Shown here piece by piece: positions 1-43,276 of a stretch of DNA of 43,276 nucleotides. The stretch comes from a virus. Taxonomy: Duplodnaviria > Caudoviricetes. Under the pieces are notes generated by a model. It had not been told where the DNA came from. It made no database searches and saw nothing but the letters and a program-made list of their open reading frames with translations. Location of the stretch: IMG/VR virus record IMGVR_UViG_3300005077_000078, positions 1 to 43,276 of that record. The stretch is one strand, 5' to 3'. Made by a program: the position numbers and the translations under genes. Each line of letters starts with the position of its first letter. Position 1 is the first letter of the stretch.

Positions 1-1
1 T

Positions 2-193
2 CAGACTCCAGGCACCGCCGTCCAGTTCCGCATCCGCGCCTTCAACCGCGCCATCACGGCAGTCATGGACGGGACTCTGCTCGTCGGGCTGAATGTCGGG
101 CCGCGCCGGTACGGGATCTGGTCAGAAAACGGAGAGGTCAACGTCATCGACATCGAAGCGCCTGGCGGCTGCGGAAGGCCGGCGCTCCGATGA
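2..193 (+). CDS. 5'-truncated hypothetical protein (C-terminus ...VQFRIRAFNRAITAVMDG...GRPALR)
   Basis: Open frame from base 2 with GC3-rich codons. Its TGA overlaps the ATG of the next gene (ATGA at 190-193). Confidence 0.6.
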   Translation, partial: QTPGTAVQFRIRAFNRAITAVMDGTLLVGLNVGPRRYGIWSENGEVNVIDIEAPGGCGRPALR

Positions 194-864
194 GGCCGGC
201 ACTTGGCAGACCAACGCAGCCTAGCGAGATCGGCAGGATCAACAGGCTGGTCACATTTGCCACGATCAAATACTTTAACCCAATGCTTGACTATGGCTGC
301 GGAAACGAGGTCGTTACCAACGCCATCAGGGAATGGGGGATGCGCGTAGACGGCGAGGATGAACACAACTCCGGCACGAACATCGGACCATACAAAGCGG
401 CAACTTGCTTCGACGTTATTGAGCATTGCGACACCCCGTTCCTTGCGATGTCCAGCATTAGGTCGCGGCTTGTAGATGACGGCATCCTGCTCATGACTGC
501 CCCGAACCGTTGGTGGCTGTTCGAGACTCACGCAGCCCGCCCGTGGAACAGGCTGCCGTTCTTCAACTGGGGGCCGTGGAGACATTGGCTCCGCCGCAAG
601 GTCGGGCGCAACGTCCCGTGCTACACCAAGCGCGAGATCAGGGAGTTGGTCGAGGCGGTTGGATTCGATGTCGTTGACATCGGCTATCAGGTGGCCCCGC
701 TCGACAACGCGCCCTGGCTTAGGCGGCTGGTGTGGGACTGGCACACGACCAAGATCCCGTTCTTTGCCGTGGAAATCTACGTCGTGGCGGTGAAGCGATA
801 CGGCCCCGTGGAGTGCCTCATCCTAGACGACGACTGGCCCATCAAGATCGAGGTTAAGCCGTGA
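190..864 (+). CDS. Class I SAM-dependent methyltransferase (Methyltransf_11/23-like, small-molecule/sugar type)
   Basis: Motif I MLDYGCG, FDVIEH, LVDDGILLMTAPN and LVEAVGFDVV. No DPPY/NPPY or PC motif of DNA methyltransferases. Confidence 0.85.
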   Translation: MRPALGRPTQPSEIGRINRLVTFATIKYFNPMLDYGCGNEVVTNAIREWGMRVDGEDEHNSGTNIGPYKAATCFDVIEHCDTPFLAMSSIRSRLVDDGILLMTAPNRWWLFETHAARPWNRLPFFNWGPWRHWLRRKVGRNVPCYTKREIRELVEAVGFDVVDIGYQVAPLDNAPWLRRLVWDWHTTKIPFFAVEIYVVAVKRYGPVECLILDDDWPIKIEVKP

Positions 865-1364
865 ACATCCTCGCCATCGATCCGGGGACCACAAAATCAG
901 GTGGCGTCCTGATAACATGCGAAGAGAGTGCGCTGAGGCCGAGGATCCTGGCGCATTGGAGTGACGTTGACAACGACGAGCTACTGAAGCTCATGGGGTC
1001 CAATAGGCTCGGGTACCAGTTCTGCGCCGTGGAGGGAATGACGTTCCAGGGAAGGAAGTTCATCGGCAACGAGACGTTCTTGGCGTGCATCTGGGCGGGA
1101 AGGTTCATGCAGCGTGCGATGGACATGGGGTTCGCGAAGTGCGGCACGTCCCTCATAATGAGGAGGCAGGTACAGATAAACCTGCTCGGGTCAACTCTCG
1201 GCGGCGACAAGCACATCAGGGCCGCCATCATCGAAAGGTACGGCGGGAAGGCGGAGGCAATCGGAACGAAGTCCAAGCCGGGGCCTCTCTATGGGCTGAC
1301 GTCGCACGCATGGCCCGCGCTCGCTGTAGCCCTTACGGCCAACGACAAAAGGATGTACGAGTGA
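861..1364 (+). CDS. RuvC-like Holliday junction resolvase
   Basis: N-terminal ILAIDPGT, second acidic residue in AVEG, C-terminal helix HAWPALAVA, 167 aa. GTGA overlap with the upstream gene. Confidence 0.75.
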   Translation: MNILAIDPGTTKSGGVLITCEESALRPRILAHWSDVDNDELLKLMGSNRLGYQFCAVEGMTFQGRKFIGNETFLACIWAGRFMQRAMDMGFAKCGTSLIMRRQVQINLLGSTLGGDKHIRAAIIERYGGKAEAIGTKSKPGPLYGLTSHAWPALAVALTANDKRMYE

Positions 1365-1630
1365 TGATCGACATCGACGCCGTCGCCGACGAGTACCCCG
1401 ACATTTCGATGATGCGAATGGACGGATAAGACGACTGCTGCGTCGGAATTGTCGTAAGGTTCGGGCACGGCCCTATCCTCTGCTACGACAAGGCCGCGGT
1501 TATCGCCAAGCTCGAGTCCGACGGCATGACCCCGGAGGACGCCGAGGAGTGGTTCGAGTTCAACATGATCGGGGCTTGGGTCGGCGAGGGCACGCCGTGC
1601 TTCCTGGACAGGCGTACTGAATCGACGTAG
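1364..1630 (+). pseudogene. Conserved small phage protein interrupted by an in-frame TAA at 1427-1429
   Basis: Reads MIDIDAVADEYPDISMMRMDG*DDCCVGIVVRFGHGPILCYDKAAVIAKLESDGMTPEDAEEWFEFNMIGAWVGEGTPCFL. This matches a recurrent phage family pattern DG(F/Y)DD..G...YD...GM..E.A.E.F.FN..GA.VG..TP.F. Confidence 0.75.
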
Positions 1631-1650
1631 AGTCGTACTGAATCGGCGTA
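1613..1650. repeat. 17-bp direct repeat CGTACTGAATCG(A/G)CGTA x2, period 21 bp
   Basis: Copies at 1613-1629 and 1634-1650 with one mismatch. Confidence 0.8.
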
Positions 1651-1949
1651 TGCGCCTCGAGGGCGGCCGGCCGGCCGAAGCCGGCCGCCGCCCCCGGCCG
1701 GGCACCGGGCGCGACCCGCCGCGGATGGGCGGGGCCCGTCTCCCGGCCCGGCCCCCTGCCTCAAGGGCGGCCAGCCCGTCCGCGGCCAGCCCCCCGCCCG
1801 GAGCGGCCCAGCCGGCACCTGGACGGCCAGCCGGCAGCCGGTGCCGGCGGCCCCACTACCGACGCACCCGGCCGCCTGCCGGGGCTCGAGGCCCTCCGGC
1901 TGCTCGAGCGCTGATAGGCGCTTTCAACGCTCGAGCAGGAACAGGCAGG

Positions 1950-1986
1950 CAAGCGAAAGCCCCCCCGGCCGGAGCCGGGGGGGCTT
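1950..1986 (-). terminator. Intrinsic terminator closing the inverted island
   Basis: Perfect 13-bp stem AAGCCCCCCCGGC/GCCGGGGGGGCTT (1957-1986) with a 4-nt loop. On the minus strand it ends in CTTTCGCTTG. Confidence 0.75.
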
Positions 1987-2016
1987 GCTGATACTTGCGC
2001 CGACGCCCTGCCAGGA

Positions 2017-2112
2017 TCAGCAGCAGGGCCAGGGCGACGCTTGGCCCAGCGTCGCGTTGATGGCAGCTTCGGGCGCGTGAGCGTAGACGCGCAGCCGCGC
2101 TCGCGTTGTCAT
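2017..2112 (-). CDS. Small ORF, 31 aa (MTTRARLRVYAHAPEAAINATLGQ...), possibly frameshifted
   Basis: GGAGG RBS upstream of ATG. A hydrophobic stretch VALALLLILAG continues in another frame. Confidence 0.35.
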   Translation of the reverse strand: MTTRARLRVYAHAPEAAINATLGQASPWPCC

Positions 2113-2160
2113 CGTGAATCCTCCAGGGATGCAGGGGCGGCGAGGGCCGCCCCCAGGTTG

Positions 2161-2352
2161 TTACCGCTCCTCGCTGCCGATCAGCTTGCACGCGATCAGC
2201 AGCGCGTCACGCGCCGTCGGCGCGGTTGCGAATGCATCGCCGGTATCGATAGTCCATGCCCCGTCCTGGTGCGTCACGACGCACAGCCAGCGGCTGCCGC
2301 GCCAGACGTTCCAGCAGACGTTGACGAACCTCTCGCAGTACAGGCGTCCCAT
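2161..2352 (-). CDS. Hypothetical protein, 63 aa (MGRLYCERFVNVCWNVWRG...)
   Basis: ATG overlaps the TGA of the DUF932 gene (TGATG), consistent with translational coupling. Confidence 0.6.
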   Translation of the reverse strand: MGRLYCERFVNVCWNVWRGSRWLCVVTHQDGAWTIDTGDAFATAPTARDALLIACKLIGSEER

Positions 2353-3410
2353 CACGCGCTCCGCGAGAGCGCGGCGGCGAGGTCGTAGGCCCGGACCTTG
2401 AGGTCGCGACCAGGGCCGAACCATGCGCTCTCCAGGCGCGAGTCCTGCGAGCGGCCGCGCTGGTGATCGACATATTCGGTGACGGCATTGTACATCGTCC
2501 AGACGCTGCCCTTGCTGTTGATGCCCAGCGCGTCGAACCCGATCAGCTCGCCCTCGTAGAGGGCCTTGATCTCGTTGCGGACGTTCTTGGCGCGGGTCGC
2601 GCTCACCTCCTGGAGCTTGCCGTTGACGATCTTCGGCGCGGGATCCGGGAACAGCGAGTTGAGGTAGGCGTCCAGCATCGCGCTGCTCGCCTGCTGCTGC
2701 GCCATCGCCTGCATCGTCGCGCAGGCGAGGTCGTAGTCGCACAGAACGGGAGCGAGCGCGGCCTGGAGATCGTCCAGCCGCTGGTGCACGCCGGAAGTGT
2801 GCGAGAGCTTGATCATGCTCTTCACGCCGCGAGCCCCGGCGTCGCTGCGTGCGAGCGTGTTGGCGCATACGACGCGCACCGTGGTCGGCTGAACCTGGAC
2901 GCTGCGGCGTCCGTCGTGACCCGTCGAGAGCAGCAGGTAATGTTGGACAGCATCGTCGCCGGTGATGATGCGCCGCTCGCCGATGCGGGCGAGGATCCAG
3001 ATTGTGCGGCCCTTGTGCAGCGAGCCAGCCGTCTCCAGCATCGCGAGACCGTCGCGCACGAACTGGTCGAAGAACTTGAACGCATCGGCGTTCTGCACGG
3101 GCGAGTAATCCTCGCCGACAACGCCCAGGATGCGCCGCGTGTCGCCGCGCATGATCGCCTTGTGCTTCACCGGCAGATGCTGGACCATGTTCTCGATCAG
3201 CGGCTCGCCGTCGGCGGCGTCGATGTTGACGGTGCTGCTGGTGACGTGCGCGAACAGAGGAACCTCGATGACCGGCCAGCCTAGGCCGGACTGCGTGATC
3301 GCCTCTTCGGTCGTGAGCCCGTCCGCTACGCGCACGCCCAGGCCGTGCCACGGCTTGCCGTTGCTGCCGACGTACATCATGCTGTCGTCGTTCGTGATTC
3401 CGTGCGACAT
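2352..3410 (-). CDS. DUF932 / phage-plasmid protein (TIGR03299-like)
   Basis: PWHGLG, LGVVGEDYSPVQNADAF, ETAGSL..GR..WILA, YLLLSTGHDG, RVVCANT and W..YNAVTEYVDH. Start MSHGIT with a GGAGG RBS. Confidence 0.9.
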   Translation of the reverse strand: MSHGITNDDSMMYVGSNGKPWHGLGVRVADGLTTEEAITQSGLGWPVIEVPLFAHVTSSTVNIDAADGEPLIENMVQHLPVKHKAIMRGDTRRILGVVGEDYSPVQNADAFKFFDQFVRDGLAMLETAGSLHKGRTIWILARIGERRIITGDDAVQHYLLLSTGHDGRRSVQVQPTTVRVVCANTLARSDAGARGVKSMIKLSHTSGVHQRLDDLQAALAPVLCDYDLACATMQAMAQQQASSAMLDAYLNSLFPDPAPKIVNGKLQEVSATRAKNVRNEIKALYEGELIGFDALGINSKGSVWTMYNAVTEYVDHQRGRSQDSRLESAWFGPGRDLKVRAYDLAAALSRSA

Positions 3411-3477
3411 TGTGTTGCCTCCGTTCTGCTGGTGTTGTAGAGCGCGGCCAACATCGGCCGCGCCCCAGGTTGCGCGA

Positions 3478-3915
3478 CTACGAGTGCGTGTAGCCGCCGC
3501 GCTCGATGCCGATGGTAATCCCACCGGCCTGGAAGAAGATGGCACCGCCGTCCAGGACGCCGTCAACGCATTCGGCGTCCGGGTATACGACGGCGCGAAG
3601 CTCGCGAACCAGGTCACGGTGCCAGCGCACGCTGGCGTGGACAAGGGCGAGCATCTGCTTCGCCGTCACGCGCAAGGGCTCGCCCGGCGGGAACGGCTTG
3701 CCGTCGCTCACGCGATACGACGTGAGTGCGGAGAGAATCTCCAGGCGCGTCAGGTCGGCCGCTTCCTGCGCAGCGTCCGCTTCGGCGTCCAGGTCAACAT
3801 CGCGAAAGCTTACGACGCGCTGCGAGTGCATCGCGAAGCGGTCCACCGTCAGCAGCAGCGCGTAGACGAACTCCGGATCCAGGCTCGCGCCGACGGTCGG
3901 GTTGATGTCGCTCAT
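3478..3915 (-). CDS. Hypothetical protein, 145 aa
   Basis: AAGGGAG RBS before ATG, coherent codon usage, same operon as DUF932. Confidence 0.7.
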   Translation of the reverse strand: MSDINPTVGASLDPEFVYALLLTVDRFAMHSQRVVSFRDVDLDAEADAAQEAADLTRLEILSALTSYRVSDGKPFPPGEPLRVTAKQMLALVHASVRWHRDLVRELRAVVYPDAECVDGVLDGGAIFFQAGGITIGIERGGYTHS

Positions 3916-3918
3916 GAT

Positions 3919-3966
3919 TCACTCCCTTTCGCTGGCGGCGATTCGTGCGTGACAATGCTTGGCCAT
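3919..3966 (-). CDS. 15-aa mini-ORF MAKHCHARIAASERE
   Basis: GAGGTG RBS before ATG. Its stop lies 3 nt before the next ATG, and it contains that gene's RBS. Confidence 0.4.
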   Translation of the reverse strand: MAKHCHARIAASERE

Positions 3967-4076
3967 GTTTACACCTCGCTGGTTGAAGTGAGTGGGAGTG
4001 CAAGGCACTCGCGCTGCCGGTTCGCCGCACGCCGTGGGGACGCGCAGCCCTGTCGCGGAGCGCGAGCTATTCGAGA

Positions 4077-4087
4077 TTCAAAGAGCG
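4077..4087 (-). promoter_or_regulatory. boxA-like antitermination element CGCTCTTTGAA
   Basis: Resembles lambda nut boxA (CGCTCTTA) and rrn boxA (TGCTCTTTA). It lies in the long leader between the promoter and the first ORF. Confidence 0.55.
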
Positions 4088-4221
4088 AGCGGCGTGCTAC
4101 GGGCGCGGGGGGATCGCTTTACAGTCCCCGTGATGTTGCAGGCGCGAGGGCTGCCCAGGCCGCTGTCGAGACGCAATCCAGGATCCATCACAAGTATCGC
4201 TCAACACCCCCATAATCTTCA

Positions 4222-4250
4222 ACATTATTTCCAACTATATTTCATGGCAA
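4222..4250 (-). promoter_or_regulatory. Sigma70-type promoter for the inverted island
   Basis: TTGCCA-17 bp-TAATGT on the minus strand, in a locally AT-rich patch. Confidence 0.55.
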
Positions 4251-4401
4251 CAACGGGTTGTTGGCATAAAGGGTGCCCAGCAACACCGATCAAGGATCGT
4301 GCCAGCCCACCCTGTAGAAAAGTTTGCACAAGATCCGTGCCAAAATTCCGCCCTGCGAAATCGTGCCAACAACTCAACTTGCACGATTCTAAAATTCAAC
4401 C

Positions 4402-4431
4402 TTGACAAGATTTCCCGTCCCCCCTCATACT
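4402..4431 (+). promoter_or_regulatory. Sigma70-type promoter upstream of the terS-like gene
   Basis: TTGACA-18 bp-CATACT. Confidence 0.5.
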
Positions 4432-4478
4432 CCCCCAGGAATCCAGACCCCAAGCCAAGACGGACTGGAGACGCCCCC

Positions 4479-5153
4479 GTGAGCCCCGCCAAGCAAACAA
4501 CTCACGTTGTCAGGCATCCGGCGGCCACAAGGCTCAAGGCCCAGGCAGCCCTCGCCAGGGGGCTCTCACCGCAAGAGGTCGCTGACCTCCTTAGCATCCC
4601 AAAACATACAATTCTTCACTGGCGCAAGAAGTTCAACTGGCTGTCAATCAACGAGTTACAGGCCCAGGCCGAACAGGCAACACCCCAAGACAAACTCCTT
4701 CAAACCGCAGCAGGGCAACAACTTGCGACCGACGCTGCCGTCGCCGATCCGCGCCAGGAGGCGATCCTGGTCCAGCACCGCGCCCAGGCCGACCAGCTCC
4801 GGCTCCAGGTGGACAACGTCCTGGCCCTGCCGGACCTTGGTGCTGGCCCCAGGGGCAGCCCGGCCCAGGCGGCAGAGCGACTGTCGGCGACCCTGACCCG
4901 CCTGCATCAACTGGACCGGCAAGCCTACGGCATCCAGGAGCGGGCGCAGCAGGTCGTGGCCGTGATCGTCGTACCGGCCAGGGCCGCCAGCATGGCCGAC
5001 TGGCAGCGCACCGTCCAGGGAGCCGTAGCGGGAGCGTGCGCCGGTGCCAGCGACCCGTCCTTGCCTCGAAAGCGGGTTCCGGCTCGCGTGATCGAGGAGC
5101 CCGACGACGCCCAGGGCGACGCAGCCGCCGGAGGCGGCCGGAAGCGCCCCTGA
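4479..5153 (+). CDS. Putative terminase small subunit (N-terminal HTH)
   Basis: HTH GLSPQEVADLLSIPKHTILHWRKKFNW followed by a helical region. First gene of the rightward late block. GTG start with a GGAG RBS. Confidence 0.6.
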   Translation: MSPAKQTTHVVRHPAATRLKAQAALARGLSPQEVADLLSIPKHTILHWRKKFNWLSINELQAQAEQATPQDKLLQTAAGQQLATDAAVADPRQEAILVQHRAQADQLRLQVDNVLALPDLGAGPRGSPAQAAERLSATLTRLHQLDRQAYGIQERAQQVVAVIVVPARAASMADWQRTVQGAVAGACAGASDPSLPRKRVPARVIEEPDDAQGDAAAGGGRKRP

Positions 5154-5173
5154 CTCGCCGGGCCGCGCCCGCC

Positions 5174-5232
5174 CGGATGCGCCGTAGCGAAGCGTAGGCG
5201 CATCCATGGAGAGCCGCGAAGCGACCGCTCTC
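5174..5232. repeat. Two adjacent hairpins, each containing GCGAAGC
   Basis: GGATGCGCC...GGCGCATCC and GGAGAGC...GCTCTCC. GCGAAGC at 5187-5193 and 5216-5222. Confidence 0.7.
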
Positions 5233-5470
5233 CGGGCATGAAGAGTCACGCGACTAGCGTGACCTGTTGCAGGGAAGGGAGATGGATCAGCGTGAACGTT
5301 GGCATGTATCTGCCCTCGTTCTGTGGTGTCACTACCGGGATGGTGGTGGGGGGTTCTGGCTCTGGCTCGGGTTCTGTAGATGTTCCCCCGCCCAATTTTT
5401 CCGGTGCTACTGCGTTCTTGATGGATCGTGCGGTGATGTTCTACATGGAACATGAAAGGGCGGTGAGGGG

Positions 5471-5743
5471 ATGCTGATGCTGGACAGTCGGAAGGGCGGC
5501 GAGGTGGCGTACGAGGCGTTCAGGCGGAGTTTCGGGATGCTGGACCCGGTCAACGGGACCCGGACGGTGGTGTTCGAGAAGCTGCCGGTTCGGGTTCAGC
5601 AGGGGTGGATGGCGGCTGCAGGGGCGGTGCTGGCGGAGGTGAGCCAGGTGGCGGTTCCGGCGAAGGAGGAGGCCCCGGCCGTCCCGGAGGTCCCCGCGGT
5701 GCGTCCGGCGGGTCACGCGAAGCTGAAGGGCGGGAAGCGATGA
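5471..5743 (+). CDS. Hypothetical phage protein, 90 aa
   Basis: AYEAF...LP...QQGWMAAAGAV pattern seen in small phage proteins. ATGA overlap with the next gene. Confidence 0.65.
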   Translation: MLMLDSRKGGEVAYEAFRRSFGMLDPVNGTRTVVFEKLPVRVQQGWMAAAGAVLAEVSQVAVPAKEEAPAVPEVPAVRPAGHAKLKGGKR

Positions 5744-6000
5744 CCGAGACGACGAAGAGGCAGGCGCTCGAGGAGAAGCTGCTGGCGTTCGCGGACCTGG
5801 TCGAGGAGTACTGCGACGAGGAGGATGGGCTGGACATCCTCGGCCTGCGGGCCTCGATCAGCTTCGGGACGGCGGTGGACGAGATCGAGGCGCTGTACGC
5901 GCCGGCCGAGGAGGACCTGCGGGCCCGGACGCCGAAGCAGGGGGAGCCGGGATTCGCGTTCGACGAGGTCGTCGAGGGCGGGGACCACGTCGAGAACTGA
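5740..6000 (+). CDS. Acidic hypothetical protein, 86 aa (MTETTKRQALEEK...)
   Basis: Coupled start and GC3-rich codons. Confidence 0.65.
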   Translation: MTETTKRQALEEKLLAFADLVEEYCDEEDGLDILGLRASISFGTAVDEIEALYAPAEEDLRARTPKQGEPGFAFDEVVEGGDHVEN

Positions 6001-6018
6001 CCCAGGAGGTAGGGTGCC

Positions 6019-6495
6019 GTGACGAAGATTTCCCAGATGCCGAAGCCGCGGGACCCGCTGATGCGGAAGATCCTGCTAATTGTGGGGTTCCTGGTGGTGG
6101 TGGCCGCGGTGGCGGCGTGGCTGGGGGTGGACAAGGCCGACGCCGAGCCGTTCGCCTACGCTCCGGCGGACCCGCCGGCGACGATGCTGGCTCCCGGCGA
6201 CTCGCTGCTGGACTTCGGGGCCACGTTCGGGTTCCTGCCGGACTGCCTCGTCGTCTACAGCCAGGACGGGGCGGCCTTCAACATGGCGACCGTCACGGCG
6301 GCCAGGGCCACGGAGGTGGGGGCCCAGTTCGTCGAGGCGAATGCGGACACCATCTGCACGGCCGTCGCCGACGAGGTGACGATGACGCCGGGGGCCGGGT
6401 ACGTCGATTACGGGAGGTTCCGGTGGTTGGTCGCCCCGCAGGGGGCCGCCGGCCGCGACACGCTCATCGTGAAGATGTATCGGCTCTGGAGGTAG
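6019..6495 (+). CDS. Signal-peptide or membrane-anchored beta-rich protein, 158 aa
   Basis: AGGAGG RBS. Basic n-region, h-region ILLIVGFLVVVAAVAAWLG, and ADA/E cleavage-like site. Confidence 0.8.
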   Translation: MTKISQMPKPRDPLMRKILLIVGFLVVVAAVAAWLGVDKADAEPFAYAPADPPATMLAPGDSLLDFGATFGFLPDCLVVYSQDGAAFNMATVTAARATEVGAQFVEANADTICTAVADEVTMTPGAGYVDYGRFRWLVAPQGAAGRDTLIVKMYRLWR

Positions 6496-9400
6496 GTGAC
6501 CATGCGCCGTCTGCCGCTTCTGCTGACCATTCTCGGTGCCGCGGCGGCAGCCATGCTGTGCGCGTTCGTCAACCCGTCCGGGGTCGGACCGGTAGCCGGG
6601 ATCGGCCCGGCGTCCTTCGGCGTCTCCCAGAGCGACACCAACGCCGTCCACGTCCCACCGGAGGAGCCGGAGGAGCCTGCACCGCCCGAGTGGCTGGCCT
6701 TCGACGCCGGAGGCGGAGGCTGGCTGCACTCCGGCGCGTTCTCGCTGTCCGATCCAGACGAGATCATGATCGGCGCGGACGTCAACGGCGCGTGGATCAC
6801 CTACGACGCCGGGCAGTCTTGGGTGCCAGCCAACGCCGGGTTCTCCAGCTACTCGTCCGACGCGACGGCGTTCTACGTCGATGAGATCGTGGCGATCCCC
6901 GGAGGGTTCGTCGCCGCCACCCACCAGGGAATGTTCCGCTGGACAGACGCCGACTCGTCGTGGTCGCCGATGGGCGAGAAGTTGTCCTGGATCCGAGACT
7001 ACTCCTGGGGCGACGTCGAGCAGCCGATCCCGTTCAGTTCTGTCTGCTGGGACGGCAACAACAAGCTGTTCGCCGGTGCCGGCCGCACGCGCAGCGGCAG
7101 CGAGACCTCCGAAGATTTCGGATCCGCAATCTACCCGTCAGCGTTCATCTCCGCGGAGGCCAACGGCGACCCAGTCGGGGCGGCGTCGGTCTGGTGCTAC
7201 GACCTGTCCGAGGAGGACGGGCTCTGGCGTCCCTGGGTTCCTGCCTCCACCGACACGCTTCAGATTGGCGGAGTCCGCGACGTCGCCGTCACCTACACGG
7301 CCCTGGGCGACACGATTGTCGCGGTTTGCAGCGGCAGCGCCCTGGCCGTGTTCACGGGCAGCGACTGGGTGGACGCCGAGGCCGACTGGGACTGGCGTCC
7401 CTCCTGCACGGGCTTCAGCGGCACGATGTCGGCCTCGTTCGCAGCCGACGGCACCGGGTTTTCGCCGTGGACAGTCTCACTTGCCGCACGCACCGTCGTC
7501 GTAGGAGAGGACGAGTTCGAGTGGGTCTCTCTCTACGCGGGAATGGCGCAGGACAGCGGCGACGTTGTGCGCCTGCGGGCTGGCGTCTACTACAATTCAG
7601 ACGTGGTCGCCTCGACAGAAATCAAGCGGGTCATCGGCTCGACGGTTAACCTCTCGCCGTACACGACGCGCATGGATACCTGCTACTACGGGGCTGTGAT
7701 GGGGAGCGGTGCGACCGTCCACAACGGCCGTGTTGACGCCCGCTGGGCCGAACTGCTACCGGCCGCCGTCGGCGTGAGCGTGGACACGCTGATCGTAGGC
7801 GGCCGTAACGGATACGTTGGCCTGCACAAGATCATCTACGACTACCAAACTGCTACGGTCGCCAGCGCGACAGCATTGCAGCGGTCTACCAGCACCGACA
7901 ACGACGTCGGGTTCGACGACGGCTGGCTGAACACATGGGGCAGCAGCAACATCATGCCGCCGGTCATCTGCTCGACCAACCACGGCCGCATCCTGACGCA
8001 CACCAACGCGAGGCTGGAGCTGACAACCAACGGAGGCTCGACGTTCAGCGGCGTCTGGACCGATTCTCTGCTGGTTGGCGACGAAACGTACTGGACGGGG
8101 CGCGGTTGGAACGAGATGGCCGTGAACGCCGTAGCCTCGCTGCCCACCGGCGAGATCGTCATGGGGTGCGCCGACACGGGCCTGTTCATCAGCAACACGG
8201 CGCATACGGGGTGGCAATGGCATCGCGTCCCCGTCGAGTCTGTCACCTCTGGCGCGGACACTCTCAACACCAGCGGGTATGCGTGGTCGCTCGACTGCCG
8301 CGACCTGGCCGTCATCGACGACTGGCAGGAGACCGGACGCCCAGCCATCATCGCCATCATGGGGTCCATCAGCACAAAGCCTACGAAGGTGATGATGCTG
8401 CACGACAGCGACGACGACGGCGACTGGGACTGGAGCGATGTCTCGCGTGGGACGATGGGTGTCGGCCCCGGCGACGAGACATACAGGCGGTTCTCGAAGC
8501 TAGCCATCGGCGGCGACGGCACCGTCTACGCCGCGTTCACCCGCTACGACGGCATCGTTGGAGATGACGGCGCGTCCCAGGTGGCGTGCGGCGTGGACCG
8601 CTTTGTCTACGATTACGGATGGACTTGGGCCGACCACGAAGATGTGGCTACGCAGATCCCGAACACCGGCCTCATCGGGGACATCGTCTGGTCGAAGACT
8701 GCGAACGACCTGTTCCTGGGCCTGAAGTACAGCGGTACCACGGGCGGCATCTATCGCTGCGCCCTGCCGGACTCGGTATGGTCCCTCGCCTACGGCGGGA
8801 ACACCATCGACTTCCTCGACATCCAATGCCTCGCCACCACCCCTGGCGGCAGCGTCGTGTACGCCGGCAACAGGGGCAGGAGTGGTGGAGGCTTTGCCAC
8901 GGTGCTTCGCTGCGACAACCCCCAGAGCGCGGCGACTGCGTGGGTACCGATGTTCAACAACGACAACCGCGACAACATCGAGTGGGGCATCACGACATAC
9001 TCTGACGGGTGGACGGTCCCTGACTCCCTGTCTGCCGCCAGGCTGTTCGCAACCGTGTCCTCCATTGCCGTCGCCGAGTGGGACAGCACGGAGGTTTTGT
9101 TCTCGGTCAACGCCAGCGGGATCTGCGCCGGTAACGGGCTGTACCGCATCAAGCGCAGCCACGTCGAAAAGCTGTCGGACGGGCCCGTCGAAGGGTACGG
9201 GGGGACGTACCTGTACACTTACGACGGTGCCGCGTATATCGGGACAAACGGCGGCGGCCTATGGAGGCGGCTGAATGACCAGCCTGCGGTGCCAGAGTTC
9301 ACCGAGACGATCCTTGCCATCGGCGATCCGTACTCCAGCGGCACTCTGTACAACCCGACCGGAATGACGCCGACGAGGACGGTCGTCGCAGACTCGACGA

Positions 9401-10092
9401 AGTGGCGACATGCCTTCGTGGACTATACCTACGGGACTCCTGGGCCTCGCGACTCGCTTTATCAGGCCGCGTACCCGATGGTCATCCAGCAGATCACCCA
9501 CCCCGCGTATACGCAGCGCACCAACCAGCGGTGGTGGATGACGTGGTGGGACCTCTCCGAGGTTCCGGACTCGTCGCAAGTCATCAGCGCGAAGATCAAC
9601 TTCGACGTGTACTACGCCCTCGGATCTCACGCCTACAACCAGTTCGAGGGGGCCTACGCCGTCCTGGACACGCTCTCGTCCGACCGAAGGTGGATCCAGT
9701 CGTCGGCAGCCCAGTCTCTCGTCAGGCACAGGTACAGCAACACGTCCTGGCTGTACATAGACCGCCTGCTCGACACGGCATGGAGCCCCACGCTCGTCAA
9801 CAGGAACAACGTCTCGACGTGGGGCATCGTTTCGCCCCTAGCGCACGACGTGACCGGAGTCACCAACGTGTTCGCCTCCGGCGACGACTTCGTGATCGAC
9901 GTCACATCGCTGCTTCAGTACTGGGTCGATCACCGCACGCCGCTCAACCTGCGGCAGGCTGGGTTCCTGATCTGCGGGTACGACAGCGACGGAGGAGCCG
10001 GAGGATCGTACTTCCAGGTGAGGACAGGGATTGCTTTTACCTACGAGACCTTGTCCCCGTCCCTGATCGTCAAGTACAGGGTCCAAGACTGA
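6496..10092 (+). CDS. Large exported protein: beta-propeller (BNR/VPS10/sialidase-like) plus C-terminal DNRLRE/CBM96-like domain
   Basis: Signal peptide MRRLPLLLTILGAAAAAMLCA. Asp-box-like motifs ITYDAGQSW and LTTNGGSTF, and YIGTNGGGLWR closing the propeller. C-terminal WDLSEVPDSSQVISAKI...IDVTSLLQYWV...GFLI...PSLIVKY. Confidence 0.8.
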   Translation: MTMRRLPLLLTILGAAAAAMLCAFVNPSGVGPVAGIGPASFGVSQSDTNAVHVPPEEPEEPAPPEWLAFDAGGGGWLHSGAFSLSDPDEIMIGADVNGAWITYDAGQSWVPANAGFSSYSSDATAFYVDEIVAIPGGFVAATHQGMFRWTDADSSWSPMGEKLSWIRDYSWGDVEQPIPFSSVCWDGNNKLFAGAGRTRSGSETSEDFGSAIYPSAFISAEANGDPVGAASVWCYDLSEEDGLWRPWVPASTDTLQIGGVRDVAVTYTALGDTIVAVCSGSALAVFTGSDWVDAEADWDWRPSCTGFSGTMSASFAADGTGFSPWTVSLAARTVVVGEDEFEWVSLYAGMAQDSGDVVRLRAGVYYNSDVVASTEIKRVIGSTVNLSPYTTRMDTCYYGAVMGSGATVHNGRVDARWAELLPAAVGVSVDTLIVGGRNGYVGLHKIIYDYQTATVASATALQRSTSTDNDVGFDDGWLNTWGSSNIMPPVICSTNHGRILTHTNARLELTTNGGSTFSGVWTDSLLVGDETYWTGRGWNEMAVNAVASLPTGEIVMGCADTGLFISNTAHTGWQWHRVPVESVTSGADTLNTSGYAWSLDCRDLAVIDDWQETGRPAIIAIMGSISTKPTKVMMLHDSDDDGDWDWSDVSRGTMGVGPGDETYRRFSKLAIGGDGTVYAAFTRYDGIVGDDGASQVACGVDRFVYDYGWTWADHEDVATQIPNTGLIGDIVWSKTANDLFLGLKYSGTTGGIYRCALPDSVWSLAYGGNTIDFLDIQCLATTPGGSVVYAGNRGRSGGGFATVLRCDNPQSAATAWVPMFNNDNRDNIEWGITTYSDGWTVPDSLSAARLFATVSSIAVAEWDSTEVLFSVNASGICAGNGLYRIKRSHVEKLSDGPVEGYGGTYLYTYDGAAYIGTNGGGLWRRLNDQPAVPEFTETILAIGDPYSSGTLYNPTGMTPTRTVVADSTKWRHAFVDYTYGTPGPRDSLYQAAYPMVIQQITHPAYTQRTNQRWWMTWWDLSEVPDSSQVISAKINFDVYYALGSHAYNQFEGAYAVLDTLSSDRRWIQSSAAQSLVRHRYSNTSWLYIDRLLDTAWSPTLVNRNNVSTWGIVSPLAHDVTGVTNVFASGDDFVIDVTSLLQYWVDHRTPLNLRQAGFLICGYDSDGGAGGSYFQVRTGIAFTYETLSPSLIVKYRVQD

Positions 10093-10105
10093 AAGGAGCA
10101 TCGTC

Positions 10106-10174
10106 ATGCGTAAACTGATCCTCATCAAGACGGCCTCCAGCGACACGGTTCGCTACGTTCTGTACAAGGACTAA
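10106..10174 (+). CDS. 22-aa mini-ORF MRKLILIKTASSDTVRYVLYKD, possibly an internally deleted exported-protein gene
   Basis: Strong AAGGAG RBS. It fills the gap between two genes. Confidence 0.45.
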   Translation: MRKLILIKTASSDTVRYVLYKD

Positions 10175-10193
10175 CGCTGCACGGAGGGCCGGG

Positions 10194-10475
10194 ATGACGC
10201 AAGAGCAGCGCAAGGGACTCACGTTCTCGCGGGAGATCCGCCTGAGCGAGGTCATACAGATCATCCTAGTCCTGGTCGCCATCGGCGGCTGGGCGGTGCG
10301 AACCGAAGGCAAGATCGAACAGGTGGCGGCCGACGGCAGGGCCAATGCAGAAAGCATACAGTCAGCAAACGAGGTCCAGAAGGAGACGGCCGGAATCCTG
10401 CGGCAGATCCAGGAACAGTTAACCAAGACCCGCCTGGCTGTGGCGCAGTACCACGGAACCGAGGCGCTGAGATGA
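10194..10475 (+). CDS. Single-TM protein with C-terminal coiled coil (holin/XhlA-like architecture)
   Basis: TM segment VIQIILVLVAIGGWAV followed by a heptad-like tail. GGAGG RBS. Confidence 0.65.
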   Translation: MTQEQRKGLTFSREIRLSEVIQIILVLVAIGGWAVRTEGKIEQVAADGRANAESIQSANEVQKETAGILRQIQEQLTKTRLAVAQYHGTEALR

Positions 10476-10681
10476 AGCCGCTCGGCAGCAAGGTCCTCAC
10501 GGACATCCAGAAGAGACTGCGCGGCGGCTCGCAGTCGTTCATGCCGTTCTCCCCGGCGAAGGGCGCGACATTCACGTCATTCGCCAAGGGAGTCACCGGC
10601 AAGAGGATGCGCAATTACATCACGCCGAGGCAGAACCCGAATTTCTCTGGCCTGAAGCACTTCGGAGGCGGTTTCAAGTGA
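10472..10681 (+). CDS. Small basic hypothetical protein, 69 aa
   Basis: Overlaps both neighbours by 4 nt. Confidence 0.6.
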   Translation: MKPLGSKVLTDIQKRLRGGSQSFMPFSPAKGATFTSFAKGVTGKRMRNYITPRQNPNFSGLKHFGGGFK

Positions 10682-12075
10682 GTCGCGTAGTCGCATGGCG
10701 TCCACAGCCGGGTCCGCAGACAGAGTTCATCACCTGTCCTGCGGAAGAAATCCTCTACGGCGGTGCCGTAGGCGGCGGCAAGTCGGATGGATTGCTGGGC
10801 GACTGGGTCGTCGGTGCCGAGGAATTCCCTGGCAAGTTCCACGGCGTGCTGTTCCGCAAGCATTTCCCGGACATGGACGACATCATCCGGCGCAGCCGCG
10901 AGATCTTCGGGCCGGTCTACGGCGACAAGTGCTACAACAGCAGCAAGTACCAATGGACGCTGCCGAACGGCAGCACGCTGCGGTTCCGCGCACTCGAGAA
11001 CGACGACGACGTGTACAAGTACCACGGACAGCAGTTCACCTGGGTGGGCTGGGACGAGCTTACGCAATGGTCGAGCCCGTTCGCCTACACCTACATGATG
11101 ACGCGAAGCCGCTCGGCGCACGGCGCGGCCGTTCGCACCCGCGCTGCGACCAACCCTGGAGGTGTTGGGCATGCGTGGGTGAAGGCCAGGTTCATCGACC
11201 CGGCACCGCCCAAGACGCCGATGCTCATCAAGACACGCAGCGGCGGCACATACACCAGGATCTTCATCCCGGCGAAGCTCGACGACAACCGCATCCTGAT
11301 GAAGAACGACCCCGGCTACGCCGACCGAGTCTACGAACTCAACGACCAGCGCCTCGCCGAAGCCCTGCGCAACGGCAACTGGGACATCGTCGTCGGAGCG
11401 GCCTTCACGGAGTGGTCGCCGTCGGTCCACGTCATCCAGACCGAGGATCCGCCGACCGACCGGCCGGTCTTCTGCTCGATGGACTGGGGCTACAAGACGC
11501 CCTACGGCAACCTGTGGGGGTTTGTCGATAACGAAGCCAGACTGGTGCTGTGCGGAGAGCTTTACGCATGGACCGGGAAGATCAACGTCGGCACGGAGGA
11601 GTCGCCCGAAGAGGTGCGCAAGAAGCTGGAGGCGTGGGAGTCGTCTCGCTACCTGCGCGTCTGGGATCGCAGCCTCGACCCGCAATGCTGGGAAGACAAG
11701 AACAACTCCGTCTCGACTGCCGCCAGGCTCGGCGGGCGCGATCTCGGCTGGAAGCCGTGGCCCAAGGGCCCCAACAGCCGCGTCAACCAGAAGCAGGGGA
11801 TCCATCAGTTGCTGGCCGTCACCAACGGCCGGTCCAGGTTCGCGGTCATGGACTGTTGCCGGCACTTCATCCGCACGATCCCGACGCTGCCGATGGACAA
11901 GAAGAAGCCTGAAGACATCGACACGATGGCCGAGGACCACCTCTACGACGCCTGGAGAGGCATGGTCGCGAAGAGGTTCCCGAGCAAGCAGGAGATGGAC
12001 GCCATCAGGCGCAACGAACAGAGGGCCGCCGCCGAGCATGTCGCCGGCTATAGCCCCGAGTACGGAGGGTGGTAA
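10678..12075 (+). CDS. terL: Terminase large subunit
   Basis: Q-motif PQPGPQ, Walker A YGGAVGGGKS, Walker B VGWDELTQ, coupling motif ATNPGG, nuclease motifs SMDWG and EDHLYDAWR. Confidence 0.97.
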   Translation: MSRVVAWRPQPGPQTEFITCPAEEILYGGAVGGGKSDGLLGDWVVGAEEFPGKFHGVLFRKHFPDMDDIIRRSREIFGPVYGDKCYNSSKYQWTLPNGSTLRFRALENDDDVYKYHGQQFTWVGWDELTQWSSPFAYTYMMTRSRSAHGAAVRTRAATNPGGVGHAWVKARFIDPAPPKTPMLIKTRSGGTYTRIFIPAKLDDNRILMKNDPGYADRVYELNDQRLAEALRNGNWDIVVGAAFTEWSPSVHVIQTEDPPTDRPVFCSMDWGYKTPYGNLWGFVDNEARLVLCGELYAWTGKINVGTEESPEEVRKKLEAWESSRYLRVWDRSLDPQCWEDKNNSVSTAARLGGRDLGWKPWPKGPNSRVNQKQGIHQLLAVTNGRSRFAVMDCCRHFIRTIPTLPMDKKKPEDIDTMAEDHLYDAWRGMVAKRFPSKQEMDAIRRNEQRAAAEHVAGYSPEYGGW

Positions 12076-14012
12076 TGTCCATCGACATCAGCAGCAACAG
12101 CAAGCTGTCCATCGTCAAGCACGTCAGCGAGCAGTTCCGCGACCTGCTCCAGGACAGGCAAGAAACGCAGCAGACGTGGATGCGGTGCATCCTGGCCTAT
12201 CTGTGCCAGTTCGACAAGGCGTGGGCCAACGCGGCCAAGGCCGCCAACAGGTCGGCCCGCTACGTCCCCGTGACGTTCGACAGCATCGAAACCGTGCTGG
12301 CGCAGGCGGCCGACATCATCTTCGGCAACGACGAGTGGAACAAGGTCCTGCCGGCGTTCTACGGCGGCAACGACAGGACCGACGACGAGTACGCCGCGGT
12401 CGTCACGAAGTTCATGCGCCACCAGTTCGAGGCCGGCGGCTTCTACGAGATGGCCGACATCGGCATGAAGCAGCTTCTGCTGGTCGGCAACTGCCCGTGG
12501 TCGATGCGCTGGAAGGTCAAGAAGGCGGCAGATTTCGGGCAGTACCGCAAGGCCCTGGCGGAGTGGGAGAAGGCCAGGGCCGAGTACGAGAGCAACTACG
12601 CGGTGGCGATGCAGCAGTACCAGGCCATCATGGACCTCGCCAAGATGACTGGCATGGTGCCGCCGCCGCCCCCGCAGATCGCGCCACCTCCGCAGCCGCC
12701 GGTGAACTCGAGGACCATCTTCGAGGGCCCGGTGCCGGTGATCGGTGACATCTTCAACTACGTCGAGGAGCCGTTCCCCGGAGACCCGGAGGAGGCGTTC
12801 AGGGCCCACCGTACCTGGCGCTCGAAGGAGTACCTGCGCAGGGTCTCCAAGCCGAACGATGACGGGTACCGCCTGTACGAGGGCATCGACGCGATCACGG
12901 GCGGGGAGGATCGGGCCGCCGCCGAGGGCAACCAGGAGGAGAACCTGCTGCGCATCGCCCTGGGTCAGAGCGTGAACGTGCGCAAGCCGAACGACGTGGA
13001 ACTCATCCACGCCGAGGGGACGTTCGAGGTGCCAACGGCCGACGGGTACGAGACGTTCGAGAACTACGTCGCCGTCGTCGCCAACGGCCAGCACCTGATC
13101 AGGTTCGAGAAGACTCCGCTGATCAGCGGCCGGCGCACCCTGAACAACGCAAAGCTCATCCGCATCAACGGGTCCCAGTACGGTATTGGCATCATCGAGA
13201 AGGCTCTGTCGGAGCAGGACTCCGTCAACGCCATCCACAACCAGGTGATCGACGCCGTGCATTGCGTCATCCAGCCGGAGTACGCGAGGGTCCGAAACAG
13301 CGTGACGTCGCCCAAGCCATCGGGGCCCGGCCAGGTCCACGACATGGCCGACCAGGGCGACATCATGCCGTTCCAGAAGAACTTCTCCGGCATCCCCCTC
13401 GGCAGCGCCGAGGTCAATGCAGCCATCGGCCGCTTCGAGCGCGTTACCGGCGCGATCAATACGGCACCCCAGGGCAGGGGCCAGGAGTCTGCCACCAGGA
13501 CCGCACGCAACGCCAACATCGTCCAGTTGAAGCTCGGCAAGTGGACCCGCGCCATCGAAAAGGACTTCATCCAGCGCATGGTGCAGACGATGATCGACAT
13601 GAATGCCCAGTACATCGGCGAGGAGAAGATGTTCCGCATCTCCCAGACCGACCCGAGCGGGCAGTCGTGGATGAAAATCAGCCCCGAGGCCCTGTCCAAG
13701 GGGTGGCTGTGCGAGATCGCCAGCACGCAGTACGTCATCGACAAGCAGGAGCGCATCCAGAACGGGATGGCGTTCTTGCAGATGGTCAGCCAGCCCGTGT
13801 TCGTGCCGGCCATCGAGTGGCAGAAGCTGCTAGAGCAGCTCTCCGAGGACATCATGGGCCGCCGCGGTAGCGGCATCGTGAAGTCCGGGCCGGAGATCGG
13901 CGAGCAGATGAACCAGATCGCGCTGATGGTGGCAGGGCTGATCACGCCGCCGTCGGAACAGCAGCCGGAGGGTGAAGGTGGAGATCCAGGTCAGCAAGGA
14001 GCGCCTGTTTAG
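12075..14012 (+). CDS. Portal protein
   Basis: Directly after terL, about 645 aa. YGIGIIEK...Q..VN.IHNQ.ID and ESATRT motifs as in P22/N4-like portals, with a Q/E/G-rich tail. Confidence 0.88.
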   Translation: MSIDISSNSKLSIVKHVSEQFRDLLQDRQETQQTWMRCILAYLCQFDKAWANAAKAANRSARYVPVTFDSIETVLAQAADIIFGNDEWNKVLPAFYGGNDRTDDEYAAVVTKFMRHQFEAGGFYEMADIGMKQLLLVGNCPWSMRWKVKKAADFGQYRKALAEWEKARAEYESNYAVAMQQYQAIMDLAKMTGMVPPPPPQIAPPPQPPVNSRTIFEGPVPVIGDIFNYVEEPFPGDPEEAFRAHRTWRSKEYLRRVSKPNDDGYRLYEGIDAITGGEDRAAAEGNQEENLLRIALGQSVNVRKPNDVELIHAEGTFEVPTADGYETFENYVAVVANGQHLIRFEKTPLISGRRTLNNAKLIRINGSQYGIGIIEKALSEQDSVNAIHNQVIDAVHCVIQPEYARVRNSVTSPKPSGPGQVHDMADQGDIMPFQKNFSGIPLGSAEVNAAIGRFERVTGAINTAPQGRGQESATRTARNANIVQLKLGKWTRAIEKDFIQRMVQTMIDMNAQYIGEEKMFRISQTDPSGQSWMKISPEALSKGWLCEIASTQYVIDKQERIQNGMAFLQMVSQPVFVPAIEWQKLLEQLSEDIMGRRGSGIVKSGPEIGEQMNQIALMVAGLITPPSEQQPEGEGGDPGQQGAPV

Positions 14013-14229
14013 CGCCCAGAGCCAGGGGCTCCTGGAGCCTTTGTACGAATACCTCAGCTCTGAGATCGACAGGCTGAGTTCTTCGGTGCCGATCAGGGGT
14101 CCGGAGTGGCCTCTGATGGTGGCGGAACGCCAGGGGGCCCTCGCCGCTGTCGTCAAGATCAACGAGTGGGTCCGCGGGATGGCAAGTCCCGACGACCAAG
14201 TGCAGACCAACTCGCCCGAGGGGGCGTAA
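13972..14229 (+). CDS. Small head-module protein between portal and scaffold
   Basis: Position and the helical ERQGALAAV..I pattern typical of this slot. Confidence 0.55.
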   Translation: MKVEIQVSKERLFSAQSQGLLEPLYEYLSSEIDRLSSSVPIRGPEWPLMVAERQGALAAVVKINEWVRGMASPDDQVQTNSPEGA

Positions 14230-14232
14230 AAC
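14210..14232 (+). promoter_or_regulatory. ACTCGCC-loop-GGCG-TAAAAC element, copy 1
   Basis: Near-identical to 16750-16770 and immediately upstream of the scaffold RBS. Confidence 0.6.
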
Positions 14233-14247
14233 ACCGAAGGAGTGGTC

Positions 14248-15198
14248 ATGGACAACAACAAGGTCAGACTGAGCGACATGGAGCAGGCGGCCAGGGAGAT
14301 GGAGGCCGTCGGCGATCTGCCCCTGGACCCCGAGGCCGTGCGGGCGATGCAGATCCAGGCCGCCCAGGCGGTGCAGCCGGATCCGACGCCCGCCCCGGAG
14401 GCCCCGAGGGAGCCGGCCCCCGTCATCGACGAGGGCCTGATGAGCGCTCTCCGCGGGGAGGGCCTGCTGGAAGACCCTGTGCAGGTACCAGCCCCCGTTC
14501 AGCCGCAGCCGAAGCCCGTGGAGGAACCCGAGCCCGGCCAGCGCATTCCGAAGGACAGGTTCGACGAGGTGCTGCGCGAGCGCGACGAGCTTCGCAGACG
14601 CCACGACGCACTCGTCCAGCAGATGCTGGAGCGCGAAGCCGCCCCGCATCCTCAGGGGCAGGATGGCCCCGATGGCGACCCCCTGAACCCCGAGGTGGTC
14701 GAGTTCTTCGACCCGTACCTCAAGTCCAGGGCCGTCACCAGGGACGAGTACAACGATCTGGTCGGGATGCTCCATCCGCTGCTCGAGAGAGAGAAGAGCC
14801 GGCGGATGGGCGAGTTCATCGCACAGGTCGTTCCCGGATTCGATCCAGCGAACGAGCCTCTTGTGGTGGAGCGGTTGCAGTCCATCACCGACGAGCGGAC
14901 GCGGGCGTTCTATTCGGGAACGGCGCAAGGAGCCGCTGCGCTGGCCGCCGTCATGATGGCAGAGGGTGCGTTCCCCAAGTCCGGCTCGGGGAGGCCGGCT
15001 CCGGCGGAAAGGGCACCCACGGTACCCATGCGGCCGATGGCGGACGTTTCCGGCACTCGGAACGTCTCCTCGGCTCAAGACGATCAATCCCTGGCGGCCA
15101 AGCTCGCGGCCATGCCGGACGAGAAGTTCGCGGCCATGCGCAGGCGCATGGACGACGACGTCCTGTCCTACAAGCCCGAGGACTTGCTCCCCAGATGA
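14248..15198 (+). CDS. Capsid scaffolding protein
   Basis: P/E-rich N-terminus, RIPKDRFDEVLRERDELRR coiled coil, C-terminal AAMPDEKFAA helix. Precedes the capsid gene. Confidence 0.8.
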   Translation: MDNNKVRLSDMEQAAREMEAVGDLPLDPEAVRAMQIQAAQAVQPDPTPAPEAPREPAPVIDEGLMSALRGEGLLEDPVQVPAPVQPQPKPVEEPEPGQRIPKDRFDEVLRERDELRRRHDALVQQMLEREAAPHPQGQDGPDGDPLNPEVVEFFDPYLKSRAVTRDEYNDLVGMLHPLLEREKSRRMGEFIAQVVPGFDPANEPLVVERLQSITDERTRAFYSGTAQGAAALAAVMMAEGAFPKSGSGRPAPAERAPTVPMRPMADVSGTRNVSSAQDDQSLAAKLAAMPDEKFAAMRRRMDDDVLSYKPEDLLPR

Positions 15199-15215
15199 AC
15201 CTTGCGAGGTGAATC

Positions 15216-16292
15216 ATGCAGACGTTAGCCAATCTCCAGACGATGGACATCGACCAGAACAGCGCCGCGCTGCCCCTGGTCACGCGGGTCTTCTACAACA
15301 AGACCTACCTGTCCGTCGCCATGCCCCTGCTCCTGCACGACCAGTTCGGCGTGCCCTCGACGCTGCCGAAGAACAGCGGCGAGTCGGTCATGTGGCGTCG
15401 CTTCAAGAAGTTCGCCCAGGTCAGCAACACGCTGACCGAAGGCGTCACCCCGACCGGCAAGACGCTCGAGTTCGAGAACGTCGTCGCGACGGTGAAGCCC
15501 TACGGCGACTTCGCGATCATCACCGACTGGGTGGACTTCATCTTCGTCGATCCGATCATCAGCAAGACCATCGAGCGTCTGGCCGAGCAGTCGGGCGAGT
15601 CCCTGGACAGCGTCACCCGCGACATCATCAACGCCGGCACCAACCTGTACCGCGTCACCGCGGACGGGTCCTCGCCGACCTGGGGCGTCGGGGCGCGGAC
15701 GACCGTCAACGGCACGCTGAACAAGCGGGTCCTGGACGCCGTGATCACCGCCCTGGTGACCGCGGAAGCGAAGATGACGATGGGCCGCATCGGAGCGAGC
15801 CCGAACACCGACACCCAGCCGGTGGACGTGGCCTACCCGTGCATCATCCATCCGCACATCACGCACTCGCTGTTCCAGTCGGATTCCGGCCTGACCGGCG
15901 ACCACGGGTTCCTGCCCCGCGAGCGGTACGGCAACACCGCGGCCCTGTACAAGGGCGAGGTCGGCAAGTACCGCAACGTGCGCTTCATCGAGACGACCAA
16001 CGCGAAGGTGTGGGCGGACTCGGGCGGCGGCACCAACGTCGGGACGACCTCGGCGGCCACCTACCGGTCCACGACCGGCACGCAGGCGGACGTCTACTCC
16101 TGCCTGGTCATCGGGAAGGAGTCCTACGGCGTCACCAAGCTGGCCGGCTACAGCCAGACCTACGTCGAGCGCAGCGGCGGGAACAGCGACCCCCTGCACC
16201 AGCGCAACACGGTCGGATGGAAGGCGGCCAAGACCGCCGTCATCCTCGAGGACGCCTGGATCGCTCGCATCGAGGTCGCGGCTCTCTGGTAG
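15216..16292 (+). CDS. Major capsid protein, N4-gp56 family
   Basis: LPKNSGESVMWRRF, LTEGVTP, YGDF..ITD, IIHP, GEVGKYRNVRFIET and SDPLHQRNTVGWK. Confidence 0.93.
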   Translation: MQTLANLQTMDIDQNSAALPLVTRVFYNKTYLSVAMPLLLHDQFGVPSTLPKNSGESVMWRRFKKFAQVSNTLTEGVTPTGKTLEFENVVATVKPYGDFAIITDWVDFIFVDPIISKTIERLAEQSGESLDSVTRDIINAGTNLYRVTADGSSPTWGVGARTTVNGTLNKRVLDAVITALVTAEAKMTMGRIGASPNTDTQPVDVAYPCIIHPHITHSLFQSDSGLTGDHGFLPRERYGNTAALYKGEVGKYRNVRFIETTNAKVWADSGGGTNVGTTSAATYRSTTGTQADVYSCLVIGKESYGVTKLAGYSQTYVERSGGNSDPLHQRNTVGWKAAKTAVILEDAWIARIEVAALW

Positions 16293-16299
16293 CATCACC

Positions 16300-16328
16300 G
16301 GGGGGCGGGCTTCGCCCCCCTTCACTCT
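16300..16328 (+). terminator. Hairpin after the capsid gene (weak terminator or mRNA stabiliser)
   Basis: 8-bp stem GGGGGGCG/CGCCCCCC with only a TTCACTCT tail. Confidence 0.55.
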
Positions 16329-16347
16329 CTGCACCTGGAGGTGCATC

Positions 16348-16707
16348 ATGGCGGTCGGAGACATCACCTACACCAACAAGGGCGGCGAGCAGCCGTACTC
16401 GGCTATCGCCACCGGCAAGCTGGAAGTGGAAGCCGCCGCGGACGCCAACATCATCTGCGGATTCCACCCCAGCATGGTCATCATCATCCTCGCGGACGCC
16501 GGCGGCACCGCCGACGCCCTGCTGATCCGCACCGAGGCGTTCCCGGCGGGCGACCATCTGCGGGTGGCGAACGACGGCGAGCTGACCATCCCGACGTCCC
16601 TGGGCTTCGTGGCGTACACCGGGGCCGGCGGGCTCGGCTTCACGATCCCCGCGAACCAGACGGGTGCCGCCGACAGCGACATCATCTACTGGATCGCGTT
16701 CCGCTGA
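16348..16707 (+). CDS. Putative capsid decoration/cement protein
   Basis: 119 aa directly after the capsid gene. CGFHPSMVII, GFTI and IYWIAFR patterns recur in small virion proteins. Confidence 0.6.
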   Translation: MAVGDITYTNKGGEQPYSAIATGKLEVEAAADANIICGFHPSMVIIILADAGGTADALLIRTEAFPAGDHLRVANDGELTIPTSLGFVAYTGAGGLGFTIPANQTGAADSDIIYWIAFR

Positions 16708-16714
16708 CCGCAAC

Positions 16715-16747
16715 CGGGGTGGCAGGGTATATATACCTGCCACCCCG
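16715..16747. repeat. 12-bp perfect inverted repeat with a GTATATATA loop
   Basis: CGGGGTGGCAGG / CCTGCCACCCCG. Confidence 0.75.
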
Positions 16748-16749
16748 AC

Positions 16750-16770
16750 ACTCGCCGGGGGGCGTAAAAC
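16750..16770 (+). promoter_or_regulatory. ACTCGCC-loop-GGCG-TAAAAC element, copy 2
   Basis: Matches 14210-14232 and abuts the GGAGG RBS of the 159-aa gene. Confidence 0.6.
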
Positions 16771-16782
16771 CTGGAGGCGAAA

Positions 16783-17262
16783 ATGAACGACAAGAAGACA
16801 GTCATCGTCGAAGAGGACCTCGAGTCCCAGCTTCTCGAGGAGGAGGCTCGCCGCGGCCGCCCGAAGGCAGTCGTGGTCGAGGAGCCGCCGGCCCCGCAGT
16901 TCTCCTTCAAGGAGGGCAAGCCGCTGCCGGAGGGGTTCGAGAACCCCCAGAAGGGCGAGGCCGGTCACAAGTGCCTGGACCCCCAGGGCAACTACCAGCC
17001 GACCTGGTACCAACTGAAGCTGGCGAAGGTCTTCGACCACCAGCAGAACCCGCAGTTCGTCGGCTGCGGGGACCAGGCGTACGGCGTCCCTCTGGACGTC
17101 TGGGTGGACGTGCCTCCGGGGGTCGTCAACGTGCTGCTCGACGCCGTCGAGACGCACCACGAACAGGTCGTCACGCCCGAGAGTCTGCTGCTCGGGAGAA
17201 GGCCGACGCACATCACGCGGTCGCGCAGCCGTTTCATGTACCAGACCATCGCGTCCGCGTAG
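16783..17262 (+). CDS. Hypothetical morphogenesis protein, 159 aa
   Basis: GGAGG RBS. FVG.....Y.VP....VDVP..VV.VL.DAV pattern recurrent in phage head/tail modules. Confidence 0.7.
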   Translation: MNDKKTVIVEEDLESQLLEEEARRGRPKAVVVEEPPAPQFSFKEGKPLPEGFENPQKGEAGHKCLDPQGNYQPTWYQLKLAKVFDHQQNPQFVGCGDQAYGVPLDVWVDVPPGVVNVLLDAVETHHEQVVTPESLLLGRRPTHITRSRSRFMYQTIASA

Positions 17263-17271
17263 GAGGTCGAG

Positions 17272-20200
17272 ATGAAGGCCCTGCTGAAGATTGCCGCCGC
17301 CTTGATCATCGTCGTCATGACCCACGCTTCGGCGTATGGGCAGACGGCTACGAATCGATACGAAGACGTTGTTCGCAACTCCCGCGGAGACGTCATCGGC
17401 GGGGCCTCCATTTCCGTGTACTACCGCAACACGACCACGCTGGTCGATACCCTGTACTCGACCCAGTACGGGATGCCTACGGCCACCAAGCGGAACCCGA
17501 CCTCCACCGACACGATGGGCAGGTTCTGGTTCTACATCGAGCCAGGCGTTTACGACATCAAGATCAGCGGCAACGGGATCACGACGTACACGCTGGAGGA
17601 CGTGGACCTCTCCGGCGGCACCGGGCGCGACCCGAACGACCCGCAGTTGCTGTTCGGAGAGGGGCCGCCCACGGGCGACTACCCCATCGGCTCCCTCTAC
17701 CAGAGAACCGACGCTACCGCGGACTCGCTGATCTACTTCCGCAGGAACGGCCCGGAGTGGTGGGCGATGCCGGTGCCCGAAGACCGCAGCGGGTCCCAGT
17801 ACGCGCCCGCCAGCGACACCAGCCCCGATGTCGGCGGCACCGACTACCTGATCTTCAGCAACAGCGAGCCGACCCCGGTTACCTACTTCGACAACGGCGA
17901 AGACGGCCAGCTGCTGTCGGTCCTGCTGACGGAGAACAACACCGCGCTGGTGCCAGGAAGGACAGGCCAGAACGAGATCGCCCAGCCAGAGCTGCTGGAG
18001 GGAGTCGGCACCTACGCGGTCTACCGGTACAGCGAGGCCACCCGCTCCTGGTACCTGATCTACAATTCCCACGTCACGGCAGACGTCGCCGATGGCATGT
18101 ACCTGGACGACTGGGCCCCGACCGGAACCTCGGGAGACGGGACCCTGCCCGTGCTGGTCTACCCGGACATCTGGCAGACCTGGGACCCTGACGCTCCAGC
18201 GCCCCTGTACAACCTCCTGAGTGGCGTCTGCCGCGAGGATTTCGGATCGACCGTGCAGCTATCATTGCAGGTCATTGCCGATGAGCCGGTGCAGATGGCC
18301 GCCCAGATCCAGCGTACCCGCGACGGCGAGATGGTGACCCTGACCCCGATCATCAACTACTCGGGCAGCTATACCGACCGCCCGTTCCTGCAAATGGCCA
18401 CCGACTCCACATGCGTGGATGGCGACCTTTGGCGCATCCTGTACCAGCTTTCCAACACCGACGGCATCCAGTCGCCCTGGTGGATCGGCGGTTACCACAC
18501 CGTCGTTGTGGACGAGGACGATGATCCCGTCTACGCGGAACTCGTCGGAGATGTCTCCTTGATCGGGACTTGCGCGACGACCGTGACCCTGGACGCGGCG
18601 TTCACGACCAACATCCCCGCCAAAGCCACCGCCCGCTGGACCGTCGCCGGAACCGGCGACACCTTGACTGTGCCGATTGAGAGCGAGTTCTCGACCGCCC
18701 ACAACATCGTCGTGGACACCGACTCGACCTGCACCTCCTACAAGTACTTCGACTTCTTCTTCACGCTGACCAACGAGGACCTCGACACCGGGCCCGAGTA
18801 CGGTCCCTACCGCTACACCGTTGATCCGGGCAGCACCGACCTGACTCCGCCTAACGAGGCAGACTTTGTCGCACTAAGCGGCCAATGCGTCGAACTCTCT
18901 CCGCGTGCGCTGCTTCAGTTTGGGGCCACCGCCGGGGAGCTGTCCTATATCGGCGTGCGCTGGAACCTCAACGGCGGGACCTGGAATGTGTTCCCGGCAG
19001 GAAACGACTTCGCCACCGATCACGGGCCATTTACAATCGACACCGGAACGCAATGCGCCGCCGACGACGAGTACTTCGTCGAGTACCGCTTGACCGACGC
19101 ATTCGACAACACCAGCGACTGGTTCGACGGTGGCTCATGGGTCGTCGATTATGAGGAGCCGGACGAAGACACGACACCTCCCTTGATCAGCGAGGAGGAG
19201 TCGTATGTCTACGGGACCGTGGACAGCGGATACGCTAGGCTAACTGTCGCAATCGAGTGCGACGAGAACTTTCTCGCCAACTGCACGGCGTATACGACCG
19301 GCGGCGACAACGAGATTACCTTCACGATGCCCGAGTACACCGTAGTGCCGATCTTCGATAACCCCGTGCATCGGAACATCACCACCATGACGCCAGTCCG
19401 CGACGGCCAGACCTGGTACGTTACCTGCGACCTTGTTGACGAGTCCGGTAACTTCCGCGGAGACAACTACGTCGGCAGCTTTACCTACAGCCTCTCTGCG
19501 ACGGTTGGCCCCGAGGTCACGGGGGTTCAGGGCACCATCGACGACGGACAGACGGTGATCATCAGCGGTTCCGAGTTCGGCGTGAAGTCCCCGGCCGCCC
19601 CGTATACCTGGGACCGGATCGACAACATCGCCGCTCACAACGCGACCGCTGACGGCGCGATCATGCCTTACAACGGTTCCTACATGTGGCAGGCGAGCCC
19701 GCAGGGCATCGAGTACAACCCCCCGTGGCGCGTCGGCAAGTCGGTCCACAACGACTACGGAGGGATCGGGCCGCGCCAGACCGGGGTCCCGTACTACTAC
19801 CAAGGCTGGAAGACGGCCATGTCGCGGCCTGAGCTGCCGACCTCCCATGAGCGGTGGTTTTTCAACTGGTGGACGTGGACCGACGACACCGACACGCGGT
19901 CCAACGCCGACTACTCTTCGTCGTCCAAGTACATCCGGCTGTACGAGACTGCCGACGTTCAGGCCAGCCCATGCAACGGCCACACCTACATGATCACCAA
20001 CGGCAACGGTGCGATTACAATCTGGGACCGCGACGGTGACGGGTTGCCGGACCCCGACCAATGGGGAAGCTGTAGCAACCACACCTACGGCGGCGATGCC
20101 TGGAACCACGGGACCGACTATCTCGGCAGCCCCCAATGGGTGAACATCCAGGTTCTGGTGGATTACACCGAGGCCGACCACGGTCTCGGGATTCTGCAAG

Positions 20201-21909
20201 AGTGGATGAACAACCACCTGTGCGTTGACCGGCAAACAATGACGCAGGGATATGACTCGGACGGCAACGAGACTGTCGGCCGCGAGTACGGGTTCTGCCA
20301 TGTCTACGACTTTGGCTATGACGCCGTCTCGCATTCGCCAGATCATGACAACACCAAGCATTGGGGCTTTTCGCATATTTACATCGACACCACGATGGCC
20401 CGCGTGTTCATCGGCGACGAGAGCGCCTACGCTTCGTGCAGCCACATCGAGATGCAGCCTCCGGCTACCTGGTCCGACGGCTCGATCTCGGTGCAGCTCA
20501 ACCAGGGCACGTATGCCGACGGCGAGCTGTCGTACCTGTTCGTCGCCAACGCCGACAACGAGATTTCTGCCGGGTTCCCCGTCGTATGGGGTGAGGTGGG
20601 CGGTAATAACGGCGGAGGCGAGGAGGACGACATCGCGCCCTGGATCTTAGATGTCGGGTTCTCGCTGACAACCGCCCCTTACGGAGACGGCGTGTTCCCT
20701 GACTCTCTGGCAATCGTAAGCCATTTTACCGCGTCTGAGCCCGTGACTGTTGTGAACCAGTACGCCATCACGGGAGTCAACGGGGTGCCGGAAATGTGGT
20801 ACTGGCTGCCTGCCGACACTACTGGCACCGAATCGACCGTTCTGGCTACCAATGTCGTGACCACCGCCTATACGGCCGAGTCTCACGCAGACGACGTAGA
20901 CTTCTTCATGCACTATGCCCTGCAAGACGCGGCCGGGAACCGCAGCGGATGGCTGACCCCTCTGTCCGCCTTGGGCGGGCACCATACCGGAGTCCCCGAG
21001 GAAACGGAGCCCGTGGCTGTGGACTCGGTATTCTGGACGTTCGCCTACAACACGTCCGCCAGCCCGATTGATTATCGACACCCGATCTGGGGCGGGACGA
21101 AGTATCAGACCGAGGGGCAAGTCTTCTCCGACAGCCTCTACTACTTCTGCTGGGACGCCAGGCAGCCGACCGCGACTGCCGACCGGGTGTTCAGCTACTC
21201 GTCGTACTCCTTCGGCGGCTACTCTAGCCCGCTGACCGGGGGCCTGGACGCGGCCGAAGACACCAGCCGCGTTGCCTTCGTCGGCATCGCATCGGCCGAC
21301 CGCCTTTCCGGCCTCGGGCAGTACATCGTCGAAGCCAAGTACTACTTCCGCTCCCGCGACGGGGCTGGCACGCATCCTTACTTCTTCACGCCGGAGCCGA
21401 ACTTCTACGCCGCCGCAGTCTGCACAGCCAGCGCCCTGTTCGACGCAGAAGACGTCACGATGCGAAACAGTTCTCCGTATAACTACTTCCCGAACAACAT
21501 CAGCTACACGGCTTGCGAAGGCCCTGAGTTCGGCTCCTGGAACCCGCCAGACTTCGATGAGCTTGCCGCCTACGGGCTCGGCGACAGCATCCAGCTGTCC
21601 GTGGCCCAGGGTACCTGGTACGTCCAGGACATCACCGAGGAGCTGCAAGCCTGGTACAACAGCACAAATGAAAGAGGCATCATCCTCGCTCAGATGGGAT
21701 GCGTGCCAGGAACGGTCGCGCCTCCAGACTACTGCTACGCCGACTTCAGCCCCTGGAGGTCCTCGACGTCGTCCTCCCGTCCGATGCTGTTGGTGAAGCT
21801 GGCGATCCCGCAGGACTTGCACATCCCGGTTGGTGAGCCGCTGCCGATCCCGACGCCGGGCGGCGGCAAGAACCCGACTCCAGTCGAGCCGCCCGGAGGT
21901 GGTGAGTGA
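17272..21909 (+). CDS. Modular fibre/adhesin-like protein with N-terminal Sec signal peptide, 1545 aa
   Basis: Signal peptide MKALLKIAAALIIVVMTHASAYG. Spike-anchor-like domain GASISVY...NP.STD..GRFWFYIEPGVYDIKISG, and fibre motif GEGPP...GSLYQRTD. About five Ig/FN3-like units, an IPT-like domain with a large insert, and a DNRLRE-like C-terminus (QDITEELQAWY...GIIL...RPMLLV). Confidence 0.8.
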   Translation: MKALLKIAAALIIVVMTHASAYGQTATNRYEDVVRNSRGDVIGGASISVYYRNTTTLVDTLYSTQYGMPTATKRNPTSTDTMGRFWFYIEPGVYDIKISGNGITTYTLEDVDLSGGTGRDPNDPQLLFGEGPPTGDYPIGSLYQRTDATADSLIYFRRNGPEWWAMPVPEDRSGSQYAPASDTSPDVGGTDYLIFSNSEPTPVTYFDNGEDGQLLSVLLTENNTALVPGRTGQNEIAQPELLEGVGTYAVYRYSEATRSWYLIYNSHVTADVADGMYLDDWAPTGTSGDGTLPVLVYPDIWQTWDPDAPAPLYNLLSGVCREDFGSTVQLSLQVIADEPVQMAAQIQRTRDGEMVTLTPIINYSGSYTDRPFLQMATDSTCVDGDLWRILYQLSNTDGIQSPWWIGGYHTVVVDEDDDPVYAELVGDVSLIGTCATTVTLDAAFTTNIPAKATARWTVAGTGDTLTVPIESEFSTAHNIVVDTDSTCTSYKYFDFFFTLTNEDLDTGPEYGPYRYTVDPGSTDLTPPNEADFVALSGQCVELSPRALLQFGATAGELSYIGVRWNLNGGTWNVFPAGNDFATDHGPFTIDTGTQCAADDEYFVEYRLTDAFDNTSDWFDGGSWVVDYEEPDEDTTPPLISEEESYVYGTVDSGYARLTVAIECDENFLANCTAYTTGGDNEITFTMPEYTVVPIFDNPVHRNITTMTPVRDGQTWYVTCDLVDESGNFRGDNYVGSFTYSLSATVGPEVTGVQGTIDDGQTVIISGSEFGVKSPAAPYTWDRIDNIAAHNATADGAIMPYNGSYMWQASPQGIEYNPPWRVGKSVHNDYGGIGPRQTGVPYYYQGWKTAMSRPELPTSHERWFFNWWTWTDDTDTRSNADYSSSSKYIRLYETADVQASPCNGHTYMITNGNGAITIWDRDGDGLPDPDQWGSCSNHTYGGDAWNHGTDYLGSPQWVNIQVLVDYTEADHGLGILQEWMNNHLCVDRQTMTQGYDSDGNETVGREYGFCHVYDFGYDAVSHSPDHDNTKHWGFSHIYIDTTMARVFIGDESAYASCSHIEMQPPATWSDGSISVQLNQGTYADGELSYLFVANADNEISAGFPVVWGEVGGNNGGGEEDDIAPWILDVGFSLTTAPYGDGVFPDSLAIVSHFTASEPVTVVNQYAITGVNGVPEMWYWLPADTTGTESTVLATNVVTTAYTAESHADDVDFFMHYALQDAAGNRSGWLTPLSALGGHHTGVPEETEPVAVDSVFWTFAYNTSASPIDYRHPIWGGTKYQTEGQVFSDSLYYFCWDARQPTATADRVFSYSSYSFGGYSSPLTGGLDAAEDTSRVAFVGIASADRLSGLGQYIVEAKYYFRSRDGAGTHPYFFTPEPNFYAAAVCTASALFDAEDVTMRNSSPYNYFPNNISYTACEGPEFGSWNPPDFDELAAYGLGDSIQLSVAQGTWYVQDITEELQAWYNSTNERGIILAQMGCVPGTVAPPDYCYADFSPWRSSTSSSRPMLLVKLAIPQDLHIPVGEPLPIPTPGGGKNPTPVEPPGGGE

Positions 21910-21910
21910 C

Positions 21911-22669
21911 ATGACGATCAGCGTACAGCAAACTCCAGGGACCAGGACATTTCTGGAGTGCGTCCAGCGGGCGCTCAGGTCCATCGGGGAGTTGCCGCCG
22001 GCCACTCTCGTCGGCCCGAGCCCCCGCGTGATGCTGGCGATGCAGGCTGTCGAGGACGCGAGGGACGAGATCTTCTACCACGCGACGTGGTGGTTCCGCC
22101 GCGCCTTCAAGGTTGTCAACCTGGTCGCCGACACGCCGTGGTACCAGTTCGAGGATGACTTCCAGGACTTCCTCACCAGGCCGACGAAGAGCAACCGCTT
22201 CTACTCCCCTCTCGAGTTCAAGACGTGGGAGCAGGTCATCGAGCTGTTCCCGGAGATGAGAACGGCTCCTCCTGGCACGGCCGGCAACGACCTGACGACC
22301 GTGTCGCAGTTGTCGGCCATGACGTACTTGTTCGGCGAGCCGTACCTGTACACCAGGGTCAACGACTACATGGGGGTATTCCCGATCCCCACCGAGGACG
22401 CCATCGCGGCCTCTCCGAACCTGGTGTACTCGTACCTCACGCACTCGGTGCCGATGACGTCGGACAGCGACCTCACGGGCCTGCCGAGAAACCTGTGGCT
22501 GGCCCACAGCTTCCTGTCGAACGCGAAAGTCAAGCTCGCCGCCGAGTTTGCGGACTGGCAAGTGGACGAGGCCAAGGGCAACGATCAGCTTCGCAAGGTC
22601 ACGGCGATGTCTGGGTCCATCGTCCAGTCGGACAACACTCAGGGCCACCTGATCAACTACAACGAGTAG
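21911..22669 (+). CDS. Head-tail adaptor (tail tubular protein A-like)
   Basis: TFLECVQRALRSIGE...V.DA..EI...WWF N-terminus and its position before the nozzle gene. Confidence 0.75.
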   Translation: MTISVQQTPGTRTFLECVQRALRSIGELPPATLVGPSPRVMLAMQAVEDARDEIFYHATWWFRRAFKVVNLVADTPWYQFEDDFQDFLTRPTKSNRFYSPLEFKTWEQVIELFPEMRTAPPGTAGNDLTTVSQLSAMTYLFGEPYLYTRVNDYMGVFPIPTEDAIAASPNLVYSYLTHSVPMTSDSDLTGLPRNLWLAHSFLSNAKVKLAAEFADWQVDEAKGNDQLRKVTAMSGSIVQSDNTQGHLINYNE

Positions 22670-22676
22670 GCGGTAG

Positions 22677-24350
22677 GTGATGCTGGGCTACGAGGAGCGG
22701 TCTTCAGGGCTGGAGATGTTCAACTTCGGGGGCCTCGACACAAGGCACTCCGAGCTTGCGTTGCCAGACAACTCCAGCCCGAGGATGGCGAACGTAGACC
22801 TGGTCTTCGGCGGCATCAGCAAGCGGGACGGAGCCGACCTCATCGAGGCGCTCGGGTACACCGTGTCCCACATCGCGCCCCTGTTCATCCAGGAGACGGG
22901 CGTCGGGTTCCTGTACTTCTTCTGCCGCAAGACCGGCCAGGACGCCAAGGTGTTCCGGACGCCGATGCCCGGCACATTCTCCCTCACGGAGATCCCGCCC
23001 CCGGACGGCGAGACGTACCCCTCGGATCCCGACGTGATGGCAGTCAGGGCGAACTACGACGCCGCGCCGGCCCTCTACCTGCCGCGCAGGAACGGCATCC
23101 CCATCGTGTTCGCGGGGGCCGCGGCGGCCAGCGACGCCGCCCTGATGCGTGCCGGGGAGTACGGGGACGGGGAGATTGGCTCCGGGACCACCGGGTACCC
23201 GGAGGACTGGGACGACAGCCCTCCGTCCGTCATGCGGGTCATGGGCTTCGGCAAGGGATCGCGGCTCTATGCCGGCGGATTCGCCGACGACCCCAGCCGC
23301 TACGACTACAGCGAGATGGACGTCCACAACAACTTCCTTCGCCACGACGTCGATGACCCGGAGCAGGTTGACGCCGCGCTGGACGGCGGGTACGCATACG
23401 CCAACAATGGCGACGACGACATCATCGTGGACTTCTTCGACATGTACTCGTACCGGGTCATTGCGAAGAAGAGGTCGCTGGTACTGTACACGGGAGACCC
23501 TGGTGCCGACGATCTGAACCAGGTCGCCACGTTCGCCGTCGGCTGCGTCGGCGTCCACGCCTGGGCCAAGGTGTCGAACGACGTGTTCTTCTGGTCCGAA
23601 GACGGGCCGCGCAGGATGTCGTCGGTGCAGGAATACGGAGACCTCGTCCACTCCAACATCGCCGAGACCAAGATCAAGGCGGACGTTCTGGCCGTTCTGC
23701 CGTCCTCGTTCGCTAACATCCGGTGCATCCACGACACGGCCCGCTCCAGGGTTGTCTGGTACATTCCGCAGTACGGGGCGCAGGAGAACACGGTAGGATT
23801 CGCCTACTACTACGCCGAAGACAGGTTCGCGAAGATCACCGGCCCGTCCGGCCAGATCACGGCGTGCCATCTTGTGCGCACCGACAGCGGCACGTCCGGG
23901 AAGTGCATCGGGGCCGACTCCTCCGGGAACATCGTGTGGATGTTCACGTCGAACTCCGACTCCGGCAACCAGGACATCGACGCCGAGTACGTCACCAGGT
24001 GGATGTTCAACAACGGAGACATCGGGTGGTCGTCGCACGGGATCTACCTCGACGTGGTCTTCAACGACGACGGCCGCGGGGATTGCAAGATCTACTACGA
24101 GGTCGATATGTCGGGGCAGTTCATCGAACTCACCCGCGGCACCAAGCTGCACGGCGGCGGTGGCGGCGTGTGGGGCTCCGGTTTGTGGGGCGACGGCGGC
24201 GTGTGGGGCGAGTCCTCTCGCGCCTACGTCAGGTTCGAGTTCACCGCGCTCTTCAGCATGATCAGGCTGAAGTTCGCATCAAATTCAGCAGTAAAGTGGG
24301 GCGTCATGGGGTTCAGGCTCGATGCGAGAAGCAAGGGGGCCAGAGGATGA
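22677..24350 (+). CDS. Tail nozzle (tubular protein B / P22 gp10-like)
   Basis: N-terminal FGGLDT...L....SP.M.NV, VGCVG...W......FFWSEDG beta-propeller motifs, about 557 aa. Confidence 0.8.
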   Translation: MMLGYEERSSGLEMFNFGGLDTRHSELALPDNSSPRMANVDLVFGGISKRDGADLIEALGYTVSHIAPLFIQETGVGFLYFFCRKTGQDAKVFRTPMPGTFSLTEIPPPDGETYPSDPDVMAVRANYDAAPALYLPRRNGIPIVFAGAAAASDAALMRAGEYGDGEIGSGTTGYPEDWDDSPPSVMRVMGFGKGSRLYAGGFADDPSRYDYSEMDVHNNFLRHDVDDPEQVDAALDGGYAYANNGDDDIIVDFFDMYSYRVIAKKRSLVLYTGDPGADDLNQVATFAVGCVGVHAWAKVSNDVFFWSEDGPRRMSSVQEYGDLVHSNIAETKIKADVLAVLPSSFANIRCIHDTARSRVVWYIPQYGAQENTVGFAYYYAEDRFAKITGPSGQITACHLVRTDSGTSGKCIGADSSGNIVWMFTSNSDSGNQDIDAEYVTRWMFNNGDIGWSSHGIYLDVVFNDDGRGDCKIYYEVDMSGQFIELTRGTKLHGGGGGVWGSGLWGDGGVWGESSRAYVRFEFTALFSMIRLKFASNSAVKWGVMGFRLDARSKGARG

Positions 24351-24835
24351 GCTGGTCCGCATACGTCACCAGGATGTCGCCGAACGACCTGTACAGCCTG
24401 CTCGAGAAGCACAGGCTGCTGCCGGCGTCGGAGTCCGTGCTGCCGCACATCATCGCCGTGTCGGAGCGCGGCAGCTTCGTGAAGATGATGAACGGCGAGG
24501 ATGAGGTCGCGACCGTCATCTTCAGCAACGTCGTGGAGAACGAGTCGTTCGAGATCGACCTGATCGTCAACCCGGCGTACTTCATCGAGGGCCAGTACGA
24601 GCAGCCGCTCAAGGACTGCCTCGGCCCCGTGATCGGCGACATGTTCATGGCGACCGGCGCTCGCAGGTTGTCCAGCGCCGTTCCCAAGACCAGGTCGAGG
24701 ACCAAGTACGCCCTGATGTCCCTGGGGTTCAAGAGGGAAGGCCAGCTACGCGAGGCCGCCCACTTCTTCGGTCGAGAGCCGGAGGACGTCATCGCCCTCG
24801 GCCTTTTGCGCACAGAATGGTTCGGAGGTGCATGA
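24347..24835 (+). CDS. GNAT-fold (RimJ/L-like) tail-module protein
   Basis: LGFKREGQLRE and D...GLLRTEW. It occupies the usual podovirus slot between nozzle and ejection genes. Confidence 0.7.
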   Translation: MSWSAYVTRMSPNDLYSLLEKHRLLPASESVLPHIIAVSERGSFVKMMNGEDEVATVIFSNVVENESFEIDLIVNPAYFIEGQYEQPLKDCLGPVIGDMFMATGARRLSSAVPKTRSRTKYALMSLGFKREGQLREAAHFFGREPEDVIALGLLRTEWFGGA

Positions 24836-25581
24836 TGGGATGGTTTGGTGACCTTCTCGGCGGAGCCGCGCAGGGCCTGATCGGCTCCGGCGGCAACCCC
24901 CTCGGCGCAGCCCTTGGTGCCGGTGCGTCCCTGCTCGGGTCAGGCTCCGGCGGCAGGACAGAGTCCACGATGCCGGCCCTGCGGCCCTGGTCTCCGTCCG
25001 AGGCCGCCATCATGGCAAACCTCGAGAAGTCGCTGGCCGGGTTCTCGACCATGACCCCGGAGATGCGGGCGAAGCAGGAGGAGACCCTCTACAGCCAGAC
25101 GTTCAAGCCGATGCAGAAGTCCATCGAGGACGCCTGGCTTGTCGCCGGCGGCAAAATCGACGCGGCCAACCTCCGCCGCGGCGGCGGCCAGTCCAGCAAG
25201 ATGAAGGCCGACCAGCTCGCGGTGAAGGCCGGCATGGCGAGCGACGTGGCCTCCGCATCCGCGAACGCAAGGATGGCCGCGAGGAACTCCGTGCTGAACG
25301 AGGCCGCGTCGGCACGCGCCGACCAGGCGGCACTCGCGGCGATGATGGACACGCTGTGGAAGAACCGGCTATCCTCCTCCGGCGTGAACCGCATTGCCCC
25401 CGACACGTCCGGGTACGACGCGGCGCGGATGATCGGGACGAACCTCGGCGACAAGGACTCCTGGTTGAGCAAGTCGCTGCCCTCCGCGTGGCAGGGGATC
25501 AAGGGCCTGCTGGGCGGGGGCATGTCCAGCGAGCAAGGCGACGTCCTCGAGGGTCTCACCAAAATGGGCAAGTTCTTTTAG
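24832..25581 (+). CDS. DNA ejection (internal virion) protein 1
   Basis: Gly/Ala-rich hydrophobic N-terminus GAALGAGASLLGSG, helical body, position. Confidence 0.7.
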   Translation: MMGWFGDLLGGAAQGLIGSGGNPLGAALGAGASLLGSGSGGRTESTMPALRPWSPSEAAIMANLEKSLAGFSTMTPEMRAKQEETLYSQTFKPMQKSIEDAWLVAGGKIDAANLRRGGGQSSKMKADQLAVKAGMASDVASASANARMAARNSVLNEAASARADQAALAAMMDTLWKNRLSSSGVNRIAPDTSGYDAARMIGTNLGDKDSWLSKSLPSAWQGIKGLLGGGMSSEQGDVLEGLTKMGKFF

Positions 25582-25590
25582 GAGGCCGCC

Positions 25591-27045
25591 ATGCCGAGCG
25601 GAACCGGGAGTCTCTACGAGGGCTACGAGTACGGCCAGCAGAAGATGGGCGCTCGCCGAAAGGCAGAGGCGGACGCGGCCTCAAAAATGGCCGACGACAC
25701 GCGAGCCGCCCTGAACGACGCCTTCACGCAGGCGAACACGCTGCGGGAGGCGGCCACCAGCGACAAATACGACCCGTCCCAAGCGGGCGCGTTGCTGGAC
25801 GCGGCCAGGATGTGGAACGAGCGGTATTCTAAGCTCACCGGCATGGACATGCACGGGGCCATCTCTGGCATGATAAACGGGCCGGCTCCCGGCTCAGGGC
25901 CGGTCGGGTTCGAGACCAGCGTCTCCGACCCGTCCGGCGGAAAGCAGTCCGACAGGTTCGTCGGCCCTCCGCCGCCCCCGAGCGCGGCCGCCCCACGGGC
26001 GAGGCCGACCGTGACCGGCATCCCGACGGACCCGGTCAGGGCGGCCAGCTACTTCTCCAAGGCTCGCACCGCCGCCCAGTTGACCGCGCAGCAGGAACAC
26101 GGCGACCGCCTCATGGGTGCCTTCGACAAGTTCGTCTACGACAGCGGCGGCTACGGTGCCCCCGGCCTGCGCCAGCGGTTCATGCAGGTCTACGGAGAGG
26201 CCGCGGAGATGTACGGGCAGGAGTTTGCCGACAAGGCGGCAGCCCCGATCATCAGGACAATGGACGAGGTCGAAAGCACCTACGCTGCCAGACTGAAGGC
26301 CGAGAGCGAGGCCCTCGAGAAGGGCGGCACCGAGCGTCGGCTAATCATGAAGGACATGAACCAGTACCTCGACACGCTGTTCGGGGCCGAGTTCGACGCG
26401 ATGGGCAACATGATCACAAGGATGGTGTCCGGCACCGAGTCCGCCAGGAACCAGATGGGCTACTTCGCGGCCAGCATGGTCGGTGCCGGCATGACGACCG
26501 ACGAGATCCAGTACCGACTGTCGGACATGTTCCAGGGCACCGATTTCAAAGTAGCGAAGAACGGCATCCCCATCCAGCCGTGGAAGAAGATCCTCGAGCA
26601 GGCCACCCCGGACCAGGTGGCGACGGCCAACAGGTTCTGGGCCAGCGGCCACAACGTCGAGTGGTACAAGCCCGTGCTGAAGGGCAAGGAAATCCTGTTC
26701 GTCTACGACAGACCGGGCGACGTACCCGTGGCGCTGGACCCCAAGAAGGGCGAAGAGGCCAACCCGGAGAGGCAGGGAACGTCATCCTACGGCGGGTCCG
26801 GGCGTAGCTCGACTCGGGAGTGGGACCGGGACCGTATCATGGGAGAGCAGCCAGCCCAGAGCGATGCCGCGGCTTCTGCCGGCCCCGTGAAGAAGGGCGG
26901 CGGCATCCCTGTCCCGGAGTCGGTCTCCAGGGTGATGTCCGGGGTCGGCAGGGCGGCCGGCGGGGCCTACCAGGGCGGGATCGAGGGCCTGCGCGGCATC
27001 ACCGACCTCATCGGGGTGACCGACACGAAGAACAGGAGCCGCTGA
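25591..27045 (+). CDS. DNA ejection (internal virion) protein 2
   Basis: Ala/Gln-rich helical 484 aa between the small and giant ejection genes. Confidence 0.65.
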   Translation: MPSGTGSLYEGYEYGQQKMGARRKAEADAASKMADDTRAALNDAFTQANTLREAATSDKYDPSQAGALLDAARMWNERYSKLTGMDMHGAISGMINGPAPGSGPVGFETSVSDPSGGKQSDRFVGPPPPPSAAAPRARPTVTGIPTDPVRAASYFSKARTAAQLTAQQEHGDRLMGAFDKFVYDSGGYGAPGLRQRFMQVYGEAAEMYGQEFADKAAAPIIRTMDEVESTYAARLKAESEALEKGGTERRLIMKDMNQYLDTLFGAEFDAMGNMITRMVSGTESARNQMGYFAASMVGAGMTTDEIQYRLSDMFQGTDFKVAKNGIPIQPWKKILEQATPDQVATANRFWASGHNVEWYKPVLKGKEILFVYDRPGDVPVALDPKKGEEANPERQGTSSYGGSGRSSTREWDRDRIMGEQPAQSDAAASAGPVKKGGGIPVPESVSRVMSGVGRAAGGAYQGGIEGLRGITDLIGVTDTKNRSR

Positions 27046-30000
27046 TGGACCTCAACGCTACGGCCAGGGACATCCGTGAAAGGTTCGGGTCCTCTCTCCA
27101 GAAGGCTTCCGACGCCCACGGAGTGCCGGTAGACCTGCTGGCGGCCATCGCCGCCGTGGAGTCCAACGGCAACCCGTCGGCCGTGTCGCCGAAGGGGGCG
27201 ATGGGCCTGTTCCAGTTCATGCCGGCCACGGCGATGGACTACGGGTTGGACGACCGCACGGACCCCGACAAGAGCGCGATGGCGGCCGGGAAGTTCTACG
27301 CCGACCTGCTCAGGAGGTACAACGGCAATGTAGACCTGGCCGTTGCTGCCGGCAACGCCGGCCCCGGCAAGGTGGACTCCGGCGAGTACCTCAGTTTCCG
27401 CGAGACCGTGCAGCACATGGAGCGCGTGCGCGAGGCGATGGGAAGGCCGTCCGACCCTACGGCGCTCACGGGCGAGAGGTCGTGGGAGGCTATCCAGGCA
27501 GCCAGGGGTCGCTCCCCGATGCGAGGAGAGATCACCGACCAGAAAAAGGCCGCCGAGGTCTTCGCTCTGGCGAACATCCAGAGCGCGTCCCTGCGCATCC
27601 CCGACTTCAACCCCGACCCGCAGGCGGTCATCGAACTGGCGGAGCGCCAGGACAGCGGCTTCATGAAGCGGTACATTCTTGGCGGTGCCAAGTCTGCCGC
27701 CCTGGGGTTCTTCTCGATGGTGCCGGCGTCGATGTCCGTCCTCGGTGCCGCCATCGACAAGGTGGCCGACGACGTCGCCATGCGCGACGTCACGTTCGAC
27801 CAGCTCGCGACCACGGGGCTGACCTGGAACAAGTGGCTCGAGGAACACCTCGCCGTCGAGAACCCCAACCTCTACCACCAACTGATGGGCGCTGCCGGGA
27901 ACATGGCATGGTTCGGGGGTGGCGGACTCCTCGCGGCCAGGGGGGCGTCGTTGATCCTGGCCGGCGAGAGGTCCCTTGCTCCCGCCCTGGTGGCGAAGAT
28001 CGGCGACGCCATCGGTCTGGGCGTGATGAGTACCCTCGAGTCGGCGGTCGAGCAGGGCGACGCCATCCAGCGTCGCATGGACCGAGGTATGTCGGCGAGC
28101 GACGCTCTCGAGGACTCGAAGGAAGTGTTCCAGGAGAACATGCTGCTGACCCTCGCGACCAACGCCCCGTACTGGTCGCCCGGCTCCAGGCTCGCTCGCA
28201 TGGCAATCGAGGCCGTGTCGGAGGGGCCGATCCAGGAGAGGGCCCAGAAGGCGATCCAGGACGTGGCCGACGGGACCGGCAAGTGGGGCGACTTCTTCGA
28301 CTACCACTACGCCTGGCAGGAGGGCCTGGTCGGAGCCATCGTCGGCGGCGTAGCCGCCGGCATCATCACACCGGAGCAGTCCAAACTGCCCAAGGAAGGC
28401 AAGGACGCCCCCACTCACCGGCTCGAGGACCTGGTCACCCAGGCTGAAGCCGAGGCCGGGATCGCGCCCCCCACGGACGAGGCCACCCTCGGCCAGCGCG
28501 TCGAGGCCATCCTGGCCCAGCGCAGGAAGGTGCCGGCCCGAGGGGGCGAGGGCACCGCGGCGAGGATCGGGGAGATCCTAGGGGCGGTTCGCGGGGGCCA
28601 GCAGGCCGCCGCCCAGCCGGAGCAGGCACCCCAGGCCGCCCAGCCTGCCCACGGGGCCGACGTCGCCGTCCTGCCCCAGGACGACGAGCGCGAGCAGCGC
28701 AGGGCCAAGCTGGACGCCCTGGGCGACGAGATCGAGACCGAGATGAGGTTCCTCCAGGTCCAGGACGCCGTCGGCCGGGTCCTGGGAACCGAGGTGGACC
28801 TGTCCGAGAGGCTGTCAGAGGAGCAACTGGCCGACGTCCGCGAGCGCATCAAGCGGGCGTTCTCTGTCACCGGAGAAGCCCACCAGAGGTACGCCGTCCA
28901 GCAGTTGGTGATGAAGGTCCGCGGCATGCTGCTGGGGACCTCGCCGGCCACCACCGAGCAGGAGATGGCCGCCGGCCGCCAGGAACTGAAGGACCAGTAC
29001 AACGCCGCCAAGGCCGCCGAGCTTCAGCGCAGAGCCGAAGAGCGCGAGGCGAAGGCCGCCGCAGCCGAACTCATGGCCCAGGAGGTGGAGAGGCGTCGGC
29101 AGGAAGAGGCCCTGAAGGCGCAGGGAAGGAAGGCCACCAAGGAACTGTCCGGTAACCTGGCTGAAGCCACGATGACCCAGAGGCCCGCGAAGGTCGTCAC
29201 GCCCCTGGAGGCCATCGAGACCGTCCGCAAGCACCTCGAGGAAGCATACCAGAAGAAGTTCAAGATGTCCGAACTGGGGGACCAGTTGGACTCCGTGGCG
29301 GCCGAGGCTGCCGCGGCGATGAACGAGAATGACCCTGTGCTGCGGGCTAGGCTGTTCGACCGCGTCGCCGAACGAGCGGAGGGGTTGCTTCTGGACAGGG
29401 AGGCCGAGCGCAGCGCCGGGGTCCGCAGCCTGCCCAAGCCCGCCTATACCGTGGGAAAGTCCAGCTCCGGGCAGCAGATCCCGGTCGCCCCCGAATCTGT
29501 TCTGCCCAACAGGGACGTCGCATTCCTTGGCTCTCCTATGGACTCGTTCTTTGGGATCAAGTTCAAGAAGGTGGCAAGGAATGCGGCCACCAATTACAAG
29601 GCCCTCGAGGTGCTGGCCAACATCCTTGACGTGCGCATCACGTTCTTCGAGCAGACGCAAGACGGAGACATCATCACGCAGACGATGGGTGCCACCGCGA
29701 AGAACAAGCACGTCATGATCAACGTCAACAGGGGGCCTGACGACTCTCCGATGGTGGCGACGCTCGGCCATGAAGTTCTGCACAACCTGGAGCTGCACTA
29801 CCCGGCCGAATACAAGAAGCTGTACGACATGGTCGCGGCGACAGGGGTCTTCCAGACGAAGCTCGCAGAAATCCAAAGCAACCTGTCGCACTACCCGTCG
29901 CACTTGATGGAGGAGGAGTTCCTGGCCGACATCGTGGGCCAGGTCGTCAACTCCGAAGCGTTCCTGCGCAAGCTGGCCGAGCAGGACATGCCGCTGCTGA

Positions 30001-33000
30001 GGCGGCTGTACAAGGAAGTCCAGAAGGTCGTCGCCCAGGTCAAGGCGAGCCTCGCCTCGAAGGCTGGCAAGAACTGGGCCATCATGGAGAGCGTCCTGAC
30101 TGACGTGCAGGCGTTCGAGGACAAGATGGCCGGCATCATCGCGGAGTTCGCGAAGGGCAGGGCCGAGGAGCGCGTGCAGGAGATCATCAGGAGAGACCGG
30201 GCTGCCCGCGTGTCAAAGCTCACTCCGACCGAGAGGGTGGCGAAAGCCAAGGCCGACGCGGCTGCTGCTGCCGCCGTGGCGGCTCCTCCCGGATCGTCGG
30301 CCACTCCGATGGCAGCCCCGGCCATGCACGTCGATGCGAATGCGGCCGAGGCCGTCTTCGAGCAAGCTGTCACGTCCGAGGCCCCGTCCGAGGTGAGGCT
30401 CTTCATGTCATACAGGACGCTCGAGGCCCACAAGGCCAAGCTGATGAAGTTCCTGTCCAAGAAGTCCGGCATGGCCGAGGAAGAGATCATGCTGGCGTGG
30501 CCGCAGATCGAGGCCCTCGCCGCCGAACTCGAGAAGCACCCCGAACTCAATACGCCGTTCGCCGAGCCGGGGACGCAGTCGCCGCTGCCGAACAACCTGT
30601 TCGAGAAGTCCCGCGCATTCGAGTTGAGCGGCAACTGCCCTAACAGCGCGGAGTACCGGGCCACTCTCGACGCCATCGAGGAGAGGCTCGCCAAGCTGCG
30701 CCCCCAGAAGCCGATGCTGTCCAGCGACGAGTTGATGGCGATGGCTTTCTTCTTCCGCAGCGCCGGCAAGGTCGCCCCGTGTCACATCTGCTACGTCGAG
30801 GCCGTGCGTAGGAAGAAGAACGACGCCGTGAACGCATTCATCTCCGGCGTCGGCAAGAACCCGAAGAAGACGCCTAGGTTCATGAACGCGAAGAGCTACC
30901 CGCACCGCGCCAGGATCATGAAGAAGTACGGGGCGATCCCGGCCGACATCTTCACGAACAACGAGAAGTACAGGAAGATGCCGGAGTACGCCGGCCTCGC
31001 CGCCGAGGTGACCAGGTACGCGCAGGGCGCGGCCTTCGCCAGGTCCGCCGACAAGCGCAACGCCGAGTACTCCGGAGACTGGCTCGGCCCGCATGGTGCC
31101 GGCCTCACCGCCAAGCAGCGGGCGAAGTACGACGCCCGCGGCAGGGGCCCGCGGTTCAGCGGCAGCAACGACTTCGTCATCGACCAGGTCATCGACTGGA
31201 TGCAGGGCATCGTGGACCTGGCTGCCCAGGGGATGCCGGCCTACGTCTACACCAAGATGAACGACATGGTGCAGATTTTCCACAAGACCGGCATCAACAT
31301 CAACCAGAGCGTCGCGGTCAGGCTCAAGGAAGGGCAGGACCCGGCCACGGCCAGGCCGGACCTCGAGAACGGCATGGACTGGGCCGACGCCAAGAGGAAC
31401 CGCGGCCTCGGGCGCAACGTCGGCACGGTGCTGGTCGCCGTCAACGACGCGCAGATCAAGTGGGGCCTCGACCAGGACTGGATCGACATCGTCATCCCCG
31501 GCCACCACTCCGGCGTCTCGAAGGAGCAGCTTGCCCTGATGGGGTGGAAGAGGTACGACGGCAAGCCTGGCCGCGTCTACGTCGAGCGCACCTTCGGCAG
31601 CCACCCGAACTACGACAAAATCAAGAACGACGTGCGCGACCCGTCGCTCGCGATGACGCCCGTGAAGCCGATCTTCGACTTCGAGTACGCGCAGCGGGCC
31701 TTGAGCGAGTTCTACGCGAAGGGAGGGGCTCAGGCCATCACGGCCCCCAACCAGGCCGCGGTGAAACACGCCGTGTCCGAGGTCAAGAAGGGCCGGGAGG
31801 CGTTCGACCGCTCCGTCATCGTCGAACATAAGAAGGAACTCGAGGTCCAGGACACGATCCCGACCCTGGTGCAGGAAGCGATGAACCCGGCCGTCCGGGC
31901 GGCCAACTCCACGTCGAGGACCGCGGGGGCCGTGGGCCCGAACGCGATCACGCCGCGGTACATCTCGGAGACCGCCGCCAAGGGCGAGACGATCCTCGAC
32001 TTCGGTGCCGGCAAGGACGCCTCGCATGCCGCCCGGCTGCGCAACGAGGGGCACGACGTCACAGCCTACGAGTTCGGCGACAACTCGGTGCCGGGCGTCC
32101 ACGACTCCGCCGCCCTCGGCAGGCAGTACGACACGGTCTACGCCAGCAACGTGCTTAACGTCCAGTCCAGCAAGAAAATGCTGGTGGACACGCTGCGGCA
32201 GATCAGGTCAGCCACCAAGGGCCGGGCGGTGTTCAACTACCCGGCGTCGCCGCGGTACCTCTCCGCGACCAACTCCGAGGTCGCGGCCGCCATCGAGTCC
32301 GTGTTCGGGTCGGCCCCCGTCCGCGTCGGCGGCACGTCCTCGGCACCCCTGTGGGAGGTGCGAGTCGGCGGCGTGTCCTTGAGCTACGACCGCAACGACC
32401 CCTCCGACACCGAGGAGATGGCGCACTTCCGCGGCCGCTACGCCAGGGCCACGGAGAAGGAGAAGAAGACGGGACGCCAGGTCCTGGTGAGCATCTACGA
32501 CTGGGTGCGCACCGCGATGGTGACTCGCGACCACCCGCTGTACTCGCTGGTCGCCCGCAGCCTGAAGCGCATCGGCCAGAACGTGCATGACTTCGACTGG
32601 TCTCGCCGGCCCGACCTGGTGCTTCGTGCCACCAGGACCTGGGTCTCGCAGGGTAACCTCGCCCTGAAGAAGGGCGTCTACGCCATCGGCGACGCCAGCA
32701 AGCTCATCCACAAGAGCCTCGAGGACATCGTCGCGGAGTTCGGTCTGGCCCCCTGGATCGACTCCGGCCACTTCCAGCAGTTCTGGCAGGCGGCCGATCA
32801 CGTCGCCAGGCACGACGTACTCGGCGACCGCTACTTCCCGAGCGCGGATGTTGACCACGAAGCCCACGCCGCGGCCGTCAAGGAGTACCAGCTTTACAAG
32901 CGACTCTACGACGCCTACGCGATCACGCACCCCACCTGGGTCACGGCCGTGGACTCGCTCACCAAGTTCAGCAACGCCATGCTGATGCGGATGCACCAGG

Positions 33001-33674
33001 CCGGCATCCTCTCGGAGAAGGAGTACAAGGACATCACCGAGAAGTTCGACGTGTTCTCTCCGATGGAGGTCCTGGACATCGTCGAGCATCACTTCCAGTC
33101 CGACGACAGCGCGATTGACCGCGAGAGCAAGGTCGTCCGCGCCCGCGGGCTGTTCGAGGCCGGCAAGGTCCGCGCTGACCCCTTCAACAGCCTGATCAAG
33201 AACGTCTACCGCGTCGAGTTCCACATCGCCCTGCACACGGCTCACATGTCTCAAGGTCGAGAAGTCGCAGACCTTCAAGGAGACGTACAGCAGGAGCATC
33301 AAGCGCATCTACGAAGAGATGGGGATCGCGGACATGGAGGACGGCGATCAGAAGACGGGCGCGCTCCGGGAGGCTCGCGAGCAGGCCCACGGAGAAGCGA
33401 CCTTTGCCGCCATGCCCGAGTTCCTGGCGAAGCTCGAGGAGATGGGGCTGGAGGGAATCGATTCCGGCCTTACCGGCTTCCAGAAGATCTGGGCCATCTC
33501 CTCCATCCAAGAGGCCGGCATGTTCGCGGTTATCCGCAACAGCAAGGTCGAGTACTACAAGGGCGATCCGGAGATCATGGAGCTGTTCGGCAGCTTCGAG
33601 AAGATGCCCGAGTTCATGAAGTACTTCGCCAAGCAGACGGCCCTGCTGCGAGGCGGCGCGGTCCTGACCCCTGA
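27045..33674 (+). CDS. Giant polyvalent ejection protein, N-terminal part (lytic transglycosylase, zincin peptidase, Cys-motif domain, methyltransferase)
   Basis: SLT motif AIAAVESNGNPSAVSPKGAMGLFQFMPATA, HEVLH...EEFLAD, APCHICYV, and ILDFGAGK...SNVLNV. The sequence after about 33250 reads like off-frame translation. Confidence 0.85.
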   Translation: MDLNATARDIRERFGSSLQKASDAHGVPVDLLAAIAAVESNGNPSAVSPKGAMGLFQFMPATAMDYGLDDRTDPDKSAMAAGKFYADLLRRYNGNVDLAVAAGNAGPGKVDSGEYLSFRETVQHMERVREAMGRPSDPTALTGERSWEAIQAARGRSPMRGEITDQKKAAEVFALANIQSASLRIPDFNPDPQAVIELAERQDSGFMKRYILGGAKSAALGFFSMVPASMSVLGAAIDKVADDVAMRDVTFDQLATTGLTWNKWLEEHLAVENPNLYHQLMGAAGNMAWFGGGGLLAARGASLILAGERSLAPALVAKIGDAIGLGVMSTLESAVEQGDAIQRRMDRGMSASDALEDSKEVFQENMLLTLATNAPYWSPGSRLARMAIEAVSEGPIQERAQKAIQDVADGTGKWGDFFDYHYAWQEGLVGAIVGGVAAGIITPEQSKLPKEGKDAPTHRLEDLVTQAEAEAGIAPPTDEATLGQRVEAILAQRRKVPARGGEGTAARIGEILGAVRGGQQAAAQPEQAPQAAQPAHGADVAVLPQDDEREQRRAKLDALGDEIETEMRFLQVQDAVGRVLGTEVDLSERLSEEQLADVRERIKRAFSVTGEAHQRYAVQQLVMKVRGMLLGTSPATTEQEMAAGRQELKDQYNAAKAAELQRRAEEREAKAAAAELMAQEVERRRQEEALKAQGRKATKELSGNLAEATMTQRPAKVVTPLEAIETVRKHLEEAYQKKFKMSELGDQLDSVAAEAAAAMNENDPVLRARLFDRVAERAEGLLLDREAERSAGVRSLPKPAYTVGKSSSGQQIPVAPESVLPNRDVAFLGSPMDSFFGIKFKKVARNAATNYKALEVLANILDVRITFFEQTQDGDIITQTMGATAKNKHVMINVNRGPDDSPMVATLGHEVLHNLELHYPAEYKKLYDMVAATGVFQTKLAEIQSNLSHYPSHLMEEEFLADIVGQVVNSEAFLRKLAEQDMPLLRRLYKEVQKVVAQVKASLASKAGKNWAIMESVLTDVQAFEDKMAGIIAEFAKGRAEERVQEIIRRDRAARVSKLTPTERVAKAKADAAAAAAVAAPPGSSATPMAAPAMHVDANAAEAVFEQAVTSEAPSEVRLFMSYRTLEAHKAKLMKFLSKKSGMAEEEIMLAWPQIEALAAELEKHPELNTPFAEPGTQSPLPNNLFEKSRAFELSGNCPNSAEYRATLDAIEERLAKLRPQKPMLSSDELMAMAFFFRSAGKVAPCHICYVEAVRRKKNDAVNAFISGVGKNPKKTPRFMNAKSYPHRARIMKKYGAIPADIFTNNEKYRKMPEYAGLAAEVTRYAQGAAFARSADKRNAEYSGDWLGPHGAGLTAKQRAKYDARGRGPRFSGSNDFVIDQVIDWMQGIVDLAAQGMPAYVYTKMNDMVQIFHKTGININQSVAVRLKEGQDPATARPDLENGMDWADAKRNRGLGRNVGTVLVAVNDAQIKWGLDQDWIDIVIPGHHSGVSKEQLALMGWKRYDGKPGRVYVERTFGSHPNYDKIKNDVRDPSLAMTPVKPIFDFEYAQRALSEFYAKGGAQAITAPNQAAVKHAVSEVKKGREAFDRSVIVEHKKELEVQDTIPTLVQEAMNPAVRAANSTSRTAGAVGPNAITPRYISETAAKGETILDFGAGKDASHAARLRNEGHDVTAYEFGDNSVPGVHDSAALGRQYDTVYASNVLNVQSSKKMLVDTLRQIRSATKGRAVFNYPASPRYLSATNSEVAAAIESVFGSAPVRVGGTSSAPLWEVRVGGVSLSYDRNDPSDTEEMAHFRGRYARATEKEKKTGRQVLVSIYDWVRTAMVTRDHPLYSLVARSLKRIGQNVHDFDWSRRPDLVLRATRTWVSQGNLALKKGVYAIGDASKLIHKSLEDIVAEFGLAPWIDSGHFQQFWQAADHVARHDVLGDRYFPSADVDHEAHAAAVKEYQLYKRLYDAYAITHPTWVTAVDSLTKFSNAMLMRMHQAGILSEKEYKDITEKFDVFSPMEVLDIVEHHFQSDDSAIDRESKVVRARGLFEAGKVRADPFNSLIKNVYRVEFHIALHTAHMSQGREVADLQGDVQQEHQAHLRRDGDRGHGGRRSEDGRAPGGSRAGPRRSDLCRHARVPGEARGDGAGGNRFRPYRLPEDLGHLLHPRGRHVRGYPQQQGRVLQGRSGDHGAVRQLREDARVHEVLRQADGPAARRRGPDP

Positions 33675-35307
33675 CTTCATGGCCCGCAACCCGATCCGCG
33701 ACATGGCTCACGCGGCGATCATCGCCAACTCGCTCATCGCCAGCCCGACCGACGTCTTCAAGCTGCCGTTCCTGATCATGGACGGCATGCGCGAGGCGAT
33801 CCGCCAGGGCTCCACCTGGCGCGAGTGGGTGATGACCGGAGGGCCGGAGTCGGAGATGGTGGCCCCGGACCTGGCCGCGGTGCGGTCGAAGACCGAGGAC
33901 TTCGTCAGGGGCCGCGGGGCCGAGGCGCGGGAGTACGCCCGCAAGCACCCCGGCAAGTTCATCCTGGCGCACAGCCCTGTCAGGCTGCTGCAAACCATCT
34001 CGATCAAGACCGAGCAGGCTACCCGCCTCGCCGTCTACAAGAAGGTTAAGCGGGAGCTTCTCTCCCATGGATTCAGCCTGGAGGAGGCCAAGTTCAGGGC
34101 GATGATGGAGAGCCGCGAGGCCAGCATCGACTTCGCCACCCACGGAACGCTCGGCCGGTACGTCAACACCGCGATCCCGTTCTTCAACGCCGGGGTGCAG
34201 GCCCAGGACAAGATGTGGCGCACCCTGATGCGCGACCCCAACAAGGGCGCGGCCTGGACGAAGGCCGTGCTGATGATCATGATGCCGTCGATGCTGCTGT
34301 GGTGGAAGAACCACGACGAGGAGTGGTACAAGGACCTGCCGTACTGGATGAAGAACATGTTCTGGGTCTTCAGCCCCGACGGCGGCAAGACGGTCGTGAA
34401 GATCCCGAAGCCGTTCGAGCTTGGCATGATCTTCGGCAGCTTCCCGGAGCGGCTCGCGGAGTACTTCAACAAGGAGGACCCCGACGCTGTCAAGCGGTGG
34501 ATGGACGACTGGACGGACTCGGTGATCACGCTCAATCCCATCGAGCTTGCCGGCCCCATCGCGTTCACGCTCACGGAGATGAACTCGAACTACGACAACT
34601 TCCGCGACAACCCCATCGTGCCGGAGTACATGAAGCTGCTCGAGGACCGAGCCCAGTACGACGCAAACACCAGCGAGGCGGCCAGGTGGATCGGCGAGGT
34701 CATGCCCGGCAAGGGCGTGAGCCCGATGATGCTCGACCACCTGGTGGAGGGGTCTCTCGGCGGGACCGGGCGCTACCTGATGGACATCGCCAGCGCGGCG
34801 ATCATGGCCGCCGATCCGCGTCGCCGCGAGCGCAGGGCGGACAAGCCACAGGTCTTCGGGTTCATCCCGTCCAACGCCCCCGTCGTCCGGGCGTTCTTGC
34901 AGGACATGCCCGTCACCTACTCGGCCCCCAAGGACCGCTTCTACAAGCTGTACGAGCGTGCGCTGTCGTCGAATAACACGCTCCAGATGTACATGAAGAC
35001 CGGAGCCGACACCAACCTCACGGCCGACCTTCTGCGCAGGCAGGGGCTCGAGATCGCGATGTACCCGATGATCGCAGGGGCGGCGGCCAAGATGGCCGAC
35101 CTCCAGCGGGCCCGCCGCGCCATCATCAACGCTCCGGCCACCATTCTGACGTCGCGCCAGAAGGACGAGGAGATCCAGAAGATCGACGAGGCCGGCAACG
35201 CGATGATCAGAGTCATCGACGCCGAGTTCACCAAGCAACTGCAAGGCGGCAGCAAGTACCGCGACCAGATCAGGGCCGCTGCCGACATGATCGAGAGGAG
35301 CAGGTAA
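33250..35307 (+). CDS. Giant polyvalent protein, C-terminal part with LPD38-like domain (first ATG at 33319)
   Basis: REASIDFATHG, IPFFNAGVQ, Y.DLP.W.K..FW, VKIPKPFELG and SP..LDHL..G.LGGTG. The frame is open and codon-optimal from about 33250. Confidence 0.8.
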   Translation, partial: LKVEKSQTFKETYSRSIKRIYEEMGIADMEDGDQKTGALREAREQAHGEATFAAMPEFLAKLEEMGLEGIDSGLTGFQKIWAISSIQEAGMFAVIRNSKVEYYKGDPEIMELFGSFEKMPEFMKYFAKQTALLRGGAVLTPDFMARNPIRDMAHAAIIANSLIASPTDVFKLPFLIMDGMREAIRQGSTWREWVMTGGPESEMVAPDLAAVRSKTEDFVRGRGAEAREYARKHPGKFILAHSPVRLLQTISIKTEQATRLAVYKKVKRELLSHGFSLEEAKFRAMMESREASIDFATHGTLGRYVNTAIPFFNAGVQAQDKMWRTLMRDPNKGAAWTKAVLMIMMPSMLLWWKNHDEEWYKDLPYWMKNMFWVFSPDGGKTVVKIPKPFELGMIFGSFPERLAEYFNKEDPDAVKRWMDDWTDSVITLNPIELAGPIAFTLTEMNSNYDNFRDNPIVPEYMKLLEDRAQYDANTSEAARWIGEVMPGKGVSPMMLDHLVEGSLGGTGRYLMDIASAAIMAADPRRRERRADKPQVFGFIPSNAPVVRAFLQDMPVTYSAPKDRFYKLYERALSSNNTLQMYMKTGADTNLTADLLRRQGLEIAMYPMIAGAAAKMADLQRARRAIINAPATILTSRQKDEEIQKIDEAGNAMIRVIDAEFTKQLQGGSKYRDQIRAAADMIERSR

Positions 35308-36068
35308 TGGCAATCGACAGAATGGGCGAGGTGGCCGAGTTTCTCACGTCCTTCGAGAACGGCCAGACCCACGACGCCACCCCGGTCATCGGCAACGACG
35401 TCGCGCTGCGCGGGCAGGACATCGTGGCGGCCAGCAAGATCAACGAGCTTGTGGACGCCTCGAACGCGAACGAGACGGCCATCTCCGACGAGACCGACCG
35501 TGCCACTGGAGCCGAGGAGGCCCTGGGCGACAGGGTGACCGTGCTGGAGGGGGTGTACGGGGGCGACTTCCCGGACGGCGTCACGGCCGGCGAGACCGAC
35601 CAGATCTCTGTCGGCGTGATCGACGGGTACATCACGGGGGTGGACAGGATCGACCACCTCACCATCAACGACGACAACGAGCTTGGCCCGCAGGACCTTC
35701 CGGACGACTGGGCTGGGGCGAAGGAGGACGAGATCGTGACCGTTGCCGCGGTCCAGCACTCCTACGGCCACCAGATCAACACCACCGCTACCCTCAGCGG
35801 GTCGGGAGCCGTCGTCCTGCCCGAGGCCAACTACAGGCACAAGACCATCATCATCCCCGCGGCGACGTCGATCACCAATATCACGCTGCCCGACGTCAAC
35901 ACCGTGCCGGACGGCGTCCGCTGGAGGTTCCTGAACCTGAGGTCCGGAACCGGCTCTCTCGTCACACTCTCGAACGGCGTCGAGCTTTCCACCAACGAGT
36001 GGGTGACCGTAGAGAAGCTGCTCAACGCCTACTACTGCCTCGAAAACGGATCGGTGGTGACGTCGTGA
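35307..36068 (+). CDS. Short tail fibre/spike-like protein
   Basis: SKINELVD, coiled coil ETDRATGAEEALGDRVTVLE, and C-terminal ITLPD.....G..W.F.N beta domain. Confidence 0.6.
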   Translation: MAIDRMGEVAEFLTSFENGQTHDATPVIGNDVALRGQDIVAASKINELVDASNANETAISDETDRATGAEEALGDRVTVLEGVYGGDFPDGVTAGETDQISVGVIDGYITGVDRIDHLTINDDNELGPQDLPDDWAGAKEDEIVTVAAVQHSYGHQINTTATLSGSGAVVLPEANYRHKTIIIPAATSITNITLPDVNTVPDGVRWRFLNLRSGTGSLVTLSNGVELSTNEWVTVEKLLNAYYCLENGSVVTS

Positions 36069-36373
36069 CCGAGCGGGAAGTCCAGTCGCAGTTCTTCGAG
36101 GCCACGGGGCTGCTGATCGCTAAAGTCAAGGAGATGGGCTACCAGGCGACCTGGGGCCACGCCTGGCGGTCGCCAGCCTGCGCCGTCGGCAGCAAGTCGA
36201 GCAAGCACAAGAGACGCCTCGCCGTGGACGTCAACCTGTTCCGCGACGGGGTGTACCTGGAGGGGACCGAGGACCACCGGCCGCTCGGCGAGTGGTGGGA
36301 GTCCATCGGGGGCGAGTGGGGTGGCCGGTTTGACGACGGCAACCACTACCAATGGCCGAGCAAAGGAGTCTGA
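36065..36373 (+). CDS. Endolysin, peptidase M15 family
   Basis: SKHKRRLAVDV (SxHxxxxAxD) and WGGRFDDGNHY. Confidence 0.9.
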   Translation: MTEREVQSQFFEATGLLIAKVKEMGYQATWGHAWRSPACAVGSKSSKHKRRLAVDVNLFRDGVYLEGTEDHRPLGEWWESIGGEWGGRFDDGNHYQWPSKGV

Positions 36374-36374
36374 T

Positions 36375-36701
36375 ATGGCAATGTCGTGGCTGGACTTCAT
36401 CCCGATCATCGTGGCGTTTTTGGCTGGCTGGGCCGGCAACGAGCTGGGCAGGTCGCCCCTGGTCGGCGGCGACCTCCCCGTGAACAAGGCGTCGGCCCCG
36501 GCGGCGGCGGCCATCGCCGCGGCGACCGCGGTGCAGTTCCTGGCGCAGATCCGGGGCATCCCGATCACCCCCGAGCAGATCGCCGTCGAGGGGTCGAAGG
36601 CGTGGGCCTACGCCGCCCTCATCTGGACGACGGCCAAGAACCTGATTCAGTTGGTCGGGGCGGTCCTGGCGAGCCGCAGGGCTGGCAAGGTCACACCGTG
36701 A
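36375..36701 (+). CDS. Putative holin
   Basis: 108 aa with 2-3 hydrophobic segments and a basic C-terminus. Follows the endolysin. Confidence 0.65.
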   Translation: MAMSWLDFIPIIVAFLAGWAGNELGRSPLVGGDLPVNKASAPAAAAIAAATAVQFLAQIRGIPITPEQIAVEGSKAWAYAALIWTTAKNLIQLVGAVLASRRAGKVTP

Positions 36702-36949
36702 GCCTGCTGCGCGACTGGTGGAAGGCTCTGCTGGGCTTCATCCTGGCCGTCCTGGGACTGCTGGCGCTACGGCGTCGGCAGCCCTCCTCGCCCCCAGGGC
36801 GGCCGGGACCAGCAGAGGAAGCGGCCGAGCGGCACGACGAGCGCGTCCAGGACGCCGACGACCGGCTGGTCGAGGAACTGCTGAAGCCGGGCGACCAGCG
36901 GTACCGGGACGCCGCGGACTACCTGCGCAGAAAGAGGCCCAAGCCGTGA
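36698..36949 (+). CDS. N-terminal TM protein, i-spanin-like
   Basis: WWKALLGFILAVLGLLAL followed by a charged helical tail. Lies in the lysis cassette. Confidence 0.5.
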   Translation: MSLLRDWWKALLGFILAVLGLLALRRRQPSSPPGRPGPAEEAAERHDERVQDADDRLVEELLKPGDQRYRDAADYLRRKRPKP

Positions 36950-37296
36950 GACGCACCAGGAGCCTCGTAGCGGCGTGCTGCCTGGCCGCCGCTGCCGCCG
37001 GCGCGGCCTGGGCCGATACGCCTGCCTTGGACCGCGACGTGACGTGGGAGGAGCATTCTCTCATGATCGCACAGCGGGACACCGCGACGGCGGCCTGGGC
37101 CGTGGCCGCCAGGGACGCCGAATACTGGAGATCCAAGGCCCTGTTTCACGCAGATCTCGACTCCCTGCACCAGGTTCAGGCACGGGAGTTGCTCGAGTGG
37201 AGCCTGGAAAACCAGATGAAAATTGTCAAGGCCGCCGCGCTGTCGTCGTTAGCTACTGCCGTTATTGCAGTTGCAATATTTTACGCTGTTCGATAA
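36946..37296 (+). CDS. Signal-peptide protein with C-terminal TM (spanin-like slot)
   Basis: MRRTRSLVAACCLAAAAAGAAWA/D and C-terminal LATAVIAVAIFYAVR. Confidence 0.55.
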   Translation: MRRTRSLVAACCLAAAAAGAAWADTPALDRDVTWEEHSLMIAQRDTATAAWAVAARDAEYWRSKALFHADLDSLHQVQARELLEWSLENQMKIVKAAALSSLATAVIAVAIFYAVR

Positions 37297-37303
37297 TTAT
37301 CTA

Positions 37304-37332
37304 TTGACACTCGTCTGACCAGTCGATACTCT
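37304..37332 (+). promoter_or_regulatory. Sigma70-type promoter of the recombination/replication block
   Basis: TTGACA-17 bp-TACTCT with an AT-rich upstream region. Confidence 0.7.
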
Positions 37333-37426
37333 AGGTGTACCGCGGTCCCGGTTCCCGTGCGGCATTTCGGCGGCACGGGAGGGGCGTCGGAGTCGGGCCG
37401 GGGCCGCGGCAACACCGGAGGTCACC

Positions 37427-37675
37427 ATGGAAGGATTCATCACCCCCACCCAGAGAAGCTCGCGCATCAAACGTGCCATGAAGCTTCGCGGCATGACCTA
37501 CTACGCTCTGGCGATGAAGATGGGGGTCCAAACCAACGTCGTCCAGAAGATGGTGGAGAAGCCCAGCGACCACGTCAAGGTCGGCTCCCTGATCAGGATC
37601 GCCGCGGCCCTGGGCGTCAGCGCCGGCTTCCTGATCGACCGGCGTCTCCCGGAGAAGGAGGACGACCGTGGGTAG
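37427..37675 (+). CDS. XRE-family HTH regulator (Cro/CI-like)
   Basis: IKRAMKLRGMTYYALAMKMGV and LIRIAAALGVSAGFLI. Confidence 0.85.
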   Translation: MEGFITPTQRSSRIKRAMKLRGMTYYALAMKMGVQTNVVQKMVEKPSDHVKVGSLIRIAAALGVSAGFLIDRRLPEKEDDRG

Positions 37676-38603
37676 CCCCGTCAGGATCCCCTACTCGACG
37701 CCAGAGGAGTGGCTCGCCGTCCGCAACCGCGGCATCGGCGGGAGCGACGCGGCGGCCATCCTGGGCCTGAACCGCTTCAAGTCGCCCTTGCAGGTCTACC
37801 TGGAGAAGCGCGGCGAGGCCGAGCCCGATGACCTGTCCGGGAACGAGCGGGTCTACTGGGGCAACCGGCTGGAGGCCCTGGTGGCCGACGAGTACGAGAA
37901 GCGCACCGGCCGCAAGGTCCGGCGCGTCAACGCCGTTCTCCAGCACCCCAGACACCCGTGGATGCTCGCCTCCCTGGACCGGGACGTCGTTGCCGGCGAC
38001 CGGATCCTGGAGGTCAAGACCACGGCCGGCGGCGAGGACTGGGGCGAGGAGGGGACCGACCAGGTGCCCGTCCACTACCTCATCCAGGCCATGCACTACC
38101 TCGCCGTGACCGGGGCCAGCGTCTGCGACCTCGCGGTGCTGATCTCCGGGCGCAACTTCAGGGTCTACCAGATCCTCCGCGACAACGACCTGATCGAGAC
38201 GATGATCGAGCAGGAGCAGGAGTTCTGGCAGAACGTGCAGGACGGCAACCCGCCGCCCCCGCGGTCTCTCGAGGACGTGAACCGGCTGTTCCCGCGCAGC
38301 GCCGAAGACGCCGCGGCCCTGGCCGATGCGGTCACGGAGCAGCGGTGCGCTAGCCTCGCCACGCTCATGGCGGAGTCCAAGTCCATCGAGAGCCAGATCG
38401 AGTCCCTGCGCGTGCTGATCCAGGCGGAGATCGGCACGGCCAGCACCCTGGTCAACCCGGCCGGCGAGATCCTCGCCACCTGGAAGTCGCAGAAGACCGC
38501 CCGGTTCGACACGAAGAAGTTCTCCAGGGATTACCCGATACTCGATGAGCAGTATCGCGTCACCGCCGAGTCCAGGCGGTTCCTCCTCAAAGTGAAAGGC
38601 TAG
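37668..38603 (+). CDS. yqaJ: YqaJ-like viral recombinase exonuclease
   Basis: WL..R..GIGGSDAAAILG, WGNRLE, ASLD, LEVKT and YLIQAMHYLAVTG. Confidence 0.95.
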   Translation: MGSPVRIPYSTPEEWLAVRNRGIGGSDAAAILGLNRFKSPLQVYLEKRGEAEPDDLSGNERVYWGNRLEALVADEYEKRTGRKVRRVNAVLQHPRHPWMLASLDRDVVAGDRILEVKTTAGGEDWGEEGTDQVPVHYLIQAMHYLAVTGASVCDLAVLISGRNFRVYQILRDNDLIETMIEQEQEFWQNVQDGNPPPPRSLEDVNRLFPRSAEDAAALADAVTEQRCASLATLMAESKSIESQIESLRVLIQAEIGTASTLVNPAGEILATWKSQKTARFDTKKFSRDYPILDEQYRVTAESRRFLLKVKG

Positions 38604-38606
38604 GTC

Positions 38607-39497
38607 ATGAAGGAAGACAACAAGGCTTTGGTAGAGTCGTTCGGAACCGGCAGGTCCTACGAGGCCCAGGCCGTGTCCGACGTCGCAGCGCAGCGCGAGA
38701 TGCAGGAAGTGCGCGGCATGATGCTCATCGCCAAGCAGTTCCCGCGCAACGAGCGCGACGCGCTGGACAAGATCCTCAACTCCTGCACGCGACTCACGCT
38801 CGCCAGCGGGGCCCTCTACTCGTACAGCCGCGGCGGCACCGACATCACCGGCCCGTCGATTCGGCTGGCCGAAGCCATCGCCCAGTCGTGGGGCAACCTG
38901 GTGTTCGGCGTCCGCGAACTCGAGCAGCGCAGCGGCGAGTCCACGGTCGAGGCGTTCGCGTGGGACATCGAGTCCAACACCCGCCAGAGCAAGACCTTCC
39001 AGGTCTCGCACACGCGCCACACCAAGAGGGGCTCCTACAAGCTGGAGGACCCCCGCGACATCTACGAGGCCGTCGCGAACCAGGGGGCCCGCCGCGTCCG
39101 CGCCTGCATCCTGGGGCTGATCCCCGGCGACGTGGTCGAGGCCGCGGTGAACGAGTGCGAGAAGACGATGCAGGCGTCGGCCGACCTGTCGCCGGAGAAC
39201 CTCACGAAGATGCTCGACAGGTTCAAGAAGCTGGGCGTCACGCGGGAAATGATCGAGAAGAAGATCCAGCGCCGGATCGAGTCGATCAACGCCCCGCTGT
39301 ACGTCCGCATGGGCGCGATCTACCAGTCCATGATCGACGGCATGAGCAGCGCGTCCGACTGGTTCGACACGTCCTCGCAGGAGGCGTCCACGGAGCCGGA
39401 CAAGACGCGCACCGACGCCGTCAAGGACAAGCTGAAGGCGAAGGAGCCGGAGCCGAAGTCGGCCGCCGACGCGGCCAGCGAGGCCCTGGGCGACTGA
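38607..39497 (+). CDS. Putative ssDNA-annealing recombinase partnered with YqaJ
   Basis: Adjacent to yqaJ. AKQFPRNE, GPSIRLAEAIAQSWGN and ARRVRACIL..IP family pattern. Confidence 0.6.
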   Translation: MKEDNKALVESFGTGRSYEAQAVSDVAAQREMQEVRGMMLIAKQFPRNERDALDKILNSCTRLTLASGALYSYSRGGTDITGPSIRLAEAIAQSWGNLVFGVRELEQRSGESTVEAFAWDIESNTRQSKTFQVSHTRHTKRGSYKLEDPRDIYEAVANQGARRVRACILGLIPGDVVEAAVNECEKTMQASADLSPENLTKMLDRFKKLGVTREMIEKKIQRRIESINAPLYVRMGAIYQSMIDGMSSASDWFDTSSQEASTEPDKTRTDAVKDKLKAKEPEPKSAADAASEALGD

Positions 39498-39503
39498 ACT
39501 AGT

Positions 39504-39586
39504 TCGGCGTCCGCTCCGCGCTCAAGTCGGGGCACGGAACGGTTGCAATACCGCAGCCGCCTGGCCGGGGTGGACGCGGACGCCGA
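39504..39586 (+). ncRNA. Candidate structured intergenic RNA
   Basis: 11-bp closing stem TCGGCGTCCGC/GCGGACGCCGA, extendable by TCCGC/GTGGA, with internal hairpin CGGT-TGCAAT-ACCG. Confidence 0.4.
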
Positions 39587-39607
39587 TTCAACCTTCAGGG
39601 AGGAGCC

Positions 39608-39856
39608 ATGAAGCGCACGCAGAAGATGCGGATCTTGAGCATGCTGCTCGAGGCATGCGACGACGATACTCGGGCCTGCGGGTACATCACCCCGTGGGAC
39701 GTGATCAAGGAGACCGGCTGCTACAAGCTCGCCACGCGCATCGGAGAGCTTCGCCGGGACGGCCACGCCATCTACAGCGACTGGATTACGCGGGTGAACA
39801 GGCACGGCGAGCCCGTGAAGTTCAAGGTGTACTACATGGGCAAAAAAAGTGCTTGA
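39608..39856 (+). CDS. Winged-HTH protein (HTH_39-like)
   Basis: ITPWD.....GCYKLATRIGELRRDGHAI pattern. GGAGGAG RBS. Confidence 0.75.
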   Translation: MKRTQKMRILSMLLEACDDDTRACGYITPWDVIKETGCYKLATRIGELRRDGHAIYSDWITRVNRHGEPVKFKVYYMGKKSA

Positions 39857-39880
39857 CACCCATGCCGCGCATGATAGGAT
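39853..39880 (+). promoter_or_regulatory. Sigma70-type promoter upstream of the replication initiator
   Basis: TTGACA-16 bp-TAGGAT with an extended TG and an upstream A-tract. Confidence 0.6.
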
Positions 39881-40009
39881 CGCCTTGTCGCACCAGCCGA
39901 CGCGCAGAAATCAGGTCGGCCCCCTCTTCGGTGCGTGCCGCGGCAACCCTTCGGGCCCGCGGGCTGGTCACAATCCGTTGAGGGGGCCACTCTTTTGAGG
40001 GAGCATCAA

Positions 40010-40780
40010 GTGAGGTACGGAGTCGTGAAGGACAGCTTCTGGACCGACCCGCGTGTCGAGGGGCTCACCAGCAACGCCAAGTTCGTGTTCCTGCACTTCC
40101 TTACCTGCCCTGAGATGACCATCACCGGACTCGTCACCGTGACCATCGGAGTGATAGGGTATCGATTGGGTATCGATACCCTATCCGTGAGGTCCGCCCT
40201 GGGTGAACTCGAGGAAGCCGGAGTGATCGAGTCCGACTACGACAGGATGATCTTCTGGGTCGTCAACAAGACCAAGCACGACCCTCCGAAGGGCCCGAAG
40301 CAGGTCGCCGGATGGCGCAAGTGCCTGCAACTGTGTGACTCACCGCTTAAGGATAGGGTATGGGAACGGTATCGATACCTTATCGAAGGGGTACCGATGT
40401 TCAATGATACCCCTATCATTCATCCGGATCCGGAACCGGATCCTTCTTCTGAAGAGTCTTCGACTCTTCTTGTCGCAAGGTACCTCTGCGATCAGTTGCA
40501 TGCCAGGATGCTGGCGAACAACCCGAAGTCGAGGGCCAGGATTACCGAGGCCTGGGTCAGCGACATGGAGAAGATCATTCGCATCGACGGGCGTGACCAA
40601 GTGAGCGTGCTTGGCGTGATCGACTGGTGCCAGTCCGATGACTTCTGGAAGACCAACATCCTGTCGCCGGCAACGCTTCGCAAGCAGTACGACAAGCTCA
40701 CGCTGCGCATGAACAGCAGGCCCAGGGCAACGAGCAAGGAAGCGGAGCGCAAGAAGTTCCTCGAGGGGGGCGCGAAGTGA
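40010..40780 (+). CDS. Replication initiator (lambda O / DnaD-like)
   Basis: N-terminal SFWTDPRV..LT...K..FL wHTH, HPDPEPDP linker, C-terminal IDWCQSDDFWKTNILSP..LRKQYDKL. Contains iterons. Confidence 0.85.
   Translation: MRYGVVKDSFWTDPRVEGLTSNAKFVFLHFLTCPEMTITGLVTVTIGVIGYRLGIDTLSVRSALGELEEAGVIESDYDRMIFWVVNKTKHDPPKGPKQVAGWRKCLQLCDSPLKDRVWERYRYLIEGVPMFNDTPIIHPDPEPDPSSEESSTLLVARYLCDQLHARMLANNPKSRARITEAWVSDMEKIIRIDGRDQVSVLGVIDWCQSDDFWKTNILSPATLRKQYDKLTLRMNSRPRATSKEAERKKFLEGGAK
40153..40417. repeat. Origin iterons inside the initiator gene (GATAGGGTATCGAT family)
   Basis: 14-bp perfect inverted repeat 40153-40166/40172-40185. Related copies at 40352-40361, 40368-40379 (palindrome GGTATCGATACC) and 40406-40417. 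Confidence 0.8.
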
Positions 40781-41394
40781 CCAGGGAAGAATTCTTCACG
40801 TCGTTCGAGTCGCTCTGCGACTACCACAACAAGCCGCTGAACGCTGCCGTCGCCGAGTTCTGGTACCAGCAGGTCAAGTACCGCTCCGACCACGAAGTCA
40901 AGCAGGCGTTCGACGGAGCGAAGCGATTCCACCGCGCCGGCATGATGCCGTCTCTCGAGGAGTTCCTCGCGCACCTGCCCAAGAAGCAGTACTACGGCCA
41001 CAGCAGCAACGACGACGAGCAGCCTATCGTTCTCACCGAAGCACAGAAGGCGTTCAACCTCGACTGCATGAAGGGCTTCGTAAAATTCTCGCGCTCGCAA
41101 CTGAGCAGCGACAAGAGGGTGCGGCGAGAAGGCCGCATGAAGTGGCACATGTTCTATCGTGGCGTGTGCCTGAAGCACAAACGCGCCGACCTCTACAACG
41201 AGGACTGGTGGGTTAACTGGGAACAGGAAGGGGCGAGAGATGCAGGAGAACGGACTGTCGGTCGAGAGCCTGCTGGCCCGTCAGCGCCAGCAGATCGAGG
41301 ATCTGAAGGACGAGAACCTGGCCCTGCGCGGCCAAGCGAACGCGATGATGTGGAGTACCGCGATCAACTACGCGCTGGGCCTCCTGGTGCGTGA
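40777..41394 (+). CDS. Putative helicase loader / loader inhibitor (G39P-like N-terminus)
   Basis: MTREEF...L..Y......WY......EV..A...MPSL pattern, directly after the initiator. Confidence 0.55.
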   Translation: MTREEFFTSFESLCDYHNKPLNAAVAEFWYQQVKYRSDHEVKQAFDGAKRFHRAGMMPSLEEFLAHLPKKQYYGHSSNDDEQPIVLTEAQKAFNLDCMKGFVKFSRSQLSSDKRVRREGRMKWHMFYRGVCLKHKRADLYNEDWWVNWEQEGARDAGERTVGREPAGPSAPADRGSEGREPGPARPSERDDVEYRDQLRAGPPGA

Positions 41395-41539
41395 CCAGGC
41401 GGGCGACATGTCGTACCGCGACGCGCTCAAGAGCGGCGTCGCATTCTCCCGCGAGGCGGTGCAGTTCCTGTCCGAGCAGGAGGAGATGAAGGTCCGCATG
41501 GAGGGCGAGGACGGGGCGAATCCGGCCACCGCGAACTGA
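41240..41539 (+). CDS. Hypothetical coiled-coil protein, 99 aa
   Basis: Good codon usage. Overlaps the low-complexity tail of the upstream ORF. Confidence 0.6.
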   Translation: MQENGLSVESLLARQRQQIEDLKDENLALRGQANAMMWSTAINYALGLLVRDQAGDMSYRDALKSGVAFSREAVQFLSEQEEMKVRMEGEDGANPATAN

Positions 41540-41555
41540 AGCCAGGAGCGAGCAG

Positions 41556-42047
41556 ATGCGCCAGTTCATCATCAAACACAGACGCTCGCTTCTGGTGGCC
41601 CACAGGGAGGGCCGGCTGCATCCGGCAGTAGCTGAGGCTATGGGCTTGGATCAGCCGGCCTTCCGTTGTTCAACGTGCGGGATGTGGGCCTCCACGCCGC
41701 AGGCAGCCATGAGGTGCTGCGTTGACGGCGAGGAGAACCGCCAGGCATCGACGGGGTGGCATTGCGTCGTCTGCGTGACGAAGTACGACGGCGCGCTGCT
41801 GCGGGAGATAGAGCGCGTAGCCGCCGCCGACGGAGTAAGCACGCGCACGAACATCGAGACGAAGTACGGGTTCTACCGCGGGTTCCTGGCTAAGGTGAAG
41901 CTTGGCGGGTTTCGCATCACCGACAAGCCGTACAAGGCGCTGGAGCGCATGTTCCCGGAAGGGGTGCCCGGCGTAACCATGAGCGGGGAGAGAAATCGTG
42001 GACTCGCAGGAAAAAGAAATCGAAGTGGAGATCAGGTTCACGTTTAG
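41556..42047 (+). CDS. Hypothetical protein with CxxC motifs
   Basis: AGGAG RBS. FRCSTCG...AMRCC and HCVVC suggest zinc binding. Confidence 0.55.
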   Translation: MRQFIIKHRRSLLVAHREGRLHPAVAEAMGLDQPAFRCSTCGMWASTPQAAMRCCVDGEENRQASTGWHCVVCVTKYDGALLREIERVAAADGVSTRTNIETKYGFYRGFLAKVKLGGFRITDKPYKALERMFPEGVPGVTMSGERNRGLAGKRNRSGDQVHV

Positions 42048-42228
42048 AGTGAAGACCGGACCGAAGAGCCACAAGAGATTCCTGTCCGCGGCCAGGGCCC
42101 GGAGGTTTGTGGAGAAGACTGGATCGACGCCCGTGTTGAGCGACCCCATCAACCGGCTGCGCTCGCCGAACGGCGGCAAGGCGAAGTGGGAGACGGCGAC
42201 CCTGTTCGACGTCCCGGTGCGGAGGTGA
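41998..42228 (+). CDS. Small basic hypothetical protein
   Basis: GGGGAG RBS before GTG, within a run of small + strand ORFs. Confidence 0.45.
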   Translation: MDSQEKEIEVEIRFTFRVKTGPKSHKRFLSAARARRFVEKTGSTPVLSDPINRLRSPNGGKAKWETATLFDVPVRR

Positions 42229-42232
42229 CGGC

Positions 42233-42505
42233 ATGAGGGCTGCGCTGGGAGCGGTGCTGTCGATGTTCGGCCTCATAGCCGGGCTGGCCTTCGCCAAGTT
42301 GGTCGCCGTGATGGGCCTCACTCAGTTCTTCGCAGAAAGCCTTAAGAGCCCGTACGACCCAGAAGTGATGGCGAAGTCGTCGGCGCTCGTACTTCTGAGT
42401 TTGCCGGCCGGGATGACGCTCGGGTGCTTCATTGTGACCGCTGGGCTGTTCATTTACGACGAGCGCGAAAGAGGGAGATATGGATTCCGTGACCCTGAGG
42501 AATAA
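42233..42505 (+). CDS. Two-TM membrane protein, 90 aa
   Basis: GGAGGTG RBS and two hydrophobic segments. Confidence 0.6.
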   Translation: MRAALGAVLSMFGLIAGLAFAKLVAVMGLTQFFAESLKSPYDPEVMAKSSALVLLSLPAGMTLGCFIVTAGLFIYDERERGRYGFRDPEE

Positions 42506-42980
42506 GGCGAAACTCGCCTGGGACGTGACTAGCGCCGACGGAGCGGAGATTGGCGGCACGGATGCCTATGTCACCATCACGCTGAAGTTCAAGCGGGAAA
42601 GGAAGGTGGACGATGGACACGATCATCGTGTTCATGACCTTGGCTGTCGTGGACATGCTGTGGTGGCTCCGGAAGTAGCCGCCGCAGGGGGCGACACGGA
42701 GGTCGCCCCGTCCCTCGTTGATGACGGCGGGGCGTACGTCTCTGCGAAGATCGTAGAGCAGATCAAGTCGATGAGCGGTGACACGGGGGTCGCCGCGCCG
42801 CAGCCCATCGACGGCGTAGAGCCGGTGGTGGTGGAGGCGTTCATCGACAACAGGTTCGAGTCATCTCCCTGGAATCCTGGGGGCGTTCTCGCCGTGTACA
42901 GAAAGGATGGCGGGAAAGATCGCCCATGTACCGTCGCCATCTGGCCGGGAGTGAAGAACGGGAAGAAGGTGAGGACGTGA
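42480..42980 (+). CDS. Hypothetical protein (possibly fused small ORFs)
   Basis: GGGAG RBS. The middle section overlaps an alternative 21-aa hydrophobic ORF at 42613-42678. Confidence 0.4.
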   Translation: MDSVTLRNKAKLAWDVTSADGAEIGGTDAYVTITLKFKRERKVDDGHDHRVHDLGCRGHAVVAPEVAAAGGDTEVAPSLVDDGGAYVSAKIVEQIKSMSGDTGVAAPQPIDGVEPVVVEAFIDNRFESSPWNPGGVLAVYRKDGGKDRPCTVAIWPGVKNGKKVRT

Positions 42981-43204
42981 AAATCAGCAGAGAGGCTCAG
43001 GGCATCGCGCACATAGTGGTAGCCATTCTCCAGGTTCTTATACTTGTCGCCACAATCGACAACGTGTGTAAGGCGAAAATGATCCGCAGGGAGGCGGCAG
43101 AATTAGCCGCGTTCAACCGCGGCGTCTCTGTTGGTATGGGGTCGTGGCATGACCTCAATAAGACGGATGCCGTTATGGCGGGAGGCCGAGATGAAGCGCG
43201 ATGA
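42977..43204 (+). CDS. Single-TM hypothetical protein
   Basis: GTG start with a GAGG RBS. TM segment IAHIVVAILQVLILVATI. Confidence 0.55.
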   Translation: MKISREAQGIAHIVVAILQVLILVATIDNVCKAKMIRREAAELAAFNRGVSVGMGSWHDLNKTDAVMAGGRDEAR

Positions 43205-43276
43205 GATGATTGGGAGGGCGGCGCACGACAAGTTCTTTCGGAACGATCCCGCGCCGAAGGACGAGGTCCGCAGCGA
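43191..43276 (+). CDS. 3'-truncated hypothetical protein (MKRDEMIGRAAHDKFF...)
   Basis: GGAGG RBS and open to the window end. Confidence 0.5.
   Translation, partial: MKRDEMIGRAAHDKFFRNDPAPKDEVRS

Follow-up and report, generated by a model that had tools for sequence, protein, structure and literature searches.

Why would a tailed phage place a secretion signal in front of a virion-gripping domain, when tailed virions are regarded as complete in the cytoplasm before lysis and the textbook has their fibres added in that compartment? The question is raised by one gene of the 43,276-nucleotide sequence of a short-tailed phage analysed here (the window; Table 1). Open reading frame, duplex energy and gene order bear out the sequence-only reading of a 1545-aa gene between the capsid and tail adaptor genes with a strong ribosome-binding site. 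AGGAGG lies 5 nt before the ATG with an anti-SD duplex energy of -10.9 kcal/mol, and the two in-frame alternative starts within the leader reach -1.0 and +0.6 kcal/mol. The gene follows the major capsid gene and two small genes and precedes those for adaptor and nozzle, with gaps of 9 and 1 nt. No sigma-70-like promoter of its own was found in front of it, and GC3 in its anchor part (0.89) is similar to that of neighbouring genes.

Table 1. Positions in the window of the fibre-like gene, its predicted parts and context genes.
Feature	Position	Strand	Basis
1545-aa ORF, start MKALLK	17272-21909	+	window
AGGAGG ribosome-binding site	17261..17266	+	sequence; overlaps upstream gene's stop
Predicted Sec/SPI signal peptide, aa 1-23	17272..17340	+	rule-based call; predicted cleavage before Gln24
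Head-binding-type anchor, aa 24-114, prealbumin-like fold, no Cys	17341..17613	+	profile, model, fold match
Mobile ~50-aa fibre module, aa 120-168	17629..17775	+	recurs in slot proteins; unknown PHROGs via relative
Small beta domain, aa 177-266	17800..18069	+	phrog_21413 E 2.7e-4; three close relatives
Four Ig/FN3-like repeats, aa ~296-744, each with at least 2 Cys	18157..19503	+	internal similarity
Split IPT/TIG domain with inserted variable beta-sandwich, aa 745-1112	19504..20607	+	VIA Z
Fifth Ig/FN3-like repeat, aa 1118-1245	20623..21006	+	internal similarity
CBM96/DNRLRE-like C-terminal domain, aa 1250-1520, then Pro/Gly tail	21019..21831	+	Atlas
Major capsid protein (context)	15216..16292	+	phrog_1357 E 8.5e-58
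Tail adaptor, candidate docking partner, without leader	21911..22669	+	9k09 tail tubular protein A E 6.9e-4; phrog_446
Nozzle-like tail protein, candidate docking partner, without leader	22680..24350	+	PHROG tail/structural matches; synteny
Leaderless 253-aa short fibre or needle-like gene	35307..36068	+	phrog_4209 E 0.049; positional equivalents
Two more leader-bearing genes, anchor absent	6061-6495, 6502-10092	+	leader rule; upstream of terminase

Leaders were called with a simple custom rule, a heuristic rather than SignalP. By this rule the N-terminus is, as had been proposed, a classical Sec/SPI signal peptide: MKALLK leads into a hydrophobic stretch free of charged residues and then AYG|Q, with a net charge of +2, a mean hydropathy of 3.3 over 10 residues and candidate sites at 19/21/23. 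The rule was positive in 5 of the 31 window genes tested, including this one, and negative in the terminase, portal, scaffold, capsid, adaptor, nozzle and ejection genes. Syntenic homologs retain the signal peptide in all 8 sister phages, and leaders are kept, though divergent in sequence, in 9/9 clade members; in relatives the leader stops at a small-residue cleavage motif immediately before the anchor domain. A Gln(+1) rule was rejected, as the window protein is alone in the clade of 9 in having Gln at that position. A leaderless isoform was likewise rejected, since no conserved internal start backed by an SD was found in 10 genes. Neither a lipobox nor a Tat motif was present in any of 13 proteins, and the window protein has nothing resembling a membrane segment after its leader (highest 19-residue hydropathy, 1.22). 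On a 43-row anchor tree, 5 leader changes are needed, and the well-supported branches are compatible with one origin.

Sequence and model comparisons indicate that aa 24-114 is related to tailspike head-binding domains of the Pam1/Pan3/P22 type. Its profile matches 7EEQ (E 1.1e-4) and also 9VYG in the PDB, and its model (pLDDT 83-97) has Pam1 7EEQ as top fold match (VIA Z 9.7, rmsd 2.4, 83 aligned). A cellular transthyretin-like domain reaches Z 8.8, a tie within 1 Z of 7EEQ, so that the head-binding assignment is made by fold, motif and context together. The domain scores 32.1 bits against PF13620 (cut-off 32.3), and its best PDB sequence match is human NOMO2; nevertheless, it does not match cellular domains exclusively, as phage head-binding domains match too. 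Foldseek against the PDB gave nothing at E<=0.001, its output being dominated by antibody chains; single-sequence phmmer against the PDB gave 0 matches, a viral scan with aa 24-273 as single sequence gave none, and tblastn of the window anchor against cultured phages returned 1 weak match. A leaderless anchor from L012 has matches in 34 records of cultured phages, many of them annotated as tail spike or fibre. Some leaderless anchors are stand-alone genes of 117-126 aa within structural operons, which suggests an attachment role for the domain.

Three N-terminal anchor motifs had been proposed, but the plural was overstated: only aa 24-114 stands, and the next two modules do not qualify. The module at aa 120-168 lies mid-protein or C-terminally in relatives, at varying positions, and that at aa 177-266, with a low-confidence model, finds matches in no more than three close relatives and in a single unknown PHROG. 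Behind them lie repeats that we take, from their motif, to be of Ig/FN3 fold, whose Cys pairs 320/381, 434/487 and 539/595 are all conserved in the relative P0002. The TIG halves reach VIA Z values up to 12.9, and the inserted beta-sandwich has a low-confidence model; aa 801-1100 share 15-22% identity with P0002, and look-alikes of the TIG region are frequently viral stand-alone proteins. The split TIG with its insert is likely the ligand-binding part. Single-sequence searches with modules 2-3 and with the TIG module gave no match. The C-terminal domain has an Atlas feature score of 0.95 to CBM96 clusters, an assignment to be taken as a lead only, since it matches nothing in Pfam or NCBIfam. 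No beta-helix or tail-spike family match was found in the window protein (P0001) or its thirds; the product is fibre-like rather than a classical tailspike.

The combination of leader and anchor occupies this slot in 8/8 distinct sister phages, 5 of which were found via capsid, adaptor or nozzle, independently of the anchor, and the position between head and adaptor genes is fixed in 9/9 clade members. Mean identity among the nine is 56% for the anchor, 48% for the capsid (7 rows) and 39% for the adaptor (7 rows), against 38% for the leader and 22% for the cargo. An anchor that changes less than capsid and adaptor, under cargo that is exchanged, is what would be expected of a component that binds a conserved partner. 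Sister-phage cargo consists mostly of tailspike-type beta-helices, matching tail-spike PHROGs 2234/7458 in several relatives, and one protein (P0168) joins a tail-spike beta-helix to the window protein's type of repeats and TIG module. Such cargo modules are also found in exported genes that have no anchor, and the sister phages share the leader-bearing slot upstream of the terminase. In at least one phage, a capsid-decoration-like protein (L010) has a leader; a profile built from 8 homologs that lack one recognised it at E 1.4e-7 in a set of 9728 frames, and pairwise BLAST of it was negative. Tyrosine and serine integrases (PF00589, PF00239) were absent in 3/3 genomes searched, namely the window (estimated 96% complete) and two genomes with terminal repeats. 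Nozzle and anchor profiles run against GTDB to find the host gave no matches. The NCBI bin names of relatives are discordant (Nanopelagicales, Propionibacteriaceae, Actinomycetota, Xanthomonadales) and were not used.

Two further features bear on the compartment. The periplasmic O-glycosylation motif D-[ST]-[AILVMT] is described in passages of PMC12871550 as marking non-cytoplasmic proteins in Bacteroidota. It occurs 53 times versus 31.5 expected in 9 slot proteins and 175 versus 89.4 in 29 near representatives, compared with 29 versus 43.3 in 36 leaderless genes of the same phages and 27 versus 32.2 in 18 leaderless anchor proteins. The clade-wide enrichment is about twofold, the counted sequences being related to one another; the window protein alone shows 13 versus 8.0 expected, which is not significant (134/2000 shuffles). 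There is no excess in a large Acidobacteria family (79 versus 97.6), in Tunturi (9 versus 8.7) or in phi18:3 gp085-087. At least 2 Cys are found in the anchors of 101/135 leader-bearing representatives versus 1/10 leaderless ones. The single leaderless case is a truncated start call. Overall Cys content hardly separates the classes (1.31% versus 0.95% and 0.91%), and the leaderless MyoSmar protein has 15 Cys.

With the leaders kept, no internal start, paired Cys in the repeats and the clade-wide motif enrichment, export of the product is well supported and, together with cleavage of the leader, very probable, and the secretion signal before a gripping domain in all close relatives makes maturation outside the cytoplasm likely. 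We propose that the product is a fibre/tailspike-type protein whose predicted Sec signal peptide and head-binding-type anchor serve in turn: the leader would send it to the periplasm, where it would probably fold and be modified, and the anchor would fasten it to finished particles once lysis mixes both compartments. On the way, the repeats would acquire disulfides, a host system of the Bacteroidota type would attach O-glycans, and trimers would form; the gain would likely be access to disulfide and glycan chemistry and to the adhesin domains that the host secretes, for use in binding host surfaces. Docking would most likely occur at the neck or where adaptor and nozzle meet; alternative sites are the capsid and the leaderless 253-aa protein. 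The latter is also a candidate alternative receptor-binding part; its positional equivalents measure 205 aa (G001) and 233 aa (G002), and a homolog search with it returned only itself. Such a gene of 205-253 aa in each of three near-complete genomes leaves room for an attachment part besides the exported protein. When three anchors were modelled in complex with adaptor and nozzle, the score was 0.00 and the controls did not fold either, a result that weighs neither for nor against docking. Of the originally suggested exported, periplasm-matured and lysis-docked fibre, export is the well-supported part; virion docking is what we infer, and the explanation as a whole seems to us reasonably probable.

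The rival that survives best, although unlikely, is that the exported protein stays off the virion as a soluble periplasmic or released factor (a receptor mask, a decoy against competing phages, or a matrix-binding or -degrading protein), its anchor being a trimerisation or folding cap. Signal peptides on 5% of prophage CAZymes, tail proteins excluded, as given in part of PMC13507307, would fit such a role, as would the leaderless fibre/needle candidate and the anchorless exported genes with a TIG module that these phages carry ahead of the terminase. The conservation of the anchor over changing cargo, the fixed slot and the stand-alone leaderless anchors in structural operons argue instead for attachment. 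It is improbable that the hydrophobic N-terminus is an inner-face membrane tether, or is clipped, with the fibre added in the cytoplasm: this agrees with textbook assembly, but the cleavage motifs right before the domain, the higher share of Cys-bearing anchors among leader-bearing proteins, the glycosylation-motif excess confined to such proteins, and the lack of an internal start all speak against it. Highly improbable is a Lom/Bor-like envelope moron altering the lysogen surface, for which the lambda lom precedent (PMC12309495, consulted in part), the resemblance of the cargo to secreted adhesins and the occurrence of the large Acidobacteria family on contigs as long as 3.6 Mb (probably prophages) can be cited, since lipobox, membrane-like segment, integrase and separate promoter are missing and GC3 is like that of the neighbours. 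The missing integrase would still be compatible with lysogeny of the plasmid type. The earlier alternative of a domesticated cell-surface protein is weakened by the lack of lipobox, membrane anchor and integrase.

A clade with a constant export signal on a head-binding-domain protein implies a late, extracytoplasmic finishing step, which would open disulfide- and glycan-dependent adhesin domains to phage host recognition and would make many 'secreted auxiliary enzymes' of viral metagenomes virion parts. Tentatively, and at somewhat less than even chances, tailed phages may possess a second, extracytoplasmic assembly line for appendages, both those with P22-type anchors and the capsid-decoration-like L010, which would be secreted, disulfide-bonded, host-glycosylated and docked at lysis. 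If so, virions would carry host-made glycans and may exchange appendages within a burst.

Compared with known systems, the window protein has the anchor fold and motif in common with the tailspikes of Pam1 (7EEQ), Pan3 (9VYG/9VYH), P22 (gp9) and Sf6 (gp14), as well as the podovirus adaptor/nozzle context, and the sister phages also share their beta-helix cargo. Unlike Pam1/P22-type tailspikes, it has a signal peptide before the anchor and carries Ig-like, TIG and CBM96-like cargo with no beta-helix. P22/Pam1-type tailspikes assemble from the cytoplasm, and those of P22 can be added to particles in vitro. The tailspikes of Serratia phage MyoSmar and Idiomarinaceae phage 1N2-2 open directly with a domain of this anchor family and have no leader; tail types and hosts differ. 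Lambda lom (PMC12309495, in the part consulted) and similar envelope morons are likewise signal-peptide genes inside a virion operon, lom lying between tail genes, but Lom is an outer-membrane beta-barrel without a virion anchor. A mainly open-access literature search found no description of Sec-exported tailed-phage fibres. Cellulophaga phage phi18:3 gp085-gp087 (NC_021794) have classical leaders and are annotated as structural/tail from MS/MS proteomics, which could reflect co-purification; unlike the window protein, they do not match the anchor, and their export is a prediction from the leaders. A counterpart in design is gp12 of Tunturi 1 (PP887698), a cultured podovirus of Tunturiibacter (Acidobacteriota), in which a leader precedes the same anchor and the gene adjoins that of the adaptor; gp13, gp14, gp16 and gp17 also begin with leader-like sequences. 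A term search of its paper (PMC11924767) gave 0 mentions of 'signal peptide' and 'mass spectrometry'. Tunturi 1 gp12 differs from the window protein in having Cys in the anchor and other cargo, but the leader-plus-anchor design shared by a cultured podovirus makes the proposal directly testable.

The product of the target gene joins an exported-type leader (aa 1-23) to a conserved virion-type anchor (aa 24-114) and exchangeable cargo, and its gene occupies a fixed place among the structural genes (hereafter, the slot). Inspection of the sequence bore out the open reading frame, ribosome-binding site and leader described in the sequence-only reading. The best Shine-Dalgarno match coincides, by a wide margin, with the annotated start, and no conserved, Shine-Dalgarno-backed start was found at the end of the leader in the 10 genes examined. 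Neither a lipobox, a Tat motif nor a membrane-like segment after the leader was detected in the target. A rule-based test called leaders in 5/31 window genes: the target, two pre-terminase genes, a small membrane-like gene and a spanin-like gene. The pre-terminase slot has an equivalent in the sister phages, and cargo, the TIG module included, shifts between this equivalent and the slot that holds the anchor.

The window, 43,276 bases long, is one entire viral record (estimated completeness 96%) with a podovirus-like gene order, and no integrase was detected in the three phage genomes checked. Each near-complete genome carries one short leaderless fibre/needle-like gene, whose product could act in attachment or as a docking piece for the target; that of the window shares only 18-24% identity with its positional equivalents in the sister genomes G001 and G002. 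The split in the giant ejection/polyvalent protein, which its G001 counterpart reads through, might reflect either a genuine frameshift or an error in the assembly.

Features of the window, in window positions
Feature	Position	Strand	Remark
Methyltransferase	190-864	+	
TIGR03299 phage/plasmid protein	2352-3410	-	
Leader-bearing gene, 144 aa	6061-6495		just 5' of terminase
Leader-bearing gene, 1196 aa	6502-10092		just 5' of terminase; motif-rich
Terminase	10678		
Portal	12069		
Scaffold-like	14242		label from position and weak matches
Major capsid	15216		
Small decoration-like gene	16348		label from position and weak matches
159-aa gene			between decoration-like gene and target
Target, 1545 aa	17272-21909	+	
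Adaptor	21911		
Nozzle-like	22680		label from position and weak matches
Acetyltransferase-like gene			after nozzle-like gene
Ejection proteins with lytic transglycosylase			after acetyltransferase-like gene; ejection label from position and weak matches
Giant ejection/polyvalent protein (SLT ... LPD38)	27045-35307		frame change near 33245-33350 splits ORF
Fibre/needle-like gene, 253 aa	35307-36068		leaderless orphan; after ejection proteins
Lysis genes			after fibre/needle-like gene
YqaJ-type exonuclease, recombination-like gene adjoining	37668-39497	+	

An anchor profile built from 12 sequences (aa 24-114) matched 7EEQ, the head-binding domain of the Pam1 tailspike (E 1.1e-4), and, at E 0.006, the tail spike of Pan3 (9VYG); human NOMO2 and dioxygenases were also matched, via shorter or repeated alignments. 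The domain was modelled confidently (pLDDT 83-97), with 7EEQ as its top structural match among 48,161 chains (Z 9.7, rmsd 2.4, 83 aligned), level with the transthyretin-like domain of a carboxypeptidase D (Z 8.8); structural comparison gave Z 7.4-7.6 for the P22 and Sf6 head-binding domains and 6.3-6.7 for the XM1 and A-1(L) neck proteins. The fold is therefore common to cellular proteins too. Nevertheless, the viral models yielded 40 matches at E<=0.001, tail spikes and depolymerases among them, and a leaderless anchor relative matched 34 records from cultured phages, many of which bear a tail spike or fibre annotation; in the MyoSmar and 1N2-2 proteins the domain lies at the very start, without a leader. 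Despite the cellular sharing of the fold, these matches identify the family as a phage fibre/spike anchor. Of three N-terminal anchor motifs proposed earlier, only the first (aa 24-114) was sustained by the profile and structure matches to 7EEQ; the second and third are not anchors.

The gene order is common to the window phage and 8 distinct sister phages, 3 first found via the anchor and 5 via capsid, adaptor or nozzle. All 8 carry leader plus anchor in the slot, in proteins of 303 to 961 aa (one partial). Mean identity in this clade is 56% for the anchor, 48% for capsid, 39% for adaptor, 38% for leader and 22% for cargo. A weak nozzle match (L077) and eight distant capsid matches from other groups (L003-L010) were left out of the set, and none has an anchor match. 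The small decoration-like gene after the capsid gene also has a homolog at L010:7603-8013 (profile E 1.4e-7) that begins with a classical-looking leader; 8 closer homologs lack one.

A deep search retrieved 11,716 representatives at E<=0.001. The best 150 comprised 135 with a leader, 10 without (one a truncated call), 3 multi-repeat proteins and 2 ambiguous cases, a ratio biased by a profile of 9 leader-bearing and 3 leaderless rows. In one large family (Acidobacteria by NCBI source names), the gene lies between those for adaptor and nozzle, and the anchor contains a Cys pair. Relatives' loci L013, L016, L017, L026 and L027 (about position 9700-13700) represent a widespread, conserved Acidobacteria podovirus-like element, its leader-anchor gene (~1100-1400 aa) flanked by adaptor and nozzle; some copies sit on very long contigs, and the element may be a prophage or domesticated. 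In the structural operons at L011:9983-18086 and L012:4951-7582, the anchor is encoded by a leaderless gene of its own (117-125 aa), whose neighbours are distinct leader-bearing genes of beta-helix, LamG and protease/lectin type, possibly a two-piece version.

The target's cargo contains five repeats of ~105 aa, which we take to be FN3/Ig domains. Cys pairs in the first three are all conserved in P0002, a full-length relative (40% identical), as are 9/19 target Cys overall. A split TIG domain surrounds a highly variable, poorly modelled insert, and the CBM96 likeness of the C-terminal domain comes from language-model features only. In the relative P0168, the same leader and anchor are followed by a tailspike-type beta-helix joined to these modules.

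Transit of such proteins through the periplasm is supported, for the clade, by the motif D-[ST]-[AILVMT], which in Bacteroidota is described as marking non-cytoplasmic glycoproteins (PMC12871550). Counted over related sequences, it was enriched about twofold in 9 slot proteins (53 observed vs 31.5 expected), as well as in 5 pre-terminase exported-type proteins (41 vs 18.3) and 29 near representatives (175 vs 89.4; 24/29 exceeding expectation). The motif was not in excess among leaderless genes belonging to the same phages (36 genes; 29 vs 43.3) or among leaderless anchor proteins (18 proteins; 27 vs 32.2; 5/18 above), nor were the control motifs E[ST]x and [ST]Dx enriched. A further control, N-x-[ST], stood slightly above expectation in slot proteins (83 vs 62). 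For the target alone, the D-[ST]-[AILVMT] excess was not significant, and it was absent from the pool of long Acidobacteria representatives (25/51), Tunturi and phi18:3. This motif bias hints at a putative FCB-type host; searching GTDB with the window's nozzle and anchor profiles, and the relatives' bin names, yielded no host.

The leader-bearing fibre would be exported via Sec, have its leader cleaved off, undergo oxidative folding and glycosylation, and, once set free at lysis, dock on the particle. Docking at such a late stage is plausible, since P22 tailspikes, like several decoration proteins, can attach in vitro to particles that are already complete. By analogy, the likeliest docking site would be the adaptor-nozzle junction, where fibres dock in cyanopodophage A4 (PMC12002296). 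It is quite conceivable, if a little short of probable, that tailed phages possess a second, extracytoplasmic assembly line, from which secreted, disulfide-bonded, glycosylated appendages snap onto particles at lysis.

The component parts are already known, and a search of literature listings and selected passages found no description of an export route for such anchor proteins. Among cultured phages, Tunturi 1, a podovirus (PMC11924767), encodes in gp12 the same leader-anchor design as the target. In its gp12-gp17 region (L060:8857-18216), 5/6 consecutive genes 3' of the adaptor have leader-like starts, including the annotated tail spike gp14. Classical leaders also occur in phi18:3 gp085-087, proteins that the record notes annotate from MS/MS proteomics, and these are the nearest experimental hint of leader-bearing virion proteins.
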